This document shows, one piece after another, positions 1 to 64,000 of a stretch of 64,000 nucleotides of DNA. The stretch spans positions 74,133 through 138,132 of the forward strand of contig QZKH01000002.1 of assembly GCA_003598025.1 (NCBI GenBank), written 5' to 3'. The notes beneath the pieces were generated by a model. It saw only the letters and a list, made by a program, of their open reading frames with translations. It was not told the DNA's origin and did not search any database. How positions within the stretch are numbered: the first letter of the stretch is position 1; each line of letters starts with the position of its first letter. This stretch comes from Candidatus Omnitrophota bacterium. Its GTDB lineage: Bacteria; Omnitrophota; Gorgyraeia; Gygaellales; Profunditerraquicolaceae. Made by a program: the position numbers and the translations under genes.

Positions 1-1
1 T

Positions 2-217
2 ATATATGTTGATACAAGCGGGGATACTACAAAAGCAAATTTTGATGCCGCGCTTGAATTATTCGGGCCTAAGCATATTTTATGGGGAAGTGACTGGCCG
101 GCTAAGAAGGATATAAAAGCAGGGATTAATGCGGTGAATAATTTGGAGATTACAGAAGAAGATAGGAAGGGTATTTTAGGTTGTAATTTATTGAGTATTT
201 TTAATTCTATTGATTAA
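2..217 (+). CDS. Amidohydrolase-2 family (TIM-barrel metal-dependent hydrolase) protein, 3' end only; 5' end lies outside the window
   Basis: Open frame from the window edge to TAA at 215-217. It translates to ...FGPKHILWGSDWP...ILGCNLLSIF..., typical of amidohydrolase_2 C-termini. No start codon in the window, so it is absent from the ORF track. Confidence 0.45.
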   Translation: MYVDTSGDTTKANFDAALELFGPKHILWGSDWPAKKDIKAGINAVNNLEITEEDRKGILGCNLLSIFNSID

Positions 218-337
218 ATTTAAGAAAGCTTAACGATCCGCTTTTGTTGCATAGCACGGAGAGAACTTAAAAAATAATCAAGGTAAGCATAATGTGTTAA
301 GTCTTTCTTATCGTTAGCTAATATTAAGGAGAGCAAA

Positions 338-673
338 ATGAAAGATTTTCTGCAGAAAATAATGAAATCTTGGACTTGTAGACACGATATTTTTATATTA
401 TATATTCTTGTGCTATTGTCCTATATGGGTCTCCTATTGAATTTAAGACTCATATCACGTTTGGCAAATATTATCAATAGGATTTCAGTGGTATTAGACG
501 CTTCCAGGATGAGGACCGAAGTTACATCAATACAATTATCAGAACTCACGCAAAAAATTGACTTGTTAAAGATCAGTTATGAAAATGTTATGACATTAGT
601 TCATACATTCTTAATTATAATAGGTGCTCTTCTTATATTTGTAACAGTCAGTCAATTATTTAAGAAACAGTGA
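338..673 (+). CDS. Hypothetical small membrane protein
   Basis: 111-aa ORF with an AAGGAGAG RBS 6 nt upstream of the ATG. Hydrophobic N- and C-terminal segments. No recognisable family. Confidence 0.4.
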   Translation: MKDFLQKIMKSWTCRHDIFILYILVLLSYMGLLLNLRLISRLANIINRISVVLDASRMRTEVTSIQLSELTQKIDLLKISYENVMTLVHTFLIIIGALLIFVTVSQLFKKQ

Positions 674-758
674 TTTAATAATGAGCTGGATAATTCTATT
701 AATAAGTAAAGTCGATGTTGGAGTCAGTAAGTGATCAAGTAAGCGAAAGGATACAATT

Positions 759-1511
759 ATGCAGATGCAAAAAGAAGTCCATCTGACCGGTAAAGATTTA
801 ACACAAATGGTCCAGCTTAGGCCTGAAGATGTGGGAAAATATGCGATTGTGCCCGGGCCAAAAGACAGGCTCGATGTACTCATGAAAAAAATTGAGAGCC
901 CGATAAAGAATTTCTCATTTATGGAATATACCATGTATACCGGGACTTACCAGGGGATAAAAATTACCGGGATCAACGGCGGAAGGTTTTCAACGGATAC
1001 TGCAATTACTTCCGAAGTCATGTGCAATGCCGGAATAAAAAACATTATCAGGATCGGCACCTGCGGTGCACTGGATGAAAATATAAGAGTCGGCGATCTT
1101 TTCATCGTTGACGAAGTGATCCGGGGAGACGGCGTTACGCCGTATTATGTTGATAAAGATTTTAAGACGCAGGCTAATAAAGAGATAAGCGATGTTGTAT
1201 ACCATATTGCTAAGAGCAAAGGGCTTAATGTGCACCGCGGTACTGCCTGGACAACAGATGCGCTTTTACGCGAGACAAGGGAGATAGTCGAAGCAAAACG
1301 CAAGGAGGGCGCGCGTGCCGTAGATATGGTCTCTTCAACACTTTTAACGATCGCCCAGGTACACAATGTTAAAGCAGGTTCAATTCTGGCAGTAAGCGAC
1401 AATGTTATAACAGGTGAGATGGGCTTTATGAATCCTTTGTATTACATGGCAGAGACAAATCTTATTAATATTGCTTTGGAGGCCGTAAAAGAGCTTGAAG
1501 CCGCTTCTTAA
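759..1511 (+). CDS. Purine/uridine nucleoside phosphorylase family 1 (PNP_UDP_1) enzyme; candidate 5'-methylthioadenosine / 5'-deoxyadenosine phosphorylase
   Basis: 250 aa with the IRIGTCGAL nucleoside phosphorylase motif (cf. DeoD RVGSCGA). Sits directly upstream of an MtnA-family isomerase gene. Confidence 0.7.
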   Translation: MQMQKEVHLTGKDLTQMVQLRPEDVGKYAIVPGPKDRLDVLMKKIESPIKNFSFMEYTMYTGTYQGIKITGINGGRFSTDTAITSEVMCNAGIKNIIRIGTCGALDENIRVGDLFIVDEVIRGDGVTPYYVDKDFKTQANKEISDVVYHIAKSKGLNVHRGTAWTTDALLRETREIVEAKRKEGARAVDMVSSTLLTIAQVHNVKAGSILAVSDNVITGEMGFMNPLYYMAETNLINIALEAVKELEAAS

Positions 1512-1544
1512 TCAAGGAGGGACGGTTCTTAGATTAAAGCAGAA

Positions 1545-2507
1545 GTGTCCCTAATAAAAAGGATATGGCACATGAAATATTCACCACTATTTTGGCCAAT
1601 CAGATTGCAGGGTAATAAAATAATTGTTTTGGATGAAACCCTGCTTCCGCACAAGCTGAACTTTATTACCGTCAGGGATTATAAAGACTCATGCCGCGTA
1701 ATCAAACAGATGAAAACCCGCGCAATAGGCCAGGTCTTGTTAGTTTTCTATACCTTCTTGCTTATCCTCAAGCAAAATAACGCCAAGAAAAACACGTTGC
1801 CATTACTCAAGAAGATAGCTAATGCCTTAAATTCAACACGGCCTACACTTTCATTCAAATATATTACCGATATGGTCTTAAGCTGGGCCCAGGCAGATGG
1901 CAAACTCGAGAAAAAAATATTAAGCTTCCTGGAGATGCTTAAAAACATGCGTATAAGGCAAGCTAAAGACTTAAGTAAATTGATTAAGAATAATGACGCA
2001 ATACTTACCCATTGTAATATCAGCGGGCTCTTAAGCCTTGCAGCGGATTTTTCTAGAAAAGAAAAGAAAAAGATCCGTTTTTATGTTACTGAAACCCGGC
2101 CATACTTACAGGGTTCGCGCCTGACTGCCTGGGAATTAAAGAACTCCGGTTTTGATGTTACGGTAATAGCCGACAATATGGTTGCCCAGGTAATGAAAGA
2201 AGGAAAAATATCAAAAGTTGTCGTCGGTGCAGACCATTTAGCGCGAAACGGAGATATCGCAAATAAAATCGGGACTTACCAGATAGCGTTGCTTGCCAAG
2301 CACTTTAAAATACCTTTTTATGCGGTTTGCCCTCCGGCATCTAACGCCAAGGCAGGGAGCGATATAAAGATTGAAATAAGGCCCGAAGATGAATTACTGG
2401 TTTTTAACGGGAAGAAAATCGCTCCTGAAGGCGTAAACGGTTATTATCCGGCATTTGATATTACGCCCGATAAATTGATCACTAGGCATATTTACATGGG
2501 GATTTAA
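1545..2507 (+). CDS. mtnA: eIF-2B alpha/beta/delta-like family isomerase (MtnA-like methylthioribose-1-phosphate / 5-deoxyribose-1-phosphate isomerase)
   Basis: GADHLARNGDIANKIGTYQIALLAKHFKIPFYAVCP closely matches the MtnA/eIF2B signature GADRIAANGDTANKIGTY...PFYVAAP. The start is ambiguous: GTG at 1545 or ATG at 1572. Confidence 0.75.
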   Translation: MSLIKRIWHMKYSPLFWPIRLQGNKIIVLDETLLPHKLNFITVRDYKDSCRVIKQMKTRAIGQVLLVFYTFLLILKQNNAKKNTLPLLKKIANALNSTRPTLSFKYITDMVLSWAQADGKLEKKILSFLEMLKNMRIRQAKDLSKLIKNNDAILTHCNISGLLSLAADFSRKEKKKIRFYVTETRPYLQGSRLTAWELKNSGFDVTVIADNMVAQVMKEGKISKVVVGADHLARNGDIANKIGTYQIALLAKHFKIPFYAVCPPASNAKAGSDIKIEIRPEDELLVFNGKKIAPEGVNGYYPAFDITPDKLITRHIYMGI

Positions 2508-2508
2508 T

Positions 2509-3504
2509 ATGAGTGAAATAGATTTAGCCAAAGAGCAGATAATCAAAACAGGGAAAAGATTATATGAAGCCGGGCTTGCGGTTGCAAAGTCAGGGAATTT
2601 GAGCATAAAGATAGACCCTAAAACTATCCTTATAACAGCTACTTCAACGGCTTTGGGTCAGCTGAGCCCGGAAGATATTGTTTCGGTAGAATTAGATAGC
2701 CTTAAGTGCAGCGATAGAAATAAACCCAGTTCTGAACTCCCCTTGCATAGCCTCATCTATAAGAATTCCGCAGCTTGCGTAGTATTACATGCGCACCCGC
2801 CGTTAATTAACGGTTATTTTGCGGTAAATGATAATCTTGAGGCAATGACTTTTGAAACCAGGTTTTATTTAGGTAATGTCCCGGTCATAAAACAGGATAC
2901 CCCCACCGTTACTAACCCCGCACCCGTAATCGAGGCGCTGAAAAATAGCAATATAGTTGTCTTAAAAAACCACGGTGTGGTGTCTATTGCTGATAATTTT
3001 AAGGATGCACTTGCTTTAGTCGAGGCCCTTGAAGAAGCAATAAAATCAGCAGTGGTTGCCAGGCTGTTCAGCAAAGGCAACTTAAGCAATGCCGAAGAGG
3101 TCATTAAAGAAAGATTATCTTCTGATAAGGTATATCCTATGTTTTCAAAAGAGCATATACAGGCAATAGTCGATTTGGTCAATGATGACGATTTTATTGC
3201 CCAAAAGGGCAAGGAGCTTGATTTGACTGTAAACCTTGCAATAAAGCTTAACGAAACAAATCAGGCGTATAAATTTAATTTTGATAAAGGAAAGATAATC
3301 AGGCTGGACTGTGATGCGGATGCTCCTTTTGTAATTTCAGCTCCTGCGGCAGTCTGGGAACAGGTATTTTTAGGCAAGCTCGATTCATTTGTAGCTGTTA
3401 CGCAGGGGAAGATGAAATTGGAAGGCCAATTGGGCCAGCTTTCAAAATGGTATGTGCCCTTTAGCCGGCTCTTCGAAATATTTAAGCAGGTGAAATTTAA
3501 ATGA
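2509..3504 (+). CDS. Class II aldolase/adducin-domain protein fused to a C-terminal SCP2 (sterol carrier protein-2) domain; candidate MTRu-1-P / 5-deoxyribulose-1-P aldolase or dehydratase
   Basis: The N-terminal ~200 aa have the class II aldolase fold (HSLIYKNSAACVVLHAHPP, HGVVSIA). The C-terminal ~110 aa look SCP2-like (GKMKLEGQLGQL). Start overlaps the mtnA-like stop (TAATATG). Confidence 0.6.
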   Translation: MSEIDLAKEQIIKTGKRLYEAGLAVAKSGNLSIKIDPKTILITATSTALGQLSPEDIVSVELDSLKCSDRNKPSSELPLHSLIYKNSAACVVLHAHPPLINGYFAVNDNLEAMTFETRFYLGNVPVIKQDTPTVTNPAPVIEALKNSNIVVLKNHGVVSIADNFKDALALVEALEEAIKSAVVARLFSKGNLSNAEEVIKERLSSDKVYPMFSKEHIQAIVDLVNDDDFIAQKGKELDLTVNLAIKLNETNQAYKFNFDKGKIIRLDCDADAPFVISAPAAVWEQVFLGKLDSFVAVTQGKMKLEGQLGQLSKWYVPFSRLFEIFKQVKFK

Positions 3505-4982
3505 ATACTAAATTATTAATAAACGGCCAGCTTATCGAGACGAAGCAAAAGGAAAGAATCCTGAACCCTTCAACAGGCAGGGTTATTGAAGAAGTTTCTC
3601 TTGCTTCAAAGGCTGAACTGGAGAATGCCCTTGAGTCAGCGCGCATTGCTTTTGACCGTGGCCAGTGGCCAAGGCTGGGGTATGATGAAAGAAGGGAATT
3701 CATCCTAAAGATTAAGCAGGGTATTTTGGATAATGCAGCAGAGTTGGCAAAGATAGAGACGCTTAACACCGGCAAGCCGATAAAAGAAACAACATTTATG
3801 GATATCCCGTCTTCGGCTAAGAGCTTTGAGTATATGGCGGATAATTTTGAGAAGTTCCTGAGTGAAGAGAAAATATCTATACAGCAAGAGGCAGAGTGCA
3901 GGCTTATGCGTTCGGCCCGCGGCGTAGCCGTATTGATAATCCCATGGAATTATCCTTTGTTAATCGCCTCCTGGAAACTCGCCTCTGCGCTGTGCGCAGG
4001 TAACACCGTGATTTTAAAACCTTCAAGCCTGACACCTTTAAGTGTTTTAGAATTAGCCAGGATCATACATGATATAGGCTTTCCAAAAGGAGCGGTAAAT
4101 ATTATAAACGCGCCAGGCGCCGAAGCCGGCCAGCTGCTTTGCGCAAGCAAGTCAGTTGATATGGTATCATTTACCGGTAGTAACGAGGTCGGCCGGCAGA
4201 TAATCAATTATACCTCCACTAATGTCAAGAAACTGATAATGGAGTTAGGAGGTAAATCTGCCAGCATTATTATGGATGATGTGGACCTTGATGTTGCAGT
4301 AAACAGCAATCTATGTTCGATATTTCTGAATCAGGGCCAGATGTGCACGGCGATGTCACGCATACTCGTTCATGAAAAAATTTACGATAAGTTTGTTGAA
4401 ACCTTTGTCAGAAAAACCAGGTCAATAAAACTAGGGCAGGGAGAAGATTTTCAGACTCAAATGGGGCCGTTGATCTCGATTTCACAGATAAAGAAAATCA
4501 TTACTTATATAGATAAAGCAAAAAAAGAAGGGGCACACGTTTGTTGCGGAGGCAGGGCGCCGGAAGACCCTTCCTTAAAAAATGGGTTTTATTTTGAACC
4601 GACCGTTATTACTAATGTAAATGCGCACATGGAGGTATTTAAAGAAGAGGTCTTTGGGCCGGTTGTCTGTATTATGAAATTCTCTTCCATAGCTGAAGCG
4701 GTTGAAATAGCTAATAACAGTGATTTTGCTTTGGCAGCGTCTATTTGGACCAATAATAAGGAAGTTTCCGATGAGATAGCAAATAAGATAAACGCCGGCA
4801 TTATCTGGATAAATACTTACGGTATGTTTTACAATCAGGCTCCTTACGGCGGTTTTAAGCAGAGCGGTTTCGGTAAAGAGCTTGGCCGGGAAGGTTTTCT
4901 TGAATATACCGGGCTTAAGAATGTCATAGTTGACCGGAACCCGCAAGGCAAGCCTCTGGTAAACTACTGGTATGGTTTTTGA
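3501..4982 (+). CDS. NAD(P)-dependent aldehyde dehydrogenase
   Basis: 493 aa. Carries the ALDH glutamate motif (LIMELGGKSA) and the catalytic cysteine context (FLNQGQMCTAMSR). The ATGA overlap with the upstream gene suggests translational coupling. Confidence 0.85.
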   Translation: MNTKLLINGQLIETKQKERILNPSTGRVIEEVSLASKAELENALESARIAFDRGQWPRLGYDERREFILKIKQGILDNAAELAKIETLNTGKPIKETTFMDIPSSAKSFEYMADNFEKFLSEEKISIQQEAECRLMRSARGVAVLIIPWNYPLLIASWKLASALCAGNTVILKPSSLTPLSVLELARIIHDIGFPKGAVNIINAPGAEAGQLLCASKSVDMVSFTGSNEVGRQIINYTSTNVKKLIMELGGKSASIIMDDVDLDVAVNSNLCSIFLNQGQMCTAMSRILVHEKIYDKFVETFVRKTRSIKLGQGEDFQTQMGPLISISQIKKIITYIDKAKKEGAHVCCGGRAPEDPSLKNGFYFEPTVITNVNAHMEVFKEEVFGPVVCIMKFSSIAEAVEIANNSDFALAASIWTNNKEVSDEIANKINAGIIWINTYGMFYNQAPYGGFKQSGFGKELGREGFLEYTGLKNVIVDRNPQGKPLVNYWYGF

Positions 4983-5227
4983 TGAAGCTTAAACTGAATT
5001 TATACCCGATAGCATCGGACTTAGAGGGTAAAATAGATGAAATCCTAAATAAAGCAGTTGAGAACCGTGCTAAGCTTATCGAAATAGCTTATGGCAAGGC
5101 GTCAGAGGATATTAAAAAAAGGATACTGAATTTTCTAAACCGTAAAGATAAGCGTATTCTTTACCACCGTCTTGAAAAATCAAAAGAGGGGTGGGGAAGG
5201 ATATACATTCATTTTAGGTGGAAATAA
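4979..5227 (+). CDS. Small Smr-like domain protein (hypothetical)
   Basis: 82 aa. KLNLYP...IEIAYGKAS weakly resembles the Smr LDLHG...IIHGKG core. Overlaps neighbours at both ends. Confidence 0.3.
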   Translation: MMKLKLNLYPIASDLEGKIDEILNKAVENRAKLIEIAYGKASEDIKKRILNFLNRKDKRILYHRLEKSKEGWGRIYIHFRWK

Positions 5228-5649
5228 TTAACAAGGAGGCGGATGTGGGTAATAATTATTCCGGGCAAGAGAGGCGTAAGTTTAAAAGAGTTAAGATAAA
5301 CCTGGTAGTAGTTTATCATCCTGACAGGCCTTTGGACGTGGTGGTCATGCAGGGGTCTAAAGAGGAAAGGGCTACTATGCTTGATATAAGCCAGGGCGGT
5401 ATGTCAATCCTGGCAAAGACAAATATCCCCATTTCAACTAATGTATGGATAAAATTTACGCTTATGAGTTCGGACAAAGACCATGCCGATTTCTATGGCA
5501 ATATGGAAGTGAAAGGGCAGGTGCGTTACGGCATAGCTGAGCCCGGCGGTCGATACAGGCTGGGTATAAGCTTTTTGGGTTTGAACGAAAAAGACAGTAT
5601 AAACATCTCCAGCTTTGTAGAATCGTTAGAAAAAGGCAAAAAGAGTTAA
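5218..5649 (+). CDS. PilZ-domain protein (putative c-di-GMP receptor)
   Basis: RxxxR (RRKFKRVKI) and D/NxSxxG (DISQGGMSI) PilZ motifs. Start ambiguous: GTG at 5218, or GTG at 5245 which sits 4 nt after an AAGGAGG. Confidence 0.6.
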   Translation: MEIINKEADVGNNYSGQERRKFKRVKINLVVVYHPDRPLDVVVMQGSKEERATMLDISQGGMSILAKTNIPISTNVWIKFTLMSSDKDHADFYGNMEVKGQVRYGIAEPGGRYRLGISFLGLNEKDSINISSFVESLEKGKKS

Positions 5650-7167
5650 ATGGATATTATTAAAACACTGCAGGAGCGTATAAACACAGATGCCGATAAA
5701 CCGGCTATAATTTTTCGAGGCGGCCAGATATCTTTTAAGGAATTAATAACCAAGGTATATTCTTTAGCAGACAGCCTCGCAAAAATCGGCGTTAAGAATT
5801 CAGATAAAGTAGCTATATACCTGCCTAATTGCCCTGAATATTTCATAAGCTACCTGGCGGCATGGTGTATGGGGTTGGCGGTTGTCCCCTTAGACTATAT
5901 GCTTACCGAAGATGAATTGAATTCGTGTATTGGGCATTCAGAGGCAAAAGTGCTTATCGCCAGGCAGAAACCGGTGATATCACTAAATAATATAAAATCC
6001 AGAAACACAAAGCTTACCCATATTATTGTATCTAATCCTTCTGATAGCGGATTCCTTAAATTCGATGATATGTGTGTTACCTATAAGGCAGGCCCGAAAA
6101 AAGCTTATTCAGAAAAGGATTATGCGATTATTTTTTACACATCAGGCACTACCGGTAAACCCAAGGGTGTCCTGATAAATTACCGTCAATTAGGCGCTCC
6201 CGTACAATCAATGAGTTTTTTTACGGATTTAAACGACAAGGATATTGCCTTGTGCGCATTGCCCTTTTCTCACCTGGGAGGCCTGATTTATATCTTAAAC
6301 TGTGTTTCTTTTGGCATTACGGTTGTGCTTATGGAGCGGTTTAGCCCGTTAGAGTTCCTCAAAAATATAGAGGCCTTTAAGGTGAGCTGCTTCTGGATAG
6401 TGCCCTCGATGTATTATGCCTTCCTTCAGTTAAAAGAATTTGAAAATATCGATCTTTCTTCGCTCAGATGGATAGTTACTTTCGGGGCCTCAAATTCCCC
6501 CGAGGCATTAAGAAGGTTCCATAAATATTGCCCGAGTGCTTATATTTTAAACGGCTGGGGCCTGACCGAAACGAACGCCCCAACTACGGTTCTGCCTATG
6601 GGCTCAAATAAAATCGAGAGTGTAGGCCGTCCTGCCCCGTGGATCGAAGTGAAGATATTTTCCGCAGAGGGTTTGGATACGCCGGACAAAGAATTGCCAA
6701 GAGGCGAAATAGGCGAAATTGTTGTCAAAAGCTGGGTGGTTACTGACGGATATTATAAAGATGAGAACCTTACGCTTCAGACGATCCGTAACGGATGGTT
6801 CCATACCGGAGACCTGGGCAGGTTTGATGACGATGGGCACCTATACATTGTCGGCAGAAAAAAAGAAATGATAAAAGTCGGGGGAGAAATAGTTTTTGAG
6901 CCCGAGGTTGAATCAGTGATTTACAGCCATCCGGATGTAAGCGAAGCAGCTGTTATAGGAGTAAGCGATAAACTAAGAGGCGAAGTACCCAAGGCCTTCA
7001 TTGTCCTTAAAGAAGGCAGGCAGCTTTCAGAGGAGGACATAAGATTTTTCTTAAGACAGCATCTTGCGCATTTTAAAATCCCGCATTATTTCGAATATAA
7101 GGAAAGTCTCCCTAAGAACCGGACAGGCAAGATTGATAAAGAAGCGCTCAGGACAGGTTCTTATTGA
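5650..7167 (+). CDS. AMP-dependent synthetase/ligase (acyl-CoA synthetase family)
   Basis: AMP-binding motif YTSGTTGKPKGV, GWGLTET, hinge GDLGRFDDDGHLYIVGRKKEMIKVGGEIV, and the terminal PKNRTGKIDK lysine. Confidence 0.85.
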   Translation: MDIIKTLQERINTDADKPAIIFRGGQISFKELITKVYSLADSLAKIGVKNSDKVAIYLPNCPEYFISYLAAWCMGLAVVPLDYMLTEDELNSCIGHSEAKVLIARQKPVISLNNIKSRNTKLTHIIVSNPSDSGFLKFDDMCVTYKAGPKKAYSEKDYAIIFYTSGTTGKPKGVLINYRQLGAPVQSMSFFTDLNDKDIALCALPFSHLGGLIYILNCVSFGITVVLMERFSPLEFLKNIEAFKVSCFWIVPSMYYAFLQLKEFENIDLSSLRWIVTFGASNSPEALRRFHKYCPSAYILNGWGLTETNAPTTVLPMGSNKIESVGRPAPWIEVKIFSAEGLDTPDKELPRGEIGEIVVKSWVVTDGYYKDENLTLQTIRNGWFHTGDLGRFDDDGHLYIVGRKKEMIKVGGEIVFEPEVESVIYSHPDVSEAAVIGVSDKLRGEVPKAFIVLKEGRQLSEEDIRFFLRQHLAHFKIPHYFEYKESLPKNRTGKIDKEALRTGSY

Positions 7168-7173
7168 ATCCGG

Positions 7174-8199
7174 ATGAACATAAATAATTTCAACCTTGAA
7201 GAGTTGGAGAAAGTGTTGCGCGAATGTGGTCAGCCTGTTTTTCGCGCCCGGCAGATTTTTGCCTGGGTACATAAGAGGAAAGTCTTTGATTTCGGAAAAA
7301 TGTCGGATATGCCGTCAAGCTTAAGAGAAAAACTCAAAAATAAATATTCTATTCAGGATTTAAGCATAAGGAACATAACACGGTCAAGAGACGGAACGCA
7401 AAAATACCTTTTTTCTTTGAATGATGCCAATCTTATTGAAGCGGTGAATATCCCTGCGGCAGGCAGGGTTACGGGATGCGTTTCTACGCAAGCCGGCTGC
7501 AGGTTTGCTTGTAAATTTTGCGCAAGCGGAATTCAGGGATTTGTCAGGAACCTGGAATGTTCTGAGATAATTGAGCAGATTCTTGTCCTTGACAGAGATG
7601 CTTCCGGCGGCCTCACTAACCTCGTTTTTATGGGCACAGGCGAGCCGTTAGATAATTACGATAATGTTATCAAGGCGGCAAGGATAATAAATTCGCAATA
7701 CAGCATTAATCTTGGCGCAAGGAAGATAACCATTTCAACTTCCGGTGTCATTGCCGGCATAGAGCGTCTCAGTAACGAAGGGCTGCAAATCGAACTATCG
7801 GTTTCTTTGCATGCTGCAGATGATAGGACAAGGTCAAGCCTGATGCCCATAAACAAGGTTTATCCTCTAAGTGATCTGATTAAAGCCTGCAGAAAATATA
7901 CCGAGAAAACTAACCGGCAGATAACTTTCGAATACATCCTTATTAAGGGCATTAATTCTACATTGCAGGATGCGCTTAATTTAGTTAAAGTATTAAAAGG
8001 GTTATCCACAATCAAGGTTAATCTTATAGTATCTAATATCGTAGAAGAATCCGGACTTGAGCCGGCGGGCCTGAAAGATGCCGCTGCTTTTAAAGGGTGC
8101 CTTATTAAACACGGCATAAACGTGACGCTGCGTAAGCCGCGCGGACAGGATATTGATGCTGCCTGTGGGCAATTGAGGTTGAGATATGGGGAAGGATAG
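7174..8199 (+). CDS. rlmN: 23S rRNA (adenine2503-C2)-methyltransferase RlmN (radical SAM)
   Basis: CKFCASG radical-SAM CxxxCxxC motif, RlmN-type N-terminus (LRECGQPVFRARQIFAWV) and the conserved C-terminal Cys region. Confidence 0.85.
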   Translation: MNINNFNLEELEKVLRECGQPVFRARQIFAWVHKRKVFDFGKMSDMPSSLREKLKNKYSIQDLSIRNITRSRDGTQKYLFSLNDANLIEAVNIPAAGRVTGCVSTQAGCRFACKFCASGIQGFVRNLECSEIIEQILVLDRDASGGLTNLVFMGTGEPLDNYDNVIKAARIINSQYSINLGARKITISTSGVIAGIERLSNEGLQIELSVSLHAADDRTRSSLMPINKVYPLSDLIKACRKYTEKTNRQITFEYILIKGINSTLQDALNLVKVLKGLSTIKVNLIVSNIVEESGLEPAGLKDAAAFKGCLIKHGINVTLRKPRGQDIDAACGQLRLRYGEG

Positions 8200-8866
8200 T
8201 TCACTGTTCATAGTTCATAGTTCATGGATTAAGGCGGCAAATTTTATCTTGGCCTTATTTTTATTCTTTGGGATCATCGGGTGTCAGAAGAGGGATATAA
8301 AGAATATTGATTCTAAGGGCACGAATATCATTTGTTTCGGGGATAGCATAACCTTTGGTTACGGCGTTGACCCGGATAAAAGCTATCCTGCGGTTTTAGC
8401 CGGCATAACGCAGTGGCAGGTCATTAACGCAGGGGTAGATGGCGATACTTCAACCGATGGCTTAAACAGGATTAACAAAGATGTTTTAGAAAAAGACCCC
8501 TTACTTGTTGTTATTGAGTTCGGCGGTAATGATTTTCTCAAGAAAATACCAAAAACGCAAACCGCTGAAAACGTAAATAAAATGATTGATCATATACATG
8601 GACGCGGCTCAATGGTAGCGTTGTTAGATATAAGTACAGGCATTTTACTTAGCGATTACCATAAGCTTTTGAAAGACATAGCATCAGAAAGAGGCGCTAT
8701 TTTTATCCCAAAGATTTTAACAGGAATAATCACTAACCCCAGTATGAAGAGCGATTTCCTGCATCCTAATGAAAATGGTTACGCTGTTATCGCCCAACGT
8801 GTTTACCGCACAATTATCCCTTACCTGAATAGGAATTTTACTTTAAAGAGCATCGCCAGCAAATAA
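8186..8866 (+). CDS. SGNH/GDSL-family lipase or acylhydrolase (TesA-like), probable lipoprotein
   Basis: GDSITFGYG block I and GGNDF block. A lipobox-like IIGC follows a hydrophobic stretch. The N-terminal codons overlap a heptad repeat, so the true start may lie downstream of 8186. Confidence 0.7.
   Translation: MGKDSSLFIVHSSWIKAANFILALFLFFGIIGCQKRDIKNIDSKGTNIICFGDSITFGYGVDPDKSYPAVLAGITQWQVINAGVDGDTSTDGLNRINKDVLEKDPLLVVIEFGGNDFLKKIPKTQTAENVNKMIDHIHGRGSMVALLDISTGILLSDYHKLLKDIASERGAIFIPKILTGIITNPSMKSDFLHPNENGYAVIAQRVYRTIIPYLNRNFTLKSIASK
8199..8226. repeat. Heptad array (GTTCACT GTTCATA GTTCATA GTTCATG) at the rlmN / GDSL-lipase junction
   Basis: Four units overlapping the rlmN stop and the annotated 5' end of the lipase ORF. 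Confidence 0.75.
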
Positions 8867-8929
8867 AAGTATCTCTTTATTTTAGCCGGTGTTTTTTGAT
8901 ATAATAATATTTAAGCATATACTTTTATA

Positions 8930-9409
8930 GTGATGAGAAATATCCTTCACACGCCAATCCCTGAGAAAAGATATCGGGCCAGGGCTTTTGCCCTGGTAGA
9001 GACGCTTCTTGCCACGGCGATAATGGTGTTTGGGCTTTGCGCGATACTGATAACCTACATATCCTGCCTTTTACTTATTACTACCGCTAAGAACATTAAT
9101 ATAGCTACTAATGCTACGTTAAGCCTGATGGAGGGGATACGCAGCAGCGATTTTACACAGATATCCGCTAATTATAACGGATTAAATTTTGTTTTAAACG
9201 ATATACCTTTAAGCAGGGGAGTAGTTTATGTTGATGATACAAATGCCGAGCTTTTACAGGTGGATATAAGCGTGTGTTGGCAGCAGGGTAACAGGGTAAT
9301 CGGAGAAGATGCAAATTTAAACGGTATGCTTGATCCGGGAGAAGATGTAAATGGTAACGGGATCATTGATTCCACGGTAAAGGCGACAACTTTAATAGCC
9401 AACAGGTGA
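8930..9409 (+). CDS. Pseudopilin/minor pilin-like protein with an atypical prepilin N-terminus
   Basis: RARAFALVETLLATAIMVFGL resembles the prepilin cleavage/methylation segment (G-F-T-L-I-E), but has Ala rather than Gly at -1. An extended -10 (TGATATAAT) lies at 8897-8905. Confidence 0.45.
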   Translation: MMRNILHTPIPEKRYRARAFALVETLLATAIMVFGLCAILITYISCLLLITTAKNINIATNATLSLMEGIRSSDFTQISANYNGLNFVLNDIPLSRGVVYVDDTNAELLQVDISVCWQQGNRVIGEDANLNGMLDPGEDVNGNGIIDSTVKATTLIANR

Positions 9410-9410
9410 T

Positions 9411-9932
9411 ATGAAAAGGGGCCTTACACTAATAGAAATACTTGTTGCTTCAAGTATCCTGATATTATTAATACTTGCTGTGTTTCAGGTAATGGAAGCA
9501 GGAAGGAGCGCAGTATTTACCGGGGATTTAACAGTGCAATTGCGCCAGGAGATAATCAGAACTTTTATGAGGATGGAAAGGGAGTTAAAAGAGGCACGCC
9601 CCGCGCTGGTGAGTTTAACAAGCGGCAATAGTAGTTCGACTATCACATTCAGTGTCCCTCAGGATATTAATGGCGACGGGACGGTTTTGGATGATTTTGG
9701 CGCTATTGAATGGTCTGCCGTTATTACATATGCTTTAAACGGTTCTAATCAAATAATCAGGACTTCATCCGGTGTTACTAATGTGCTTGCAAACGATATT
9801 GTCAGTTTACAGTTCAGCAGGCCGCTTTCCCCTGTTAATATCTTACAGATTGATATGACGGCGCGCAAGATTTCTTCTTCTGGCAGGCAGTTACAGGACG
9901 CCGGGCAAATGGTAATAGAAATGAGGAATTGA
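9411..9932 (+). CDS. Prepilin-type N-terminal cleavage/methylation domain protein (type IV pilus minor pilin / T2SS pseudopilin)
   Basis: MKRGLTLIEILVASSILILL is a canonical class III signal peptide (G/LTLIE). Confidence 0.75.
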   Translation: MKRGLTLIEILVASSILILLILAVFQVMEAGRSAVFTGDLTVQLRQEIIRTFMRMERELKEARPALVSLTSGNSSSTITFSVPQDINGDGTVLDDFGAIEWSAVITYALNGSNQIIRTSSGVTNVLANDIVSLQFSRPLSPVNILQIDMTARKISSSGRQLQDAGQMVIEMRN

Positions 9933-9935
9933 TAA

Positions 9936-11243
9936 ATGCAATATTTCTTCCCAAGGTTAGCAAATAAAAAGGGAGTAGCTTTAATTACTACATTCTTTGC
10001 AATTACCGTGCTGCTTATTTTTTGCGGGCTTTTTGTTATGGTAAGTATAAGCCAAAATATGGCCTCGGATAGGTTCAGAAGGAGAACGCGCGCTTTTTAC
10101 CTGGCTGAATCGGGTTTAGACAGGGCAATTTTTTGGTTAAGGACGCAACCTTCTCCGCCCGTAGGAGACAAGATTGATCCGTGGGGGGGCGCGCAGAATT
10201 TAGGCGAAGGCAGCTATACAGTTTCTATCTTTGACCTGGGCATGGTGGGAGCCAATTCCAGTATCCGAAGGTACAGGGTAAGGTCTTCAGGGTCTTTTGG
10301 GAATATAACCCGCACTTTGACTAATTATGTACAGGTTGATAACTACGCCCGGTATCTCTGGTTTACGGATCGGGAGGTTTATGGAGGAGTAAATGTCTGG
10401 TTTTGGACGCAGGACAGGCTAAACGGCCCAACGCATACCAATTCTCACTTCAATATTTATGGCAATCCTGTTTTTGAAAGCGAGGTCCGCTCCGTAGACG
10501 ACTATATAAGGTTTTATAATAACGGTATTAATGTTAATTTGCAGCAGACTTCCAATTCACCTTATGATGAACCAGTTTTTCTGGAAGGAGTTGACTTCGG
10601 AGTGCAGCCAACAACAATGCCTAACCAGGCTTTAAGCCTGCGCTCAGCGGCAAATAGCAGCGAAGGCATTTATTTAAGCGGCAATACAAAGGTGGTACTA
10701 AACAGCGACGGGACAATGAGTGTCACTAATTCCAAGAAAAAGTGGAAAGACAAAGATATGCCATTACCGGCAAACGGCGCCCTCTTTGTCAATAACGGTT
10801 CTTTGCATGTTTCCGGAACGCTTAATGGAAGGCTTACGGTCGGTTCCAGCAGTGATGTGGTCATCCCGGATAGCATTGTATACGCCGATGACCCAAAGCT
10901 TAACCCCAATTCCGATGATGTCCTCGGGGTTATTTCCGAAAGAGATATAGTTGTAAGTTATGACGCGCCTCACGATCTTGAGATAGACGCTTGCATGATG
11001 TCCCTGGGTACATCTTTTATGATGGAGGATTGGTGGGTAGGCCCGGCTAAAGGCACATTATCTGTTTATGGCGGTATAATTCAGGATGAAAGGGGTCCCG
11101 TCGGGACTTTTAACAGCCTGGCCGGGACAAAAGTAAGCGGGTACTCAAAAGATTATTCTTATGACCCGAGATTGCTGAGCAACCCGCCGCCTTACATGCC
11201 AACAACCGGCGATTATATAACTTTATCCTGGCAGGAGAATTAA
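9936..11243 (+). CDS. PilX-N-terminal-domain pilus assembly protein (large minor pilin-like)
   Basis: N-terminus KKGVALITTFFAITVLLIF matches PilX_N-type hydrophobic segments. 435 aa and Ser/Asn/Gly-rich. Adjacent to the pseudopilin genes. Confidence 0.5.
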   Translation: MQYFFPRLANKKGVALITTFFAITVLLIFCGLFVMVSISQNMASDRFRRRTRAFYLAESGLDRAIFWLRTQPSPPVGDKIDPWGGAQNLGEGSYTVSIFDLGMVGANSSIRRYRVRSSGSFGNITRTLTNYVQVDNYARYLWFTDREVYGGVNVWFWTQDRLNGPTHTNSHFNIYGNPVFESEVRSVDDYIRFYNNGINVNLQQTSNSPYDEPVFLEGVDFGVQPTTMPNQALSLRSAANSSEGIYLSGNTKVVLNSDGTMSVTNSKKKWKDKDMPLPANGALFVNNGSLHVSGTLNGRLTVGSSSDVVIPDSIVYADDPKLNPNSDDVLGVISERDIVVSYDAPHDLEIDACMMSLGTSFMMEDWWVGPAKGTLSVYGGIIQDERGPVGTFNSLAGTKVSGYSKDYSYDPRLLSNPPPYMPTTGDYITLSWQEN

Positions 11244-11246
11244 TAT

Positions 11247-11690
11247 ATGAAGCCAAAGACAATATATATTATTACTGCAGCTTTAGCAGCGGTTGTCTTT
11301 TCGCTGACTATGTCCATAAGTTTTAAGGATGATAATAAACAGCCTACATTGATGAAAAGGCAAGCCCGTGTCCATAGAACTGAATTTCCCGGTCCTTCAT
11401 TTACAAGTCAGCAGTCTTATAGCGGGTTTACCTCGGTGCCCGGTATTACCGTTGTAAAACCTCCGAAAAAGAAAGAGCCTGTTGAGTCAGTAATAAATAA
11501 TGAACCTTTATCGGATAAGCAAGATATCATTGATAAACAAAGCGTGGATGTTTCCCAAAAAGAGCCTTCCGGATCCCCGGACGAAAATAACGAAGAAGAT
11601 AATAGCACCTCAGGTATTACCGAGCTAAATAAGCGCCCCCCGGAAAAAGAAGCCCGCGAAATGAATCAACATGGGATTATGATGTGGTAA
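11247..11690 (+). CDS. Hypothetical membrane-anchored Pro/Glu/Ser-rich protein
   Basis: N-terminal TM/signal anchor (IYIITAALAAVVFSL), then a low-complexity region. Last gene of the pilin-like cluster. Confidence 0.4.
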   Translation: MKPKTIYIITAALAAVVFSLTMSISFKDDNKQPTLMKRQARVHRTEFPGPSFTSQQSYSGFTSVPGITVVKPPKKKEPVESVINNEPLSDKQDIIDKQSVDVSQKEPSGSPDENNEEDNSTSGITELNKRPPEKEAREMNQHGIMMW

Positions 11691-11742
11691 TTCTGCTACG
11701 CCCTAAGTAGGCTCAAGTAGGTAGGGCTTCGCAGCAATATAA

Positions 11743-11825
11743 TGCCGAGAGAGGGAGTTGAACCCTCACGAGGTTGCCCTCACCAGTTTTTGAGACTGGC
11801 GTGTATGCCATTCCACCACCTCGGC
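11743..11825 (-). tRNA. tRNA-Leu (anticodon CAA)
   Basis: Manual fold of the reverse complement: acceptor GCCGAGG/TCTCGGC, D-stem GTG/CAC, anticodon stem CCAGT/ACTGG with loop CTCAAAA (CAA), long variable arm TGAGGGCAACCTCGT, T-arm GAGGG-TTCAACT-CCCTC, discriminator A. 83 nt. CCA not encoded. Confidence 0.8.
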
Positions 11826-11947
11826 ATAAGTAGATTTGTTTTGAGGTAAGAATATTTACCAGGAAATGCTAGCTACGGCATTTGCTGATTTGCCTTACTT
11901 TTAGCTACAGCAAATCAATCCTGGGGCCTTTTAGCCCGAAGGATTTG

Positions 11948-12265
11948 GACCGTTTTACGCTCGTTTAGTGCCACTTCAAATTTTCCTTGTCGGAAAATAG
12001 TTATGTGGTGGCGCCGCACTCGCTGCCTCACTTGTCGCTCGGCTACGCTCGTTGCGGCATCCACCAATTTTTTCCTTACCGGAAAATTAAAATCCAAGGC
12101 ACTGAACTCGCTACGGTCCTTGTCGGACCGTTTTACGCTCGTTTAGTGCCACTTCAAATTTTCCTTGTCGGAAAATTAAAATCCAAGGCACTGAACTCAC
12201 TACGGTCCTTGTCGGACCGTTTTACGCTCGTTTAGTGCCACTTCAAATTTTCCTTGTCGGAAAAT
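11948..12265. repeat. Tandem duplication of an 89-bp unit: full copies at 12081-12169 and 12170-12258, a partial copy at 11948-11999, and a short partial copy at 12259-12265
   Basis: The two full units differ by one substitution (G/A at 12110 vs 12199). The partial copy GGACCGTTTTACGCTCGTTTAGTGCCACTTCAAATTTTCCTTGTCGGAAAAT is identical to the unit core. Confidence 0.85.
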
Positions 12266-12271
12266 TTGAAG

Positions 12272-12274
<3 letters not shown>
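12238..12274. other. Perfect 14-bp-stem hairpin (CCACTTCAAATTTT-9 nt-AAAATTTGAAGTGG) at the junction of the repeat and the tRNA-Ala 3' end
   Basis: Visible inverted repeat. The 3' arm overlaps the last 3 nt of tRNA-Ala on the opposite strand. Possible transcript-end or processing structure. Confidence 0.5.
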
Positions 12275-12344
<70 letters not shown>

Positions 12345-12508
12345 ATTATTATATTTTGCGTTCGTCCCGAGCTACCTTCTCTTGTCTTATGTACCGAGGA
12401 GCAGCCCCATATTTAAAATTTAAAGCTCAGTATACACTCCCAGTCCCGACGCTCATTTGCATTCGGTCGGGATGCCGACTTCACGTATTTTGTGAACGTC
12501 GGCACTGA

Positions 12509-12527
12509 GCTACAGCCCCATATTGGC
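12509..12527 (-). other. Duplicated 5' fragment of tRNA-Ala (GGGGCTGTAGCTCAG + TGCC) followed by hairpins; possible 5' leader of a tRNA-Ala precursor or a recombination remnant
   Basis: The first 15 nt are identical to the 5' end of the intact tRNA-Ala 165 bp away. Two stem-loops follow at about 12446-12508. A minus-strand sigma70-like promoter lies at 12545-12573. Confidence 0.5.
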
Positions 12528-12594
12528 TTAAATTTAGTGTATTAAATATAACATTCGGCTATAGCATTGTCAATACCTTCTGGCTGCCAAACAA

Positions 12595-12622
12595 GTTCAT
12601 GGTTGATAGTTCAAGGTTCATG
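12595..12622. repeat. Heptad array (GTTCATN)x4, minus-strand orientation of the TATGAAC family
   Basis: gttcatg gttgata gttcaag gttcatg. Lies 21 nt upstream, in minus orientation, of a minus-strand -35 (TTGACA, plus coordinates 12568-12573). Confidence 0.75.
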
Positions 12623-12656
12623 GACTATGTTAGCGCTTATAGCTATTAAGATTATC

Positions 12657-12691
12657 TATGAACTATGAACCATGAACAATGAACTATAAAC
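12657..12691. repeat. Heptad array (TATGAAC-like)x5 immediately upstream of the nfo -35 box
   Basis: tatgaac tatgaac catgaac aatgaac tataaac. Ends 10 nt before the -35 TTGACG (12702-12707). Confidence 0.8.
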
Positions 12692-12701
12692 CAAGTAGCC
12701 C

Positions 12702-12730
12702 TTGACGCTCCTTACCCCCTGGGGTATAAT
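12702..12730 (+). promoter_or_regulatory. sigma70-type promoter of nfo: -35 TTGACG (12702-12707), 17-nt spacer, -10 TATAAT (12725-12730); near-leaderless
   Basis: Consensus hexamers with a 17-nt spacer. The nfo ATG at 12741 is only 10 nt past the -10, so the mRNA is leaderless or has a very short leader. The TTG the ORF track uses as start is actually the -35 box. Confidence 0.7.
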
Positions 12731-12740
12731 GGGTGAAATT

Positions 12741-13583
12741 ATGATATTAGGGGTCCATGTTTCTGCAGCAGGCAATATTTATGATTCGCTTGAGCGTGCC
12801 TATGGGTTAGGCTGTAATACTATGCAGATATTTTCGCGCAATCCTCAAAGATGGCGCGATAATTTTTTAGGGGAGCACGATTTCGATGAATTTCGTAAGG
12901 CTAAGCAAAAATTTAAAATAAACCCCGTCTTTATCCATATACCTTATTTGATAAACCTGGCTTCTCCTGAGCCGGGGCTTTACCGGGCTTCAATCCGCGC
13001 ATATATTGAAGATATTGTTGAAGCAGATAAACTAGGCGCTGATTTTATCGTAACGCATATGGGCAGCCATAAGAAAACATCTGAAAGCCTCGGGATTAAA
13101 AGATTGACGGCTGCCCTGAATAAAATTGCCTTAGCAACAAAAGATTCCAAAGTCGGGATCCTGCTTGAAAATACATCCGGTTCCGGAAGCTGGCTGGGTT
13201 ATGATTTTACGCACCACAAGCGGGTTTTTGATAATTTGAAGGACAGGCAGCGTTTCGGCATATGCCTTGATACCGCCCATGCTTTTTCTGCGGGATATGA
13301 TATATCGAACAAGCCGGGGCTGGATGCGATGCTTGGGGAAATAGACAGGCTGGTTGGTTTAGGTTTGATCAGGTTGATACATCTGAATGACTCAGCTTCA
13401 AGACTTGGGCAGCACTTTGATAAGCACCAGCATATAGGGAAAGGCTATATCGGCATCCCGGGTATGAAAAATATCATTAACCATAAAGGGCTTAAAGATA
13501 AGCCCTTTATATTAGAAACCCCCAAAGAGTATCAATCTTCCGATATTGATAACTTGGAAACAGTGAGGAAACTGAGAAAATGA
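12741..13583 (+). CDS. nfo: Endonuclease IV (AP endonuclease family 2)
   Basis: MILGVHVSAAGN aligns with the E. coli Nfo N-terminus MKYIGAHVSAAGG. HLNDS metal-ligand motif. I moved the start to 12741 from the ORF-track 12702 on the basis of this alignment. Confidence 0.85.
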   Translation: MILGVHVSAAGNIYDSLERAYGLGCNTMQIFSRNPQRWRDNFLGEHDFDEFRKAKQKFKINPVFIHIPYLINLASPEPGLYRASIRAYIEDIVEADKLGADFIVTHMGSHKKTSESLGIKRLTAALNKIALATKDSKVGILLENTSGSGSWLGYDFTHHKRVFDNLKDRQRFGICLDTAHAFSAGYDISNKPGLDAMLGEIDRLVGLGLIRLIHLNDSASRLGQHFDKHQHIGKGYIGIPGMKNIINHKGLKDKPFILETPKEYQSSDIDNLETVRKLRK

Positions 13584-13987
13584 ACAATGAAAAAAAATTT
13601 AAGATCATGATTGTAGACGATGAGCCTGATGTTATTGAATCCTTGAGTTCCAGGATCGCCAGGGAAGGATACGATGTTTCTTCTGCTTATGACGGACAGG
13701 AGGCATTAGATAAAATGGTAAATGACCTGCCCGATATAGTGCTGTTAGACCTGATGATGCCTAAGCTCAACGGCTTTGACGTGCTTAAGGAGATACGAAA
13801 AAAATATAAAGATAAATGGATACCGGTAATAATCGTGAGTGCCAAGACAGAGCTTGAATCGGTAAAACAATGCTACTCGCTTGAGGCAGACCATTATTTG
13901 ACAAAACCATGTACAATTGAAAAAATATTGCAGGGCATAGAGACGATGATCTCATTGATACCGCTAAGAAGGAACGATAACAAGTAA
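13580..13987 (+). CDS. Stand-alone response-regulator receiver (CheY-like REC) protein
   Basis: [11 protein letters not shown]...[23 protein letters not shown]...IIVSAK carries the phospho-acceptor Asp and the conserved Lys. No output domain. ATGA overlap with nfo. Confidence 0.7.
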
Positions 13988-13988
13988 T

Positions 13989-16406
13989 ATGGAATATGAT
14001 TTTAAGGAAATAGAGAAGAAGTGGCAGGGATATTGGGATAAGAGCGGTCTATACCGCGCTGAATATTCTCCGGGCAATAAGAAATATTATTTGCTTGAGA
14101 TGTTCCCTTATCCTTCGGGCAAGATACATATGGGCCATGTAAGGAATTATGCCATTGCCGACGTTGCCGCAAGGTTTAAGTTGATGCAGGGTTATAATGT
14201 CCTGCATCCGATGGGTTTTGACGCTTTTGGCCAGCCTGCAGAAAACGCTGCAATCAAGAACAAAACCAAGCCCGATGCCTGGACCCATAAATGCATAGAC
14301 TGGATGCGCGTTGAGCTTAAGAAGATGGGTTTTTCTTATGATTGGGCAAGGGAGGTATCTACCTGCGACAGCACTTATTATAAGTGGAACCAATGGATAT
14401 TCCTTAAAATGTTTGAGAAGGGCCTTGCTTACAAGAAAGCCTCGAATGTAAACTGGTGCCCGAACTGCGAAACCACACTTGCTAATGAAGAAGTGATAAG
14501 TGAAGAGTGCTGGAGATGCCATAGCAAAGTTGAGCAGCGTAAACTTGACCAGTGGTTTTTAAAGATCACCGGATATAAAGAACGGCTGCTTGAAGATCTG
14601 GGAAAGCTTAAAAATTGGCCGGAGCGCGTTATTGCAATGCAGTCTAACTGGATCGGCAGGAGCCAGGGCGTGGAGATTTATTTTAAAATTAAAGGCAATG
14701 ATGATATCACGATACCGGTTTTTACCACCCGTGTAGATACTATATTCGGCGCCAGCTACGTAGTTTTAGCACCGGAGCATCCTTTGGTCGAGGATATTAT
14801 AAAAGGCATAGCACATGAGCCAGAGATCAGGAAGTTTATCAATAAGGTAAAGAAAGAAAAAAAGAACATACTCTCCAAAGAAGATGTTAAAAAAGAGGGT
14901 ATTTTCAGCGGCCGTTATTGTATCAACCCGGTGAATAATGAAACTATCCCTGTTTGGATCGGTGATTATGTTTTAATGGAGTATGGCACAGGCGCGATTA
15001 TGGCAGTGCCGGCTCATGACCAGAGGGATTTTCTTTTTGCTAAAGAACATGGGTTACCTATGAGAATAGTTATAAACAGTCCACAGTCCACAGTCCACAG
15101 TCCACAGGAATTGACTGAAGCGTATGAGGGGGATGGTTTCCAGGTTAATTCTGGGCAATTTGATGGATTGGATAACCAAAAGGCAAAGTCCGAGATTGCA
15201 AAGTGGATGGAGGCAAAAGGGATAGGCAAAATCCAGACACACTGGAGGCTGCGCGATTGGCTTATATCAAGACAGCGATATTGGGGTACACCTATACCGG
15301 TTATATATTGTGAAAAATGCGGGATCGTGCCTGTCCCATATCATGACCTGCCTGTTGAATTGCCGGCTGATGCCCCTTTTACCGGTGAGGGTGGCAGCCC
15401 CTTGGCAAAAGTGAAAAAATTTGTAAATGTCAAATGCCCTAAATGCAATGGCTCTGCCAGGCGCGAAACAGATACCATGGCTACTTTTTTTGACTCGTCG
15501 TGGTATTTCCTGAGATTCTGTTCCCCTTCTTTTAATGAGGCGCCTTTTGATAAGCAGGAGGCTAGATATTGGATGCCAGTTGACCAGTATATCGGGGGAA
15601 TAGAGCACGCTATTTTACATTTACTCTATTCACGCTTTTTTACTAAATTTTTCAAAGACCTGGGGATGGTGGAATTTGACGAGCCGTTTACATGCCTGCT
15701 TACACAGGGGATGGTCCTTAAAGAAGGCGAAGTAATGTCAAAGTCAAAAGGTAATATAGTTGACCCAGATTCGATTATAAAGAAATACGGTGCAGATGCC
15801 CTGCGGCTTTTTATACTTTTTGCCGCGCCTCCGGAAACTGAACTGGAGTGGGATGACAGGGGGATTGAGGGAGCATCCAAGTTCTTAAACAGGGTATGGC
15901 GCCTGCAGGATAACCTAAGGGATGGCCCGGCAGATAAATCAGGAGGGCTGGCCACCGCAAAAATACTGCATAAAACAGTTAAGAAAGTAACTGATGATAT
16001 AAATCAGTTTAAATTTAATACCGCGATTGCCAGTTTAATGGAGCTGACAAATGTTTTATATCAGTCCGGGGCAGATAAAGAGGATTATTCTACGTTAGTT
16101 GTGTTGCTGGCCCCGATAGCCCCGCATTTTGCAGAGCAAATTTGGGAGAATTTAGGGAACAAAGAATCTGTATTTAAGGCAAAATGGCCGCAGTATAACC
16201 CGGATTATCTTTTTGATTCTGTTGTTGATATAGTAGTCCAGGTAAATGGTAAGCTGCGCTCTAAGCTCGCAGTCCCGTTTGATGTTAGAGAAGAAGAGTT
16301 AAAAGAATTAGTCTTGCGTGATCAGAAGGTACAACCCTGGATTAGCGGTAAGAATATCAGAAGTTTTATATTCGTGCCCAACAAACTTGTCAACATCGTA
16401 GTCTGA
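13989..16406 (+). CDS. leuS: Leucyl-tRNA synthetase
   Basis: HIGH motif [13 protein letters not shown] and KMSKS motif (VMSKSKGN), 805 aa. Contains an in-frame heptanucleotide array (CAGTCCA x4) encoding [10 protein letters not shown]. Confidence 0.95.
15077..15107. repeat. Heptanucleotide tandem repeat (CAGTCCA)x4 + CAG inside the leuS coding sequence
   Basis: cagtcca cagtcca cagtcca cagtcca cag. The unit is not a multiple of 3 but the reading frame stays open. Confidence 0.85.
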
Positions 16407-16407
16407 T

Positions 16408-16788
16408 TTACCCCTGCCTGTTTTTCAATATATCCTTGATAATAAAGATCAATTTATTATAATCCAACGGTTTTTCGCAATATTCAGCAATCCCGCTTTT
16501 TGCCGCAATATGTTTGTCAATATCCTCTTTTTTCAGTGAAATCGCAATAATCGGTATATCCGTAAGTTTGGGTTCGGCTTTTATGTCTTTTGCAATCCTG
16601 AATCCGCTTTGGTCGGGAAGCATAAGGTCCAACAGAATTATATCAGGCTTGATTCCTCTGACCTTACCCAAGGCTTCTTCGCCGTTACCACATGTAAAAA
16701 CTTCAAACCCTTCGGGTTTAAGAAGGTCCGTTATCTCGCGCACGGTGTTATTGTCGTCGTCGATTACAAGGATCCTGGGGGTGTCCAT
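16408..16788 (-). CDS. Stand-alone response-regulator receiver (CheY-like REC) protein
   Basis: RILVIDDDNN...DIILLDLMLPDQSGFRIAKDIK...IIAIS. I chose the start MDTPRILVIDDD at 16788; the ORF-track extension to 16845 runs into the heptad repeats and the promoter. A TATAAT lies 8 nt upstream, so likely leaderless. Confidence 0.7.
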   Translation of the reverse strand: MDTPRILVIDDDNNTVREITDLLKPEGFEVFTCGNGEEALGKVRGIKPDIILLDLMLPDQSGFRIAKDIKAEPKLTDIPIIAISLKKEDIDKHIAAKSGIAEYCEKPLDYNKLIFIIKDILKNRQG

Positions 16789-16839
16789 ATAAATAATTAT
16801 ACCTAAAATATCTGGCGAATGCAAAGAAAAGGATATTTG

Positions 16840-16867
16840 GTTCATAGTTCATAGATCATGGTTCATA
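16840..16867. repeat. Heptad array (GTTCATA)x4 upstream (minus orientation) of the REC gene promoter
   Basis: gttcata gttcata gatcatg gttcata. Confidence 0.8.
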
Positions 16868-16914
16868 GATAATTTATGCTGACGCTTACATTTATCCATG
16901 CTAAGACAACCAAC

Positions 16915-16935
16915 CATGAACCATGCTCTATGAAC
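16915..16935. repeat. Heptad array (CATGAAC-like)x3 upstream of comEA, inverted partner of 16840-16867
   Basis: catgaac catgctc tatgaac. Confidence 0.7.
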
Positions 16936-16989
16936 CAATCCCTGTTAGAAATAACATCTGTATGCGTCTTATATCAGGAGGGCAAAAAT

Positions 16990-17322
16990 GTGCTTTTCTT
17001 AACCAAAGATGAAAAAAAGGCAATAATATTTATTGCGGCGCTTATCTTTATTGGGATCAGCAGTAAAATTTTATTAAAGAAGTGCCAAAAAATGGAAAGA
17101 ATGTATTTTGTTTCTTCCGACGAGTTCAAGCTGGACATAAATAAAGCCAAGTATGAAGATTTATTGGGCATCAAAGGCATAGGGCCTTCTTTGGCTGATA
17201 GGATAATTGAATACAGGAATTTGCAGGGGGGATTTAAAAATATAGAGGAATTAAAAAATATCCATGGTGTCGGAGAAAATAAATTCTGCAGGCTGAAGGA
17301 TTTCTTGAAAGCCGATCAATGA
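16990..17322 (+). CDS. comEA: ComEA-family helix-hairpin-helix DNA-binding (competence) protein
   Basis: The C-terminus DLLGIKGIGPSLADRIIEYR...FKNIEELKNIHGVGENKF is a tandem HhH ComEA domain. N-terminal TM anchor. Start set to GTG at 16990, 7 nt after AGGAGGG (16976-16982); the ORF-track start 16876 runs through the heptad repeats. Confidence 0.7.
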   Translation: MLFLTKDEKKAIIFIAALIFIGISSKILLKKCQKMERMYFVSSDEFKLDINKAKYEDLLGIKGIGPSLADRIIEYRNLQGGFKNIEELKNIHGVGENKFCRLKDFLKADQ

Positions 17323-18695
17323 AATATATAAGTTTGTGGATAGCTTTGAGTTTCTGCCTTGGATTGGGCCTTGCTTTTAAGGTAAATCTTGGGCTTATCC
17401 AGTTTTATATTCCGGTTATTATATTATTTGGGTTTTGTTTCTGGTGTATAAATCACGATAGGATTTTTCTGTTAATCATTTTTTTCTTATTTATTTCACT
17501 AGGGGCCTTCGCTTTAGCGGCAGAGCATTTAAGGCCGGATGATGATGCAGCTAATTTTATCAGCCCAAGTTCCAGGGAAATAATTTTAGAGGGTGTTGTT
17601 GCCAGCCAGCCGACAGTATATCCGGGGAAGGTTTCATTTTTCTTTAACGTATACAGCATGAATGTTGATGGATACAGGTGCAAATGCAGCGGGAAATTCC
17701 TGGCGTATATGCAGCAAAAACCGGTTTCCTTTGGAGACAGGCTTTTAGTAGAGGCGCGCCTAATGGATAACCCGGATAGCCGCAAAAAAAGGTTATCAAA
17801 AATTTTTATCATTAAAAGCTGCCCGGCGCAGGAAAAAGCTGCCAGGGGTGTGTTTAATTTTATTTGGTTATCCAAGCTGAGAAGCAAGATAAGCCTGATT
17901 ATCAACTCCAGGCTTTCTCCGGTATCGTCGGCACTGGTAAATGCAATGCTGCTGGGGTTAAAAGATGATTTACCGCTGCAGCTTAAGAAAATGTTTATAA
18001 ACACCGGTACCGGGCACATAATTTCCATTTCAGGCCTGCATTTAAGTGTCATAGTGTTCGTCAGCCTGATATTCCTGAAGTTATTGAGATTGCCTTACGC
18101 ATTGAGGACTTCTTTTTCCGTTATACTATTGATATTTTATTGCCTTTTTGCTGGAGCAAGTAGCCCGCTTATGCGCTCGACAATTATGTTTACGGTTACA
18201 TTATTGGCTTATGTTTTAGAAAGGGAGCCGGATATCTTGAATTGCCTGTCACTGGCCGCTCTAGTAATCCTGGTGCTTTTCCCTTCAGAAATAGCTCAGC
18301 CAAGTTTTCAGTTCACTTTTATAAGTATGCTTGCCATGATAATACTGGTTCCGGCTATCAGATCATTGCCGATATTCGGGTATCTCTTAAAGAATAAATA
18401 CCTTAAATTCCCGGTTTTATTAATTATCTCTTCATTATCTGTTTGGGCAGGGTTGCTGCCGCTAAGCCTGTATTATTTCAAGACCTTTTCTTTAATCGCG
18501 GTTGTGGCAAATGCAATAATCGTACCTTACGCGTCCTTAATTGTTATAAACGGATTAATATTTATAATTTCTGCTCTGTTGTTTAAAGACTTATCATGGG
18601 TCTTCGGCCTTCCCTTGGAACTTATGGTTTTCATTTTGGTAAAAATGATAGCCTTCTTTGACCGTTTCCCGGCAGGCCATTTCCACTTTACTTAG
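17319..18695 (+). CDS. comEC: ComEC/Rec2-family DNA internalisation channel protein (core competence domain only, no beta-lactamase domain)
   Basis: Polytopic membrane protein with the ComEC signature TGTGHIISISGLHLSVIV. ATGA overlap with comEA. Confidence 0.75.
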   Translation: MKYISLWIALSFCLGLGLAFKVNLGLIQFYIPVIILFGFCFWCINHDRIFLLIIFFLFISLGAFALAAEHLRPDDDAANFISPSSREIILEGVVASQPTVYPGKVSFFFNVYSMNVDGYRCKCSGKFLAYMQQKPVSFGDRLLVEARLMDNPDSRKKRLSKIFIIKSCPAQEKAARGVFNFIWLSKLRSKISLIINSRLSPVSSALVNAMLLGLKDDLPLQLKKMFINTGTGHIISISGLHLSVIVFVSLIFLKLLRLPYALRTSFSVILLIFYCLFAGASSPLMRSTIMFTVTLLAYVLEREPDILNCLSLAALVILVLFPSEIAQPSFQFTFISMLAMIILVPAIRSLPIFGYLLKNKYLKFPVLLIISSLSVWAGLLPLSLYYFKTFSLIAVVANAIIVPYASLIVINGLIFIISALLFKDLSWVFGLPLELMVFILVKMIAFFDRFPAGHFHFT

Positions 18696-18703
18696 CCTGC
18701 TAT

Positions 18704-18731
18704 CCGTAACTATGAACTATGGACCATGAAC
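18704..18731. repeat. Heptad array (TATGAAC-like)x4 upstream of the BamD-like gene promoter
   Basis: ccgtaac tatgaac tatggac catgaac. Ends 24 nt before TTGACA (18756-18761). Confidence 0.75.
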
Positions 18732-18792
18732 AAACCTACTTTGCCTACTTAGCAATTGACAAACATTCTGCTCTATGTTACTTTAATTTAAT

Positions 18793-19743
18793 ATGAAAAA
18801 GGCTTTTTTCTTTATTATAACCATTTCTGTTCTTGCTGTTTTCTTACCGCAGGATGCAGGCGCTTATTGGATTTGGACCCCCAAAACCGGTAAATGGGTC
18901 AATCCAAAGAACCAGGTCAAGGGCACGCCGCAAGAGCAGTTCAAACTTGCTAAAGACCTATATGATTCAGGGCAGTTAGCCGAGGCAGACAGGGAGTTTA
19001 AAAAGCTTATAAAAAGATACCCTAAAGCTTTTGAGGCTTCAGAAAGCCAGTATTACCTGGGTTTAATAGAAGAAAAACAGGGGAATCTTTACGAAGCCTT
19101 CACCGCCTACCAAAAGGTCATTGATAAGTACCCTTTTTCTGAAAGGATACAGGAGATAATTGAGAAGGAATATAAGATAGGCGAAGAGTTTATGTCAGGG
19201 TACAAGCGTAAAGGGCTTGGTGCCACTTTTGCGGTTGAAAACCCGGCAATAGAGATTTTTACAAAAGTAGTTGAAAACTCTACATACGGGCCGTTGGCAG
19301 CCAAAGCGCAATATAAACTGGGTTTGGTGCTTAAAGGGCTTATGCGTTATTATGATGCCGAGGAAGCATTTGATAAAGTCATTAATAATTACCCTGACAG
19401 CGAATGGGTCGAGGCCGCCAAATTCCAGATTGCAGAATGCCGGGCAAGCCTTTCCCGCGGGCCGGACTATGATTTAGGGGCTGCCAAGGATGCCAAGGAC
19501 AGGTTTGAAGACTTTTTAATGGAGCATCCCGATGCGGAATTATCCAGGGAAGCTGAAAAGAATATCCAGGAGCTTAACGAAAAAGAGGCAGAAAGTAGTT
19601 ATAATATAGCTTTCTTTTATGAGAAGCAGAGGGACTTTAAGCCAGCCATGATTTATTATCAGGATATAATTGAAAAATACCCAAATAGTATTTGGGCGGC
19701 AAAGGCTTTAGAGAGAATGAGGGTATTGGAAAGGAAGAAATGA
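18793..19743 (+). CDS. TPR-repeat protein, BamD/YfiO-like (outer-membrane assembly factor-like), with a Sec signal peptide
   Basis: Multiple TPR-like helices with recurring ...YPxS... motifs (KRYPKAF, DKYPFSE, NNYPDSEW, EKYPNSIW), as in BamD. Has a signal peptide but no lipobox Cys. Confidence 0.5.
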   Translation: MKKAFFFIITISVLAVFLPQDAGAYWIWTPKTGKWVNPKNQVKGTPQEQFKLAKDLYDSGQLAEADREFKKLIKRYPKAFEASESQYYLGLIEEKQGNLYEAFTAYQKVIDKYPFSERIQEIIEKEYKIGEEFMSGYKRKGLGATFAVENPAIEIFTKVVENSTYGPLAAKAQYKLGLVLKGLMRYYDAEEAFDKVINNYPDSEWVEAAKFQIAECRASLSRGPDYDLGAAKDAKDRFEDFLMEHPDAELSREAEKNIQELNEKEAESSYNIAFFYEKQRDFKPAMIYYQDIIEKYPNSIWAAKALERMRVLERKK

Positions 19744-20321
19744 TAGGTCGCAGAAGACACACTATAAATTATGGCTTATTCATTAAATTTGCAATTTTTT
19801 CAACCATGCTATTCATGACCTTGGCGCTTACCGGATGCGGGTATACAACCCGGTCCATGATTTCGAATAAATACCGTACTATATATATTGCGCCTTTTCT
19901 CAATAAAATAGACATAACCAGGGATACCGATACCGCCAATAAATATAAATTATACAGGCCAAAACTTGAGACAGACGTAACCAGAAAGGTCGTCGATAAG
20001 TATTTGTTTGACGGTAACTTGCGCCCGGTGAATTCCGAAACTGCCGATCTCATTCTAAAGGGTGAGGTGGTTGATTTTCGCAAGGACCCTTTGCGTTACA
20101 CAGAAAGCGATGAAGTCAAGGAATACAGGGTAAGCATAAGCGTAAATATCACCTTGTGGGACCAGAAAGAACAGAAGATGCTTTGGCAGGAAGGAAATTT
20201 TACCGGAGATAATACTTATTTTACCCAGGGCGCACTCAGCAAATCGGAAGCCACGGCTGTAAATGATGCCATTAATGATTTAGCCCGCAGGATAGTCGAG
20301 CGTACAGTTGAGCAATGGTAA
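19740..20321 (+). CDS. lptE: LptE-like lipoprotein (LPS assembly)
   Basis: Lipobox LTGC followed by GYTTRS (cf. LptE CGFHLRG). Sits in the conserved leuS...lptE-holA neighbourhood. Start set to 19740, an ATGA overlap with the upstream stop. Confidence 0.5.
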   Translation: MIGRRRHTINYGLFIKFAIFSTMLFMTLALTGCGYTTRSMISNKYRTIYIAPFLNKIDITRDTDTANKYKLYRPKLETDVTRKVVDKYLFDGNLRPVNSETADLILKGEVVDFRKDPLRYTESDEVKEYRVSISVNITLWDQKEQKMLWQEGNFTGDNTYFTQGALSKSEATAVNDAINDLARRIVERTVEQW

Positions 20322-20983
20322 GAATTGATAACGGGATTTATGTTTTTATAGGAGAAGATCCTTTCTCAAAGGATGCGCAGCTAGGCAGGATAAAAAAAGA
20401 ATTCTTAAATAAGGAAACAGAACAGTTCAATACCGATACTTTCAGCGCCCGCGAAACCAAACTAGCCAATCTTCAAGAAAAATTATTATTCCTTCCCTTT
20501 AAATCCGATAAAAGGATCGTAGTTATAAGGCATGCCCAGCTTCTGGATAAAAGCATACAGGAGTTCATTATCTCTTATGCATCAAAGCCGCATACAAATA
20601 ACCTGCTTATCCTGGATATAGACCGGTTTGAAGCAAAAGACAAGTTTATCCGTCAGGTCATCACAGGAGCCAAAGTCTTCCGTTTCAGGCAGGAGGATCG
20701 GGTTGACACTTTCAATTTAGTAAGGCAGATAGACTCAAAGCATCCTGGATATGCCTTGCGAACGCTTGGGTTATTGCTGGATAAAGGAGAAAAGCCCGAG
20801 CGTATCCTGGGGGGGTTAAGGTACTCCTGGGAGAATTACCGGGGTCCGCTTAAAGATAGGCGAAGGAAGCTTAAATTGTTGCTTGATTGCGATATAGAAA
20901 TGAAAACGGGCAAATTGAAAGCTCAATTTGCCCTTGAAAAACTGGTTGTTAAGTTATGCGCTTTTGGAGATACGCTGCATTAA
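20315..20983 (+). CDS. holA: DNA polymerase III delta subunit-like protein (short HolA)
   Basis: N-terminal VYVFIGEDPFSKD matches the HolA YLLyGeD motif. The C-terminal LRTLGLLLDKGEKPERIL resembles the HolA C-terminal helices. Gene order lptE-holA-rpsT. Confidence 0.5.
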   Translation: MVRIDNGIYVFIGEDPFSKDAQLGRIKKEFLNKETEQFNTDTFSARETKLANLQEKLLFLPFKSDKRIVVIRHAQLLDKSIQEFIISYASKPHTNNLLILDIDRFEAKDKFIRQVITGAKVFRFRQEDRVDTFNLVRQIDSKHPGYALRTLGLLLDKGEKPERILGGLRYSWENYRGPLKDRRRKLKLLLDCDIEMKTGKLKAQFALEKLVVKLCAFGDTLH

Positions 20984-21217
20984 GCGTGATTTCTTGCGGC
21001 TAGCCATACTTTTATGGATTACATTCTTCTTGGCGGCCTTGTCAAGCTTAGAAAAAACCATGCTGAGAAGTTTCTTCGCTTCCTCAATGTTCTTTGCTGC
21101 TGCCAAAGAATTGAATTTTTTAAGGACTTTCTTTAATTCATTTTTTATCTTTAGGTTTCTCAGGCGCCTTTTGCTGTCTGCGCGTTTTCTTTTGATCGAT
21201 GTTCTGCGTCTAGGCAT
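20954..21217 (-). CDS. rpsT: 30S ribosomal protein S20
   Basis: 87-aa basic protein (KRKRADSKRRLRNLKIKNELKK...ASRKKSRLMQRI) typical of bS20. It is the only minus-strand protein gene in this block. The overlapping + ORF 20928-21239 is its shadow. Confidence 0.85.
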   Translation of the reverse strand: MPRRRTSIKRKRADSKRRLRNLKIKNELKKVLKKFNSLAAAKNIEEAKKLLSMVFSKLDKAAKKNVIHKSMASRKKSRLMQRISKSA

Positions 21218-21269
21218 ATCAAATTCTCCTTTTGAATGATTTTAGTAAATATAACATAATTGAATAGAG

Positions 21270-22865
21270 GTGTCAATATTTAACATGGGGACAGAAAATA
21301 CTCATGATTCAAACAGGCAGATAGCTAAATCAAGCGGGATAATCGGCCTTGCTACACTTTGTTCCCGCCTGCTTGGGTTTATCAGGGATATAGTAATAGC
21401 CAGGCTGTTCGGGGTGTATGTTTATGCCCAGGCTTTTGTAATAGCTTTCAGAATACCGAATCTTTTCAGGGATTTAGTGGCAGAAGGTGCTGCAAATTCT
21501 GCTTTTGTGCCTGTTTTTAGCGAATATAAGGTCAAGCATTCAAAAGAAGATTTTTGGGAGCTTGCGAATGTAGTTTTAAACCTGCTTTTAGTGGTATTAG
21601 CCGGAATAACAGTGTTAGGGATTACTTTCTCTCCGGCTATAGTACGTATTATAGCCCCCGGGTTTATAGCCGAACCGGACAAACTGGAAGCAACAATAAG
21701 GTTAAACAGGCTGATTTTCCCTTATATTTTGCTGGTAGGGTTATCTGCTTATTCGGCAGCTATTCTGAATTCACTCCGGCATTTTTCCGTGCCGGCTTTT
21801 TCGCCCTGCATTTTAAATATCTCCATAATAGTATTTGCTTTAATATTCGGCGAGAATATAAAAGGCCTAGCGCTTGGTGTTCTGATAGGAGGCCTGCTCC
21901 AATTAGCTATACAGATTCCCGTTTTATATAAGAAGGGGTTCCGTCTCAGGTTCCCGAAACATTTTAAGCACCCGGCTGCTTTTGAAATAGGCCATCTTAT
22001 GCTGCCCAGGCTGGGTAGCTCGGCAATATACCAGTTAAATACTTTTATTGATTCCGTATACGGCTCTTTATCTTCAATTGTCGGAGAGGGGGGAGTAGCC
22101 GGGTTATATTTCGGCTACAGGCTTATACAATTCCCTATAGGTATATTCAGTAATTCCCTTGCGCAGGTAATATTGCCTACTTTTTCCACGCAGGCATTGG
22201 AAGAAGGGCTCCTGAATTTAAAGAAAACACTCTCTTGGGGGCTGCGGACGGTATTTTTTATAATGATCCCGGCTTCTGCCGGGTTCATGGTTTTATCACA
22301 GCAAATAGTCTTTACGCTTTTCCAGGGCGGGAAATTTGATGCCTATGCAACAGGCTTAACGGCAAGCGCGCTATTTTATTATAGTATCGGCCTTTTTGCT
22401 TACGCAGGCATAAAAATAATCCAATGTTGTTATTTTGCCTTAAAAGATACCGTAACCCCGGCCAAAGTTTCTATTCTTACTTTAGCCTTAAATATAATAT
22501 TCAATACTATTTTTATGTTCCCTTTGAAATTAGCAGGTTTGGCTTTGGCTACCTCTTTATCCGGTATAATCAGCTTTCTGGTGCTGGGAATTATGTTGAG
22601 AAAGAAACTCGGAGGTTTCGGCCTTAAAGAAGTTGTTTTTTCTTTCACAAAGATTTTGCTGGCCAGCATTGCCATGAGCATGGCGCTGTTTTATTGTTCT
22701 AGATATTCATCTTTTGACGGGGCGATGCCGTTAAAATTGTTAAAGATATCGGGGATAGTGTTGATAGGAGCTGTTTTTTATTTGATTTTTTGTTTTTTAT
22801 TCCGCGTAAAAGAGGCGCGGGATTTTTTCAGATGGGTTTTTGAACTCAAAAACAGGCATGGTTAA
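21270..22865 (+). CDS. murJ: Lipid II flippase MurJ (MviN)
   Basis: N-terminus IGLATLCSRLLGFIRDIVIARLFG matches the MurJ signature (SRVLGFARDAIVARIFG). 14-TM MOP-family architecture, 531 aa. Confidence 0.85.
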   Translation: MSIFNMGTENTHDSNRQIAKSSGIIGLATLCSRLLGFIRDIVIARLFGVYVYAQAFVIAFRIPNLFRDLVAEGAANSAFVPVFSEYKVKHSKEDFWELANVVLNLLLVVLAGITVLGITFSPAIVRIIAPGFIAEPDKLEATIRLNRLIFPYILLVGLSAYSAAILNSLRHFSVPAFSPCILNISIIVFALIFGENIKGLALGVLIGGLLQLAIQIPVLYKKGFRLRFPKHFKHPAAFEIGHLMLPRLGSSAIYQLNTFIDSVYGSLSSIVGEGGVAGLYFGYRLIQFPIGIFSNSLAQVILPTFSTQALEEGLLNLKKTLSWGLRTVFFIMIPASAGFMVLSQQIVFTLFQGGKFDAYATGLTASALFYYSIGLFAYAGIKIIQCCYFALKDTVTPAKVSILTLALNIIFNTIFMFPLKLAGLALATSLSGIISFLVLGIMLRKKLGGFGLKEVVFSFTKILLASIAMSMALFYCSRYSSFDGAMPLKLLKISGIVLIGAVFYLIFCFLFRVKEARDFFRWVFELKNRHG

Positions 22866-24108
22866 CAAAAAAGAGCTAAGAGAGAAGATAAATGTATTCC
22901 CGGATACACCCGGGGTATATATCTTTAAAGATAGCCTGGGAAACGTATTGTATGTGGGCAAAGCCAAAGCGCTTAAAAAGCGCGTATCTTCTTATTTGCG
23001 TAAGAATATATCCGGCAAAACCCAGGCAATGATGCTTAAAGTCTGTGATGCCGAATATATAGGAGTAAATACAGAAAGCCAGGCAGAGATCCTGGAAGCG
23101 TCTCTTATAAAGGATAAGCAGCCCCCTTATAATATCAGCCAGAAAGATGACAAAAGTTTTCCGCGTATAAAGATAACCAATGAGGATTTTCCGGTTATCT
23201 CTATTTGCCGGAAGAAAACCATAGATAAAAATGATAATGCCGTATATTTTGGGCCTTACACTGATGCCGCATTCCTCAAGCAGGCGCTTAAATTAATACG
23301 TAAAATATTCGGTTTCCGTTCCTGCAAGAATATGCCTCATAAAATGTGCTTGTATGGAAGGATAAAGTTGTGCCCTGCGCCTTGCCAGGGCCGGATACCC
23401 AAACAGCAGTACAATGAGTTGATAGAACAGATAAAATTGTTTTTGAATTCTAAATACCAGGATTTATCTAACAGGCTTAGGCTTAAGATGCAGGAGGCGG
23501 CGGATTCTCATAATTATGAGGAGGCTGCTCATGTCCGCGATCAAATAGGGGCTTTGGCGGCTATCTCTAACTCGGATATACAGGATTTTACTTTAGATAA
23601 TCTGGTTGAACTTAAGAGGGCGTTGGGCCTTAAGAAGACGCCTTACAGGATTGAAGCTTTTGATATCTCCAATATTTCCGGTAAAGAGGCATGCGGCTCG
23701 ATGGTAAGTTTTTATAAAGGATCGCCTGATAAAAACAATTACCGCAGGTTCCGTATAAAGACTATAGATGCAATCGATGATTATGCCATGATAAAAGAAG
23801 TGGTAAGAAGGCGTTATGGGAGGCTTCTTAATAATAGCTTGCCTTTACCGGATTTGATCATTATTGACGGAGGCAAGGGGCATCTTCAGGCTGTTTACGA
23901 AGAGCTGGGTAAGCTCGCTGCACCTATTCCTTTAGCCAGTATCGCTAAAGCCGAAGAGAATATTTATGTCATGGAGAGTAAAGGCCCTGTAAGGTTGTCT
24001 AAAGACTCTGCCGCATTGAATATAGTGCGCAGGATACGCGATGAAGCGCATCGTTTTGCCCTCGCTTATCACCATATCCTGAGAAGAAAAAAAATAATCG
24101 GTAAATGA
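22858..24108 (+). CDS. UvrC-like excinuclease homolog lacking the C-terminal HhH domain (GIY-YIG + UvrC EndoV-like nuclease domain)
   Basis: GIY-YIG motif PGVYIFKD...VLYVGKAKALKKRVSSY. The C-terminal RIEAFDISNISGKEACGSMVSFYKGSPDKNNYRRFRIK matches the UvrC second-nuclease domain. It stops at 417 aa, before the (HhH)2 region. Start set to 22858 (ATGGTTAA overlap with the murJ stop). Confidence 0.65.
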   Translation: MVNKKELREKINVFPDTPGVYIFKDSLGNVLYVGKAKALKKRVSSYLRKNISGKTQAMMLKVCDAEYIGVNTESQAEILEASLIKDKQPPYNISQKDDKSFPRIKITNEDFPVISICRKKTIDKNDNAVYFGPYTDAAFLKQALKLIRKIFGFRSCKNMPHKMCLYGRIKLCPAPCQGRIPKQQYNELIEQIKLFLNSKYQDLSNRLRLKMQEAADSHNYEEAAHVRDQIGALAAISNSDIQDFTLDNLVELKRALGLKKTPYRIEAFDISNISGKEACGSMVSFYKGSPDKNNYRRFRIKTIDAIDDYAMIKEVVRRRYGRLLNNSLPLPDLIIIDGGKGHLQAVYEELGKLAAPIPLASIAKAEENIYVMESKGPVRLSKDSAALNIVRRIRDEAHRFALAYHHILRRKKIIGK

Positions 24109-24377
24109 TCAGCCCTTTTGCCAGAAAAGTTTATAAAGTAGTTTTGAGTATACCATTAGGCCAGGTGCGCACTTATAAATGGGTGGCCCGCGCCTCCGGC
24201 AGGCCTAAAGCATACAGGGCAGTAGGTTCAATCCTTAGAAAAAATCCCTATCCTTTAATAATACCATGCCATAGGGTAGTGAGTTCCGGCAAGGACATAG
24301 GCGGATATGCTTACGGCAAGAAGAATAAGGGGATACTGTTAAAACTGGAAAGACAAATAAGCAAATTAGTGCTATAA
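24105..24377 (+). CDS. MGMT-family O6-alkylguanine-DNA alkyltransferase C-terminal-domain protein (stand-alone 90 aa)
   Basis: IPCHRVV active-site motif within a winged-helix DNA-binding domain. No N-terminal domain. ATGA overlap with the UvrC-like gene. Confidence 0.7.
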   Translation: MISPFARKVYKVVLSIPLGQVRTYKWVARASGRPKAYRAVGSILRKNPYPLIIPCHRVVSSGKDIGGYAYGKKNKGILLKLERQISKLVL

Positions 24378-24416
24378 TAAACCACTATTAATATTGAATT
24401 TTTTGGGAGGTGTTAC

Positions 24417-25490
24417 ATGCTGATAAAAGATTTTATAAAAGAGATGGTCGATAAAAAAGCATCTGATTTATTTTTCCGTGCCGGAGGCGTGCCGCACCTG
24501 CGCATAGACGGCAAGGTCATGCCTGTAGGAGACAAGGTATTAAGCCTTGAACAGGTCTTAAAAGCAGTGGATGATATTACTACTCCGAAACAGCGGGAGG
24601 CTTTCAGGCAGAAATTAGATATCGATTTTGCCCTTTACAGCGATGAGATGTCCAGGCGTTTCCGCGTAAGTATTTTTTTGCAGAGGAATTGGCCTTCGAT
24701 TGTAATAAGGAATATTAACAATACGGTATCTAATTTTGAGGAGTTGTTCCTGCCTGCGGATATACTTAAGAAGCTTTGTTCGGAAAGCAGAGGGCTCGTG
24801 CTTTTGACCGGAAGTGCCGGAAGCGGTAAATCCACGACCATAGCAAGCATGATAGAGTATATAAACAGCAACACAAACAGGCATGTCCTTACCGTAGAAG
24901 AGCCGATAGAATATACATTTAAAGACAACCAGTCAATTGTAAACCAAAGAGAGCTTGGCCAGGATGTAAGCTCATATGCGGTAGCGCTGCGTTCTTTCAA
25001 TCTGCAGAGCCCAGATGTGATTTTTATCGGCAATATCATGGATGTCGAGACTATGGCAGCTGCCCTTAGGGCAGCAGAGACCGGGGTCCTGGTTTTAAGT
25101 ACCCTGCATACGGTAAATGCCGCGCAGACTGTGGAAAGAATAATCAATTTCTTTCCGCCGCATCAACACCAGCAGATAAGGATACAGCTTTCCTATTTGT
25201 TAAAAGGAGTTATTTCATTAAGGCTGCTCCCGCTTAATAACCAAGCCGGGCGAATACCGGCTTACGAAGTCATGCTTTTGACTCCGACGATAAGCAGGCT
25301 TATCAGGGAAGCCAAGACCTGGGAGATACCCCAGTTTATAGAAGAAGGCAATATTTTCGGGATGTCTTCTTTTAACCAAAATTTGGTCAGGTTGGTCAGA
25401 GAGGGCAAGATCACCGAAGAAAATGCCAAACGTTTCTCTGATAATGAAGAGGAGCTGGTGCTTTCTTTAAGGGGCATCAGGAAGACTTAA
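24417..25490 (+). CDS. pilT: Type IV pilus retraction ATPase PilT (PilT/PilU family)
   Basis: Walker A LLTGSAGSGKSTT, 357 aa, PilT-type N-terminus (ASDLFF..G.P...R..G). Confidence 0.85.
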   Translation: MLIKDFIKEMVDKKASDLFFRAGGVPHLRIDGKVMPVGDKVLSLEQVLKAVDDITTPKQREAFRQKLDIDFALYSDEMSRRFRVSIFLQRNWPSIVIRNINNTVSNFEELFLPADILKKLCSESRGLVLLTGSAGSGKSTTIASMIEYINSNTNRHVLTVEEPIEYTFKDNQSIVNQRELGQDVSSYAVALRSFNLQSPDVIFIGNIMDVETMAAALRAAETGVLVLSTLHTVNAAQTVERIINFFPPHQHQQIRIQLSYLLKGVISLRLLPLNNQAGRIPAYEVMLLTPTISRLIREAKTWEIPQFIEEGNIFGMSSFNQNLVRLVREGKITEENAKRFSDNEEELVLSLRGIRKT

Positions 25491-25518
25491 TGAAAGTCAA
25501 AAAGTATAAGGAGTAATA

Positions 25519-26629
25519 ATGTTAGACGAGTTAAAAGCAAGCCTGGCACAGATAGAAATAAAACTTCAGCAACTAAGAGGTTATCTTTGACATAGATAAT
25601 AAGAAGCAGGAAATAGATGCTTTATCTAACCAGATGTCTTCAGCAAGCTTTTGGGATGACAGCATACAATCGGCAAAGACAGTCAAGCAGTTAAAGTTTT
25701 TAAAAGGCATAGTAGAGCCCTGGCAGGCTTCTTATAATAAATTCATAGAGATCAGGGAAATGGCCGGGATAGTTAGCAGCCAGGATAGTTCTTTTTTAAG
25801 CGAATTATCCGGAGAGACTGTCAAGCTTTCTGCGGAATTGGAAAGATTGGAGTTTAAGACACTCCTGGGCGAAGAGTTTGATAAAAATAACGCCATCCTC
25901 AGCATCAATTCAGGGGCAGGCGGCACTGAGTCGTGCGATTGGGCTTCTATGCTTATGAGGATGTATATCCGTTTTGCTGAGAAGCAGGGATATAGCGCTA
26001 AAGTAATGGATGTCCTTCCCGGAGACGAAGCCGGTATAAAAAACGTAACTGTGCTAATGACCGGTGATTACGCTTACGGTTATCTTAAGGCTGAACGAGG
26101 GGTTCACAGGCTGGTGCGTATATCTCCATTCGATGCCAACAAGCGCAGGCATACCTCTTTTGCGTCAGTAGATGTAATTCCTGAGGTAGATGAAGAGATT
26201 GATTTAAAAGTCAGCGAAAGTGATTTACGCATAGATGTATACCGTTCAAAAGGAGCAGGCGGCCAAAGCGTAAATACGACAGATTCGGCGGTGCGTATCA
26301 CCCATGTGCCTACAGGCATAGTCGCCCAGTGCCAGAACGAAAGGTCCCAGCATCAGAACAAACAGATGGCCATGAAGATACTGAAAGCCAGGCTTTATGA
26401 ATACGAGAAATCAAAAAAAGAGCAGGAATTATCCAAGTATTATGATTCTGACAAAAAGAAAATAGAATGGGGAAGCCAAATACGTTCTTATGTCATGCAT
26501 CCTTATAATATGGTCAAGGACCATCGCACAGACTATGAGACAGGAGATGTCTCTAGTGTTATGGACGGAGAATTAGAAAAGTTCATAGAGGCATATTTAA
26601 GAAAAAAAAGAAGCAATGGCAATATATAA
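25519..26629 (+). CDS. prfB: Peptide chain release factor 2, produced by a programmed +1 ribosomal frameshift (frame 0: 25519-25587; +1 frame: 25589-26629)
   Basis: The frame-0 ATG at 25519 (RBS TAAGGAG) runs 23 codons to the canonical shift site AGAGG-TAT-CTT-TGA-C (25576-25591). The +1 frame continues into a full RF2 body ([42 protein letters not shown]). The ORF track shows only the downstream part, from 25634. Confidence 0.9.
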
Positions 26630-26631
26630 AA

Positions 26632-29562
26632 ATGTTAGGATTCATCAAGAAAAGATCTTTAGAGAATAAAAAGAGGGTAATAAAACAACGTTATCCTTCT
26701 GCTAAAATAAATTTACACCCCGATATACCCAACCCATCGGTCAATAAAATCGTCGAGCTTGCCGCGATAGTCGAGCAAATCAACTCTCTGGAACCTGTGA
26801 TATCCTCTCTCTCGGACACGGAATTGAAACACAAGACTTCGGAGTTTAGAGAGGCTATTATGAAATCATCTGAGGACTACGAAGCTAGAATAGCTGAGCT
26901 GGAAGACTTATTATCACAGGCCAGCATCCAGGAAGAACGCCAAAACTTAAAAGATAAAATCAAGGTTACGCGCAACAAAATATTTGCCGGCGTTCTGCCT
27001 GAGGCCTTTGCGGTCGTGCGCGAAGCTTCACGCAGGACTATAGGATTGCGCCATTTTGACGTGCAGTTACTGGGGGGCATAGTGTTGCATGAAGGCAAGA
27101 TCGCAGAAATGGCAACAGGCGAAGGCAAAACACTGGTAGCTACACTGCCGGCATATTTAAATGCGCTCCTGGGTAAAGGCGTACATATAGTCACTGTCAA
27201 TGATTACCTGGCAAGAAGAGACCGCGATTGGATGGGCCCCATATTTGAATTCTTAGGCTTGTCCGTCGGGGTGATCCAGCACGATATTTCTGATGAAGAA
27301 AGAAGGCATGCCTATTCCTGCGATATCACCTATGGTACCAATAATGAATTCGGGTTTGATTACCTAAGGGATAATATGAAATACAGTCTTGATGCGTTAG
27401 TCCAGAGGCCGTTTTATTTTGCCATAGTTGATGAGGTAGATTCTATACTTATCGATGAAGCGCGCACACCTTTGATTATTTCCGGTCCCGCAGAAGAATC
27501 AACGGACAAGTATTACATAATCGATAAGATCGTCCCGCGGTTAAGAGGCAGGAGGGTTTTAGAGAAAGAAGAGATTGAAGCAAAACATAAGGGCCAGGAC
27601 CTTTCTAAGGGCTATGATTATATGGTCGATGAGAAAGCCCACACCGCGCATTTAACGGAAGAAGGCGAATCAAAAGTATGCAGCATGCTCAATATCGATA
27701 ACCTGCATGAGATCAGCACTATGGAATGGCGCCATCATGTGATCCAGGCACTCCGCGCCCACAATTTGTATAAGAAGGACGTCGATTATGTTATTAAAGA
27801 CGGGCAGGTGATCATAGTCGATGAATTTACCGGCAGGATGATGCCGGGGAGGCGCTGGTCAGACGGCCTGCATCAGGCAGTAGAAGCAAAAGAGGGCTTA
27901 AAGATCGAAAGGGAGAACCAGACACTGGCTACGATTACCTTCCAGAATTATTTCCGCATGTATGAGAAATTATCAGGCATGACCGGTACGGCATTTACCG
28001 AGGCAAATGAGTTTAAAAATATTTACCAGCTTGATGTCGTAGTATTACCTACCAATAGGCCTCTGATACGCAATAATTTTCAGGATAGAGTTTATAAGTC
28101 AAAAAATGAGAAAATGAAAGCCGTAGTTGATGAGATAGTTGAACTTTATAATACCGGCAGGCCGGTATTGGTGGGTACGATATCTATCGATAAATCAGAG
28201 CTTCTTTCGGAAATGTTAAAGAGGCGCGGGGTCGAACATCAGGTGCTCAACGCTAAGTATCATGAAATGGAAGCCCAGATCGTTGCCCAGGCCGGCAGGT
28301 ATAAAGCAGTGACCATAGCTACTAACATGGCTGGCCGCGGCACAGACATACTGCTGGGAGGCAACCCTGAATTTATTGCCAGGAGTATAATAAACCAGAA
28401 ATTTGAGCGCGCTGACCCAGGCTATGAGGAAGCTTATGGCAAGCTGCTGAATGAATATAAAATCAAAACACAAAAAGAGCATGAAGAAGTAGTTAAGCTT
28501 GGCGGGTTGCATGTCATAGGCACCGAGCGTCATGAGGCAAGGCGTGTAGACAACCAGCTGCGCGGCAGATGCGGCCGCCAGGGAGACCCCGGTTCTTCAA
28601 GGTTCTACGTTTCCTTTGAAGACGACCTTATGAGGCTTTTTGGCTCGGATAGAATATTGAATTTAATGGATAAACTTGGATTAGAGGAAGGGCAGGTCAT
28701 AGATCACCCTTGGGTTTCCAAATCCATTGAGATAGCCCAGAAGAGGGTAGAGGAGCACAATTTTGAAATAAGGAAACAGCTCCTTGAATATGATAATGTG
28801 ATGAATAAGCAGAGGGAGATTATTTACGGCCAGCGCAGGCAGGTTCTTGATGGTGCATCTATGAGGGACGATATACTCTCCGGCTCAGACAAAATACTTG
28901 ATGAATTGTTATCGATATATTTGCCTGCTGAGCCCGGTGCGGAAACTGATATCGAGGGATTATCCAGCGCGATAAAGTCTAAATTCGGCCTTGATCTGGA
29001 GCCGGATTTACGGAGCATAGTCGATAGGGCGGTTTTAGCTGAAAAATTATCCGGGATTATCCGCAGCGCCTATGATGAAAAAGAAAAAGCAATCGGTGCT
29101 GATATGTTAAGGCACCTTGAACGCATGGTTTATCTCCAGATCACAGATGCCAAATGGAAAGACCACCTCTATGCGATGGACAGCCTAAGGGAAGGTATAG
29201 GGCTGCGTGCTTACGGACAAAGGGACCCGTTGATAGAATATAAACGTGAAGCATTTAATATGTTTAGCGAAATGATTTATAAGATTGAAGATGAGGCAGT
29301 TGAGATTTTATTCAGGCTCCAGCCAGCTAAACCAGCCACAGATTTTAAGGGTGTTTTTAAAGAGTCAAGCCAGCAGCTGTTGCATCCCGATAGTAAGTCT
29401 TTTAACCAGCAGCCGGAATCTTTAACACAAGATAGCCTTAGCAGTAGCCAACAAATAAGCCATCAGGCCCTTCCCAATAAATCTTCAGCAGAAAAAGTAG
29501 GCAGAAATGACCCCTGTCCTTGCGGCTCAGGGAAAAAATACAAGAAATGTTGCGGAAAATGA
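26632..29562 (+). CDS. secA: Preprotein translocase ATPase SecA
   Basis: [61 protein letters not shown]-like motor domains, C-terminal zinc finger [14 protein letters not shown]. 976 aa. Confidence 0.95.
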
Positions 29563-31073
29563 TTCCCCAAAGGATAAACAAAATTTTTAATCTCGGCAAA
29601 AAAGGTTTTTTCTTAAGTATTCTTTCCGGTATTCTACTGGCATTTTCTTTTCCCTCTTTTAATCTCTGGATAACCGCCTGGGTGGCTTTTATCCCGTTGC
29701 TCTTGGCTATAAGAGGGAAAAATAAGGCGCAATCTTTCGTATCAGGTTATATCTCAGGGCTGGTTTTCTGGTCTATGACAGTTTATTGGCTGAGCCACGT
29801 TACTGTCCCGGGAGTCTTGCTGATGGTTTCTTACTTATCCTTATATTCGGCGTTATTTACTCTGTTTATAAAGCTATTTAGCCGGAATAAAAACTCAGGC
29901 GTAATAATCATCCCGGCATTATGGGTGATGCTGGAATATTTACGCAGCCACGCCTTTACTGGTTTTGGCTGGGCCCTTTTGGGATATTCCCAATATCAGA
30001 ATATTTATATTATTCAAATCGCTGATTTATTTGGCGCCTGGGGAGTATCATTCCTGGTCATGGTTATTAATGTATGTATTTATAATTATCTTATATCAGA
30101 TGCTAAGCCCGGGCTGAGAATAAGGAAACTTCTGTTAGCCGCATCCCTGCTTATCGCAGTTTTGTCCTATGGTTGCTATAAGTCCAAAGCAGTAGAACCC
30201 GGGGAAAATAAAAAAGGGATAAAGATTTCGGTTATCCAGGGCAACATTCCTCAAGAGCTTAAGTGGGATGTTAAATCCAGAGATATGATAATGAACAGGT
30301 TCCTTGGGTTAAGCAGAGAGGTGTTGCCTGATAATCCGGAAATAATAATTTGGCCTGAGGCTGCTATCCCGGTAGTTATCTCGGAAGAGCCATGGTATCT
30401 GGGTAGAGTAAGAAAATTTGCGGATGATAATAAGATCTTTATGCTCCTGGGTGCGGTTGATGCTGTAGGGGAGGCTTATTATAACGAAGCGATTTTGCTT
30501 TCTCCCGGCAAGGAAGACCACACCGTTTATAAGAAACTCCACCTGGTTCCGTTCGGAGAGTACATCCCTCTTAGAAAATACCTGAAATTTCTGGAGCCAT
30601 TTGTGCCCATAGGTGATTTTACCGCAGGCAATGAATATACGGTATTTCCATCTCCGGTTAAATTCTCCGTATTAATTTGTTTTGAGGATAATATTGCTGA
30701 GATCTCCAGAAATTTTGTAAGACGCGGCTCAAGGCTTCTGGTCAATATCACAAATGACGCCTGGTTTAACCTTAGTTCGGCGCCGTATCAGCATATGCAA
30801 TCATCGGTTTTCCGTGCTGTTGAGAACAGGGTTTATGTTATACGTTCGGCAAATACCGGGGTGTCCGGATTTATAGCGCCTACCGGAAAAATATTATCTT
30901 CTGTCAGCGATGCAGGCGGAAACAGGATATTTATCACCGGCTACGCAACCCATGAGATATTTACTTCTATAGATTACTTGAGTTTTTATACGCGATTTGG
31001 AGATTTATTTATAATTTTTTGTATTATGGCGATTTTATATGGTATAATCCCTCCCAAAATCCCGAAGAAATGA
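29559..31073 (+). CDS. lnt: Apolipoprotein N-acyltransferase
   Basis: N-terminal polytopic region plus a CN-hydrolase domain ([33 protein letters not shown]). Start set to 29559 (ATGA overlap with the secA stop) rather than the ORF-track 29520. Confidence 0.8.
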
Positions 31074-31558
31074 AAAAAACATTTATTATTATATTTATAA
31101 TTTCTTTAATCTCTATTCCTGCGGCAATATATTTATTAGATAAAGAAACTTTTCTTTGCCCGATAGAGTATGGCTATGATTTTGTAATACGCAATGATTC
31201 TATGGGAGAGGGCCAATTCGGCGCCAAACGCAGCGGAGGCAGGCTGCATAATGGTATTGACCTATTTGCAGATATCTGGGCTCCGGTGCGGGCAAGTAAT
31301 TGCGGTATAGTTGTAGCTTCTGAGTCGAGCCGTGGAATGGGTAAATTTGTCGTGATCAAACATCCTGGCTCTGTATCTACGGTATACGGGCATCTAAATG
31401 AGTTGTGTGTTAAAGAGGGGCAGTTTGTGCGGCAAGGAGATATAATCGGAAAAGTTGGTAAGACCGGTAATGCAAATTACCGTAGCATGGACGCACATCT
31501 TCATCTTGAAATAAGAAAGAACGGCTCTCCTCAGGAGCCGTTGGATTATCTGGAGTGA
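31070..31558 (+). CDS. M23-family metallopeptidase with an N-terminal membrane anchor
   Basis: HNGIDLFADIWAPVRASNCG...VYGHLNEL...GKTGNANYRSMDAHLHLEI carries the M23 HxxxD and HxH motifs. Start at 31070 (ATGA overlap with the lnt stop). Confidence 0.75.
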   Translation: MKKTFIIIFIISLISIPAAIYLLDKETFLCPIEYGYDFVIRNDSMGEGQFGAKRSGGRLHNGIDLFADIWAPVRASNCGIVVASESSRGMGKFVVIKHPGSVSTVYGHLNELCVKEGQFVRQGDIIGKVGKTGNANYRSMDAHLHLEIRKNGSPQEPLDYLE

Positions 31559-32709
31559 TTATGCTGAATATAATATTACTGGGAATCACAAGTTTTCTTA
31601 CTGATGTATCAAGCGAGATGGTCTATCCTTTGCTGCCTGTTTACCTGGTAACTGTTCTCGGTGCAGGTCCGGCAGTACTGGGATTAATCGAGGGCGTTGC
31701 AGAGAGCTTGGCAAGCATAACGAAGGTCTTCTCTGGATATTTTTCGGATAAATTGAAGTCCCGCAAGCCATTCACTATATTAGGATATTTTGCTTCCGCA
31801 TTAGGAAAAGTTTTTTTATTTTTGTCAATAGGCTGGGGATTTGTTTTAGTCGGACGTCTGCTTGACAGGTTTGGCAAAGGGGTACGTACTGCTCCGCGGG
31901 ATGCCTTGATTGCCGATAGCACATCGAAAGGTAAGAGGGGCTCTGCTTTTGGCCTGCACCGGGCCATGGATACATGCGGGGCAGCCGTAGGAGTCGTACT
32001 GGCTTATTTCTTGGTTTCTCATTATACGGGCAATTTTAAGCGGGTTTTCTTTTATTCTCTTATTCCTGCTTTTATCGGCGTGTTGGTGCTTTTTTTGGTA
32101 AAAGAGAAGAAAGAAAAGAGAGATGAGCAGCTCGGCAGGAAAAAAATATCTTTCAGCTGGAAAGGCCTGGATAAAAGGCTTAGGCTTTTCTTGATCTTCA
32201 GTTTTATTTTTACTCTCGGCAATTCTTCAAACCAGTTTTTGCTGCTTAAGGCCAAAGACATGGGCAGCCCTGTCACCAGCGTGATTATTTTATACCTTGT
32301 TTTTAATGTTATTCAGGCTGTGGTGATATATCCTGCCTCATGGTTATCTGATAAGATCGGCAAGAAAAAACTTCTTGTAGCCGGATATCTCTTCTACGGT
32401 TTAGTTTACCTTGGGTTTGCTTTAAACAATTCATTAGGCCATTTATGGATTTTGTTTGCCTTGTATGGGATTTATATGGGCCTGACTGAAGGAGTGGAAA
32501 AGGCGCTTATTGCGGATATTTCACCTGCTGGGCTTAGGGCAACTACGATTGGGCTGCATGCTACAATTATCGGGATAGGTTTATTGCCTGCATCTGTGTT
32601 AGCCGGTGTACTTTGGAAATTATTCGGCGCACAGGCTCCTTTTTATTTCGGATCGTTTATGGGAATATTGGCAAGCTGCGGATTCTTTTTTGTGCTGAAA
32701 GGCCTTTAG
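31555..32709 (+). CDS. Major facilitator superfamily transporter
   Basis: 12 predicted TM segments and an MFS loop motif (GRLLDRFGKGVRTAPRDALIAD). 384 aa. Confidence 0.7.
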   Translation: MIMLNIILLGITSFLTDVSSEMVYPLLPVYLVTVLGAGPAVLGLIEGVAESLASITKVFSGYFSDKLKSRKPFTILGYFASALGKVFLFLSIGWGFVLVGRLLDRFGKGVRTAPRDALIADSTSKGKRGSAFGLHRAMDTCGAAVGVVLAYFLVSHYTGNFKRVFFYSLIPAFIGVLVLFLVKEKKEKRDEQLGRKKISFSWKGLDKRLRLFLIFSFIFTLGNSSNQFLLLKAKDMGSPVTSVIILYLVFNVIQAVVIYPASWLSDKIGKKKLLVAGYLFYGLVYLGFALNNSLGHLWILFALYGIYMGLTEGVEKALIADISPAGLRATTIGLHATIIGIGLLPASVLAGVLWKLFGAQAPFYFGSFMGILASCGFFFVLKGL

Positions 32710-33587
32710 TTATTTTCCTTCGGTTCAAGATGCACAATCACGTCTGTAACCCCTTCGATATTTAATTTGATAACGCGTTCTATGTCGTAGCAGACTTTAT
32801 GAGCTTCATCCATATGCATATCCGGGTCTACCTGTACGTGCAGGTCTATATAGATATCATCTGACCTTCCCCGTGTACGTATCTTATGACAGGACCTGAC
32901 TCCTTTTATACGTAAAACCAGATCGACTATTTTTTTAGAGTCTATTATTGCTGCTGTATCACAGAGCACCCTGGAAGATTCCTGGATGATCCTGTACCCA
33001 GAGTAGGCTATAAATAAAGAAATCACCATTGTAACGATAGGATCGATTATAGGGAAGCCTAATTTTATAGCGGCTAAAGCTATAATAACAGATATAGAGG
33101 TGAATATATCTGTCTGCGTATGCATCGAGTCAGAAATGAGGATATCACTCTTCAATTTCAGGCCCTGTTTTTTCTCGTAAATCATGACAGCTAGATTTAT
33201 GCTTAGAGTTGTCAGCATGACAATGAGAGCGCCAAGCCCGATATCAGGGATTACAGGGTTATTTATACGCAATAATCCTACCCTAAACAGATTGAATGCG
33301 ACTATAAACAGGAAAGCGGATATCGCTAACGAGAATAAAGTTTCGTATTTCCTATGCCCGTAAGGATGGTCTAAATCTTTAGGTTTCGAAGCAAGATGAA
33401 TTCCGATAAGCGCAATTATATTAGATGCCCCGTCTGACAGAGAATGAAAGCCGTCAGCGCTTATGCTGGAACATTTGCTTAAAGCGCCATAAACAATCTT
33501 GGCTAAAGCAACTCCCCAGTTAAAGGCAAGGATTATAATCAGTATCTTCTTGATCTCTGCGGTTCTTCTTGATAAATCCTGCTCCAT
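32706..33587 (-). CDS. Cation diffusion facilitator (CDF) family metal efflux transporter
   Basis: HSLSDGASNIIALIGIHLA...HPYGHRKYETL is the CDF signature. Six TMs plus a C-terminal cytoplasmic domain. Confidence 0.85.
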   Translation of the reverse strand: MEQDLSRRTAEIKKILIIILAFNWGVALAKIVYGALSKCSSISADGFHSLSDGASNIIALIGIHLASKPKDLDHPYGHRKYETLFSLAISAFLFIVAFNLFRVGLLRINNPVIPDIGLGALIVMLTTLSINLAVMIYEKKQGLKLKSDILISDSMHTQTDIFTSISVIIALAAIKLGFPIIDPIVTMVISLFIAYSGYRIIQESSRVLCDTAAIIDSKKIVDLVLRIKGVRSCHKIRTRGRSDDIYIDLHVQVDPDMHMDEAHKVCYDIERVIKLNIEGVTDVIVHLEPKENN

Positions 33588-33701
33588 ATAGTAATTATAA
33601 TTGCAGATTCAGGCTAATTCAATAAATATTACTTTTAGTCCGCGGTGCACGGAGCACAGTTCACTGAGCGTAGTTTATAGAAGTATGACCCACATATCCT
33701 C

Positions 33702-33715
33702 TGTGAACTATGAAC
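33702..33715. repeat. Heptad pair (TGTGAAC TATGAAC) 14 nt upstream of a TTGAAC-17-TAGAAT promoter
   Basis: Only two units, but the same motif and the same position relative to the -35 (33730-33735) as the longer arrays. Confidence 0.5.
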
Positions 33716-33815
33716 CAATGTACTGCTTATTGAACTCATACTTTTTCCATGATAGAATACAATACAATGAGCAAAAATATTTATTGAGCCACTGATAGAA
33801 TAACTGGAGGTAGCT

Positions 33816-34301
33816 ATGCTGGAATTTAAAAGCGTTAAAATAATTAAACCCCAGGATTTAAATATCATATTAGGCCAGAGCCATTTTATTAAGACTGTGG
33901 AAGATATCTATGAGGTATTAGTCAGCAGTGTGCCGAATATAAAGTTTGGTTTGGCTTTTTGCGAGGCATCAGGCGCCTGTAAAGTAAGAAGCGAAGGCAA
34001 TGACCCCGGATTAAAGAAACTTGCCATTGACAATGCGCTGGAATTGGGCGCCGGGCACAGTTTTATTTTATTTCTGGATCAGGCCTATCCGATCAATGTA
34101 TTAAACGCAATAAAGGCATTACCTGAAGTGTGTTCCGTATATTGCGCATCCGCTAACCCCGTAGAAGTCATTATTGCTCAAACAGATTCGGGGCGCGGGA
34201 TAATGGGTGTGATCGATGGAGCACAGCCAAAAGGCATTGAAACAGAGGAGGATATAAAGTGGCGTAAGGGCCTTTTGCGCAAAATAGGATATAAACTTTG
34301 A
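33816..34301 (+). CDS. Conserved hypothetical cytosolic protein (GAGH motif)
   Basis: 161 aa. RBS GGAGG 6 nt upstream. No confident family assignment from sequence alone. Confidence 0.4.
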   Translation: MLEFKSVKIIKPQDLNIILGQSHFIKTVEDIYEVLVSSVPNIKFGLAFCEASGACKVRSEGNDPGLKKLAIDNALELGAGHSFILFLDQAYPINVLNAIKALPEVCSVYCASANPVEVIIAQTDSGRGIMGVIDGAQPKGIETEEDIKWRKGLLRKIGYKL

Positions 34302-34353
34302 GCATTTATTAAAAAAGGTATTAATTATCAAGTTTGCTGTTATAATAACTGGC

Positions 34354-35904
34354 ATGCGCACGTTTATGAAGAAAGATTTCTCAAGACAGTTCCTTTGCCT
34401 GGTATTTTTTTTACTGGTAGCTTATACAATATTCCTCCAATTCATTGCTCCGGTCCTTTATGGCGAAGACAGCTATTACCATGTGGCTGTAGCTAAATTC
34501 ATAAGGCAATTCGGGCTGCATTATGATTTCCATTGGGCGCAATTTTCCACCTTTAAAGAATTTTTCTCTGATAAGGATTTATTATTCCATGTCCTTATAT
34601 GCCCGTTTACTTATCTAACCGATAATATAGTCCTGGCAGGTAAATACGCAGTCATATTCTTTGATGTATTATTTCTTCTTGCCTATCTCTATATCCTCAG
34701 GAAGTATTTACCGGATTTTTTGGTTGCCTGTTTTTTGATCTTGCCATTTTTATCCGGAGTTTTTTATGCTTATTTTACGTTTTTGAGGCCGACAACTTTA
34801 GCTAATGTTCTATTTATATTCAGTATATATTTCCTGATAAATAAAAATCCCGTCAAACTATTCATAGCCACCGTACTATTTACGCTTTCGCACTTATTTT
34901 TTCCTCTAATATTCATATTCGCGTTGATAACAGAGGCTATAAGATATTTCTCTAAGAAGGAATTTTACCTTAGGAATATTTACAGCGTTTTATTGGGTAT
35001 AGCCTTAGGCACGATTATACATCCTAATTTTCCGAATAATCTGCTATCATTTCATTTAAATGTTATTTTGGTGCCCTATTACTCTTTTTTAAATGTTCCG
35101 ATAAGTTTTGGAGGCGAGCTAAGCAGCGGCCCCACCAAAAACGTGCTTCTTGAAGAGTTCGTCGTCTTTTTTTCTTTCAATATAATTATTTGGTTGTTGT
35201 TGGTGCGGCGCATAAAAATAAGCTTTTCTACCCTGGTTTGGTGGGCTTGCTCCAGTATTTTCATGGCCAGTTCATTCATAAGCAACAGATACTGGTATAA
35301 TAATATTGTTTTATTCCTTGTATTTTTTGCTTCTTTTGTGAAAGATCTGTCAGATACCTTCCAACCGGGCAGAATAATTACAAAGTCCAGATATTTCATT
35401 TTATCGTATTTATGCGTACTTGTTTTATTCCTTAAGGTAGGCCTGGAGCCTATAGTGAAGCTTTTTGAGAGCCAAATAGTCCTAAACGGAGATTATGAAG
35501 AAGTAGGCAAATGGATGCTTAAGAACATACCTGCAAATGAAATGATTTATCATGCCTATTGGAGCGATTCGCCATACTTTATTGCGTTGAACCCTAAAAA
35601 CAACTATTTAGTTGTTCTGGACCCGATGTATATGCTTTACAGATACCCCAAGGAATACATGCTTTATTCTGATATACTGAAAGGCCAGGTACAGCATCCT
35701 TATAAGGATATCCAGGGTACTTTTAAATCGAAGTATGCTTTTACGAGAAAAGAAGCCCCGTTTTATTCCCAGATGAATAATGACCACATGCATTTTAAGA
35801 AGCTGTATGATACTAATTGGTCGGCTGTTTTTGAAATACTTCCGCAAGCAGAGGAAACAGAAAAGGCTAACACAAAAAAAGAAATAAGAACCAAGAAAAA
35901 ATAA
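34354..35904 (+). CDS. Polytopic membrane protein, GT-C-like (putative ArnT/PMT-type lipid or LPS glycosyltransferase)
   Basis: More than 10 TM helices. N-terminal periplasmic-loop motif GEDSYYHVAVAKF is reminiscent of the DE-x-x-Y/H loop of GT-C transferases. Lies upstream of an LpxL-family acyltransferase gene. Confidence 0.4.
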   Translation: MRTFMKKDFSRQFLCLVFFLLVAYTIFLQFIAPVLYGEDSYYHVAVAKFIRQFGLHYDFHWAQFSTFKEFFSDKDLLFHVLICPFTYLTDNIVLAGKYAVIFFDVLFLLAYLYILRKYLPDFLVACFLILPFLSGVFYAYFTFLRPTTLANVLFIFSIYFLINKNPVKLFIATVLFTLSHLFFPLIFIFALITEAIRYFSKKEFYLRNIYSVLLGIALGTIIHPNFPNNLLSFHLNVILVPYYSFLNVPISFGGELSSGPTKNVLLEEFVVFFSFNIIIWLLLVRRIKISFSTLVWWACSSIFMASSFISNRYWYNNIVLFLVFFASFVKDLSDTFQPGRIITKSRYFILSYLCVLVLFLKVGLEPIVKLFESQIVLNGDYEEVGKWMLKNIPANEMIYHAYWSDSPYFIALNPKNNYLVVLDPMYMLYRYPKEYMLYSDILKGQVQHPYKDIQGTFKSKYAFTRKEAPFYSQMNNDHMHFKKLYDTNWSAVFEILPQAEETEKANTKKEIRTKKK

Positions 35905-35982
35905 TTAATACTAAAATATAGGCAAAATTGATCAGGGTTTATTAAGTAATTTTGCCTTTTTAGCATAACTGCGATAATTAGA

Positions 35983-36918
35983 ATGTTATCGAAAGACAGG
36001 CGTAAAAAAATAGGATACTTTATTTCTTGGCTGGCGCTTAATTTTTGTTCCTGGCTGGTTATGGTTATGCCGCGAAAGTTGCATTATATTTTCGCAGCCA
36101 TGATTGCTTCTTTGGGATATAAATTTGCTAAAAAGCAAAGAATAATTGCCCAGGAAAGCCTTAAGCTTGCTTTTGGCAGCCAGAAGGATAGGCAAGAGAT
36201 AGATAAGATTGTCAGAGATTGTTTTCTGGGCATTGCTAAATCAGGGCTTGAGCTGGTATATTTTATGAACAAGCCGAATTTACTTGCCGGATATGTTGAA
36301 ATAACAGGTAAAGATAAACTAGACAAAGCTTTATCGAAAGGCAATGGGGTCATATTGGTAAGCGCGCATTTCGGCAACTTCCCGTTATTATTGGGGCGTT
36401 TAAGCGTAGAGGGGTATAAAACTGCCGGTATAATGCGCCCGATGCGTAACCTAAGAGTAGAAAAATTATTCATGGAGAAAAGGATAAGCTACGGCGTTAA
36501 AACCATACACAGCTACCCGCGGAATGTTTGTGTGAGCAGTTCTCTGCGCAGCCTAAGGGATAATGAGATCCTTTTTATACCTCTTGACCAGAACTTCGGT
36601 ACTTCTGGAGTGTTCGTTAATTTTTTTGGCAGAAAAGCAGCGACTGCAACCGGCCCGGTTATCCTGGCGTCGCGCACCGGCAGCCCAATACTGCCATGTT
36701 TTATCATAAGGCAGGAAGATAACAGCCATAAGATTATATTTGAAGACCCTATTGTAATAGAGGAAAATAAGGTGGATAAGGAAGCTATAATCAAGTATGT
36801 GCAGAGAATAACCGACATTATTGAGTCTTATATCCGGAAGTACCCTGCGGAATGGGGTTGGATACACAGGAGATGGAAGAGCAGGCCGGAGAAGGAAGGA
36901 GGTGTTGAAAATGGCTGA
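35983..36918 (+). CDS. Lipid A biosynthesis (Kdo2-lipid IVA) acyltransferase, LpxL/LpxM (HtrB) family
   Basis: N-terminal TM anchor, and the ILVSAHFGNFPLL HX4D-like acyltransferase motif characteristic of PF03279. Confidence 0.7.
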   Translation: MLSKDRRKKIGYFISWLALNFCSWLVMVMPRKLHYIFAAMIASLGYKFAKKQRIIAQESLKLAFGSQKDRQEIDKIVRDCFLGIAKSGLELVYFMNKPNLLAGYVEITGKDKLDKALSKGNGVILVSAHFGNFPLLLGRLSVEGYKTAGIMRPMRNLRVEKLFMEKRISYGVKTIHSYPRNVCVSSSLRSLRDNEILFIPLDQNFGTSGVFVNFFGRKAATATGPVILASRTGSPILPCFIIRQEDNSHKIIFEDPIVIEENKVDKEAIIKYVQRITDIIESYIRKYPAEWGWIHRRWKSRPEKEGGVENG

Positions 36919-37129
36919 CGATATTAAACAGGAAGGCAAAAACTGTTGTTTTAGCTCGGGTAAAGTATTTTCAACAATTATTAAGGTGTTTTTGGGCTTT
37001 ACGTTTCTGGTGTTGGGTATTTTGGCAGTAATCAAATGGTTACCGGCGCTTTGGACGATCATTACCGGTTGTATTGGGTTATTTTTGATCCTGGCAGGAA
37101 TAGTTACTTTGGCAGTCGCCAAAGAATAA
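36911..37129 (+). CDS. Small two-TM membrane protein (hypothetical)
   Basis: 72 aa. AAGGAGGTG RBS 7 nt upstream of the ATG at 36911. The ORF-track start 36821 overlaps the LpxL-like gene. Confidence 0.4.
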   Translation: MADDIKQEGKNCCFSSGKVFSTIIKVFLGFTFLVLGILAVIKWLPALWTIITGCIGLFLILAGIVTLAVAKE

Positions 37130-37259
37130 AGTATATCCTCCGATAAAAGGGTTAATAGGAAAAACACCTCCTGTTAGCCCTTTGCCTTTATCAATACATC
37201 TTTACTAAATGTAGATTAAGAGTATAATAGTTGCCAATATTAATTTTACAAATACGGAG

Positions 37260-37832
37260 ATGATTATGGAGACTGTTTTAAGAAGAGAACTTATAGTAGA
37301 TAGGAGAATTTGCAAGATCATTGGGGTGGGGTTTTTTGTCATGGCTACTGCCTTAGGCGCATTTGTGCGTATACCTCTTCCTTTTACTCCTGTCCCTATA
37401 ACGATGCAGACATTCTTCGTCTTGCTTTCCGGGGCTTTCCTTGGTTCGGGTTTAGGGCTTACTTCGCAGGCCATCTACCTTGTAATAGGGTGCTTAGGAC
37501 TGCCTATTTTCTCACAAGGTAATTTCGGTTTTGCTTATATTTTAGGGCCTACCGGGGGGTATATATTAGGTTTTATTATGGCCGCATATTTTATCGGCAG
37601 GTCACTGGATGCCGGCATCAATAAACCCTGGAGAGTATTCCTTTATTTTCTAACCGCAGATTTAATAATTCTTTCTTGCGGGAGCCTATGGCTCTCGAAG
37701 GTATTTAACATAAGTTTATTTAAGGCTTCTTTGCTTGGTTTCCTTCCTTTTGTGCCCGGAAATTTAATTAAAATATCCTTTGCCACTATTTTGTATGGCA
37801 AGCTGAAAAACCGCCTTGAGCAGATATTCTAG
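37260..37832 (+). CDS. bioY: Biotin transporter BioY (ECF S-component)
   Basis: IPLPFTPVPITMQTFFVLLSGAFLG is the BioY signature. Confidence 0.8.
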   Translation: MIMETVLRRELIVDRRICKIIGVGFFVMATALGAFVRIPLPFTPVPITMQTFFVLLSGAFLGSGLGLTSQAIYLVIGCLGLPIFSQGNFGFAYILGPTGGYILGFIMAAYFIGRSLDAGINKPWRVFLYFLTADLIILSCGSLWLSKVFNISLFKASLLGFLPFVPGNLIKISFATILYGKLKNRLEQIF

Positions 37833-37862
37833 CCAAAACACGCTTTATAAAAAGGAGAAAGT

Positions 37863-38312
37863 ATGAAGATAAAGGAGATAATGGTTAAGGATGTAAAAAG
37901 CATTGCTCCTGATTCTACTGCTCTGGAAGCCATGAATTTATTGTATCAACTCGAAATAAGCGGTTTGCCTGTGATTGATAAAAATAATAAACTTGTAGGT
38001 ATGTTTACGGAGAAGAACATTCTTTCATTTTTATTGCCGAGTTATATAGAAAAGGTCGGCAGGTTTATTTATGAAGATAATCCGAAAGCCACAAAGAAAA
38101 AGCTTAACGAACTTGCCACGGTTAAAGTCGCACAATTGATGAGGAGCGATGTAATTACCGTCAGACAAGATGCAGCTTTGTGCGAAGTAGCAAGGTTGAT
38201 GCTGACTCAAAAAGTACGCCGGGTGCCCGTGGTGGATAATTCCGGATCAGTCGTCGGGATAGTGGCAAGATGTGATGTCTTAAAGGCAATGTTCAGGATG
38301 GCAGGAGAGTAA
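37863..38312 (+). CDS. CBS-domain pair protein
   Basis: Two CBS motifs (LPVIDKNNKLVGMFT; VPVVDNSGSVVGIVARCDVL). 149 aa. Confidence 0.75.
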   Translation: MKIKEIMVKDVKSIAPDSTALEAMNLLYQLEISGLPVIDKNNKLVGMFTEKNILSFLLPSYIEKVGRFIYEDNPKATKKKLNELATVKVAQLMRSDVITVRQDAALCEVARLMLTQKVRRVPVVDNSGSVVGIVARCDVLKAMFRMAGE

Positions 38313-38325
38313 AAGGCTTAAGAAA

Positions 38326-39702
38326 ATGTTCAAAAAACTATTAACACTAATTTTTATTTCAACCAGTTTGGGTTTTATATCTTCAAGGCTAGGTTTGAAT
38401 TACCATCAGGCCTTGTCCATAGGCATATTCTCAGCATCTATCCTTGGGACCTTGTTATTCTGGGATTTCCGCCTGGCTTTTGCATTTTGGGGCGTGTCAA
38501 TATTAATGCTGACTAAGACCATTGACCTAGAGAATATGATTAAATTCTCTTCATTGGAAGTAATACTCTTTTTAGTAGGTATGATGGTGTTAGTAGGCCT
38601 CTTAAAAGATTCAGGATTCTTTGCCTGGATAGTGCAGCTTATATTGCGTGTCAGGAATATGACTGCGCAGCGGTTTGTAATCATGATCACGCTTATTTCC
38701 GCGATACTTTCTGCTATGACATCAGAGGTTGTATCCATAATATTCATGGTTGCCGCTATTCTTGAAATCTGCGATTATTTTGAAGTTGACCCTGTGCCAT
38801 TTGTTATCATATCGGTTTTAGCTACCAATATCGGAAGCGCTTCTACTGTCTTGGGTAATCCCATAGGTATATTGATCGCCTCAAAAGCAGGTCTTACATT
38901 CGAAGATTTTATAATCAAGGCCTTTCCTCTTGCGATGGTGTGCTTATTTTTCACAATATTTTTGGTCTTATTTTGGTATAGGGACTCGATTAAAAGACTC
39001 AATAAGCACATAAAGGAGATGGGTGCTAATGAAATCCTTATAAGGCTTATTTCTGTCCCACCGGAAAAAGATTTAAAGACAGGGTTGATTATTTTCGGGG
39101 TAACTCTGTTTTTCATTGCCATGCACCACAGGATTGAGTTGCTCTTCAGCCTGGAACATAATACCGTACTTTTAATGATGCCGTTGCTTTCGAGCGGCGG
39201 GGTAATGATGTGGAAATACAATAAAGCCAGGGATTTTATAGAGAAGGATGTTGAGTGGTGGACACTTCTGTTTTTTATGATGCTCTTTGCTCAGGCAGGG
39301 ACACTTAAGTATACCGGAGCCACGGATATTATAGCAGGCAAGCTTGCCCATATCGCCGGGCAGAATCATTTGTCTCTCATTGGTATAGTCTTATGGGTTT
39401 CAGCGATAGGCTCAAGCATCCTGGATAATGTCGTCTTAGTCGCAGCTTTCATACCTGTAATACAGAGTTTTCAGGAGATAAACTTACAGCCTTTATGGTG
39501 GGCGTTACTGTTCGGAGGGTGCCTGGGAGGCAATATTACAATCGTTGGCTCTACAGCCAATATAGTTGCTTTAGGCATCCTTGAGAAAGAACAGAATATT
39601 AGAATGTCTTTCTTGAAGTGGTTCTGGATCGGTCTTTCCGTTGGGTTGATTACGGTAGGGATAGTCTGGGTAGCTTTAATATTTTTACCGTTTTATAATT
39701 AA
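38326..39702 (+). CDS. ArsB/NhaD-superfamily ion permease (paralog 1)
   Basis: About 12 TMs. C-terminal GGCLGGNITIVGSTANIVALGIL, typical of the ArsB/NhaD/CitMHS fold. Paralogous to the 49596-50867 gene. Confidence 0.55.
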   Translation: MFKKLLTLIFISTSLGFISSRLGLNYHQALSIGIFSASILGTLLFWDFRLAFAFWGVSILMLTKTIDLENMIKFSSLEVILFLVGMMVLVGLLKDSGFFAWIVQLILRVRNMTAQRFVIMITLISAILSAMTSEVVSIIFMVAAILEICDYFEVDPVPFVIISVLATNIGSASTVLGNPIGILIASKAGLTFEDFIIKAFPLAMVCLFFTIFLVLFWYRDSIKRLNKHIKEMGANEILIRLISVPPEKDLKTGLIIFGVTLFFIAMHHRIELLFSLEHNTVLLMMPLLSSGGVMMWKYNKARDFIEKDVEWWTLLFFMMLFAQAGTLKYTGATDIIAGKLAHIAGQNHLSLIGIVLWVSAIGSSILDNVVLVAAFIPVIQSFQEINLQPLWWALLFGGCLGGNITIVGSTANIVALGILEKEQNIRMSFLKWFWIGLSVGLITVGIVWVALIFLPFYN

Positions 39703-39742
39703 AGTTTATGGATAAATTAACCATCAACAGGAGGATGAAACT

Positions 39743-40192
39743 GTGAGAAAGGGAATTTTCTTAATTCTAATAGCTTTCTTATTTAGTGTCGCCTGCGCAA
39801 ACCTGGTTTTGTCAGAGGAGCTTGCTCCGGAAAAGGCTGTAGAAGAGGTTTCTGCGCCTCAAATAGATTTTCTCTGGGGGCATGTAGTAAGTATAAATAC
39901 TGAAAACGGTACGATTTTGATCGGATATAATGATATCGAAACAAACCAGGATAAGCAGGCAAATATAAGTGTTACCAAAGATACAGTTTTAGAAAATGTA
40001 ACCGAGTTAAAGGAGATAGCCCCGGGTGATTCAGCAAGTATCGATTATACTCTTTCTCCTTCGCAAGACATGATTGCAAAGAGCATATGGATAGAGAAGC
40101 CCCAGCAGAATGAGAGCGAGATATCTCCGGGTGACCTGCAGAATAAAGATGAAGCGGTTGCCATCGAACCTTCGGAAGTTCCAGCAGATTAA
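39743..40192 (+). CDS. Secreted hypothetical protein
   Basis: Signal peptide (LILIAFLFSVACA), then an acidic C-terminus. RBS AGGAGGATG. Confidence 0.35.
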   Translation: MRKGIFLILIAFLFSVACANLVLSEELAPEKAVEEVSAPQIDFLWGHVVSINTENGTILIGYNDIETNQDKQANISVTKDTVLENVTELKEIAPGDSASIDYTLSPSQDMIAKSIWIEKPQQNESEISPGDLQNKDEAVAIEPSEVPAD

Positions 40193-40246
40193 CCCTGTTT
40201 TTTAACATTTAATCAGGCAGGATTATATCATCCTGCCTTTTTTAAC

Positions 40247-40885
40247 ATGGCCGAAAATAAACTTTTTATATTTGATTTGGACGGAACATTGATAGACGCA
40301 TATCCGGCGATAATAGATAGCTTTAATTTTACTATGGCAAAACTATGCTTACCATGCGTTTCACCGTCTATTATCCGAAAGAGCGTAGGAAGAGGCGACG
40401 AGAATCTCCTGCTTCCTTTCACAGGCAGGTTATTATTGAAAAAGGCTTTGTCAGTATACAGGAAGCATCATTCAAAAGCCCTGCTTAGCGGATCGAGATT
40501 GTTTCCTCAAACCAGAGAAGTGTTGCGGGGACTAAAAGAAAAAGGTTATCTGCTTGCAGTTGCAAGCAACAGGCCGACAAGATTTTCAGGGATACTCATA
40601 AAACACCTAAGAATAGACAGGTATTTTGATTACGTGCTTTGCGCAGACAAGCTTAAAAGAGGTAAGCCGGACCCGCTTATCCTGAATAAAATAATGAAGC
40701 GTTTGCATGTTAAGCCTTCAAATTCTTTCTATGTAGGTGACATGGTAATAGATGCGCAGGCAGGCAGGCGCGCGGGTGTTAAGTCTATAATCGTAACAAC
40801 CGGCTCCAGCAGCAGGGCTGAGATTAAAAGAGAAAGGCCGTATAAAATTATTCGGCATATCGGCAGCCTTTTAAAGCTGGCGTAA
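40247..40885 (+). CDS. HAD-superfamily hydrolase (phosphoglycolate phosphatase-like)
   Basis: Motif I FIFDLDGTLID, motif II VASNR, motif IV YVGDMVIDAQAG. Confidence 0.75.
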   Translation: MAENKLFIFDLDGTLIDAYPAIIDSFNFTMAKLCLPCVSPSIIRKSVGRGDENLLLPFTGRLLLKKALSVYRKHHSKALLSGSRLFPQTREVLRGLKEKGYLLAVASNRPTRFSGILIKHLRIDRYFDYVLCADKLKRGKPDPLILNKIMKRLHVKPSNSFYVGDMVIDAQAGRRAGVKSIIVTTGSSSRAEIKRERPYKIIRHIGSLLKLA

Positions 40886-40938
40886 TATGTTTCTCTTGAC
40901 ATGGGGCGCTTTTAATATATAGTAAAAATGGTGATGAT

Positions 40939-41676
40939 GTGAGGACAAAACTGATTTTATCGTTATTACTGGTCTTTGGTATTGTGGGATGCGCTAAACT
41001 CAATCCCTTTATCAAAGATAAATCCAAAAGGAATGCTTCGCTATCTCTACCTGATTATTCCGGCCTTAAGGCGAGTATGACAGTTGCCGATTTTGAGGTA
41101 AAGAATCAAAATACTGCTGCCGAGGTTGCTGCAAGCCTGCATCGGATGCTCGTAGAATCTCTGAGTAAAACGAACAGGTACGTTATTATTGATCCAAAAG
41201 TGCTTTCAGCAGTTAATGCCGCAAATGAGCAAACTGGCGCCTTGGCACCATCCGAGGGCACGCAAAAAAAGGAAGAGGCTGAGAAGCCGCCGGTGCCTGA
41301 CTTGATAGTATCTGTAAATATAGTTGAATTTCAACCCCAGGCATCCGGGGGTGCTTCAGGCGTAGGCGGAGGCGGAGGAGTAGGTAGCGGTACGCTTGGA
41401 GCTCTTTTAGGGGCAGCCTTAAACAGGGCGCACATGATACTTGATGTAAGGGTAATTGAAAGGGAAACTTCAAAGATTTTAGCCAGCACTAAGATCCAAG
41501 CCCAAGCATCAGATACAAGTGGTCCGATCATGGAGAACCTGCTTGGTGCAACGACACTCGGTAATGGTTTAGGCGCATTTGCCAACACGCCCATGGAAAA
41601 AGTGATTAGGATCTGTCTTAGTGAAACAGTAAGATATATTTATGACACGGTTCCATTAAAATATTACAAACAATAA
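40939..41676 (+). CDS. CsgG-like (COG1462) lipoprotein with a Gly-rich internal loop
   Basis: Lipobox VGC. VADFEVKNQN...LHRMLVESLSKTNRYVIIDPKVL resembles the CsgG-family N-domain. Poly-Gly stretch GGASGVGGGGGVGSG. Confidence 0.4.
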   Translation: MRTKLILSLLLVFGIVGCAKLNPFIKDKSKRNASLSLPDYSGLKASMTVADFEVKNQNTAAEVAASLHRMLVESLSKTNRYVIIDPKVLSAVNAANEQTGALAPSEGTQKKEEAEKPPVPDLIVSVNIVEFQPQASGGASGVGGGGGVGSGTLGALLGAALNRAHMILDVRVIERETSKILASTKIQAQASDTSGPIMENLLGATTLGNGLGAFANTPMEKVIRICLSETVRYIYDTVPLKYYKQ

Positions 41677-41816
41677 ACTGATATGGGAAAACGTAAACGA
41701 AGAGGAAAACTTAACTGGCGCTCCAAGAGGGCCAATAAAGGCAAAAGACCCTGTTTGGGTTCGTAGTCTTTATTTTATAGCCGGATTTATCGTATTAAAA
41801 TTCAGGCTGGTTTTAT

Positions 41817-42560
41817 ATGATGGTTTTAACCTTAAGCCTTATTAGCACAGTCATTGTCAGCCTAATATCTCTCATAGGGATTTTCACCTTATTTATAAAT
41901 GAAAGGCTTTTAGGAAAAATCCTTTTTGGGCTGATTGGTTTTTCTGCCGGCTCGCTAATAGGCGGCGCCTTTCTGCATATCTTACCTGAAGTTTTAGAGC
42001 ATACTCAAGCCAACAGAACATTCTCCTATGTCATCGCAGGCATGGTTATTTTCTTTATTATGGAAAAGTATTTTTACTGGCGGCATTGTCATGAAGGCAA
42101 GTGTGATGTCCACGCCTTTACTTATTTAAACATTATTGGTGATGGTGTGCATAATTTTATTGATGGTATGCTGATAACCGCCAGTTTCTCCGTATCCGCA
42201 GGTTTAGGATTAGTCACGACTACGGCTGTTATTCTTCATGAGATACCGCAGGAGCTGGGCGACTTTGGGGTATTGGTTTATGGAGGCTTTAGCAGAAAGA
42301 AGGCATTATTTTTTAATTTTATTTCTGCTCTTGCAGCGATAATAGGCGCTTTAGTTTCTTATTTTATTATTGGGGCCGTGGAAGGTTTCTCCAATTTTCT
42401 CCTGCCGCTTACGGCAGGAGGTTTTATTTATATAGCTTCTTCGGATCTAATCCCCGAAATCCACAAGGAAGGCAATTTTAGGCGTAGTATTCTAGCCTTT
42501 GGTTCTTTTATACTCGGTCTTGCAGTTATGGCACTGGCCCGTGTCTTTATCCCAGGATAA
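41817..42560 (+). CDS. zupT: ZIP-family zinc/iron permease (ZupT-like)
   Basis: HEIPQELGDFGVLVYGG and HNFIDGML metal-binding motifs. 8 TMs. Confidence 0.8.
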   Translation: MMVLTLSLISTVIVSLISLIGIFTLFINERLLGKILFGLIGFSAGSLIGGAFLHILPEVLEHTQANRTFSYVIAGMVIFFIMEKYFYWRHCHEGKCDVHAFTYLNIIGDGVHNFIDGMLITASFSVSAGLGLVTTTAVILHEIPQELGDFGVLVYGGFSRKKALFFNFISALAAIIGALVSYFIIGAVEGFSNFLLPLTAGGFIYIASSDLIPEIHKEGNFRRSILAFGSFILGLAVMALARVFIPG

Positions 42561-42602
42561 CAATACCTGAGCACCCCCCCCATAATATTTCTAAAAAAAT
42601 TC

Positions 42603-42650
42603 TTGACAAAATACAGTTATATGTTATTATTGAAAATGTATTTCAATAAT
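42603..42650 (+). promoter_or_regulatory. Promoter (-35 TTGACA at 42603-42608) overlapped by a 10-5-10 inverted repeat ATTATTGAAA-ATGTA-TTTCAATAAT (42626-42650); candidate Fur/Zur-family operator
   Basis: The perfect inverted repeat is visible in the sequence, 6 nt upstream of the fur-family ATG. It overlaps the predicted -10. Confidence 0.55.
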
Positions 42651-42656
42651 ATCTAG

Positions 42657-43103
42657 ATGAAAAAAGAAGTAGAGATTTTCAATAATTATATAAACCGTCG
42701 TAGATTCAGGCATACTCCGCAAAGGATAAAGATATTGGATGTGTTCCTGGAAACCGAGGGACATGTTTCATTCCAGGAGCTGTATAGGCTGGTTAAGAAG
42801 AAGCATCCTGAAATCGGCCTTACCACAGTTTATAGAAGCATGAAGCTTTTTTCAGAATGTGGGCTCTGCAGCGAAATCGATTTTGGCGATGGCGTCTTAA
42901 GGTTTGAGCATAAGTATAATCATAAACACCATGACCACCTTATCTGTACAAAATGCGGCCAGCTTATAGAAGTGGTAAGCCCAAGGCTTGAAAAGATGCA
43001 GGAAGCAATGGCGAAAAAGCATGGTTTTGTTTCATTGAGTCATAAGCTTGAAATATTCGGGATATGTAGCTCTTGTTATGGTCTGAGGTCACCTGCCAGG
43101 TAA
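42657..43103 (+). CDS. Fur-family metalloregulator (likely Zur, given the ZIP neighbour)
   Basis: HTPQRIKILDVFLE winged-helix region, HHDHLICTKCG and CSSC metal sites. Confidence 0.85.
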   Translation: MKKEVEIFNNYINRRRFRHTPQRIKILDVFLETEGHVSFQELYRLVKKKHPEIGLTTVYRSMKLFSECGLCSEIDFGDGVLRFEHKYNHKHHDHLICTKCGQLIEVVSPRLEKMQEAMAKKHGFVSLSHKLEIFGICSSCYGLRSPAR

Positions 43104-43161
43104 ATTTTTTTTGTAATATAGTTGAAAATGATTATCAATAACATATAAACAAGGAGGAGAG

Positions 43162-43884
43162 ATGAAAAAAACATACTTGTTACTTTTAACAGTAATTTTA
43201 AATACTGTTATATTTTCTGTTTCTGCTTATGCCGACAACAGAAGCTATGTGTGGACATACGAATACATGACTATGCCTAAGGGGCTTTGGGAGGCAGAGG
43301 TTTATGCAACAACCGAGATCAAGGATATAAACCGGTCGAATATTAACACTGTTAAACATTGGCTTGAGCTTGAATACGGCCTAACCGACAGGCTTGATCT
43401 GGCAGTATACCAGATGTGGAAGACAGGCAATAAAATCTCGGAGAATGATACCGAGTATGACGGGTTTAAGGTCAGGGCTAGGTACCGATTCGGTGAAAAA
43501 GGAAAATTTTTGCTGGACCCGTTAGTATATTTGGAGTATATACGTAACGATGATCTGCATAAACCCAATGTGGGGGAAGCCAAGCTTATCTTGGCACGCG
43601 ATATCGGAAGAGTCAATATAAGCTACAACCAGATACTCAAAGCAAACCTTGAATCTGAGGGCCTGGCTGAATGGGAGTATGCAGCAGGAGGTAGCTATAA
43701 AATAAGCGAAACCTTTCGCTTTGGGCTTGAATCCAAGGGCAGTTATACAAAGGATAAAATTGCTGTCGGGCCAGTGGTTTCTTTCAGATTTGGGAAGAAC
43801 TGGATGGCTTTAGGGTCTGCGTTTGGATTGAATGAGAGGACCGATGATCTGCAGGTTAGGTTGATTGTAGGAATCCCGTTTTAA
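43162..43884 (+). CDS. Putative outer-membrane beta-barrel protein (hypothetical), possibly metal-regulated
   Basis: Signal peptide. Alternating amphipathic beta-strand pattern. C-terminal aromatic residue (…VGIPF). Lies between fur/zur and feoB. Confidence 0.4.
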   Translation: MKKTYLLLLTVILNTVIFSVSAYADNRSYVWTYEYMTMPKGLWEAEVYATTEIKDINRSNINTVKHWLELEYGLTDRLDLAVYQMWKTGNKISENDTEYDGFKVRARYRFGEKGKFLLDPLVYLEYIRNDDLHKPNVGEAKLILARDIGRVNISYNQILKANLESEGLAEWEYAAGGSYKISETFRFGLESKGSYTKDKIAVGPVVSFRFGKNWMALGSAFGLNERTDDLQVRLIVGIPF

Positions 43885-43916
43885 TAGTAAACTATATAGT
43901 ATTAGGAAAGGAATTT

Positions 43917-44414
43917 ATGCGTAAGATTGCCATATTCGGCTCTCCAAATGTCGGTAAATCCGTAATGTTTAGTAACCTTACGGGCAGTTATGCCATAGTT
44001 TCTAATTATCCCGGGACAACCGTTGAGGTTTCCCGTGGTAAAGCAAGGATAGGAGATGAAGAATTTGAAGTCATAGATACTCCGGGAGCGTATTCTTTAC
44101 TTCCGGTTACAGAAGAAGAGAGAGTGGCGCGCTCGATATTGATAAACGAAAGGCCTTCTATCGTGCTGCATATGCTAGATGCCAAGAATCTAGAGCGTAT
44201 GCTGCCTTTGACTTTACAGCTTTTAGAGGCGGGTATGCCAGTTATTTTAATATTAAATATAACCGATGAAGCAGAGGACGCAGGCATAAATATAGATGCA
44301 AACCGTCTGGAAAGAGATCTAAGCATACCGGTTTTAGCTACTGTTTCCACTACCGGCAAAGGACTGGATATTTTAAAGGGGAGAATAGAAGAATATGTTA
44401 AGAAACTTTTATAG
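43917..44414 (+). CDS. feoB: Ferrous iron transporter FeoB, N-terminal GTPase domain, encoded as a separate ORF
   Basis: G1 GSPNVGKS, G2 T, G3 DTPG. 165 aa covers the whole G-domain. The stop overlaps the next ORF by 20 nt in another frame. Confidence 0.8.
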   Translation: MRKIAIFGSPNVGKSVMFSNLTGSYAIVSNYPGTTVEVSRGKARIGDEEFEVIDTPGAYSLLPVTEEERVARSILINERPSIVLHMLDAKNLERMLPLTLQLLEAGMPVILILNITDEAEDAGINIDANRLERDLSIPVLATVSTTGKGLDILKGRIEEYVKKLL

Positions 44415-45852
44415 AAAGATAGGTTATGATGATCCTCTGGAGTTGAGTTTATCCAGGCTGGAATCACTTTTATTATCGGACTATACCCTTTCTAAGCGCA
44501 GCATTTCTTTGCTTCTTCTGCAGGAAGATACGGAGATATTAGGCTTGGTCAAAGAAAGAGAGAAAGAGAGATTTTCAGAAATAACCACTATTATAGAAGA
44601 AACAAAAGCACATTATTCTCAGCCGCTTCTGCTTATCATTAGCCAGCGCCGCCAGGAAGAGGCAAGCCGTATAGCTAGAAGCGCCATCAGTCTTAAGGAA
44701 AAGCACAGACGCAGCATCAAGGGATATTTAAGTAAAATCATGATGAATCCTTTGACCGGAGGCCCTATACTTTTGGCAGTGCTTTATTACGGACTGTATA
44801 AATTTGTTGGAACTTTCGGTGCTGGCGTCTTGGTAGATTTTCTGGAGGAAAAGGTATTCGGAAATTTTATCAACCCGTTTATGATTAATATAATCACCCG
44901 CTATATACATTTTGAGCTACTACAGGATCTTCTTGTGGGGGAATATGGCATCATAACTCTTGGGGTCCGTTATGCCGTGGCAATCATATTACCGATTGTG
45001 GCGACATTTTTCTTTGCTTTTGCTATTGTCGAAGATACAGGTTATCTCCCGAGGCTGGCTATGTTAGTAGACAGGATGTTTAAGCGTATAGGCCTTTCCG
45101 GCAGGGCGGTGATACCTCTGGTATTAGGTTTCGGTTGTGATACGATGGCAACCATGGTAACACGGACGTTACCTACTAAACGTGAGCGGATTATCGCAAC
45201 ACTTTTGTTGGCTCTTGCTATTCCTTGTTCTGCACAGATGGGGGTAATCTTAGGGCTTCTTGGAGATAAACCGATTGGTTTGATTGTTTGGCTAGGGGTA
45301 ATAATAGCGGTATTTATGTTTATAGGATATTTGGCGGCGAAAATAATGCCGGGAGAGATGCCTACATTTTATATGGAGATTCCGCCTCTTAGGCTTCCTA
45401 AGTTATCCAATATCCTGCGTAAAACATGGTTTCGTCTTAGATGGTATTTTCTTGAGATATTGCCTATATTCTTGATTGCCAGTTTCATTATCTGGTTGGG
45501 GCAGATTACCGGGGTATTTAATTTCCTAGTGAAGCTTCTTGGTTTTCCTGTACGCTGGATAGGCCTCCCTAATGAGGCTGCAGTTGCTTTTTTATTTGGA
45601 TTCTTCCGCCGTGATTACGGGGCGGCAGGCCTCTATGATTTAAAAAAAGCAGGCCTTTTATCGGGTAATCAATTAGTAATAGCATGCGTTACACTTACCT
45701 TATTTTTACCATGTATCGCTCAATTGATGATAAATGTTAAGGAGCGCGGTATACGCATGGGGATAGCCATGTCTATATTCATTCTATTTTTTTCTTTTGG
45801 CACCGGATACATTCTAAATATACTCTTGACTCTGTTTAGCCTGCACTTATAA
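44395..45852 (+). CDS. feoB: Ferrous iron transporter FeoB, helical-linker and membrane permease portion
   Basis: GDI-like linker, then a polytopic gate/nucleoside-recognition-type membrane domain (GIITLGVRYAVAIILPIV..., GFGCDTMAT). Confidence 0.8.
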   Translation: MLRNFYRKIGYDDPLELSLSRLESLLLSDYTLSKRSISLLLLQEDTEILGLVKEREKERFSEITTIIEETKAHYSQPLLLIISQRRQEEASRIARSAISLKEKHRRSIKGYLSKIMMNPLTGGPILLAVLYYGLYKFVGTFGAGVLVDFLEEKVFGNFINPFMINIITRYIHFELLQDLLVGEYGIITLGVRYAVAIILPIVATFFFAFAIVEDTGYLPRLAMLVDRMFKRIGLSGRAVIPLVLGFGCDTMATMVTRTLPTKRERIIATLLLALAIPCSAQMGVILGLLGDKPIGLIVWLGVIIAVFMFIGYLAAKIMPGEMPTFYMEIPPLRLPKLSNILRKTWFRLRWYFLEILPIFLIASFIIWLGQITGVFNFLVKLLGFPVRWIGLPNEAAVAFLFGFFRRDYGAAGLYDLKKAGLLSGNQLVIACVTLTLFLPCIAQLMINVKERGIRMGIAMSIFILFFSFGTGYILNILLTLFSLHL

Positions 45853-45870
45853 TTAAAACAAGGAGATTTT

Positions 45871-46509
45871 ATGTTATCGCAATCGGCGGAAGAAATTTTA
45901 GAGGCATTGGCGGTTCAGCAAGAACAGGGCAAAAAACCGCTGGATCTGGGAGCGTCTCGCGATGACCCTGCGATCGAAGAATTAGTGCGATTAGGGTTTG
46001 TGCGTAAGGACGGCACCCATATACATCTGTTAGAAAAAGGGGAATCTGCAGCCCAGGGTGCTTTACGCAGGCATCGTTTGGCAGAACGCCTTTTGGTTGA
46101 TGTCTTTGATGTGAAAAAAAAGATAATAGATGAGGTAAGTTGCAAGTTTGAACATATCCTTCATGCCGGGCTTGAAGATAACGTCTGTACTATTTTAGGC
46201 CATCCCAGGGTCTGTCCGCACGGCAAGCCTATTCCTCCAGGAAAATGCTGCGGGAAGAAATATAATACTAAATTCCTGAGATTTGTTGCTCGCCTATCTG
46301 AATTGGAGGTGCATGATAAGGGAAATATCGCCTATCTTCAGAGTAAGAATGCCTCGCAAATGCAGAAACTCATCAGTATAGGCGCGCTTCCCGGAATATC
46401 AGTAACCTTAATACAAAAGTTTCCTTCCTATGTTTTTCAATTAGGCCAGAGCCAGTTTGCCATAGACAAGGAGCTGGCATCCGCAATTTATGTTCGCTTG
46501 ACTAAGTAA
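45871..46509 (+). CDS. DtxR/MntR-family metal-dependent transcriptional regulator with a C-terminal FeoA (SH3-like) domain
   Basis: RRHRLAERLL...FEHILHAG...CPHGKPIP is the DtxR metal-binding/dimerisation region. The C-terminal ~75 aa are FeoA-like (GISVTLIQKF...FQLGQSQFAIDKELASAIYV). Confidence 0.7.
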   Translation: MLSQSAEEILEALAVQQEQGKKPLDLGASRDDPAIEELVRLGFVRKDGTHIHLLEKGESAAQGALRRHRLAERLLVDVFDVKKKIIDEVSCKFEHILHAGLEDNVCTILGHPRVCPHGKPIPPGKCCGKKYNTKFLRFVARLSELEVHDKGNIAYLQSKNASQMQKLISIGALPGISVTLIQKFPSYVFQLGQSQFAIDKELASAIYVRLTK

Positions 46510-46532
46510 GAGATAGCCTTATAATAAAATCC

Positions 46533-47537
46533 ATGAAAGCAATAGGACTTATTTCCGGAGGGCTGGATAGTATATTGGCTGCAAGGATAATGAAGGATTC
46601 TGGTATTGAACTGATAGCTTTACATACCAGCAGCCCATTCTGTCTTTGCAACAAGAGAGGTTCTTCGGGATGTGTGCATAGTGCCCAGAAGGCAGCCGAT
46701 GACCTTGGCATCAGGCTTATTAACATAAATGTTTCAAGAGAAATAATTGATATTGTAAAAAAGCCTAAATACGGCTACGGCTCTAATATGAATCCCTGTA
46801 TTGATTGCCGTATCCTGCTTTTTAAGAAAGCAAAAGAAGCTATGAGCAGGGAGAATGCCTCTTTTGTGATTACAGGTGAAGTCCTGGGCCAGAGGCCAAT
46901 GTCGCAAAAAAGAGATATTATGAAGTTAATAGACAGAGAGTCGGGCCTGGAGGGGTTAGTATTAAGACCATTATCAGCCAGGGTTATGGAGCCGACACTT
47001 GCTGAAGAGAAAGGCTGGATTGATAGAAACAAACTCTTGGCGATAAGCGGCAGGGGCAGGAAAGAGCAGATATCGTTAGCCCGCTCATTTGGAGTATATG
47101 ATTATCCTTGCCCCAGCGGAGGATGCCTGCTTACAGACCCTCAGTTCAGCAGACGCTTAAAGGATCTGATTAAATACGGGAATATTGGTTTAAATGAGGT
47201 AAACTTGCTTAAGGTCGGCAGGCATTTCAGGATAAATGACAAGTTAAAGCTTGTTGTGGGGCGCAATGAAAAAGAAAACCAACAGTTGCTGAATTTAGCA
47301 AGCAGCCCGGATATGCTATTTTTACCACCCGATGATATTGCCGGCCCTATCTCCTTAGCCCGCGGGCAGATAGACAATGAATCCAGAGATTTCTGTTGCC
47401 GTATCGTATCCAGGTATTATGACAACCATGATAGCGGTCCTGTTAAGGTGGTATATAAATATTTTGGAGATTCCCAGGGCAAAGAATGCATAATTTCTCC
47501 TGCAGTTGATAAGGAAATTCAGGATATGAAGGTATAA
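46533..47537 (+). CDS. PP-loop ATP pyrophosphatase, ThiI/MnmA-like Cys-rich tRNA-sulfurtransferase-family protein
   Basis: SGGLDS PP-loop at the N-terminus. ITGEVLGQRPMSQ resembles ThiI TGESLGQVASQT. NPCIDCRILLF resembles the MnmA catalytic-Cys region. Several Cys pairs (CLC, CPSGGC). Confidence 0.55.
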   Translation: MKAIGLISGGLDSILAARIMKDSGIELIALHTSSPFCLCNKRGSSGCVHSAQKAADDLGIRLININVSREIIDIVKKPKYGYGSNMNPCIDCRILLFKKAKEAMSRENASFVITGEVLGQRPMSQKRDIMKLIDRESGLEGLVLRPLSARVMEPTLAEEKGWIDRNKLLAISGRGRKEQISLARSFGVYDYPCPSGGCLLTDPQFSRRLKDLIKYGNIGLNEVNLLKVGRHFRINDKLKLVVGRNEKENQQLLNLASSPDMLFLPPDDIAGPISLARGQIDNESRDFCCRIVSRYYDNHDSGPVKVVYKYFGDSQGKECIISPAVDKEIQDMKV

Positions 47538-47553
47538 CTTTTATCCAGAAAAG

Positions 47554-48570
47554 ATGAAAGAAGCTTATTTGTATGAAGTTATAAGTGGCGGGTATCTGCA
47601 TTGTTATCTTTGTTCACATAATTGTAAAATTAAAGAAGGGAATTCCGGATTTTGCGGCGTCAGGAAGAATATCGCCGGCAAGCTTTATTCTTTAAATTAC
47701 GGAAATCCGATAGCCATGCAGGTTGACCCGGTTGAAAAGAAGCCGCTTTATCATTTCCTCCCCGGTACAGACACCTTTTCTATAGCGACAATAGGATGTA
47801 ATTTCCGCTGTGGATTTTGCCAAAATTGGCAGATCTCACAGGCCCGGCTCGATGATAAAGCCGCAGCCGAGGGTAAGAAATTAATCCTGCCGGAGGCAAT
47901 TGTAAATTCCGCAATAAGAACCCGCTGCCCCAGTATATCTTATACTTATACTGAACCGACAATATTCTTTGAATATGCATATGATATAGCAAAGATTGCC
48001 AAGGAAAATAAGCTCTGTAATATTTTTGTAACGAATGGCTTCATGTCGAAAGATGCAATATTGATGATTAAGCCGTATCTTGATGCTGCTAATGTGGATT
48101 TAAAATTCTTTGATGATGAGATTTATAAAAAAGACTGTTCCGGAAGGCTCAACCCGGTACTGGATAGCATAAGGCTTATGAAGGAGCTGGATATATGGGT
48201 CGAGATAACAACCCTGATAATACCGGGCGAAAATGATTCGGAGGTTCAATTGAGCGGCATCGCCGGATTTATCTCCGGTATAGATAAAGGTATCCCCTGG
48301 CATATATCAAGGTTTTTCCCTAATTATGAGTTCGGTGACAGGCTGCCCACAGAAGAATCTGTTTTAAATAAGGCCAAGGAGATCGGCCTTGATGCCGGAC
48401 TTAAATACATTTATTTAGGAAATCTGCAAACAGGGGATAATAATACTTATTGCCCGGGATGCAAAAAACTATTGGTAGAAAGAACAGGATTTTCTATGCT
48501 TTCAAACCGGATAAAAGTTGATAGGTGCCCCCATTGTAATTCAACTATTCCTGGAAAGTTTGTCCCTTAA
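47554..48570 (+). CDS. Radical SAM enzyme of the AmmeMemoRadiSam / PFL-activase-like type
   Basis: N-terminal CxxCxHxC (CYLCSHNC) + GFCGVR, DPVEKKPLYHF, then a radical-SAM cluster motif in the order GCNFRCGFCQNWQIS. This pattern is characteristic of the AmmeMemoRadiSam-system radical SAM protein. Confidence 0.7.
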   Translation: MKEAYLYEVISGGYLHCYLCSHNCKIKEGNSGFCGVRKNIAGKLYSLNYGNPIAMQVDPVEKKPLYHFLPGTDTFSIATIGCNFRCGFCQNWQISQARLDDKAAAEGKKLILPEAIVNSAIRTRCPSISYTYTEPTIFFEYAYDIAKIAKENKLCNIFVTNGFMSKDAILMIKPYLDAANVDLKFFDDEIYKKDCSGRLNPVLDSIRLMKELDIWVEITTLIIPGENDSEVQLSGIAGFISGIDKGIPWHISRFFPNYEFGDRLPTEESVLNKAKEIGLDAGLKYIYLGNLQTGDNNTYCPGCKKLLVERTGFSMLSNRIKVDRCPHCNSTIPGKFVP

Positions 48571-48574
48571 TAAT

Positions 48575-49135
48575 ATGAAAGTCAGCAAAAATAAACTCAG
48601 TTACACCCGGTCCGGAAAACCAGTAGTTTTATCCGGCAAGGCTTTGTTTAAAGGTAAGCTATTAAATTTACATAAAGCCAGCGTTAATCTGCCGACAGGA
48701 TATGCGGCCGAGCTTGAGATTATAAAACATCCTGGCGCAGCCCTGGTCGTGCCGGTGTTGCCGGGAAATAAGATTGTAATGCTCAGGCAGTTCAGGCCTG
48801 TAATCGGTAAATATATCTATGAATTACCGGCAGGAACATTAGAGAAAGGCGAGAATCCTTTGTCTTGTGCCAGGCGTGAAATAGAAGAGGAAACCGGATA
48901 TCACGCGGATAAATTCAAACGGCTGGGCACTATATTTCCTGTCCCCGGGTATTCTACAGAAAAGATTGAGATATTTAAAGCAACCGGGCTTAAGAAAAGA
49001 AGATTCTCGCCTGAAAGAGATGAAGTAATCTCTGTTTTTGTGGTTACTAAATTACAGATCAGAGAATTATTAAGGAAAGGCAAACTTGTCGATGCAAAAA
49101 CTATTTGCGCGTTTTGTTTGTGCGGATGGATTTAA
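48575..49135 (+). CDS. NUDIX hydrolase (ADP-ribose pyrophosphatase-like)
   Basis: Nudix box GTLEKGENPLSCARREIEEETGY. Start set to 48575; the ORF-track start 48518 overlaps the upstream gene. Confidence 0.8.
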   Translation: MKVSKNKLSYTRSGKPVVLSGKALFKGKLLNLHKASVNLPTGYAAELEIIKHPGAALVVPVLPGNKIVMLRQFRPVIGKYIYELPAGTLEKGENPLSCARREIEEETGYHADKFKRLGTIFPVPGYSTEKIEIFKATGLKKRRFSPERDEVISVFVVTKLQIRELLRKGKLVDAKTICAFCLCGWI

Positions 49136-49205
49136 GTCCTGCGCTTTTTTATTGCAAAGACAAGCAAACCTGGTATATATTAATTGTAACTAACCGAAGA
49201 AAAGC

Positions 49206-49565
49206 ATGAAAAAAGAGTTGATCGTAGTAGGCGACAGGGTTTTAATATTGCCCGATGATAACCAGGATAAGACCGAGACAGGCTTGTATCTTCCTCAAGG
49301 TGTGAGAGAAAAGGAAAAAGTCCAAAGCGGCATTGTTGTCAAAACCGGTCCCGGATACCCTATGCCTGAACCCGGGGCTGTTGATATTGAGCCCTGGCAA
49401 TCTCCTAAGGTGGATAACAGGTATTTTCCACTACAAGCCAAAGAAGGAGACTACTGTATTTTTTTAAGGAGTGCCGGGATAGAGGTTGAGTATGAAGGCA
49501 AAAAGCATATAATCGTTGCTCACTCGGCAATACTGGTTTTACTTAGAAATAACGAAGTATTATAG
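49206..49565 (+). CDS. GroES/Cpn10-family protein with a ~25-aa insertion, with no GroEL partner nearby
   Basis: IVVGDRVLILPDD...KTETGLYLP...GIVVKTGPG...EGDYCIF aligns with GroES (PLHDRVVVK...KTAGGIVLP...GEVVAVGPG...VGDKVLF). Extra segment YPMPEPGAVDIEPWQSPKVDNRYFP. Confidence 0.45.
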   Translation: MKKELIVVGDRVLILPDDNQDKTETGLYLPQGVREKEKVQSGIVVKTGPGYPMPEPGAVDIEPWQSPKVDNRYFPLQAKEGDYCIFLRSAGIEVEYEGKKHIIVAHSAILVLLRNNEVL

Positions 49566-49595
49566 AGATTTTTTATGCGTTTAGAGGAATAAAAA

Positions 49596-50867
49596 ATGGA
49601 TCCAAGATTAATTTCAATAACGGTTTTCATTCTAGCGTATCTATTTTTCGTATTATTACCTAACAAAAGGTCGTTGACTGCGGCTGTAGGGGCTTCTTTG
49701 CTTATTTTAACCGGAGTAATCCCTTTAAATAAGGTAATTACTTCAATAAACTGGAATGTCATGGGTATCTTTGTCGGCATGCTTTTTGTAGCAGACATAT
49801 TCATGAAAAGCAGGGTACCGGCTTTTATCGCAGAGGTTTTTGTGAATAATTCCAAGAACACGGCCTGGGCTATATTGTTTATATGTGCGCTGGCTGGTTT
49901 TATTTCCGCATTCGTAGAGAACGTTGCTACGGTCCTGATAATTGCTCCGATTGCGCTATCTTTAGCGAGAAAATTAAAAATAAGCCCTGTAAACATGATG
50001 ATTGCTATAGCTGTCTCTAGCAACCTGCAGGGCACAGCTACACTTATAGGAGATCCTCCCAGTATGTTGCTGGCCGGTTTTGCGAAGATGAACTTTATGG
50101 ACTTCATAATCTATAAAGGCAAGCCAGGTATATTTTTTGCTGTAGAATTAGGAGGCATACTCTCTTTTATAGTACTGTATATGTTCTTCAGAAAACATAA
50201 GGAGAGAGTGAAGTTAGTTTCTGTAGAAAAAATAAATTCCTGGATCCCTACAATTATGCTGGTAATTTTAATAATGGCTCTTGCAATATCTTCTTTCTGG
50301 GATACCGGGTTTTCTTATCTTGCCGGTATAATCTGTATGATATTCGGCATTCTTTCTCTTATCTGGGATAAGTTTGTTAACAAAGCCGCTCTATTTCAAT
50401 CAATAAAAAGCGTGGATTGGGATACTACAATTTTTTTAATAGGGATTTTTATTATAATCGGCAGCCTTACATTGACCGGCTGGATCGATACCATATCAAC
50501 ATCATTGTCTTCAATAGTAGGGGATAGGCTTTTCTTTGGGTATACCATTATAGTAGTTTTTTCCGTTATAATCTCCGGTTTTGTCGATAATGTTCCTTTT
50601 CTGGCTACAATGCTGCCTGTAGCTATATCTATGTCCAGTAAACTTAACATAGACCCGTCATTATTTCTCTTCGGCCTGCTTATAGGCGCTAGCTTAGGCG
50701 GAAACATTACCCCGATCGGGGCATCCGCTAATATCGTAGCATGCGGGCTTCTTAAGAAGGAAGGTTATAAAGTGACCTTCGGGGATTTCATGAAAATAGG
50801 CCTGCCTTTTACTATAGCTGCGGTTTTCGCCGGGTACCTATTCATCTGGTTTGTTTGGGGGAAGTAA
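49596..50867 (+). CDS. ArsB/NhaD-superfamily ion permease (paralog 2)
   Basis: Same architecture and C-terminal GASLGGNITPIGASANIVACGLL motif as the 38326-39702 gene. Confidence 0.55.
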   Translation: MDPRLISITVFILAYLFFVLLPNKRSLTAAVGASLLILTGVIPLNKVITSINWNVMGIFVGMLFVADIFMKSRVPAFIAEVFVNNSKNTAWAILFICALAGFISAFVENVATVLIIAPIALSLARKLKISPVNMMIAIAVSSNLQGTATLIGDPPSMLLAGFAKMNFMDFIIYKGKPGIFFAVELGGILSFIVLYMFFRKHKERVKLVSVEKINSWIPTIMLVILIMALAISSFWDTGFSYLAGIICMIFGILSLIWDKFVNKAALFQSIKSVDWDTTIFLIGIFIIIGSLTLTGWIDTISTSLSSIVGDRLFFGYTIIVVFSVIISGFVDNVPFLATMLPVAISMSSKLNIDPSLFLFGLLIGASLGGNITPIGASANIVACGLLKKEGYKVTFGDFMKIGLPFTIAAVFAGYLFIWFVWGK

Positions 50868-50928
50868 AGATTTTTCTTGACATAGGGTAGGGGGGTATGG
50901 TATATTTGTACAAGGAAGGAGGTACCCT

Positions 50929-51213
50929 ATGAAACAGATCACCACTCATGAAGAACAACTCGCCTTTTTAAGGAAGATCGAAGGCCAGATACGCGGTATA
51001 CAGAAGATGATCCAGGATAAGAGGTACTGCGTAGATATAATCACTCAAATCCATTCTATCATTGGCGCGCTATACAGGGTGGAGGATGAAATATTAAGAA
51101 AACACCTTGATGGCTGCGTTGTCAGCGCTCTTAAAGGCAAATCAGATTCAGACAAACAAAAGAAAATAGAAGAGATCATGTCATTGATAACTAAATTCAG
51201 GCGGAGCCCCTGA
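50929..51213 (+). CDS. csoR: CsoR/RcnR-family metal-sensing transcriptional repressor
   Basis: LRKIEGQIRGIQKMIQDKRYCVDIITQIHSIIGAL...HLDGCV matches the CsoR LKRIEGQVRGI...C-H-C signature. RBS GGAGG. Confidence 0.8.
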   Translation: MKQITTHEEQLAFLRKIEGQIRGIQKMIQDKRYCVDIITQIHSIIGALYRVEDEILRKHLDGCVVSALKGKSDSDKQKKIEEIMSLITKFRRSP

Positions 51214-51217
51214 TATT

Positions 51218-52477
51218 ATGTTGAAGAAGTTATTGATTATAATATTGCTTAGCATATTTATTCTTAACCATCCGGTTTTTGCACAGGGGATATTGTCCCT
51301 GGGGCCGCTTATCGAAGAAGCAAGGGAGAATAACCCTGGTATTCTGGCTGCCAAAAAGCGCTGGGAGGCTGCTTTGGCCCGGGTGCCTCAGGCAAAGTCT
51401 TTACAGGACCCGACTATTGGTATAGCTTTTGAGAAGATTCCGCGCGGAACGTTGAAGTTGAACAAAGTCATGGCAGATGACAGGATGCTTTCACTGCAGC
51501 AATTCTTCCCTTTTTTCGGTAAATTAACTTTGAAAGGCAAGATTGCCATGGTTGAATCTCAGATGTTTGCTGCCGAATATAAGAATAAGGAATTAGAAAT
51601 CATAAACCTTCTCAAAAATGCATATTACGATCTATTCATGAAGCAAAAAGAAATAGAATTAAGCCGCCAGAGCCTCAGGTTATTGCAAAATATCGCCAAT
51701 GTCGCCGAGGCAGGTTATACGGTTGGAGGCATCCCTCAAGAAGAGGTGTATAAAATAAATTCTGAAATAGCCCGTCTTAGTACCAATATTAAAAATTTAG
51801 ACCAGGAAAAATCTGCCAAACAGACATTAATTAATTCCCTTTTAAATAGAGACCCTGAAATGCCATTAGGAGACCCTGATTTAAAAGAAGATGTCTTATT
51901 TGATAAGGATGTCAGGGCTTTATACCAGGCTACTCTTCTTAACCAGCCAGAGCTGGTTATCTTTTCTTATTCTATAGAGAAAAACAAATATTCTAAATCA
52001 TTAGCCAAAAGAAGTTTTTTCCCTGATTTTATGGCAAGTATTGTCCAGCGGGGGATCACTTCCGGGATGCTCGGGCCGTGGGATTTGATGCTGGCTTTTA
52101 ATGTGCCACTATGGTTTTGGACGAAACAGCGTTATGAGATTAAGGAGGCCATTGCCAATTTAGAAGAGGCAGAAGCCGCATATAAGGCAATGCAGAATAA
52201 GGCATTCAGCGAAGTAAAAGACCTGGCTGCGAAGATAGAGGTCTCCAAGAACAAAATCACATTGAATAAAACAAGCTTGATCCCGATGCTGGAAGCCTCC
52301 ATTGAATCTTCGCTGGCGGCTTTTAATTCAGGCAAAGGTGATTTTATGATGCTTTTGGATAGCCAGAGAATGCTTATTGAAACAAAAATGGACTATTATA
52401 GAGCGCTGGTTGAATATAATATGAATCTAGCGGACTTAGAAAGAACTGTAGGCATTCAGCTACAAGAGGAGAAATAA
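51218..52477 (+). CDS. cusC: Outer membrane efflux protein (TolC/CusC-like) of a heavy-metal RND system
   Basis: Signal peptide. Two OEP repeats with coiled-coil helices. Terminal ...DLERTVGIQ. Upstream of the MFP and RND genes. Confidence 0.7.
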   Translation: MLKKLLIIILLSIFILNHPVFAQGILSLGPLIEEARENNPGILAAKKRWEAALARVPQAKSLQDPTIGIAFEKIPRGTLKLNKVMADDRMLSLQQFFPFFGKLTLKGKIAMVESQMFAAEYKNKELEIINLLKNAYYDLFMKQKEIELSRQSLRLLQNIANVAEAGYTVGGIPQEEVYKINSEIARLSTNIKNLDQEKSAKQTLINSLLNRDPEMPLGDPDLKEDVLFDKDVRALYQATLLNQPELVIFSYSIEKNKYSKSLAKRSFFPDFMASIVQRGITSGMLGPWDLMLAFNVPLWFWTKQRYEIKEAIANLEEAEAAYKAMQNKAFSEVKDLAAKIEVSKNKITLNKTSLIPMLEASIESSLAAFNSGKGDFMMLLDSQRMLIETKMDYYRALVEYNMNLADLERTVGIQLQEEK

Positions 52478-52478
52478 A

Positions 52479-53663
52479 ATGAATAGAAAGATGCTAGTTA
52501 TTATTTTATCGTTGATTTTTGTTACTGCATACCAGATAGGTTCCCCGGCTTATTCTTTTGCCCAGCACCAAGGCCATACCGACGGAACTTCTTCTAAAAA
52601 AGGCAAGGGTCAGGAACCAGCGCCTATGAAAATATATCGCTGCCCGATGCATCCTCAAGTTGTATCTGATAAGCCTGGTAAATGCCCTATCTGCGGTATG
52701 GTTTTATCTGAGGTTATTGAAAGCGATACAAAAGCCGTAGAAACATCCGGAGAAGGCCCGGTCATTAAAATAAAGGAAAGCCAGGCTGAGCTTATTGGTG
52801 TTGTGACAGAACCTATTGTATCGGTTGGTTTGATGCGCATGATACCTGCGGTTGCCAAAATCGCTTTTGACCCGGAACTCTATCAGGCCCAGGCAGAATT
52901 TATACAGGCCAATAAGACTAAAGATGCCGTAAGCCTGAGTAGCTCTTCCGAAATCAGAGATAGGCTAGAAGCCCTGGTGCTTGCCGCTACTTCCAAGCTT
53001 AAGCTCATGGGTTTATCAGATTCGCAAATTGAAGAACTAAGAAATGAAGAAGAGCCCGATAGTGTTCTTTTGATGTCAAAAGGCCAGAGCTCTTATACTT
53101 GGGCATACTTGACTATTTATGAGCATGATTTAGGTTCAGTAAAACAAGGGGATCATGTTGTATTGAAAGCAATTGCTTATCCGGCAGAAGAGTTTAATGG
53201 CAAGATAGTCGCAATTGATCCTGTCTTAGATACGAATACGCGAAGCGTTCGTGCCCGTGTGCAGGTGGATAATCCGGAAGCAAAACTGAAACCCAATATG
53301 TATGCCGATGCTTTTATCCATGTTGACTTAGGCCAGAGGCTTGCTGTTCCAAGGGAAGCGGTATTGGATACAGGCGTAAGAAAAATTGTGTATGTTGAAT
53401 TAGGCAAAGGGCAATTCAGGCCTCAAGAGGTACAGACAGAGTCAGAAGCAATTGCATTAATTGACGGTAAAGAACGTAAATTTTATCCGGTGTTGTCCGG
53501 GCTTAATGAGAATGATATTGTGGTGACAACCGGAAATTTCTTGATTGACTCGCAAAGCCAGCTTACCGGAGGAATGTCTGCCTTGTGGGGAGCATCAACA
53601 GAGATAAAGCAGGATCAGGTTGAGGGTGTTGCAGGAGAGGTAAAAACGCAACATCGCCATTGA
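52479..53663 (+). CDS. cusB: Heavy-metal efflux RND periplasmic adaptor (CusB-like) with an N-terminal CxxC metal-binding domain
   Basis: YRCPMHPQVVSDKPGKCPICGMVL heavy-metal-binding motif, followed by an MFP beta-barrel/lipoyl region (KPNMYADAFIHV). Confidence 0.8.
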   Translation: MNRKMLVIILSLIFVTAYQIGSPAYSFAQHQGHTDGTSSKKGKGQEPAPMKIYRCPMHPQVVSDKPGKCPICGMVLSEVIESDTKAVETSGEGPVIKIKESQAELIGVVTEPIVSVGLMRMIPAVAKIAFDPELYQAQAEFIQANKTKDAVSLSSSSEIRDRLEALVLAATSKLKLMGLSDSQIEELRNEEEPDSVLLMSKGQSSYTWAYLTIYEHDLGSVKQGDHVVLKAIAYPAEEFNGKIVAIDPVLDTNTRSVRARVQVDNPEAKLKPNMYADAFIHVDLGQRLAVPREAVLDTGVRKIVYVELGKGQFRPQEVQTESEAIALIDGKERKFYPVLSGLNENDIVVTTGNFLIDSQSQLTGGMSALWGASTEIKQDQVEGVAGEVKTQHRH

Positions 53664-53673
53664 AAGGCAAGAT

Positions 53674-56600
53674 ATGATAAATAAAATAATAAATTATTGT
53701 TTAAAGACCCCGTTTGTGGTTTTTGTTGCCTATTCGGCAGTGTTTTTTTGGGGTTTATGGGCAATTACTAATATACCGGTTGATGCGATACCGGATATCG
53801 GCGAGAAACAGGTAATAATATATACCGAATGGCCCGGCCGTTCTGCAAAAGATGTAGAAGATCAGGTTACGTATCCGCTTTCCGTATCCCTACGCGGTAT
53901 CCCCGGAGTAAAGACCATACGCGCATCAAGCGCTTTTGGCTTTTCTGAAGTATACCTTATTTTTAATGACAATATAGATTACTATTGGGCCCGCTCCCGA
54001 GTTTTAGAGAAATTAAATCTTGCCTCCAGCCGCCTGCCAATGGGCGTTATGCCTGTTTTAGGTCCTGATGCCACAGGTTTGGGGCAGATTTTCTGGTATA
54101 CCGTTGAGGGTAAAGGCTACGGTATTGACCAGTTGAGGAGCATTCAGGATTGGTTTATCCGCTATCAGCTTAATTCAGTTCAGGGTGTATCTGAAGTTGC
54201 TTCTATCGGAGGGTTCGTTAAGCAGTACCAGATCGATATCGACCCTAACAAGATGCTGGCTTACAACATTCATTTAGGCCAGATAATGGAAGCGGTTAAA
54301 AAATCGAATATAGATGTAGGAGCTAAGGTCGTTGAAAATAATGCTATGGAATATATTATCCGCGGTTTAGGGTTTATAAAATCCCTGGAGGACATCGAGA
54401 ACATTGCGGTAGGCGAAATAAATGGCGTGCCTATTTATATCAAGAATATTGCCAATGTTCAGCTTGGGCCTGAATTCCGAAGAGGAGCGCTGGATAAAGA
54501 TGGCCAAGAGGCAGTCGGTGGCGTGGTCATTATGCGTTACGGGGAAAACGCAATGCAGGTTATCCATCGTGTAAAAGAAGCCATAAAGGAACTGCAGAAA
54601 GGTTTACCCGAAGGAGTAAAAATAGTTCCCTTTTACGACCGGACAGACCTGATCCATCGCACTATAGGGACTCTTCGCGAAGCCCTCATCTTGGAAATTA
54701 TTATTACCATGGCAGTAGTCGTGCCGTTCCTGGCTCATATCTGGGCAGGCGTAATCATTAGCATTACTTTGCCGTTCTCGGTTTTGATAGCATTTATTGC
54801 GATGTACTATTTAAAAGTAGATTCTAATATTACATCTTTATCCGGTATTGCGATTGCGATAGGAACACTGGTAGATATGGGTATTGTTATGACCGAAAAT
54901 ATTTACCGGCGTTTAATCGAATATAGCGATGATATTAAGAAAGGGGTAAAGTCCAGGCTGGATGTAGTATTTAAGGCATCTTCAGAGGTAGGTTCTGCGG
55001 TTATCACGGCAATACTTACTACGGTAGTATCATTCCTTGCTGTATTTGCACTCGAAGCCCAGGAAGGAAAACTCTTTAAACCACTTGCATATACTAAGAC
55101 TTTTACCCTTTTGGCCTCTGTTACAGTTGCACTTACCTTGACTCCGGTCCTTTGCATGTATCTTCTAAAAGGAAGATTGCGGGCCCCGGAGGAAAACATA
55201 TTGGTGAAGATACTACAGAGGAACTATGAGAAAGTCTTGCGTTGGTGTTTGAATCACAGGGTTACTTTCTTACTCATACCGGCAGTTTTACTTATAACCA
55301 GCATACCTTTTATATTGCCAAAAGATATTACTTCTTTGGCTGTTTTCCTGCTTATTGTTGTAGCGTTACTGGTATTTATTCTGCCTAAGAAGACAAAATC
55401 AGTAATCGCCTCTGTTTTAGTCGTGGTTATAAGCCTGGGCTGGTTCTGGTTTTCACCTCGCATAGGGCGTGAGTTCATGCCTCCATTTGATGAGGGTTCG
55501 ATCCTGTTCATGCCGGTAATGCATCCTTCAGTATCCTTGACCGAAGCAATCCGCGTAATCCAGATACAGGACAAGATAATAAAATCATTCCCGGAGGTAG
55601 AATTGGTAGTAGGCAAGGTCGGCCGGGCAGAATCTGCGACTGACCCTGCTCCGGTTGAAATGTTTGAGACCATAATTACTCTAAAGCCGAAAAAAGATTG
55701 GCGTAAGGGTATGACAAAGGAAAAACTTATCCGCCAGATGGATGCTGCCTTACAAATCCCCGGGGTATCGAATATCTGGACACAGCCTATTGTTAACCGT
55801 ATTGATATGTTAGCTACGGGTATCAGGACCTCTGTAGGTGTAAAGGTTTTTGGGCCTGACCTCAAAAAAATTGAGGAGATTGCAACAGAGATAGAGAAAG
55901 TCCTCAGGGCTGTACCTGGAGCCGTAGATTTATATTCAGAAAAGATTGTAGGTAAGCCCTATATAGAGTTTAAAATCAAAAGAGAGCAATTAGCCCGTTA
56001 TGGCATATCCATACGCGAAGTTCAGGATGTTATAGAGATGGCCATAGGCGGTGAAAATCTCACTACTACTGTTGAAGGTAGGGAGCGTTACCCTGTTCGC
56101 GTACGCTATGCCAGGGAGCTGAGAGATAATATAGATGCCTTAAGAAGGGTCCTGGTATCAACAAAAGATGGTGCTCAAATCCCGATCAGCCAGCTGGTTG
56201 ATATATATTTTGTTACCGGTCCGGCAATGATTAATTCGGAGAACGGGCTTTTGCGCGCCTATGTCTTGATGAATGTCCGCGGCAAAGATATGGTTACATT
56301 TGTCGAAGATGCGTCTAAAATCGTATCTGAAAAAGTAAAATTGCCTGCAGGGTATTTTATTCAATGGTCAGGCCAATTTGAAAATCAAGTCCGGGCCAAG
56401 AAAAAGATAGCCGTGCTTTTACCGGTCAGCCTGTTAATAAACTTTATGCTGATTTATATGAATTTCCGTTCCATAATAAAGTCGGTATTTATTTTTACGG
56501 CTGTTCCTGTGACATTGGCCGGTGGGATATGGCTTTTGGCATTTTCAGGATTTAATTTTTCAGTTGCTGTATGGGTAGGTTTTATCGCACTATTCGGGAT

Positions 56601-56940
56601 CGCTGTTGACGATGGAGTATTGATTACAACGTATCTTGACGACGTATTTGGAGAGAGGAAAGATAAGATAAAAAACAGGCAGGACGTTGTTGAGGCGACT
56701 GTCCATGCAGGTTTAGGTAGGATCAGGCCGGCGTTTCTCACAACTATGACTACTATTGTTGCGCTTCTACCGATTATGTTCTTAAAAGGAACAGGCGCGG
56801 AAGTTATGCAGCCCATGGCTATACCTTCCATAGGCGGGATGGTTTTTGAGATGGTTACCTGGTTTATAGTTCCGGTTTTATATTCATGGCGCGAAGAAAG
56901 AAAGATAGCGAAAGCAAAACCTTTACTATCTAAACCTTAA
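53674..56940 (+). CDS. cusA: Heavy-metal efflux RND pump, CusA/CzcA (HME) family
   Basis: 1088 aa. AcrB/CzcA-type 12-TM architecture (DAIPDIGEKQVIIYTEWPGRSAKDVEDQVTYPL). Methionine-containing transmembrane segments. Confidence 0.9.
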   Translation: MINKIINYCLKTPFVVFVAYSAVFFWGLWAITNIPVDAIPDIGEKQVIIYTEWPGRSAKDVEDQVTYPLSVSLRGIPGVKTIRASSAFGFSEVYLIFNDNIDYYWARSRVLEKLNLASSRLPMGVMPVLGPDATGLGQIFWYTVEGKGYGIDQLRSIQDWFIRYQLNSVQGVSEVASIGGFVKQYQIDIDPNKMLAYNIHLGQIMEAVKKSNIDVGAKVVENNAMEYIIRGLGFIKSLEDIENIAVGEINGVPIYIKNIANVQLGPEFRRGALDKDGQEAVGGVVIMRYGENAMQVIHRVKEAIKELQKGLPEGVKIVPFYDRTDLIHRTIGTLREALILEIIITMAVVVPFLAHIWAGVIISITLPFSVLIAFIAMYYLKVDSNITSLSGIAIAIGTLVDMGIVMTENIYRRLIEYSDDIKKGVKSRLDVVFKASSEVGSAVITAILTTVVSFLAVFALEAQEGKLFKPLAYTKTFTLLASVTVALTLTPVLCMYLLKGRLRAPEENILVKILQRNYEKVLRWCLNHRVTFLLIPAVLLITSIPFILPKDITSLAVFLLIVVALLVFILPKKTKSVIASVLVVVISLGWFWFSPRIGREFMPPFDEGSILFMPVMHPSVSLTEAIRVIQIQDKIIKSFPEVELVVGKVGRAESATDPAPVEMFETIITLKPKKDWRKGMTKEKLIRQMDAALQIPGVSNIWTQPIVNRIDMLATGIRTSVGVKVFGPDLKKIEEIATEIEKVLRAVPGAVDLYSEKIVGKPYIEFKIKREQLARYGISIREVQDVIEMAIGGENLTTTVEGRERYPVRVRYARELRDNIDALRRVLVSTKDGAQIPISQLVDIYFVTGPAMINSENGLLRAYVLMNVRGKDMVTFVEDASKIVSEKVKLPAGYFIQWSGQFENQVRAKKKIAVLLPVSLLINFMLIYMNFRSIIKSVFIFTAVPVTLAGGIWLLAFSGFNFSVAVWVGFIALFGIAVDDGVLITTYLDDVFGERKDKIKNRQDVVEATVHAGLGRIRPAFLTTMTTIVALLPIMFLKGTGAEVMQPMAIPSIGGMVFEMVTWFIVPVLYSWREERKIAKAKPLLSKP

Positions 56941-56952
56941 AAAGGAGGTAAG

Positions 56953-57324
56953 ATGTATATGGCAAGGATTTATTTTCTAAGTTTAGCTGTAGTTTTTGCA
57001 TCGGTTTCTTTGGTATTTGCACAAATGCACGAGCACGCAGATATGCATAAGAATATGATGGAGCAAGCAGAACAAAGTAAGGCCGAGAATGTGGGAAATA
57101 AGATTTGCCCTGTAAGCGGGGAGAAGATAATTGAAGAATTCAAAGCAACATATGAATACAAGGGTAAGATTTACAATTTTTGTTGCGCTTCTTGCGTTGA
57201 AGAATTCAAAAAAGACCCGGAAAAATATATTAAAAAGATAGAGGAAGAGGAAAAAGCAGCTCTCAAAGAAGAGAACAAAGTTACAAAGCCGGATTCAGAC
57301 ACCCATAAGGGACACCAACACTAA
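56953..57324 (+). CDS. Secreted YHS-domain metal-binding protein with a His/Met-rich N-terminal motif
   Basis: Signal peptide, MHEHADMHKNMM stretch, then the YHS domain ICPVSGEKI...KGKIYNFCCASCVEEFKKDPEKY. Confidence 0.7.
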   Translation: MYMARIYFLSLAVVFASVSLVFAQMHEHADMHKNMMEQAEQSKAENVGNKICPVSGEKIIEEFKATYEYKGKIYNFCCASCVEEFKKDPEKYIKKIEEEEKAALKEENKVTKPDSDTHKGHQH

Positions 57325-57336
57325 AAACACAGTTAT

Positions 57337-58056
57337 ATGGCTAAGAGAATCAGTTTGTTAAATAAATCCATACTTCTAAGCATTATTATGCTATTAGTTG
57401 TTACTGTCATTTCTTTTGCTAAAGATCAGTCTGGGCTTAAAAAGGAGATCTATTCAAAATTAAAGTGTTGTAATTGCGCTGTATCTTTTGAAAAGTGCAC
57501 TTGCGCTGAGGCTAATGAAATAAAACCATATGCAGACAAGCTTATTGCGGATGGATTTAGGCCAGAAGAGATTTTTTATAGGTTAGCTAAACGTTTCTCG
57601 TTGAAGATAATTACTGACCCTCAAATAAAACAACAGGTTGAAAAAAGGCTGATTAAAGAAATGAAAGGTATGTCCCCCAAGATAGCTGTCGAAAATGGGA
57701 CAGTTAATTTAGGGGCTATCAGTAAAAAGAAAAATAAACTTTATAAAAGCAGCTACAAGCTGGTCAATGAAGGCAATGCTGCTTTAAGAATCTCAAACAT
57801 AAAGACATCATGTCCTTGCGTAAGTGTTGCGCTTAAATCAAGAGATTCAGTCACTCCCTATTTTGGAGTGGGGGGTTCAGCAGTAGACTTAGGTGTAACC
57901 ATTGAGCCGGGAAGCTCTGCAGATTTGATGATAATATTTGATTTGACACATCCGAGCGTAAGCAGGGGCAAGCTCATAAGATATATTTTTATAAACAGTA
58001 ACGACCCTTTAACTCCTCAGTTTGAATTGGAATTAACCGCAGATATAATCAAATAG
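57337..58056 (+). CDS. Membrane-anchored protein with a Cys-rich CcmH-like N-domain and a C-terminal DUF1573 domain
   Basis: KCCNCAVSFEKCTC + ADKLIADGFRPEEIFYRLAKRF resembles the CcmH thiol-motif and helix. The C-terminal YKLVNEGNAALRISNIKTSCPCV matches the DUF1573 hallmark (tSCGCT). Confidence 0.4.
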   Translation: MAKRISLLNKSILLSIIMLLVVTVISFAKDQSGLKKEIYSKLKCCNCAVSFEKCTCAEANEIKPYADKLIADGFRPEEIFYRLAKRFSLKIITDPQIKQQVEKRLIKEMKGMSPKIAVENGTVNLGAISKKKNKLYKSSYKLVNEGNAALRISNIKTSCPCVSVALKSRDSVTPYFGVGGSAVDLGVTIEPGSSADLMIIFDLTHPSVSRGKLIRYIFINSNDPLTPQFELELTADIIK

Positions 58057-58121
58057 TATATTTGTTAAAGCATAGCCTATTTAAAAACAAAATAGGACCG
58101 TAAAAAAGATAAATTTTTTTC

Positions 58122-58150
58122 TTGACAAATGATACCATTATGGTATCATT
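58122..58150 (+). promoter_or_regulatory. Promoter (-35 TTGACA at 58122-58127) followed by a perfect 10-3-10 palindrome AATGATACCA-TTA-TGGTATCATT (58128-58150); candidate Rrf2/NsrR-family operator
   Basis: Perfect inverted repeat, positioned between the -35 and a TATCAT -10-like hexamer. The Rrf2-hcp operon is downstream. Confidence 0.6.
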
Positions 58151-58169
58151 TAACGAGAAAGGAGGTAAT

Positions 58170-58247
58170 ATGGATATAACTATCAGGTATATGCTTCGGC
58201 CGGTAGCTCACTGCAAAGAAGGTTGTAGTATTTTGTCCTGGGTATGA
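58170..58247 (+). CDS. Possible 25-aa leader peptide (MDITIRYMLRPVAHCKEGCSILSWV) with a strong RBS
   Basis: AAAGGAGGT lies 6 nt upstream of the ATG at 58170. Sits between the operator/promoter and rrf2. Two hairpins follow (CCGGC...GCCGG at about 58261-58282; CACTC...GAGTG at about 58287-58307). Confidence 0.3.
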   Translation: MDITIRYMLRPVAHCKEGCSILSWV

Positions 58248-58341
58248 CGTTAAATCGCCCGGCTCGCATTTGCCTGCCGGATGACACTCGGGATCAATCT
58301 GAGTGCTGCCCATTTAACCCCTGATAAATAAAAAGGAAAAT

Positions 58342-58737
58342 ATGAAATTATTAACCAGAGATACGGATTATGCGGTAAGGGCGCTTTGTTTTATAGCAAG
58401 AATGGATAATAAAGTTGTTCCTGTTCCGGAATTAGTCAGGGAGCTTGATGTCCCCAGGCCATTTTTGAGGAAGATCCTGCAGATACTGCACAAAAAGGGT
58501 ATTTTGTATTCTTTTAAAGGTAAAGGAGGCGGATTCTCTTTGGCAAAACCTCCAGATAAGATATTAATTACCGATTTAATAAAGATATTTCAGAATTCTC
58601 TTAAATTAAATGAGTGCATACTGAAAAAAAGAATATGCCCTAATAAGGGCGCCTGTTCTCTAAGGCGTAAGATCGATGGTATTGAAAAGATTGTTGCTAA
58701 GGAGCTAAGTTCTATAACTGTAAAGTCATTAATCTAG
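58342..58737 (+). CDS. Rrf2-family transcriptional regulator (NsrR/IscR-like)
   Basis: TRDTDYAVRALCFIA...VPVPELVRELDVPRPFLRKILQILHKKGIL wHTH, plus the three-Cys cluster region (C...CPNKGAC). Confidence 0.85.
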   Translation: MKLLTRDTDYAVRALCFIARMDNKVVPVPELVRELDVPRPFLRKILQILHKKGILYSFKGKGGGFSLAKPPDKILITDLIKIFQNSLKLNECILKKRICPNKGACSLRRKIDGIEKIVAKELSSITVKSLI

Positions 58738-58752
58738 AAAAGGAGTTAAGAA

Positions 58753-60432
58753 ATGAGTAATAAAATGTTTTGCTATCAATGTGAGGAGACTGTAAACGGC
58801 AAAGGATGCACAATCGAAGGCATCTGCGGGAAAACCCATGTAGTAGCTAATTTACAGGACCTTCTTATTTATCTTGCTAAAGGTATATCTGTATATGCAA
58901 ATAAGGCAAGGGAATTAGGCGTAAACAATGCAGAGGTAGACTTATTTGTAATTGAATCGCTGTTTTCGACTGTCACAAACGTTAATTTTGACCAAGATAG
59001 AATGATTGAATTGATAAAAAAAGCGTTCTATTACAGGGATGATATAAAGAATATGTTTTTCGGGGCATATAAAGCTAAGAACGCAAACAAAGGCTTTGAA
59101 GGGAAGCTCCCGGATGCTTGTATCTGGCATTGGGATGGCAGCGTAGACAGCCTTTACACAAAGGCAATAAGCGTAAGTATATTATCTGAGGCCAATGAAG
59201 ATATACGTTCATTAAGAGAATTATTAGTTTACGGGCTTAAAGGGATAGCTGCATATGCAGACCATGCATATATATTAGGTAAAGAAGATAACGATATACT
59301 GGCTTTTGTCGAAGAGGGGCTTGCTGCTACGCTTGATAATACCTTAGGGGCCCAGGAGCTAGTCGGCTTAGTTATGAAAGCCGGTGAATATGCAGTTAAA
59401 ACAATGGCACTTTTAGATAACGCTAATACGTCTGCCTATGGTAATCCTGAAATAACCCAGGTATTTACCGGCACTAAAGAAGGCCCGGCGATACTTGTTA
59501 GCGGACATGATCTGTTGGATTTGGAAGAGATACTTAAACAGACGCAAGGAACCGGTATAAATGTTTATACTCATGGTGAGATGTTGCCTGCAAATGCATA
59601 TCCGAAATTAAAGAAGTATAGCAATCTTGTAGGTAATTACGGTACTTCCTGGTATAACCAGCAAAAAGAATTCGAGGCATTTAACGGGGCTATAGTAATG
59701 ACTACCAATTGCCTCCAGAGGCCAAAAGATTCTTACAGAGACAGGATGTTTACCACAGGCTTAGTCGCATGGCCGCAAGTCCAGCATATTAAGGACAGGG
59801 TAGGCAGCGCTCAAAAAGATTTTTCTGCTGTAATTGAGAAGGCGCTTGCCCTGGGTGGCCTTGAAGAAACCCCAGGTAAATATATTACAATCGGTTTTGC
59901 CCACGTATCTGCTATCAAAGTCGCAGCAAAGATAGTAGATGCTGTTAAATCAGGGAGTATAAAGAGATTTGTGGTAATGGCTGGTTGTGACGGAAGGCAC
60001 AAGGAGAGGAATTATTTCAGTGAGGTAGCAAGGCAACTTCCGGAAGATGCGGTGATATTGACCGCAGGATGCGCCAAATACAGATATAATATGCTGGATC
60101 TCGGAGATATAGGGGGAATACCCAGAGTTATAGACGCCGGCCAGTGCAATGATTCCTATTCTCTGGTTGTGATCGCCCAGGAGCTGGCAAAGGTATTCAA
60201 AGTTAAAGATATAAATGAACTGCCGGTTTCGTTTGATATAGCATGGTATGAACAAAAGGCAGTATGCGTGCTTTTAGCTTTGTTATATCTTGGAGTAAAA
60301 AATATAAGGCTGGGACCGAACCTGCCAGCTTTCATTTCTCCTGCTGTTTTAAAGGTGCTGGTTGAGAAATTCGATATTAAGCCCATCAGTACTCCGGAAA
60401 AAGATATAGAAGCTATGCTGGCGGCTAAATAA
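58753..60432 (+). CDS. hcp: Hybrid-cluster protein / hydroxylamine reductase
   Basis: N-terminal MFCYQCEETVNGKGCTIEGICGK cubane-cluster motif. 559 aa with the conserved hybrid-cluster ligands. Confidence 0.9.
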   Translation: MSNKMFCYQCEETVNGKGCTIEGICGKTHVVANLQDLLIYLAKGISVYANKARELGVNNAEVDLFVIESLFSTVTNVNFDQDRMIELIKKAFYYRDDIKNMFFGAYKAKNANKGFEGKLPDACIWHWDGSVDSLYTKAISVSILSEANEDIRSLRELLVYGLKGIAAYADHAYILGKEDNDILAFVEEGLAATLDNTLGAQELVGLVMKAGEYAVKTMALLDNANTSAYGNPEITQVFTGTKEGPAILVSGHDLLDLEEILKQTQGTGINVYTHGEMLPANAYPKLKKYSNLVGNYGTSWYNQQKEFEAFNGAIVMTTNCLQRPKDSYRDRMFTTGLVAWPQVQHIKDRVGSAQKDFSAVIEKALALGGLEETPGKYITIGFAHVSAIKVAAKIVDAVKSGSIKRFVVMAGCDGRHKERNYFSEVARQLPEDAVILTAGCAKYRYNMLDLGDIGGIPRVIDAGQCNDSYSLVVIAQELAKVFKVKDINELPVSFDIAWYEQKAVCVLLALLYLGVKNIRLGPNLPAFISPAVLKVLVEKFDIKPISTPEKDIEAMLAAK

Positions 60433-60447
60433 AATACGGGGGAAACT

Positions 60448-61284
60448 ATGCAGAAAAGGAAAATAATAAAAATTGATGAAAATAAATGTACTGGGTGCGG
60501 CCTGTGCATACCGAATTGCCCTGAGGGCGCTATACAGATAATTGATGGTAAGGCGCGCCTCATAAGCGATTTGTTTTGTGACGGTTTAGGCGCATGTATC
60601 GGCCATTGCCCCGAGGGAGCTATAACTATAGAGGAGAGGGAAGCCCAGGCCTACGACGAGGATAAAGTGATGGAAAATATCGTAAAGCAAGGCCCGAATG
60701 TAATAAAAGCCCACCTCCATCATTTAAAAGCTCATGGCGAGGTAAATTATTATAACCAGGCTTTGGCTTTCTTGAAGGAACACAACATCAATATCCCTGT
60801 AGATAAGAAATGCGGCCCCGCTGGCCACGGGCCATCTGGTTGTCCTGGCTCAAGGATGATGGATTTGCGCAAAAAGAAAAAAACAGAACACGATGTAAGC
60901 TCTGCGGCAAAGCAGGAGTCTGAACTTGGCCAGTGGCCGGTGCAGCTTATGCTTGTGCCCAGCTATGCGCCTTATTTGAATAATTGCGATCTTCTGATAG
61001 CTGCCGATTGCGTTCCTTTTGCTTATGCTGATTTTCATCGCGACCTTTTGAAAGGCAAAACTTTGCTCGTGGGCTGCCCCAAACTTGACGATGTTTCAAT
61101 ATATCAGAATAAACTGGAACAGGTTTTTGCCAATAACGATATAAAATCAGTTACTTATGCCCATATGGAAGTGCCTTGCTGTTTTGGTTTGGTTAATATA
61201 ATACAATCGGCGATAGAGAAATCAGGTAAAGCAATACCTTTTAAAGAAGCTGTCATAAGTATAAGCGGAGAGAGGCTAAGATGA
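60448..61284 (+). CDS. 4Fe-4S dicluster ferredoxin-domain protein with a C-terminal Cys-containing extension
   Basis: CTGCGLCIPNCPEG and CDGLGACIGHCPEG ferredoxin motifs. ~170-aa C-terminal domain of unassigned family. Confidence 0.6.
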   Translation: MQKRKIIKIDENKCTGCGLCIPNCPEGAIQIIDGKARLISDLFCDGLGACIGHCPEGAITIEEREAQAYDEDKVMENIVKQGPNVIKAHLHHLKAHGEVNYYNQALAFLKEHNINIPVDKKCGPAGHGPSGCPGSRMMDLRKKKKTEHDVSSAAKQESELGQWPVQLMLVPSYAPYLNNCDLLIAADCVPFAYADFHRDLLKGKTLLVGCPKLDDVSIYQNKLEQVFANNDIKSVTYAHMEVPCCFGLVNIIQSAIEKSGKAIPFKEAVISISGERLR

Positions 61285-62024
61285 TGCTTGGGTGTCCTGG
61301 TTCAGGGCCGTTCAAGCAGCCAAAGCCCGAAGACCTAAAGTGTTCCAGGTGTAATGCTGAAATTGAGATCTGGAGCGATGAAGCCAAGGCTAAATGCCCG
61401 TCTTGCGGAAATATTGTATTACGCAAATTTTCCGGAAACACATGCCTTGACTGGTGTAAAGAAGCCCGTTTCTGCGTCGGAGATAAAGTTTATAAAAATT
61501 ATATTCAGGGCAAGGCAGCATCCTTAAAACAGGGGATAGTCGAAGAGATGGAGCGTTATTTCGGAGATGATACAAAGAGGATAAGGCACGCAAGGAATGT
61601 TATGGGATTTGCTGAAATGATCCTCAAGGAACATAAAGCAGATTGGCATATCGTTATACCCGCTAGCCTATTGCATGATATAGGGATTAAGCGGGCTCAG
61701 GAGAAATACGGCTCAACCTCGGGGCATTACCAGGAGATAGAAGGGCCTGCAATCGCAGAGGCCATACTTAATAAATTGGGGGTCAAAAAAAGCGATATTG
61801 ATGAAATTTGCCAGATTATTGCACATCATCATTCCCCGGGCATAGTTAATACTGAGAATTTTAAAGTCTTATATGATGCTGATTGGCTGGTAAATTTAAA
61901 AGACGAGTATGATATTAAAGACAGGCAAAAACTGATCCGGATTATCGATAGGGTATTTCTGACGGAAACAGGCAAAAGGTTAGCCAACGATACTTACGTT
62001 AACTTAAAAAGGAGTAATCTATGA
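61281..62024 (+). CDS. HD-domain phosphohydrolase with an N-terminal zinc-ribbon
   Basis: CSRCNAE...CPSCGN zinc ribbon. HD motif H...HD ([13 protein letters not shown]...LLHDIG) and downstream AHHHS. Confidence 0.7.
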
Positions 62025-62242
62025 AAGAAAAAGTTTTAGATGTTTTGACAAAAATCCGGCCTATGCTTCAGGCTGACGGAGGGGATGTGGAGTTGGTTGA
62101 GGTTACGCCGGAAAATGTCGTTAAGGTCAGGCTTAAAGGTGCATGCGGAAGCTGTCCCATGAGCCAGATGACTTTAAAAATGGGGGTTGAGAGGCTGTTA
62201 AAAAAGGAAATCCCTGAGATTAAAGAAGTAGTGGCGGTATAG
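62021..62242 (+). CDS. NifU C-terminal-domain (Nfu-type) Fe-S cluster carrier protein
   Basis: [11 protein letters not shown]...[13 protein letters not shown] CxxC motif of the Nfu domain. 73 aa. Confidence 0.75.
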
Positions 62243-62303
62243 TAAATTTATCCCAGGCGGTTAGTTAGCCGTATTAAATAAATAGTGTTTTTAAATAACC
62301 TTC

Positions 62304-62345
62304 CATGAACCACGAACTATGAACTATGAACTATGAACTATGAAC
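62304..62345. repeat. Heptad array (CATGAAC CACGAAC TATGAACx4), six units, 17 nt upstream of a TTGACT-16-TATAAT promoter
   Basis: Longest array in the window. -35 at 62362-62367, -10 at 62384-62389. Confidence 0.85.
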
Positions 62346-62414
62346 TAATATGCTATACCCTTTGACTATTATCAGCCCGCTGTTATAATGGGACAGGATA
62401 GGCGGAGGTGTAAT

Positions 62415-63602
62415 ATGAAGACAGAGATAGCAAAGAATATTTATTCGGTAGGGGTGCTTGATTGGAATATGCGTTCTTTTCACGGGCACACTTATTCAAC
62501 AAGCAGGGGCACGACTTATAATTCTTATCTTATAATCGATGATAAAGTTACCCTTGTAGACGGGGTCTTAGGTTCATTTTCAGGGGAACTGATTAATAAC
62601 ATAAGCGAGATTGTTTCGCCTGAGAAAATAGACTACATTATTGTAAATCACCTTGAAGCTGACCATACGGGGGCATTACCCGAGGTGATTAAGATTTGTC
62701 CTAACGCAAGAATATTTTGCTCCCAGAAATGTAAAGAAGGATTATATAAGCATTATTATGAAAATTGGAATTTTAATGTCGTAAAAACCGGGGATATCCT
62801 TAAGCTGGGAGAAAAAACACTGTCTTTTATCGAGGCCCCCATGATCCATTGGCCGGATAGCATGTTTACATATTGCCGGCAGGACGCCCTGCTTATGCCT
62901 AACGATGCATTCGGACAGCACTATGCAACCAGCCAAAGATTTGATGATCAGGTTGACCAATGCGAACTTATGGATGAAGCTGTAAAATATTACTCAAATA
63001 TTCTTTGGCCGTTGAGTGCAATAATCTCCAAGAAAATAGAGGAGATTGAGAAAATGGATATCCCGATTAAGACAATTGCTCCTAGCCACGGGATAGTATG
63101 GCGTAGGGACCCAGCCAAAATAATAAATGCTTATAAAAAATGGTCTAAAAATGAATCAGAGCCCAAGGTTGTAATCATCTATGAGACTATGTGGGGCTCA
63201 ACTGAGAAAATGGCAAGGGCCATATCGCAGGGGCTTATGGATTCAGGTGTTAAGGTCAAGATTTTCGATGTTGCAGTCTCTGACAGGACGGAGATGACAA
63301 AAGAAATGATGGAGAGCCGGGGCTATTTGTTTGGTTCTTCCACGCATGATAATGATATGCTCCCGACAATGGCGGGATTCATGGAATTCGTAAAGGGCCT
63401 GAAGCCTAAGAACAGGCTGGTTTCAGTTTTTGGTTCTTATGGCTGGGCAGGAGGCGCGGTAAAAGAGATTGAAGGAGTTATAAAAGAGACAGGCCTGAAT
63501 ATAAACCAACCTTCTTTATCAATCCAATATGTACCTGATAACAAGGCTTTAAAAGACTGCTACAATTTTGGCGTAAATTTCAGCAAGCTGGTCAAGTTTT
63601 AA
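62415..63602 (+). CDS. Flavodiiron protein (A-type flavoprotein; NO/O2 reductase)
   Basis: Metallo-beta-lactamase-like diiron motif NHLEADHTGALP plus a C-terminal flavodoxin domain (IIYETMWGSTEKMARAISQGL). Start set to 62415 (GGAGGTG RBS) rather than 62388. Confidence 0.85.
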   Translation: MKTEIAKNIYSVGVLDWNMRSFHGHTYSTSRGTTYNSYLIIDDKVTLVDGVLGSFSGELINNISEIVSPEKIDYIIVNHLEADHTGALPEVIKICPNARIFCSQKCKEGLYKHYYENWNFNVVKTGDILKLGEKTLSFIEAPMIHWPDSMFTYCRQDALLMPNDAFGQHYATSQRFDDQVDQCELMDEAVKYYSNILWPLSAIISKKIEEIEKMDIPIKTIAPSHGIVWRRDPAKIINAYKKWSKNESEPKVVIIYETMWGSTEKMARAISQGLMDSGVKVKIFDVAVSDRTEMTKEMMESRGYLFGSSTHDNDMLPTMAGFMEFVKGLKPKNRLVSVFGSYGWAGGAVKEIEGVIKETGLNINQPSLSIQYVPDNKALKDCYNFGVNFSKLVKF

Positions 63603-63606
63603 GATT

Positions 63607-64000
63607 ATGAGTTTAGAACATACACATCATAACCGGATTGTAAAGATATCCCGCCTGAGGCTGGCGATAGCATTTACCGGACTGGGCATGGTCATTGAAA
63701 TTATCGGTGGTTTCATGTCCAATAGCCTTGCCCTTATTTCCGATGCCGGGCATATGCTTACCCATATGTTTGCTTTGGGGATGAGTTATTTCGCTCTGCT
63801 TTTATCCGGCCGGCCGGCTACTAAAAAACGTACTTATGGCTATTACAGGGCAGAGGTCTTAGCTGCATTTATAAACGGCATAGTCTTGATCCTGATATCG
63901 TTTTATCTTATTTACGAAGCCATCCTAAGGTTTATTTCTCCCGAACCAATAAAAATATCTGAAATGCTTCTGGTCGCCGTTATAGGTCTGGCAATCAACG
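63607..64000 (+). CDS. Cation diffusion facilitator (CzcD-like) transporter, 5' portion; 3' end lies outside the window
   Basis: ATG at 63607. ISDAGHMLTHMFALGMSY and TYGYYRAEVLAAFINGIVL match the CDF TM2/TM3 signature. No stop before the window end. Confidence 0.7.
   Translation, partial: MSLEHTHHNRIVKISRLRLAIAFTGLGMVIEIIGGFMSNSLALISDAGHMLTHMFALGMSYFALLLSGRPATKKRTYGYYRAEVLAAFINGIVLILISFYLIYEAILRFISPEPIKISEMLLVAVIGLAIN

Follow-up and report, generated by a model that had tools for sequence, protein, structure and literature searches.

What pathway, if any, is encoded by a run of genes for a nucleoside phosphorylase, a sugar-phosphate isomerase, an aldolase, an aldehyde dehydrogenase (ALDH) and an AMP-forming ligase in an Omnitrophota genome? 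The locus was examined within the window, the whole 64 kb stretch of DNA that was analysed. The open reading frames named by a sequence-only reading of this DNA were all confirmed on the plus strand in the order claimed, and each was assigned to a family. The phosphorylase (759-1511; Pfam PF01048, PNP_UDP_1, 115.8 bits) is followed by an IF-2B/MtnA-like isomerase (1545-2507; PF01008, 201.9 bits) and by a fusion protein (2509-3504) consisting of a class II (metal-dependent) aldolase domain (2509-3078; Aldolase_II, 115 bits) and a C-terminal SCP2 (sterol-carrier-protein-2 fold) domain (3121-3504; SCP2, 28.3 bits). The ALDH (3501-4982; Aldedh, PF00171, 536 bits) and the ligase (5650-7167; PF00501, AMP-binding, and PF13193, AMP-binding_C) are separated by a Smr-domain protein (4979-5227; PF01713, 28.6 bits) and a PilZ-domain protein (5218-5649; PF07238, 49.4 bits). 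Directly after the ligase, as had been proposed, lies RlmN (7174-8199; TIGR00048, 383.4 bits against a cutoff of 290). Overlapping stops and starts had been described across the four core genes; this held for the aldolase and ALDH genes only (4 nt), the isomerase and aldolase genes being 1 nt apart and the phosphorylase and isomerase genes 33-60 nt apart. The true start of the isomerase is likely the ATG at 1572, which is preceded by an AAAGGA ribosome-binding site, rather than 1545. Since dense packing of genes on one strand is a feature of the entire window, the tight packing is not operon-specific.

Conservation was surveyed using tblastn in 80 Omnitrophota genome loci, with amino-acid identities of 55-85% and with denominators that differ between gene pairs (48-74 of the 80 loci). 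The phosphorylase and isomerase genes were adjacent in 57/58 loci, the isomerase and aldolase genes in 69/74, and the aldolase and ALDH genes in 68/73; the last three genes of this series were almost always contiguous. No Omnitrophota locus with room for the ALDH was missing it, orthologues were also present in loci L085, L086 and L087, and it adjoined the aldolase in two rearranged lineages as well. The ALDH is thus a near-obligate partner of the aldolase, in support of its inclusion in the pathway by the sequence-only reading. None of the 80 loci matched Smr or PilZ by tblastn; both are indeed interposed in the window, as insertions and not as members of the conserved gene set. Family membership of the enzymes and their conserved co-occurrence are shown by these data, with catalytic residues read from the translations.

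Throughout the window's clade an entire region of approximately 17 kb is syntenic and collinear, so adjacency there is weak evidence when taken alone. Rearranged versions of the cluster were found in more distant lineages. The order in clade B, a second deep clade of Omnitrophota (L085 and L086), is PadR, ligase, phosphorylase, isomerase, a small paralogue, aldolase/SCP2, ALDH and a B12-binding radical-SAM gene; a Ca. Desulfofervidus-like lineage (L087 and L088) carries the B12 radical-SAM gene, phosphorylase, isomerase, small paralogue, aldolase/SCP2 and ALDH, and a Syntrophaceae MAG (L090) the phosphorylase, isomerase, small paralogue and aldolase/SCP2. Because the arrangement recurs in 80 loci and is rearranged in these lineages, it is far beyond chance. 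The B12-binding radical-SAM gene, which is BchE/HpnJ-like and had been overlooked in the sequence-only reading, is part of the same gene set. With RlmN it makes two unrelated radical-SAM enzymes that recur beside the module, both of which make 5'-deoxyadenosine by known chemistry.

The phosphorylase had been taken for an MtnP-type enzyme. This was refuted by the MTAP model TIGR01694, which gave 21.6 bits against a cutoff of 274.85. Among the NCBIfam models, the protein scored best with those of uridine phosphorylase (109.6 bits) and DeoD (94 bits), in each case well short of the cutoff, and it is a divergent, distinct DeoD/Udp-like subfamily of the NP-I, hexameric type as judged from its sequence. 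When it was aligned with E. coli DeoD, Arg24, Arg87, Ser90 (Thr) and Asp204 were found to be retained, and Arg43 was replaced by Met/Glu, Glu181 by Val and Arg217 by Leu. Glu181, the ligand of the ribose 2'/3'-OH, and Arg43 are canonical in DeoD. Orthologues in L085, L086, L087, L090 and L093 likewise have Val/Ile for Glu181, have lost Arg43 and retain Asp204. The Udp-specific insertion was not found in the alignment; an N-terminal His aligned with Udp His8, the 5'-OH contact, is retained. In L087 a canonical MTAP (TIGR01694, 277.4 bits, above the 274.85 cutoff) is encoded at a distance of 1.6 kb from the cluster, so that the substrate of the new phosphorylase may be a different one. The new phosphorylase is predicted to be the entry enzyme, converting a purine 5'-deoxynucleoside and phosphate to the base and a sugar-1-phosphate.

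Assignment of the isomerase to the MtnA family was upheld. It scored 252.8 bits with NF004326 (cutoff 271) and 234.3 bits with TIGR00512 (cutoff 279), passed the MtnA-related subfamily model TIGR00524 (214.3 bits; cutoff 185.85), and reached only 115.5 bits with the ribose-1,5-bisphosphate (R15P) isomerase model TIGR00511 (cutoff 314). The top PDB match was T. maritima MtnA (1t9k, 9.7e-50), with which the THCN and GAD motifs align. A MtnA/DrdI-like conversion of an aldose-1-phosphate to a ketose-1-phosphate is predicted. The best match of the aldolase domain, by both sequence and fold, was DrdA (6btd/6btg), a characterised 5-deoxyribulose-1-phosphate aldolase (PMC6079011), and the domain is predicted to cleave a ketose-1-phosphate to DHAP and an aldehyde. 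A phosphorylase-isomerase-aldolase trio of the DHAP-shunt/Drd type, as first proposed, is supported by these matches. The SCP2 fusion had been missed. This domain stands in place of the C-terminal tail that in FucA shapes the aldehyde pocket, and for this reason it could lengthen or close off the active site on the side of the aldehyde. For acetaldehyde an SCP2 domain would be superfluous, a point against an acetaldehyde-producing reading.

Catalytic residues of the ALDH were located in PWNYP (Asn), ELGGKS (Glu) and GQMCTA (Cys), and its closest structures are generic ALDH1/2/9-type enzymes. It is predicted to be non-acylating and NAD(P)+-dependent and to oxidise the aldehyde product of the aldolase to an acid. 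The ligase contains the motifs TSGTTGKPKG, GWGLTE, TGDLG and PKNRTGKIDK; it scored 420.8 bits with NF004837 (cutoff 476), and its nearest structures are FadD5, 3ivr, 4CL and oxalyl-CoA synthetase. By these features it is an AMP-forming acyl-CoA (or acyl-ACP) ligase of the FadD/4CL/luciferase type and not of the acetyl-CoA synthetase type, and therefore conversion of acetate to acetyl-CoA is not its obvious reaction; the earlier suggestion that acetate is captured in this way is not favoured. The ligase is probably the enzyme that activates the acid made by the ALDH. RlmN is a radical-SAM methyltransferase of rRNA/tRNA and yields 5'-deoxyadenosine; it is a recurrent neighbour and not a pathway enzyme. 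In distant loci it follows the aldolase immediately (L094) or at a distance of one gene (L093), an adjacency that may reflect common ancestry with Omnitrophota instead of independent linkage.

A self-contained route of the DHAP-shunt or 5-deoxyribose-disposal type would follow from these assignments, and we give it an even chance. The DeoD-like phosphorylase would use phosphate to split a purine 5'-deoxynucleoside into base and sugar-1-phosphate, the most likely substrate being the 5'-deoxyadenosine released by radical-SAM enzymes, and perhaps methylthioadenosine (MTA) as well. The sugar-1-phosphate would be converted to a ketose-1-phosphate by the isomerase and cleaved by the metal-dependent aldolase to DHAP and acetaldehyde, or 2-methylthioacetaldehyde. 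The aldehyde would be oxidised to the acid by the ALDH, and the acid would probably be converted by the ligase to a thioester of CoA, or of ACP from the same gene block. Substrate, direction and the ligase step are what we infer.

Four other readings were weighed. The aldolase-like protein could be an MtnB-type methylthioribulose-1-phosphate dehydratase in classical methionine salvage, to which its weak matches with NF006672 (71.2 bits) and TIGR03328 (64.5 bits) and an invariant Glu116, after a Phe in place of FucA Tyr113, might point. However, the MtnB cutoffs were missed (137 bits for TIGR03328), aldolase models scored higher (105.6 and 84 bits), the equivalent of FucA Glu73 is invariant, no MtnC-, MtnD-, MtnW- or MtnX-like genes were found in the window or the loci, and only an aldolase reaction would provide the aldehyde that the ALDH needs; a dehydratase is hardly credible. 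Ordinary purine-nucleoside catabolism is also improbable, although less so. Here ribose-1-phosphate would pass through ribulose-1-phosphate to DHAP and glycolaldehyde, and on to glycolate, as a shortcut of the halophilic archaeal non-carboxylating pentose bisphosphate pathway, and nucleoside scavenging by small-genome Omnitrophota could be served. It would suit a phosphorylase that is DeoD/Udp-like rather than MTAP-like and retains the His aligned with Udp His8, and the canonical MTAP beside the cluster in L087. Class II FucA-type aldolases split ribulose-1-phosphate into DHAP and glycolaldehyde (PMC9700705), and an ALDH after such an aldolase is the classical aerobic fucose/rhamnose logic (PMC10986504). 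The isomerase, however, falls in the MtnA/DrdI branch, for which no report of ribose-1-phosphate isomerase activity was found, and far from its cutoff with the R15P isomerase model; the ribulose-1-phosphate aldolase model NF053831 gave only 65 bits (cutoff 300), no ribose-1-phosphate kinase or RuBP phosphatase was found in the cluster, and the radical-SAM neighbours, ligase and SCP2 domain would be left without explanation.

Two further readings remain. The ligase may, like RlmN and a GDSL gene, be merely a syntenic neighbour of a four-gene pathway, serving unrelated lipid-metabolism housekeeping. Within the collinear region of the window's clade it adjoins RlmN in 44/48 loci and the ALDH in only 35/50; it lies over 1.5 kb from the ALDH in 11 loci and is absent from 11 with room; the genes inserted at the broken junction are unrelated (PlsC-type acyltransferase, PurU, AsmA-like protein), and no ligase gene was found in the L087 and L090 clusters. 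Against this, ligase orthologues with 52-57% identity, above the 42% of the aldolase, directly precede the phosphorylase gene in L085 and L086, and a 34%-identical ligase overlaps the stop of the aldolase in L095. One partner in three different arrangements is hard to obtain by inherited synteny alone. The proposed linkage of the ligase to the trio thus stands in the rearranged loci and is loosened in the window's own clade; it is real, weaker than that of the ALDH, and a bystander is rather unlikely. The cluster might instead be biosynthetic and trim a 5'-X-5'-deoxyadenosine, X being a hydrophobic substrate that a radical-SAM enzyme has adenosylated, or some other 5' group. Adenine and ribose C1-C3 (as DHAP) would be removed, X-CH2-CHO oxidised and the acid loaded by the ligase on CoA or the nearby ACP as a starter for the ketosynthases alongside, in the manner of HpnH/HpnG (hopanoids) and the fluoroacetate and chloroethylmalonyl-CoA routes. 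A lipid-binding fold at the very position from which the FucA tail shapes the aldehyde pocket, a fatty-acyl type of ligase, the non-canonical ribose site of the phosphorylase, and the conserved B12 radical-SAM, ACP and SRPBCC proteins of both Omnitrophota clades, with two ketosynthases added in clade B, are consistent with trimming, and NP-I enzymes that act on 5'-adenosyl adducts are known, with HpnG and MqnB among the models hit. Yet the phosphorylase gave 52.8 bits with HpnG (cutoff 187) and 20.9 bits with futalosine hydrolase, the L087 and L090 clusters lack ligase, ACP and ketosynthase genes, a fluorinase/chlorinase-type gene was found in no locus, and SCP2 may be purely structural. That we know of no B12-type radical-SAM enzyme that adenosylates its substrates also counts against trimming, which is improbable.

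Salvage of 5'-deoxynucleosides is thus the preferred reading: Omnitrophota, and some sulfate-reducer relatives that share the conserved gene set, most likely use it to recycle the 5'-deoxyadenosine left over from radical-SAM catalysis, with adenine, a sugar phosphate for glycolysis and a small acid as the products. The oxidative route to a thioester had been thought undescribed, but the fluoroacetate pathway, where phosphorylase, isomerase, aldolase and ALDH act in turn, provides a precedent for oxidation of the aldehyde within this reaction series (PMC3999930). E. coli forms acetate from 5-deoxyribose anaerobically (PMC10986504). Relative to the known DHAP shunt and 5-deoxyribose disposal, an oxidation and probably an activation step are added here, which would make the cluster an untested variant of a known 5'-deoxynucleoside salvage route and not a new kind of system.

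All eight genes named in the sequence-only reading were recovered on the forward strand, with their coordinates unchanged, using Pfam and NCBIfam models: a PNP_UDP_1 phosphorylase (759-1511), an IF-2B/MtnA-like isomerase (1545-2507, with the ATG at 1572, preceded by the ribosome-binding site AAAGGA, as the likelier start), a class II aldolase with a C-terminal SCP2 domain (2509-3504), an aldehyde dehydrogenase (ALDH; 3501-4982), Smr (4979-5227) and PilZ (5218-5649) genes, a two-domain AMP-forming ligase (5650-7167) and RlmN (7174-8199), the last exceeding its equivalog cutoff. The overlapping stops and starts described for the four-gene core were found only at the aldolase/ALDH junction; at its other junctions the genes lie 0-60 nt apart. 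Nearly all gene calls in the 64 kb window are on the forward strand with very short intergenic gaps, so packing by itself is weak evidence and spacing cannot mark operon boundaries. GC content is uniform over the region, and an NCBI protein of a Candidatus Omnitrophota MAG matches the window aldolase at 100% identity. An Rfam search of window positions 1-13 kb and of four distant loci returned no riboswitch or leader that names a ligand, and promoter and terminator scans were uninformative, terminator-like sites not exceeding the shuffle expectation. Gene context upstream of the window's operon was inferred from related loci.

The sole sizeable non-coding gap near the operon is occupied by a tRNA gene (11743-11825, reverse strand, 55.5 bits) together with a short tmRNA-clan match below threshold (12269-12344, reverse strand, 38.3 bits vs a gathering score of 47); ORFs called over this gap are probably spurious. 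At 8930-11243, following a GDSL gene, three successive ORFs have hydrophobic N-termini of the prepilin/pseudopilin type, e.g. MKRGLTLIEILVASS; an N_methyl-domain gene likewise comes after RlmN in a distant locus, L094.

The aldolase domain was matched best by DrdA (6btd/6btg) in both PDB sequence and Foldseek searches, and the AlphaFold2 model of the fusion protein was confident (pLDDT 92.4, pTM 0.86). Equivalents of FucA G28, N29, E73, H92, H94 and H155 are invariant across 34 family members, which supplies the three His metal ligands (H92, H94, H155) and the catalytic Glu (E73) of a class II aldolase; the Ser71 and Ser72 equivalents are Ser in most members and in the window protein, while the Tyr113 position is Phe followed by an invariant Glu. 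The class II aldolase fold proposed from sequence was thus borne out, and the profile comparison separating aldolase from dehydratase came down on the side of the former. An MtnB dehydratase was rejected on scores of 64.5 bits against TIGR03328 (cutoff 137.05) and 71.2 against NF006672 (cutoff 226), and no MtnC/D or MtnW/X partner was found among the annotated neighbour genes of the loci. The SCP2 domain has the SCP2 alpha/beta fold, is as conserved as the catalytic domain, and is joined at the site of the FucA C-terminal tail, which mutant studies of FucA reportedly show to shape the aldehyde pocket (Phe206, Tyr209). A stand-alone SCP2 protein homologous to the aldolase's own domain lies between isomerase and aldolase in two loci of the window's clade (L003 8001-8405, PF02036 30.6 bits; L006, same position). 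A DeoC/LacD-family class I aldolase paired with a Zn-dependent alcohol dehydrogenase is inserted between aldolase and ALDH in L033 and L079 and after ALDH in L067.

The MtnA-family assignment of the isomerase also held. The protein passed the subfamily model TIGR00524 (214.3 bits vs a cutoff of 185.85), fell narrowly under the MtnA equivalog cutoffs (252.8 vs 271 and 234.3 vs 279 bits), and scored 115.5 bits against the ribose-1,5-bisphosphate (R15P) isomerase model TIGR00511, whose cutoff is 314.1; on these scores it is placed in the MtnA/DrdI branch. Its THCN and GAD motifs align with those of T. maritima MtnA and contain what we take, from B. subtilis MtnA, to be the catalytic Cys and Asp. 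Outside the window's clade a truncated paralogue of the isomerase C-terminal domain (141-172 aa), which lacks the Cys-bearing N-terminal part, always directly precedes the aldolase-SCP2 gene (L085 7583-8008, L086 7529-8008, L087 7568-8008, L090 8361-8879, L092 8528-9028); the window has none.

For the phosphorylase, membership in the PNP_UDP_1 family was upheld and the proposed kinship with MtnP was not, the score against the MTAP model TIGR01694 being 21.6 bits with a cutoff of 274.85. The top NCBIfam models were uridine phosphorylase (109.6 bits) and DeoD (94 bits), both far under their cutoffs, and the PDB neighbours were Udp- and DeoD-type enzymes. Alignment to E. coli DeoD and Udp showed that Arg24, Arg87, Ser90 (as Thr) and the purine-type Asp204 are kept and that the Udp-specific insertion is missing; relative to DeoD, Arg43 is replaced by Met/Glu, Glu181, presumably the 2'/3'-OH ligand of the E. 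coli enzyme, by Val, and Arg217 by Leu. In orthologues from five distant loci Glu181 is likewise changed, Arg43 is lost and Asp204 is retained, and the protein is therefore regarded as a distinct NP-I subfamily. Its residues suggest an enzyme that probably acts on purines through an altered sugar site; no decisive signal for the 5' substituent was seen in the alignment to DeoD, Udp and the distant orthologues.

The NAD(P) ALDH and AMP-forming ligase assignments were both confirmed. The ALDH (PF00171, 536 bits) has the motifs GQMCTA, ELGGKS and PWNYP, corresponding to the catalytic Cys, general-base Glu and oxyanion Asn of non-acylating ALDHs; no NCBIfam equivalog cutoff was reached and the nearest solved structures are generic. 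The ligase contains both domains (PF00501, 278.9 bits; PF13193, 81.3 bits) and all ANL motifs (P-loop A3, A5, A8 and the A10 Lys). It is closest to enzymes of the FadD5, 4CL, luciferase and oxalyl-CoA synthetase kind, not to acetyl-CoA synthetase, and its nearest structures, generic neighbours only, indicated no substrate.

A scan of species-representative genomes yielded 168 relatives of the fusion protein, and gene junctions were counted by tblastn of the window proteins against the best 80 of these 168 loci, all from Omnitrophota-type MAGs (14 of the records are titled uncultured Planctomycetales and 3 "bacterium"). Phosphorylase and isomerase are adjacent in 57 of 58 loci, isomerase and aldolase in 69 of 74, and aldolase and ALDH in 68 of 73, with ALDH never missing given room. 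The ALDH/ligase junction is intact in 35 of 50; the two genes are more than 1.5 kb apart in 11, and the ligase is missing in 11 more. Unrelated genes are found between them (a PlsC-type acyltransferase, PurU, an AsmA-like protein), and none of these 80 loci has a counterpart of Smr, PilZ or the small upstream ORF. Ligase and RlmN are adjacent in 44 of 48. The link among isomerase, aldolase and ALDH is strong within this clade alone. The entire block of about 17 kb is collinear there and the ALDH/ligase junction is often broken, so that within the window's clade the ligase link is indistinguishable from inherited synteny. The proposed co-occurrence of ALDH and ligase with the first three genes is accordingly well supported for the former and weaker for the latter.

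The phosphorylase is missing upstream in seven loci with room among the same best 80. A replacement by MtnP was rejected, as the gene in its place encodes a class IV aminotransferase. This aminotransferase occupies the phosphorylase position upstream of the isomerase in an Omnitrophota subclade (L004, L008, L015, L020, L031, L072), in which, moreover, no ligase follows downstream in any locus that reaches beyond ALDH.

When 50%-identity representatives were scanned in full with HMMER, some 30 further two-domain relatives of full length were obtained, at 31-44% identity. In a second deep Omnitrophota clade (clade B; L085, L086) the order is PadR, ligase, phosphorylase, isomerase, truncated isomerase paralogue (141-159 aa), aldolase-SCP2, ALDH and a B12-binding radical-SAM gene, followed by two small proteins (one weakly SRPBCC-like), an ApbA-type reductase and two ketosynthases; an acyl carrier protein (ACP) comes next in L085, and L086 stops inside the second ketosynthase. 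Two loci resembling Ca. Desulfofervidus (L087, L088) carry the B12 radical-SAM gene, phosphorylase, isomerase, small paralogue, aldolase-SCP2 and ALDH, and a Syntrophaceae MAG (L090) carries phosphorylase, isomerase, small paralogue and aldolase-SCP2, so that phosphorylase, isomerase and aldolase are clustered also in L085, L086, L087 and L090. Elsewhere the contexts are: phosphorylase, aldolase-SCP2, an outer-membrane-like protein and RlmN in L093, aldolase-SCP2 directly followed by RlmN in L094, aldolase-SCP2 overlapped by an AMP-ligase gene in L095, and the fusion alone in L089 and L091. The conserved set consists of the phosphorylase, the MtnA-like isomerase (accompanied or not by the small paralogue), aldolase-SCP2 and ALDH. 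A canonical MTAP gene (L087 11960-12745, reverse strand; TIGR01694 277.4 bits, above the cutoff) lies 1.6 kb from the cluster ALDH, so the Desulfofervidus-like organism has both phosphorylase types.

By BLASTP the ligases of clade B share 52-57% identity with the window's ligase family, against 42% for the aldolase, and the L095 ligase is 34% identical to it. The B12 radical-SAM protein is BchE/HpnJ-like, far under every equivalog cutoff; it belongs with family f14, which in the window's clade is encoded roughly 7 kb upstream, beside an ACP, a cyclase, an SRPBCC protein, an MFS transporter and an SDR, and BLASTP identity to f14 is 52-53% in clade B and 39% in L087. Judged by sequence, the module partners in the distant loci are orthologous. 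The ligase and this particular radical-SAM gene thus recur with the conserved set in several orders and in two phyla, and a shared function is better supported by this recurrence than by adjacency within the window's clade. B12 radical-SAM, ACP and SRPBCC genes accompany the module about 2-8 kb upstream of the aldolase in L001-L080, and the same block, with the ApbA-type reductase and two ketosynthases added, is present in clade B (L085 10665-17029, L086 10566-16999); its make-up suggests an uncharacterised block of ACP-dependent lipid or polyketide genes.

By known chemistry, RlmN and B12 radical-SAM enzymes yield 5'-deoxyadenosine. As these two unrelated enzymes are both recurrent neighbours of the module, 5'-deoxyadenosine, perhaps with MTA as well, was ranked as the likeliest substrate, a prediction made from the radical-SAM neighbours. 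The first three enzymes fit the reaction series of the DHAP shunt and of Drd (PMC6079011, PMC10986504), and together with ALDH they would convert 5'-deoxyadenosine (or MTA) to adenine, DHAP and acetate (or methylthioacetate), the acid then probably being activated by the ligase. Co-located salvage, which would return DHAP and a C2 unit, would be sensible should the B12 enzyme carry a high flux within a lipid pathway that depends on ACP.

Four features fit this salvage reading poorly: the SCP2 domain is unnecessary for acetaldehyde, the ligase is of a fatty-acyl/aryl type, the phosphorylase lacks the canonical ribose ligand, and L087 has an MTAP 1.6 kb away. These keep two rivals alive. One is ribose breakdown yielding glycolaldehyde and then glycolate, analogous to the halophile pathway (PMC9700705); it is improbable, and both the isomerase, being of MtnA type, and the links to radical-SAM genes speak against it. 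The other, which we rate just as improbable, is that a 5'-substituted adenosine is trimmed to an acid that serves the ACP and ketosynthases as starter. It would accommodate the SCP2 domain, the ligase type and the ACP/ketosynthase/SRPBCC neighbours, but the L087 and L090 clusters have no ACP, ketosynthase, SRPBCC or ligase genes. Carried further, and more doubtful still, the module would be a biosynthetic device instead of waste disposal, taking the C4'-C5' end of a 5'-substituted 5'-deoxyadenosine whose substituent would be made by the co-conserved B12 radical-SAM or another SAM-dependent enzyme. The SCP2 domain would hold the hydrophobic substituent while the aldolase releases DHAP, and the aldehyde would be oxidised and loaded by the ligase on ACP as a starter for the adjacent ketosynthases. 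If true, this would be a previously unknown way to build an unusual lipid or polyketide in Omnitrophota.

Removal of 5'-deoxyadenosine is, to our knowledge, obligatory for every organism with radical-SAM enzymes, and the routes known to us (Pfs/MtnN, MTAP, DHAP shunt, Drd, deaminase) leave many uncultured anaerobes uncovered. Under the salvage reading the module would define this removal for the candidate phylum Omnitrophota and some Desulfobacterota, and would add an oxidative, carbon-conserving pathway end from acid to thioester. It would also assign testable functions to a DeoD-like phosphorylase with an altered ribose site, an SCP2-fused class II aldolase and a truncated MtnA paralogue, and the recurrent B12-binding radical-SAM family with ACP and ketosynthases may indicate an unknown lipid pathway.

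[quoted passage not shown] It runs via ribose-1,5-bisphosphate and RuBP with an e2b2-type R15P isomerase, needs a kinase and a phosphatase, and reduces the aldehyde to ethylene glycol, whereas the module has an MtnA-type isomerase and presumably oxidises the aldehyde. The module does not match this pathway: the cluster contains neither kinase nor phosphatase, and TIGR00511 and the Ru1P-aldolase model NF053831 (65.2 bits vs a cutoff of 300 for the aldolase) were far under their cutoffs. The aldolase-then-ALDH logic is that of E. coli fucose and rhamnose breakdown, where FucA or RhaD gives DHAP and an aldehyde that the NAD+-dependent AldA oxidises to the acid (PMC10986504); there entry is from the free 6-deoxyhexose via isomerase and kinase and the ALDH lies outside the operon, whereas the module is entered through a nucleoside phosphorylase and has its ALDH inside.

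The complete four-step series is matched by the route to fluoroacetate in Streptomyces cattleya / Nocardia brasiliensis (FlA, the phosphorylase FlB, 5-FDRP isomerase, aldolase, fluoroacetaldehyde dehydrogenase), in which phosphorylase, MtnA-type isomerase, fuculose-type aldolase and ALDH lead to a substituted acetate (PMC3999930). FlB is MTAP-like, whereas the module phosphorylase is from another family; aldolase and ALDH are encoded next to their partners here but away from them in the actinomycetes. No fluorinase gene was present among the annotated recurrent neighbour families or the Pfam-labelled genes of the distant loci L085-L095. CrcB fluoride channel and DUF190 genes lie within 4-5 ORFs upstream of the phosphorylase, mostly adjoining, in 14 of the 53 loci with at least two upstream ORFs (L010, L014, L019, L021-L023, L034, L042, L060, L063, L065, L068, L073, L074). 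This proximity is curious because the fluoroacetate pathway has the same enzyme series, and it may be a coincidence.

Oxidation of the aldehyde had been thought undescribed for this chemistry. That claim has to be narrowed, as the fluoroacetate pathway has an ALDH at the same step and E. coli anaerobically makes acetate from 5-deoxyribose via AdhE (PMC10986504). The literature search, of incomplete coverage, returned no DHAP shunt extended by a dedicated ALDH or ligase, or by both, no SCP2-fused aldolase, and no account of methylthioacetate formation or a ribose-1-phosphate isomerase, although such absence is not proof. With the DHAP shunt (MtnP or MtnN+MtnK, MtnA, Ald2) and Drd (DrdK, DrdI, DrdA) the module has in common the three-reaction logic, the isomerase and aldolase superfamilies and operon clustering (PMC6079011, PMC10986504). 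Those systems are entered through MTAP-family MtnP or through MtnN and MtnK/DrdK, whereas the module has a divergent DeoD/Udp-type phosphorylase and no kinase among its annotated cluster genes. Their aldehyde is reduced, excreted or left to general enzymes, whereas the module operon has a dedicated ALDH and often a ligase. The module further differs in the fused SCP2 domain and Tyr113-to-Phe change of its aldolase, in the extra truncated isomerase paralogue outside the window's clade, and in its recurrent link to a B12 radical-SAM gene.

Follow-up and report, generated by a model that had tools for sequence, protein, structure and literature searches.

Bacterial families of heptanucleotide repeats, known since 1990, make up the commonest class of long simple-sequence repeat; to our knowledge, none has an established function. 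Described members include GGGAATC of Xanthomonas and GGGGAYT of Nostoc (PMC4692102), and the TAACTGA heptamers of Beggiatoaceae, Cyanobacteria and Bacteroidetes (PMC4679880); in Nostoc, the heptamers are found near promoters and start codons (bioRxiv 10.1101/2022.06.06.494920). Tandem heptads at promoters can also be docking sites for proteins, as for the omega repressor of plasmid pSM19035 (PMC9499535, PMC2441792) and for ToxT/H-NS upstream of the ctxAB promoter of V. cholerae (bioRxiv 10.1101/2021.05.14.444153).

The window analysed here is a 64-kb stretch of Omnitrophota DNA. Like the repeat families, its YATGAAC arrays consist of at least three head-to-tail units, with one unit found in many dispersed, mainly intergenic arrays. 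Two of them lie between the divergent promoters of a tRNA-Ala gene and nfo.

The divergent tRNA-Ala and nfo promoters

The locus contains the following features (window positions):
12271-12344, minus strand: intact tRNA-Ala(GGC), from ARAGORN
12345-12538, minus strand: predicted tRNA-Ala leader, 194 nt, from repeat comparison and folding
12370-12407, minus strand: third leader hairpin
12394-12410, minus strand: weaker second copy of the tRNA 5′ end, in the leader
12438-12472 and 12474-12503, minus strand: first two leader hairpins, from folding
12505-12521, minus strand: exact copy of the tRNA-Ala 5′ end in the leader, 17 nt, 100% identical
12545-12573, minus strand: tRNA-Ala promoter, TTGACA-17-TATATT, 11 of 12 matches, TG-extended −10, predicted start at about 12538
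12595-12622, minus strand: left array, four units, GTTCATG GTTGATA GTTCAAG GTTCATG as read on the plus strand
12623-12656, no strand: inter-array spacer, 34 nt
12657-12691, plus strand: right array, five units, TATGAAC TATGAAC CATGAAC AATGAAC TATAAAC (TRF period 7, 5.1 copies)
12702-12730, plus strand: nfo promoter, TTGACG-17-TATAAT, 11 of 12 matches
12741-13583, plus strand: nfo (endonuclease IV), Pfam AP_endonuc_2, E 2.7e-43, product N-terminus MILGVHVS

The original prediction had a plus-strand promoter in front of nfo with the ATG only 10 nt past the −10, and both were confirmed: the ATG is at 12741 and the predicted 5′ UTR is about 3–4 nt. nfo is the first gene in the order, followed by a receiver-domain gene and then leuS. 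Comparison with about 80 Omnitrophota loci found the nfo promoter to be kept as cTTGACGc...gTATAAT, and the gap from −10 to ATG was 5–10 nt in 44 of the 48 relatives with a recognisable nfo promoter (at least 10 of 12 matches). As had been proposed, nfo looks near-leaderless, its predicted −10 being too near the AUG for a Shine-Dalgarno sequence in the transcript, and the trait appears to be conserved in relatives. This comparison is further evidence that leaderless expression may be common in the phylum.

The claimed minus-strand promoter (TTGACA-17-TATATT in reverse complement, 12573..12545) is also present. Its homologues were found directly 5′ of tRNA-Ala in ten relatives, in the form ttgacaat...gaatgttatattta, followed by GGGGCTGT 10–31 nt further on; judging from this homology, it is the conserved, ancestral tRNA-Ala promoter. 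The predicted leader holds the expected copy of the tRNA-Ala 5′ end, although at 12505–12521 (17 nt) and not quite at 12509–12527 as first placed, and the two hairpins expected between this fragment and the intact tRNA-Ala were found. Judging from locus comparison, the fragment occupies the position at which the tRNA-Ala gene formerly started, and the D-loop continuation CUGGGAG is also present. The most plausible reading of the leader is a tRNA-Ala copy that has decayed, made up of nt 1–15, a 62-nt two-hairpin insert and CUGGGAG, after which it diverges. Its predicted minimum free energy of −59.2 kcal/mol beats 200 of 200 shuffles (z = −3.2), in keeping with the long structured tRNA leader suggested earlier; no sign was seen of the separate small RNA that had been the other suggestion, and an Rfam search for known RNA families over 11400–13000 with E up to 1 returned just two tRNAs and noise.

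Between the promoters, the predicted succession of a four-unit GTTCAT array, a 34-nt spacer and a five-unit TATGAAC array was found in place. In minus-strand reading the left array is CATGAAC CTTGAAC TATCAAC CATGAAC, running toward the tRNA-Ala promoter, whose −35 begins about 20 nt beyond it, and the nfo −35 begins about 10 nt past the right array. Both arrays reach from roughly −46 to −90 of the promoter faced, and repeat comparison gave inverted arms of 19–24 nt that are 88–95% complementary. Where relatives share this divergent gene order, the −35 boxes stand back to back, 7 nt apart (ttgtcaaCTATAACcttgacg), and heptads are absent; in the window, 128 bp with both arrays is located between the two boxes. 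On this comparison the ancestral state is two back-to-back predicted promoters, tRNA-Ala and nfo, and the arrays came between them later. The arrays are not peculiar to this locus; they belong to a genome-spread repeat family, and relatives lack them at this pair of promoters.

The YATGAAC family in the window and in related loci

Seven YATGAAC arrays were found in the window, six of them intergenic, and none is expected by chance: a strict scan (at least three units, at most one mismatch to ATGAAC) recovered six arrays, against none in 100 order-2 Markov simulations of the window. TRF gave period 7 and 3.4–6.1 copies among the window arrays, with units head to tail in at least three copies. 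Apart from the tRNA-Ala/nfo pair, they are:
8198-8225, minus strand: four units within codons 5–13 of a GDSL lipoprotein gene, sense strand GTTCAT
16839-16866, minus strand: four units, reading ATGAAC toward TTTGCA-18-TATAAT
16916-16936, plus strand: three degenerate units 5′ of comEA-like/comEC, where the promoter match is weak
18712-18732, plus strand: three units, 23 nt 5′ of TTGACA-17-TACTTT
62305-62346, plus strand: six units, 15 nt 5′ of TTGACT-16-TATAAT of a flavodiiron-type gene

The arrays at 16839–16866 and 16916–16936 form a second divergent region with a mirror layout like that of the tRNA-Ala/nfo pair. An ATG at about 16788, some 7 nt past the −10 of TTTGCA-18-TATAAT, opens a receiver-domain gene, and the ATG of a TPR/YfiO-like gene lies 8 nt past the −10 of TTGACA-17-TACTTT; the true start of the flavodiiron-type gene is at 62415, with GGAGG. 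For five of the six intergenic arrays, the ATGAAC reading points at a sigma-70-like promoter with its −35 beginning 9–23 nt downstream; the gaps vary (9, 13, 15, 20 and 23 nt) and show no helical phasing. Such placement has a 5% chance at a random intergenic position and orientation (P ~2e-6), a value which overstates the specificity, since leaderless genes in a compact genome leave most free intergenic DNA upstream of promoters anyway; orientation alone, 5 of 5 toward the promoter, gives P ~0.03.

The seventh base takes 13 of the 22 deviations from the consensus seen in 29 units (P = 1.4e-6), and 9 of 14 if periodicity is the sole criterion for an array (P = 2.5e-5); the ATGAAC core looks constrained and the seventh base variable. 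The sequences between array and −35 at the five promoters are mutually unrelated, and comparison of one mirror-pair spacer with the other showed no significant likeness (local alignment P about 0.15–0.2). On these grounds a mobile module of array plus promoter was rejected.

Two related contigs, L201 and L149, also carry the YATGAAC family. All metagenome loci compared come from organisms other than that of the window, and exact-protein look-ups with the window's nfo product and LeuRS traced no other assembly. The closest relative, whose LeuRS is 76% identical to that of the window, carries the family, with arrays mostly elsewhere: in intercistronic gaps, inside the tRNA-Ala leader and within a 5′ coding sequence. 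Its nfo, comEA and TPR promoters are without arrays, and therefore arrays are dispensable for these promoters; in L201 the TPR promoter is kept and the array is absent. The GDSL 5′ coding array matches between the window and L201 at about 31 of 34 nt (~91%), against ~45% for the adjacent signal-peptide DNA, by hand count on the alignment. L149 has two inverted pairs that occupy the gaps between cistrons and stop 3–4 nt short of the ATG, with no Shine-Dalgarno sequence; folding of sense versus antisense RNA gave −38.3 versus −23.5 and −18.7 versus −12.5 kcal/mol. There, a mini-ORF starting from the penultimate unit ends at a TGA overlapping the ATG of the gene, (ATGAACT)3 reading ATG AAC TAT GAA CTA TGA. 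L201 and L052 have an inverted pair inside the tRNA-Ala leader, and in L050 an inverted heptad pair is located even inside a coding region.

Arrays of at least four units in the Omnitrophota loci number 22 at period 7, versus 0–5 at periods 5, 6 and 8–13. The excess consists mostly of arrays at one site inside leuS, and phylum-wide enrichment of period 7 was therefore dropped as support for a regulon. In the metagenome contigs, ATGAACN arrays were not generally linked to sigma-70 promoters: among 51 low-GC cases the association was seen in 3, of which the window itself supplied two.

Several other identities for the arrays were considered and rejected. Phase-variation repeats need perfect units between −35 and −10 or in frame, and the tRNA-Ala/nfo units are imperfect and lie 5′ of the −35. 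UP elements are A/T tracts at −38 to −59 fixed to the −35; the arrays have no A/T tracts, stand at gaps of 9–23 nt and reach about −90. The spacing does not fit a LexA/Cheo box (GAAC-N4-GTTC) or GTTC-N7-GTTC. The arrays resemble TorR boxes (CTGTTCATAT), but regulators of the OmpR family have a period of 10–11 bp, against 7 in the arrays. Arrays acting as promoters themselves were rejected by reasoning, as −10 and −35 cannot both fit a 7-nt register, and selection for an RNA hairpin because the loci disagree on whether sense or antisense RNA folds better.

Proposed docking sites and rival explanations

We propose, with a probability of roughly 0.4, that the arrays were born by slippage and have been retained as docking sites for a putative sequence-specific DNA-binding factor. 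From ancestral promoters with −35 boxes 7 nt apart, that of nfo being near-leaderless, the window lineage would have acquired the 128 bp as one array per promoter, each reading 5′-ATGAAC-3′ toward the promoter faced, plus the 34-nt spacer. The arrays would arise and change length through replication slippage, and would be kept because the factor docks cooperatively on tandem ATGAAC cores; from roughly −46 to −90, it may tune or insulate both divergent promoters, and likewise the other array-bearing promoters in the window. In favour of this reading are the number of arrays, their placement and polarity, the constrained core, the persistence of the family in the closest relative, the heptad-free state of relatives with this gene order, and the pSM19035 and ctxAB precedents. 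Against it stand the array-free nfo, comEA and TPR promoters of the closest relative, the varying gaps to the −35 and the metagenome contigs, where arrays and sigma-70 promoters were not generally linked; the arrays that this relative has 3–4 nt ahead of start codons, inside its tRNA-Ala leader and in coding DNA are also a poor fit to a simple upstream activator. A Pfam scan of the array-adjacent ORFs gave no candidate for the binding protein, the two nearby response regulators being receiver domains only. It is unlikely, in our judgement, that the arrays serve a lineage-specific global regulator as its operators, with the protein polymerising along tandem heptads to act directionally on whichever promoter or gene it faces and its specificity drifting between lineages; such drift, if true, would lead to different heptads at the same places in related genomes, namely the tRNA-Ala region, the GDSL signal peptide and the leuS loop.

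As the chief alternative, the arrays might be neutral or selfish simple-sequence DNA, a possible but rather doubtful reading. Slippage would make the heptads and template switching the inverted copies, which would survive only in tolerant DNA (promoter-upstream stretches, intercistronic gaps, protein loops and the coding regions of signal peptides) and have no role at the tRNA-Ala/nfo locus beyond pushing the promoters apart. Heptanucleotide repeats are reportedly the most abundant long simple-sequence class in prokaryotes, with slippage proposed as the cause (Mrazek 2007, as cited in PMC4679880 and PMC4692102), and period 7 is the enriched one in the Omnitrophota loci; moreover, the arrays occupy varied tolerant places, coding DNA included, the window and L201 show turnover of the intergenic sites, and inverted pairs recur in any context, even within the L050 coding region. 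Neutrality is harder to reconcile with a conserved core beside a varying seventh base, with a GDSL array better kept than its flanks over 24% LeuRS divergence, with retention of the unit in two diverged genomes though its sites change, and with consistent polarity toward the downstream promoter or gene. Quite improbable, in our view, is action at the RNA level, where inverted pairs would be long transcript hairpins serving as processing sites and sense (AUGAACY)n a tract for Shine-Dalgarno-independent ribosome loading or reinitiation, the promoter-upstream copies of the window being inert or transcribed from unrecognised upstream starts. The L149 pairs, close to the ATG, without Shine-Dalgarno sequences, much better folded in sense RNA and with a mini-ORF stop overlapping the start codon, agree with such action, as do the leader pairs of L201 and L052 and the proposal that the Beggiatoa TAACTGA repeats act in translation (PMC4679880). 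However, at the tRNA-Ala/nfo locus two conserved promoters have both arrays upstream of them, no pairing partner exists for the single arrays at 18712 and 62305, the folding advantage is reversed in L201, L052 and the second pair of the window, and arm mismatches are not compensated in a single register.

The lack of partners for single arrays at other promoters also tells against a cruciform or other supercoil-sensitive structure coupling the divergent promoters through the negative supercoiling between them; the complementary arms and the position of both mirror pairs of the window exactly between divergent promoters would suit it, but the arms are imperfect and spacers of 34–46 nt disfavour extrusion, and we hold it very unlikely. 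Hardly any probability is given to contingency repeats of the phase or rheostat type, in which copy-number change would alter nfo or tRNA-Ala expression: heptad copy number does correlate with promoter activity at ctxAB of V. cholerae (bioRxiv 10.1101/2021.05.14.444153), whereas slippage is lowered here by the imperfection of the units, their position 5′ of the −35 leaves promoter spacing unchanged, and the arrays serve housekeeping genes.

If the binding factor of the docking proposal is real, a regulon would be defined in a phylum without genetics; if there is none, the locus would be a natural experiment in which slippage-born DNA reshapes promoter architecture. The global regulator, if true, would mean that an uncultivated phylum has a regulon with a co-evolving heptad code not described before. 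The locus is a clean handle on heptad function, with strict polarity to well-defined promoters and mirror pairs at two divergent regions, a constrained six-base core with a free seventh base, array-free promoters in the closest relative, and array-free back-to-back tRNA-Ala/nfo promoters in distant relatives.

Comparison with known heptad systems

The operator/parS sites of omega, a ribbon-helix-helix protein, are contiguous 7-bp units, direct and inverted, at promoters, like the window arrays, and its cooperative binding to tandem heptads is a model for how such arrays can work. The window has contiguous heptads at promoters, upstream of the −35 without overlap, and lacks the WATCACW consensus. 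The pSM19035 arrays have 7–10 WATCACW units, lie on a plasmid and bind a known protein, whereas the YATGAAC arrays are chromosomal and are also found in transcribed and coding DNA of a relative. The TTTTGAT heptads of ctxAB, bound by ToxT, ToxR and H-NS, are likewise tandem, AT-rich and directly 5′ of the core promoter; they recruit regulators and their copy number matters, but they have another unit, known binders and a single locus, in contrast to the genome-wide YATGAAC family. The inverted doublets of REPIN/BIME are, like the YATGAAC pairs, lineage-specific, intergenic and persistent; REP units, however, are not tandem heptads, and the two pair spacers of the window are unrelated.

YATGAAC is most like the heptanucleotide repeat families, including the STRR of Calothrix/Nostoc, in having tandem 7-nt units in 3–6 copies, one dominant unit per genome in many dispersed, mostly intergenic arrays, an orientation bias to the downstream gene and occasional inverted pairs. 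It differs in unit and phylum, and in position: the window arrays are 5′ of the −35, not at the ribosome-binding site, and the mirror pairs are divergent (GTTCAT...ATGAAC) between divergent promoters, while the Xanthomonas example is convergent. Start-codon-proximal heptamers of the Beggiatoa type, replacing the Shine-Dalgarno sequence, were seen only in L149; in the window a full promoter separates array and ATG. Heptanucleotide repeats are already known as a kind, and what is new here is a member in Omnitrophota.

The tRNA-Ala and nfo promoters

The region between tRNA-Ala and nfo was found to contain both promoters of the divergent pair in the original prediction, and the mirror-image heptad arrays between them read as described there:

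Features of the tRNA-Ala/nfo region
11742-11826, minus strand: tRNA-Leu(CAA)
12271-12344, minus strand: tRNA-Ala(GGC)
12394-12410: second, weaker copy of the tRNA-Ala 5' end, ahead of the intact gene
12505-12521: exact 17-nt copy of the tRNA-Ala 5' end
12573..12545, minus strand: promoter TTGACA-17-TATATT, 11/12 positions matching, TG preceding the -10
12595-12622: left array, 4 heptads (GTTCATG GTTGATA GTTCAAG GTTCATG), followed by a 34-nt spacer
12657-12691: right array, 5 heptads TATGAAC, the last being TATAAAC
12702-12730, plus strand: promoter TTGACG-17-TATAAT, 11/12 positions matching
12741, plus strand: nfo start codon ATG, 10 nt beyond the -10

The nfo ORF matches Pfam AP_endonuc_2 (E 2.7e-43) and the N-terminus of its product, MILGVHVS, lines up with the family start; on sequence grounds it is a true endonuclease IV. 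Among species-representative genomes, the 80 best-matching nfo loci, used for comparison, come almost entirely from Candidatus Omnitrophota (identity 54-66%). In relatives L025, L027, L029, L033, L056 and L065, tRNA-Ala is divergent from nfo and is preceded by the window's tRNA promoter, ttgacaat...gaatgttatattta, with GGGGCTGT 10-31 nt downstream. The -35 boxes of the tRNA and nfo promoters lie back to back in these relatives, as ttgtcaaCTATAACcttgacg, whereas in the window they are separated by 128 bp, the extra DNA being the arrays and spacer. Both promoters are, judging from this comparison, ancestral, and the arrays are thus a lineage-specific addition between pre-existing promoters.

The nfo promoter is kept across the phylum: 48 of 74 loci have one with at least 10 of 12 positions matching within 70 nt of the ATG, and in 44 of these 48 a gap of 5-10 nt separates the end of the -10 from the ATG, 10 being the commonest value. 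With transcription starting about 7 nt past the -10, some 3-4 nt of 5' UTR would precede nfo, too few for a Shine-Dalgarno sequence. The short gap, in the window and in its relatives, supports at the sequence level the prediction that nfo is near-leaderless. Good -10 elements 7-8 nt before the ATG, again without a Shine-Dalgarno sequence, were also found at the receiver-domain gene (~16788, minus strand), the TPR/YfiO-like gene (18793) and ORF 32706-33587 (start 33587, minus strand), and leaderless or near-leaderless expression thus seems common in this organism.

Two further promoter arrangements were observed. Most Omnitrophota loci with the order tRNA-Leu(-)/tRNA-Ala(+), including L002, L009, L017, L036, L052 and L201, carry between these genes a symmetric element, TTGACG-N6-ATTTTA-N5-TAAAAT-N6-GGTCAA, which is absent from the window and resembles a pair of interleaved divergent promoters, the -35 of each lying outside the -10 of the other. 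Three strong window promoters (~42590, ~50870 and ~58130) share an extended -35, TTCTTGACA, and face short ORFs or regulator-like genes; none of the three has a heptad array.

The tRNA-Ala leader and trailer

In L025, L029 and L056 the tRNA lies as far from this promoter as the 17-nt copy does in the window, and the copy thus marks the gene's former position. The predicted tRNA fragment and two hairpins were both found: tRNA positions 1-15 are followed by a 62-nt insert with the hairpins (12474-12503 and 12438-12472) and then by CUGGGAG, the continuation of the D-loop, with divergence beyond. Folding of the 194-nt leader gives -59.2 kcal/mol, and its shuffles average -45.3 +/- 4.3 (z -3.2). 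The leader has no match in Rfam. We read it as a decayed tRNA duplicate and not as a separate small RNA. Overall, the observation was confirmed and its interpretation partly supported.

Copies of the tRNA-Ala 5' end (GGGGCUGU...) precede tRNA-Ala in the window (12394-12521) and in L008, L024, L028 and L038; in L024 and L028 tandem units of them fold back on a GCCCC strand, resembling acceptor-stem minihelices. Between tRNA-Leu and tRNA-Ala (11947-12266) lie 3.6 copies of an 89-nt unit whose conserved hairpin module is GGCACU-AAGCGAGCGUA-[stem]-CGACAAG-[stem]-AGCGAGCG-AGUGCC; another hairpin, with GACAA as its loop, pairs with the tRNA 3' end (CCAC...GUGG). Downstream of tRNA-Ala the module recurs at no fewer than 14 further Omnitrophota loci. 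Its consensus fold from 18 copies has compensatory changes at 13 of 15 pairs and tandem G.A pairs within GCGAGC/GCGAGC, and no match was found in Rfam; it is a candidate for a new structured RNA or tRNA-trailer processing element.

The heptad array family

Besides the tRNA-Ala/nfo pair, six sites in the window were found to carry the YATGAAC unit, with the use of Tandem Repeats Finder and register scanning:

Further arrays in the window
8198-8225, ATGAAC on minus strand: 4 units, codons 5-13 of a GDSL lipoprotein gene
16839-16866, ATGAAC on minus strand: 4 units, upstream of the receiver-domain gene
16916-16936, ATGAAC on plus strand: 3 units, upstream of comEA-like/comEC
18712-18732, ATGAAC on plus strand: 3 units, upstream of the TPR/YfiO-like gene
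~33700, ATGAAC on plus strand: degenerate, in a divergent promoter region
62305-62346, ATGAAC on plus strand: 6 units, upstream of a flavodiiron-type gene

The arrays are a genome-wide family, not peculiar to the tRNA-Ala/nfo locus. Arrays of at least three units, six of which were observed, did not occur in 100 order-2 Markov simulations of the window. The arrays at 16839-16936 repeat the mirror-image layout, lying between the divergent promoters of the receiver-domain gene (minus strand, TATAAT about 7 nt ahead of the ATG) and of comEA-like/comEC. No theme unites the genes that the arrays serve: besides nfo (DNA repair) and tRNA-Ala they are the receiver-domain gene, competence genes, the gene for a TPR protein of outer-membrane assembly and that for a flavodiiron protein.

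A sigma-70-like promoter lies downstream in the ATGAAC-reading direction at five of six intergenic arrays, its -35 starting 9, 13, 15, 20 or 23 nt from the array end. A random intergenic position and orientation gives such placement in 5% of cases (P ~2e-6), a value that overstates specificity because intergenic DNA amounts to only 5.3 kb and leaderless genes put most free DNA upstream of promoters; orientation alone (5/5) gives P ~0.03. Among 29 units, each position of the ATGAAC core deviates 0-2 times, while position 7 (T 16, C 10, A 3) takes 13 of 22 deviations (P = 1.4e-6), a count biased by the finding of arrays through core matching. When arrays were set by periodicity alone, which removes this bias, position 7 still took 9 of 14 (P = 2.5e-5).

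The family was also found in the closest relative (L201, L149). Its LeuRS (P0002) is 76% identical to that of the window, with which its contigs L201 and L202 share synteny. L201 keeps the GDSL 5' coding array (GTTCATG GTTCATA GTTCATA GTTCGTG), which matches the window's at about 31 of 34 nt, the neighbouring signal-peptide DNA being about 45% identical. The promoters of nfo, comEA and TPR in L201 lack arrays. Between a TTGACG-17-TAAAAT promoter and tRNA-Ala, hence in the leader, lies an inverted pair (GTTCGTA x4, 16 nt, ACGAACY x4); in L149 two further pairs (GTTCATG-type x4, then ATGAACT x5) occupy intercistronic gaps of an oxidoreductase operon, stopping 3-4 nt short of the ATG without a Shine-Dalgarno sequence, and one single array lies between cistrons. 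Thus the unit and the polarity (GTTCAT arm, ATGAAC arm, gene) persist while intergenic sites turn over and contexts shift. In the more distant L052 the tRNA-Ala leader contains a related unit, ACTCGTA/TACGAGT, as an inverted pair, and in L050 the region coding for the GDSL signal peptide contains an inverted pair of a different unit, AAGCTGT.

In the L149 inverted pairs (2562-2642 and 3136-3200), (ATGAACT)3 reads ATG AAC TAT GAA CTA TGA, giving overlapping five-codon mini-ORFs in all three frames with AUGA start/stop overlaps. The mini-ORF from the penultimate unit stops at a TGA overlapping the ATG of the downstream gene, an arrangement that suggests termination-reinitiation coupling. Lipoprotein signal-peptide coding regions hold heptad arrays in several Omnitrophota, the unit differing per genome:

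Lipoprotein signal-peptide arrays
Window 8186-8290, L201 7986-8090, L050 2938-3070: GDSL lipase orthologs
L001, L034, L055, L065: LptE-like genes downstream of a BamD-like TPR gene

Another period-7 array lies within an essential gene, leuS, and is slippage-prone, its unit not being a multiple of three:

Array inside leuS (13989-16406)
15076-15107: perfect in-frame ACAGTCC x4.6

It encodes 11 residues of the LeuRS editing domain, in the variable loop after LPMRIVI. Period-7 arrays occupy this codon position in about 18 related Omnitrophota loci too; their units differ, many being of the form xTCCAxx. Among 120 LeuRS homologs, 13 have loop repeats at a 7-residue offset and 6 at an 8-residue offset, and none at offsets 3-6 or 10-11.

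Possible recognition of the arrays and other heptanucleotide repeats

Four observations argue that the arrays are recognised by something sequence-specific: the core is constrained, the GDSL array is conserved, the unit persists in two diverged genomes, and the arrays have a polarity. Five of seven window arrays sit upstream of conserved promoters, where their transcription is not expected, and at the tRNA-Ala/nfo locus the most economical reading is a putative DNA-binding factor that would recognise arrays ahead of promoters, to which we tentatively give a probability of about 0.4. Neutral slippage DNA in tolerant sites, the main rival, accounts for the varied contexts and the site turnover, but its decay should hit all seven positions equally and it leaves the sequence constraint unexplained; we regard it as somewhat less likely.

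A role of the arrays at the RNA level would suit the intercistronic and leader copies of the closest relative. It misfits the tRNA-Ala/nfo locus, the folding evidence for sense versus antisense is inconsistent, and we consider it improbable. Extrusion of the inverted arrays as a cruciform is less likely again, and phase variation through the arrays is, by a little, the least probable reading.

More than 120 metagenome contigs (GC 31-67%) contain ATGAACN x3, and they show no general association with sigma-70 promoters. Some hold arrays of different heptads side by side, high-GC contigs have convergent inverted pairs (ATGAACG x4 ... GTTCATC x4), and in Bacteroidetes-like contigs the arrays abut TAnnTTTG promoters.

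ATGAACN-array loci in other phyla
L165, ~6366-6465: divergent pair between rsmI-like and serS-like genes, the last unit appearing to give the rsmI-like start codon
L102, L170, L191
L081, L095, L108, L127, L132, L156, L174, L179

Heptanucleotide repeats are reported to be the most abundant class of long simple-sequence repeats in prokaryotes, and polymerase slippage is their proposed cause (Mrazek 2007, as cited in PMC4679880 and PMC4692102). Among the families on record are the STRR of Calothrix/Nostoc; GGGAATC of Xanthomonas, which also forms inverted pairs (PMC4692102); TAACTGA of Beggiatoaceae, Cyanobacteria and Bacteroidetes, mostly forward and just upstream of start codons (PMC4679880); and Nostoc heptamers near promoters and start codons, whose deletion alters reporter output (bioRxiv 10.1101/2022.06.06.494920). 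No binding partner is known for any of these families, in contrast to two other sets of heptads, the omega operators/parS of pSM19035 (PMC9499535, PMC2441792) and the TTTTGAT repeats of ctxAB (bioRxiv 10.1101/2021.05.14.444153), whose partners are known. The YATGAAC arrays add to the known heptanucleotide repeat class in a new phylum, and their promoter-facing layout is distinctive.

Follow-up and report, generated by a model that had tools for sequence, protein, structure and literature searches.

The domain architectures, gene arrangement and clade-restricted distribution described below suggest that the window (the whole 64-kb stretch of DNA that was analysed) carries an operon, particular to one lineage and transcribed as a unit, for two iron-sulfur enzymes whose substrates most likely differ. 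The first, ThiI-NFACT-R, is a ThiI/TtuI-type PP-loop ATPase with a C-terminal NFACT-R RNA-binding domain, and the second, AmrS, is the radical SAM enzyme of the AmmeMemoRadiSam system. We put the probability of this reading at about 0.6. The pairing would accordingly reflect the expression of Fe-S-dependent housekeeping enzymes along with metal supply rather than a dedicated two-enzyme pathway.

Both genes lie on the + strand, thiI at 46533-47537 (334 aa) and amrS at 47554-48570 (338 aa), with a spacing of 16 nt. Four nucleotides further downstream begins a gene for a NUDIX hydrolase of the NudE/ADP-ribose pyrophosphatase-like type (48575-49135, + strand), followed by one for an atypical GroES-like (Cpn10) protein that carries an insertion (49206-49565, + strand), both identified by profile and Pfam matches. 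A terminator scan of the + strand detected none in the thiI, amrS and nudix intervals, and the NUDIX gene is probably co-transcribed with the pair. The two open reading frames of the initial annotation lie exactly at the positions given there, and the two downstream genes follow as it described. Also present are all the motifs it quoted, SGGLDS, NPCIDCRILLF and TGEVLGQ in the PP-loop protein and CYLCSHNC (CxxCxHxC), GFCGVR, DPVEKKPLYHF and GCNFRCGFCQNWQIS in the radical SAM protein. A consensus scan predicts a Sigma-70-like promoter (TTGACT-16-TATAAT, 11/12) at 46498-46525 on the + strand, 8 nt 5' of the ATG of thiI, where it overlaps the 3' end of the dtxR-feoA gene, and a near-identical second element at 45826-45853, 5' of dtxR. 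A common metal-regulator operator in these two promoter-like elements was considered and rejected as too weak, given that they share just TTGACT...TAGCCT...TTATAAT, and a search of the two elements for operators identified none.

The protein encoded by thiI matches the Pfam profiles ThiI (PF02568, E 1.8e-9, residues 2-147) and tRNA_Me_trans (E 9.8e-7), and NCBIfam TIGR00342 aligns with residues 2-147 through its positions 174-312. PF02568 and TIGR00342 place the PP-loop (adenine nucleotide alpha-hydrolase) domain at residues 1-148 (46533-46976, + strand). Pfam searches of the protein gave no match to THUMP or rhodanese domains. At its C-terminus, PF18297 identifies an NFACT-R_2 RNA-binding domain (72.4 bits against a cutoff of 26.9, E 3.8e-20) that spans residues 229-330 (47217-47522, + strand) and is also recovered by Foldseek. 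Because of this domain, the profile matches assign the protein to the "ThiI+DUF814" (NFACT-R) family, which has been predicted to comprise an alternative tRNA 4-thiouridine synthetase (Burroughs and Aravind, 2014; PMC4075521). Thus, the ThiI-type assignment that had been made from the letters of the sequence is upheld by both Pfam profiles, but the NFACT-R_2 domain had been overlooked, and what was taken for an unknown adenylating enzyme belongs to a fusion family for which a function has already been proposed. We accordingly regard the window protein as a predicted tRNA s4U synthetase; its homologues bear the NCBI name tRNA 4-thiouridine(8) synthase ThiI. It is 100% identical to a protein from a Candidatus Omnitrophota MAG (P0001).

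The likeness to the ThiI+DUF814 family extends from the order of the domains, a ThiI-type PP-loop followed by NFACT-R_2 without THUMP or rhodanese, to the published motifs, namely CxxC together with an internal Cys, as well as an active-site-loop GRxRxxQ (PMC4075521). In the alignment of ThiI-NFACT-R proteins, SGGLDS, PFCLC, NPCxDCR, GR.R..Q and GGCLLT are invariant, and C89xxC92, C198 and G173-R174-x-R176-xx-Q179 are conserved without exception across 23 sequences. The gene context differs: TusA is the sole conserved neighbour given for the family (PMC4075521), whereas the downstream operon partner is AmrS here and LarE in Desulfobacterota. Pfam scans of the 64-kb window detected no TusA, rhodanese or cysteine desulfurase (Aminotran_5). 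The link to TusA, with or without IscS, belongs to the genomic context of the family and does not define it at the sequence level. A literature search found no experimental characterisation of DUF814+ThiI, AmmeMemoRadiSam or AMMECR1.

The AF2 model of ThiI-NFACT-R (pLDDT 87.7) matches the folds of the ThiI-RNA complex 4kr6, LarE, MnmA, NcsA and TtuA, and Foldseek additionally recovers FBPS (5h3w) and RqcH (8s1u/7aqc). With TtuI (archaeal ThiI), TtuA, NcsA and LarE, the protein shares the PP-loop fold, the combination of a CxxC with one further conserved Cys, and the lack of a rhodanese domain; NcsA, TtuA and [4Fe-4S]-LarE are among its structural matches. TtuI differs in having an N-terminal THUMP domain, whereas the window protein is predicted to bind RNA through its C-terminal NFACT-R domain. 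[4Fe-4S]-dependent tRNA U8 thiolases are known from archaea (PMC12084879), and from its sequence we infer that ThiI-NFACT-R carries an Fe-S cluster. The NFACT-R domain of this THUMP-less, rhodanese-less ATPase would bind tRNA, and the PP-loop would adenylate O4 of a uridine, by analogy U8. Sulfur would then be delivered, probably from a cluster on the conserved CxxC and third Cys, in the manner of the archaeal enzymes.

Profile scores and alignment identify the second protein as a true AmrS. Its score against TIGR04337 is 327.6 bits (cutoff 220), followed at a great distance by the YjjW activase (51.9), PflA (44.5; cutoff 231.75) and NrdG (41.3; cutoff 131.15), so that its designation as an AmmeMemoRadiSam-type enzyme in the initial annotation is borne out. 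To a PflA-like core the protein adds a motif of four Cys at the N-terminus and a CxxC...CxxC ribbon at the C-terminus. C82/C86/C89 (CxxxCxxC), C17/C20/C24/C34 and D58-P64 are invariant in the Omnitrophota enzymes and in the canonical AmrS of Segatella, Ideonella and Trichlorobacter. The AmmeMemoRadiSam system consists of amrA (AMMECR1), amrB (Memo) and amrS, and the reference enzymes of Segatella and Ideonella are those encoded beside Memo+AMMECR1. The window AmrS aligns with such canonical enzymes end to end, with identical invariant Cys, and is full-length, with DPxEKKP and GCNxxCxxCQN also in place. It differs from that system in its setting, which includes no amrA or amrB within 64 kb and in which a gene of tRNA-thiolase type precedes amrS in the operon.

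A sequence search identified no homologue of AmrS with a solved structure. The top fold match of its AF2 model (pLDDT 77) is PflA bound to a peptide substrate (3cb8; TM 0.78 on target), which makes the activases the nearest solved fold, with the partial TIM-barrel radical SAM core and the CxxxCxxC cluster motif in common. Nevertheless, identity to PflA is about 16%, the scores of all glycyl-radical activase models (PflA, NrdG, YjjW, CutD and relatives) lie at 22-52 bits, where the cutoffs are 131-500, and AmrS adds the N-terminal four-Cys domain and the C-terminal ribbon. Pfam scans of the 64-kb window found no gene with a glycyl-radical or PFL domain. We therefore reject a glycyl-radical activase, which would have the fold alone in common with AmrS, since all activase profiles fall below cutoff and a cognate enzyme gene is missing from the window. 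AmrS would cleave SAM to yield a 5'-deoxyadenosyl radical that acts on some substrate, probably a protein; the C-terminal motif appears zinc-ribbon-like, and the N-terminal four-Cys site would be an addition to the PflA-like core.

The absence of AMMECR1 and Memo, reported in the initial annotation, holds for the window. Pfam scans of 65/68 ORFs in the 64 kb gave no match to AMMECR1 (PF01871) or Memo (PF01875), a six-frame scan of the window found no LRGCIG- or PHAG-type motif of these proteins, and tblastn with the Memo+AMMECR1 fusions of Segatella and Ideonella returned nothing in the whole window, including the three ORFs outside the Pfam scans, or in any Omnitrophota locus. The span free of these genes extends 46 kb upstream and 15 kb downstream of the pair. 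This absence does not distinguish the locus, however. Among 80 related metagenomic loci centred on amrS (44-60% identity), Memo or AMMECR1 is adjacent in 4, whereas 72 have neither these partners nor ThiI; on plasmids, 4 of 6 amrS loci are without AMMECR1 and Memo. The missing partners are therefore not unusual, and adjacency to Memo/AMMECR1, which fails in 76/80 loci, is not a defining feature of this AmrS branch, where a lone amrS is the majority state. A divergent radical SAM gene 8.8 kb upstream of thiI at another locus (L029) was examined as a canonical cassette and rejected, as its neighbours include no AMMECR1 or Memo.

The recurrence of the pair could be confirmed, within a single clade. 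We found thiI-amrS at 23 loci, 14 of which show an ATGA stop/start overlap (median gap -4). The ThiI tree groups all 23 in a single clade of Omnitrophota, where the pair is kept in 23/31 evaluable loci and adjacency has been lost at least twice. Outside the clade, the pair occurs in 0/43 evaluable loci, drawn from basal Omnitrophota, Desulfobacterota, Planctomycetota, Bacillota, Kiritimatiellia and archaea. Likewise, 63 metagenomic amrS loci extend upstream by 1 kb or more; thiI lies directly upstream in only 3 of them, which are the three closest relatives. The pairing thus traces to a single evolutionary event in one Omnitrophota clade and, being confined to one bacterial lineage, amounts to a modest lead and not to a new system. 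Inside the clade the overlapping bicistron is retained even where ThiI identity has fallen to about 46%, and the gene 3' of amrS keeps changing. This retention of the 4-nt overlap next to a variable downstream gene is a point against two enzymes with separate substrates: it is compatible with selection on joint expression and perhaps with a partnership, physical or functional, of the two proteins.

The genes upstream place this event in a metal-related context. In the window, thiI is preceded by an iron-uptake block (43917-46509, + strand), recognized from profile and Pfam matches and comparison of loci, that consists of a split feoB, with its G domain at 43917-44414 and its membrane part at 44395-45852, and a dtxR-feoA fusion regulator (45871-46509), all on the + strand. 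This block (feoB, dtxR-feoA) adjoins thiI in most loci of the pair clade, and conservation of the iron/zinc-uptake genes upstream comes close to that of the pair itself. The metal-uptake context of thiI is ancestral and predates the pair. We propose that amrS joined thiI once, operon-style with the ATGA overlap, in the ancestor of the clade and within an older block of iron/zinc-uptake genes (ZIP, Fur, FeoAB, DtxR), which would place both enzymes under co-regulation. Of 25 Desulfobacterota-type loci, 24 have LarE as the gene overlapping the stop codon of ThiI. Which enzyme accompanies ThiI-NFACT-R in the operon thus varies by lineage, AmrS in Omnitrophota and LarE in Desulfobacterota. Generally, ThiI-NFACT-R genes always adjoin iron-sulfur or sulfur-transfer enzymes or metal-uptake genes.

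A joint RNA-modification module, in which ThiI-NFACT-R binds tRNA or rRNA and adenylates or thiolates one of its uridines, the RNA also undergoes a radical reaction catalysed by AmrS, and ThiI-NFACT-R replaces AMMECR1/Memo, is possible but unlikely. It would account for the translational coupling in 14/23 loci and its persistence despite sequence divergence and variable downstream genes, and also for the lack of AMMECR1/Memo around the pair and in all Omnitrophota loci. A contig outside the clade (L099) has the reversed order amrS-hpt-thiI, and the sole Memo match among the related loci is a stand-alone gene two genes from ThiI-NFACT-R on a Brocadiia contig (L066). Furthermore, a published prediction makes AMMECR1 an enzyme that modifies RNA bases, and in archaea there is a linkage between NFACT genes and AMMECR1 (PMC4075521). 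These observations form a thin web between NFACT-R proteins and Amr components, which likewise counts against the reading favoured here.

Against such a module, the pair arose once, was lost repeatedly and is missing outside the clade despite the wide distribution of both families, and the coupling of ThiI-NFACT-R to LarE is equally tight in another phylum. Moreover, 4-nt overlaps are ordinary in the source genome (about 11% of gene junctions), the nearest fold of AmrS is that of a protein-directed activase, and the absence of AmrA/AmrB is established for the window, 64 kb of a contig of about 409 kb, and the loci rather than for a whole genome. Of 954 family representatives, the 150 best include no ThiI-AmrS fusion; two long representatives were examined as Rosetta-stone candidates and proved to be ThiI-NFACT-R+TatC and HAD+ThiI-NFACT-R, neither of which includes AmrS. 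A bolder version, in which the ThiI-NFACT-R of this clade took over from AMMECR1/Memo as the AmrS partner in a two-step modification of tRNA or rRNA (adenylation or thiolation first, then radical-SAM chemistry) and the whole AmmeMemoRadiSam system acts on RNA, appears improbable.

The alternative that the two genes are neighbours merely through neutral, inherited synteny, and that this carries no meaning for function or regulation, is quite unlikely. The single origin with at least two losses, the similar conservation of the Feo/ZIP neighbours and the variable, unrelated neighbours of most amrS genes would all be expected under it. However, the ATGA overlap is kept in 14/23 loci and the pair outlasts many replacements downstream, and therefore at least co-transcription appears to be under selection. 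It is highly improbable that AmrS acts on the ThiI-NFACT-R protein, as an activase or maturase of PflA type whose product, a radical or a post-translational modification, is needed for thiolase activity: the peptide-bound PflA match, a stop/start overlap suggestive of stoichiometric co-production and the typical location of glycyl-radical activase genes beside those of their protein substrates would fit, but ThiI-NFACT-R lacks an adjacent AmrS in the 43 evaluable out-of-clade loci and 8 in-clade loci, its alignment contains neither a glycyl-radical-type motif nor a clade-specific insert, and AmrS scores far under the cutoffs of all activase models.

The thiolase activity of ThiI+NFACT-R proteins has been a computational prediction since 2014. 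AMMECR1 is a conserved human X-linked disease gene. With amrS translationally coupled to a putative RNA-binding thiolase, the Omnitrophota clade offers a route both to the s4U prediction and to the idea that Amr components act on RNA. Should ThiI-NFACT-R indeed be the partner of AmrS, the AmmeMemoRadiSam system, including the human AMMECR1 family, would act on RNA. In the likelier case of two independent enzymes, the locus still illustrates that a lone amrS is normal in this branch and that the partner of ThiI-NFACT-R depends on lineage.

Several further candidates were rejected. An anti-phage defence system finds only generic PADLOC matches, to the radical SAM core (pVip, about 20 bits) and to the NUDIX box (25.5 bits). 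The NUDIX and GroES-like genes, considered as conserved partners, are not kept at other pair loci: by tblastn, NUDIX is beside the pair in the window alone, and the GroES-like gene is missing from all other pair loci. The GroES-like protein shares 40% identity with the product of a GroES-family gene that neighbours a lone amrS on a plasmid of Trichlorobacter. Within Omnitrophota, where this GroES-like family is 70-80% conserved, three other contigs carry it beside an H+-PPase gene, away from amrS and thiI.

The two co-oriented ORFs, at 46533-47537 (plus strand, 334 aa) and 47554-48570 (plus strand, 338 aa), lie exactly where the initial annotation placed a PP-loop ATPase and a radical SAM enzyme. 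Both encode ordinary members of known families; what is new is their arrangement in a clade-restricted, apparently translationally coupled thiI-amrS operon, unreported in the 2014 neighborhood analysis of the PP-loop family (PMC4075521). The PP-loop protein matches the Pfam ThiI and tRNA_Me_trans models, in agreement with the sulfurtransferase type originally assigned, but its C-terminal NFACT-R_2 domain (PF18297; 72.4 bits, cutoff 26.9) had been overlooked. It is the ThiI+DUF814 fusion of Burroughs and Aravind 2014 (PMC4075521), here ThiI-NFACT-R, for which the authors predicted a role as THUMP-independent tRNA 4-thiouridine synthetase and gave TusA as the only conserved neighbor. The motifs listed in that study (SGGLDS, CxxC, an internal Cys and GRxRxxQ) are invariant across 23 homologues, and many close homologues carry the NCBI name tRNA 4-thiouridine(8) synthase ThiI. 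The AF2 model (pLDDT 87.7, pTM 0.85) matches the PP-loop sulfurtransferases ThiI (RNA complex 4kr6), LarE (including its [4Fe-4S] form), MnmA, NcsA and TtuA, and its C-terminal domain matches the NFACT-R-containing FBPS and RqcH. We found no experimental work on this fusion family in the searchable literature. Because archaea are known to have rhodanese-free U8 thiolases that depend on a [4Fe-4S] cluster (PMC12084879), an Fe-S cluster on the conserved Cys triad would be the most plausible chemistry. The protein is 100% identical to P0001, from a Candidatus Omnitrophota MAG (locus tag C4533_00800; contig of about 409 kb).

The assignment of the radical SAM protein to the AmmeMemoRadiSam family is borne out by 327.6 bits (cutoff 220) against TIGR04337, the model of that system's radical SAM enzyme (RefSeq gene name amrS), as opposed to only 22-52 bits on glycyl-radical activase models of the PflA/NrdG type. 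Over its full length it can be aligned with canonical AmrS proteins from Segatella and Ideonella plasmids, whose genes adjoin Memo+AMMECR1 fusion genes; common to all are the N-terminal C17/C20/C24/C34 motif, DPxEKKP, the cluster motif C82/C86/C89 and, at the C-terminus, a CxxC...CxxC ribbon. No solved structure for AmrS was detectable by sequence-based search; the closest fold to its AF2 model (pLDDT 77) is PflA (3cb8; TM 0.78 on target, 16% identity).

With respect to the usual AmrS partners, 65 of the window's 68 ORFs were scanned with Pfam, and none showed an AMMECR1, Memo, TusA, rhodanese or cysteine desulfurase domain. The other three ORFs (13989-16406, apparently a leucyl-tRNA synthetase; 26632-29562, apparently SecA; and 63607-63999, which is partial) were covered by a six-frame motif scan and by tblastn with two real Memo+AMMECR1 proteins, both over the whole window and both negative for AMMECR1 and Memo. 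Thus, neither partner is present in the 46 kb before or the 15 kb after the pair. The reported absence accordingly holds within the 64-kb window but not as a distinctive trait: among 80 amrS-centered metagenome-contig loci (44-60% identity), Memo and/or AMMECR1 adjoin amrS in four (both in L130, L143 and L165, only Memo visible on the short contig L160; all at 48-49% identity), ThiI-NFACT-R in four, and neither in 72. Among the plasmid amrS loci, a Memo+AMMECR1 fusion adjoins the gene in two of six and is lacking beside it in the other four. The local lack of AMMECR1 and Memo is therefore not distinctive. Unbiased neighbor clustering of the 80 metagenomic loci found no dominant amrS neighbor, and a USP-like gene lies near amrS in four. 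The most frequent neighbor in this sample, which was not selected via ThiI, is a class-I SAM methyltransferase (Methyltransf_11), present in 8 of the 80 loci and directly upstream of lone amrS in 7-8 (e.g., L124 5298-6143).

Scanning species-representative genomes with a ThiI-NFACT-R alignment yielded 80 loci from Omnitrophota, Desulfobacterota, Planctomycetota, Bacillota, Kiritimatiellia and several archaeal lineages; the next gene downstream is a co-oriented amrS in 18, all Omnitrophota. Together with the window, contig L003 and three metagenomic contigs, these make 23 loci with the pair, all of which fall in one clade of the neighbor-joining tree of ThiI-NFACT-R. The pair is kept in 23 of 31 evaluable loci within this clade, having been lost in a seven-member subclade and in one further locus (L010), and is found in 0 of 43 evaluable loci outside it, so that the adjacency has a single origin followed by vertical inheritance. 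Seen from amrS, thiI is upstream in only 3 of the 63 metagenomic loci where 1 kb or more of sequence precedes the gene, and these three contain the closest relatives of the window AmrS. The pair thus does recur across genomes, but within one Omnitrophota clade.

In 14 of the 23 loci the thiI stop and amrS start share 4 nt (ATGA; median gap -4), which points to co-transcription and translational coupling; about 11% of junctions in the window, however, overlap by 4 nt. The window's own 16-nt thiI-amrS spacer is a derived state. No terminator-like hairpin was found on the plus strand between thiI, amrS and the NUDIX and GroES-like genes, which follow as initially described (NUDIX, plus strand, starting 4 nt past amrS; GroES-like, 49206-49565, plus strand, 70 nt further on). 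Just 5' of thiI, at 46498-46525, stands a sigma-70-like element close to consensus (TTGACT-16-TATAAT), and a near-identical promoter-like element at 45826-45853 precedes a dtxR-feoA fusion gene. Both are followed by a TAGCCT-type sequence; the one at thiI, if a promoter, would leave that gene almost leaderless, and no operator could be defined in either. Most loci with the pair retain FeoA/FeoB, DtxR-FeoA or ZIP genes upstream. Since the arrangement ZIP-ThiI-Fur-FeoB already exists in basal Omnitrophota beyond the clade, the pair sits within a metal-uptake block that predates it. The gene 3' of amrS is variable (isochorismatase in eight loci, CitMHS in three, others).

We favor, with a probability of roughly 0.6, an operon particular to this lineage whose two Fe-S enzymes, AmrS and ThiI-NFACT-R as a predicted s4U synthetase for tRNA, would act on separate substrates while being expressed together with the genes for iron and zinc uptake. 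It is unlikely that the two form a module sharing one RNA target: the preserved overlap, a single contig outside the clade ordered amrS-hpt-thiI (L099), a stand-alone Memo gene near ThiI-NFACT-R on one Brocadiia contig (L066) and the published NFACT-AMMECR1 link in archaea (PMC4075521) speak for it, but these are single cases plus one shared-ancestry event and hence not independent replication. Purely neutral synteny is less probable than such a module, and the strong version of the latter, in which the shared target makes the Amr system RNA-directed, ranks below this. An activase model, with AmrS acting on ThiI, is very improbable, far more so than the module. The initial observation of the pair holds up, and its reading as an RNA or small-molecule modification module has support in part: the families are right and the pair recurs, but a shared pathway goes beyond the present evidence. 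The two-enzyme operon gives inexpensive experimental access to two uncharacterized families.

On the metagenomic contig L099 (4057-5995), amrS comes first, then an hpt-like phosphoribosyltransferase gene and thiI-NFACT-R, opposite to the usual arrangement; the ThiI fragment there has no PFCLC and is placed outside the clade. The Memo-family gene of L066 (Candidatus Brocadiia; 8251-9108, minus strand; PF01875, E 6.5e-48) is divergent to ThiI-NFACT-R (9995-11044), with one MBL-fold hydrolase gene between them and no AMMECR1 or AmrS within 10 kb.

LarE, described as a 'sacrificial sulfur transferase' PP-loop protein (TIGR00268, 313 bits), directly follows and overlaps ThiI-NFACT-R in 24 of 25 Desulfobacterota-type loci, a pairing not mentioned in the 2014 family description (PMC4075521). 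The arrangement is general across L051-L082 (e.g., L081, ThiI-NFACT-R 9995-11008 and LarE 11005-11910, with a 4-nt overlap). Among the best 150 of 954 family representatives there is no ThiI-AmrS fusion, and the two long ones, P0423 (695 aa) and P0491 (519 aa), are fusions, one to a C-terminal TatC and one to an N-terminal HAD-type hydrolase. A HAD hydrolase gene recurs a few genes upstream of Omnitrophota thiI (window 40247-40885; L001, 6365-7006).

The NUDIX gene was dropped as a conserved part of the pair, being beside it in this window alone, and no defense-system models were matched. The GroES-like protein, an atypical GroES/Cpn10-like form with an insertion (GPGYPxP...W...YxPLQA), was likewise dropped as an AmrS partner: its family, 70-80% conserved across Omnitrophota, is usually found next to an H+-translocating pyrophosphatase gene. 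The window copy shares 40% identity with a GroES-family gene adjoining a lone amrS on Trichlorobacter lovleyi plasmid pIAE1 (L086, 4246-4629).

The window feoB is split into G-domain (43917-44414) and membrane-domain (44395-45852) genes overlapping by 20 nt; the identical split with equal lengths (165 and 485 aa) in L003, another Omnitrophota genome, shows this to be a real arrangement rather than a frameshift. Metal and redox stress genes at 50929-63602 (CsoR-type repressor, TolC/HlyD/CusA-type efflux, YHS-domain protein, Rrf2, hybrid-cluster protein, ferredoxin-like, HD-domain and flavodiiron proteins) make the region around the pair resemble a metal and redox homeostasis island. Plus-strand coding in 66 of 68 selected ORFs and positive GC skew throughout 1-64000 place the window on a single leading strand; its only two tRNA genes, Leu(CAA) at 11742-11826 and Ala(GGC) at 12271-12344, are on the minus strand, and the ORFs listed over them are spurious.
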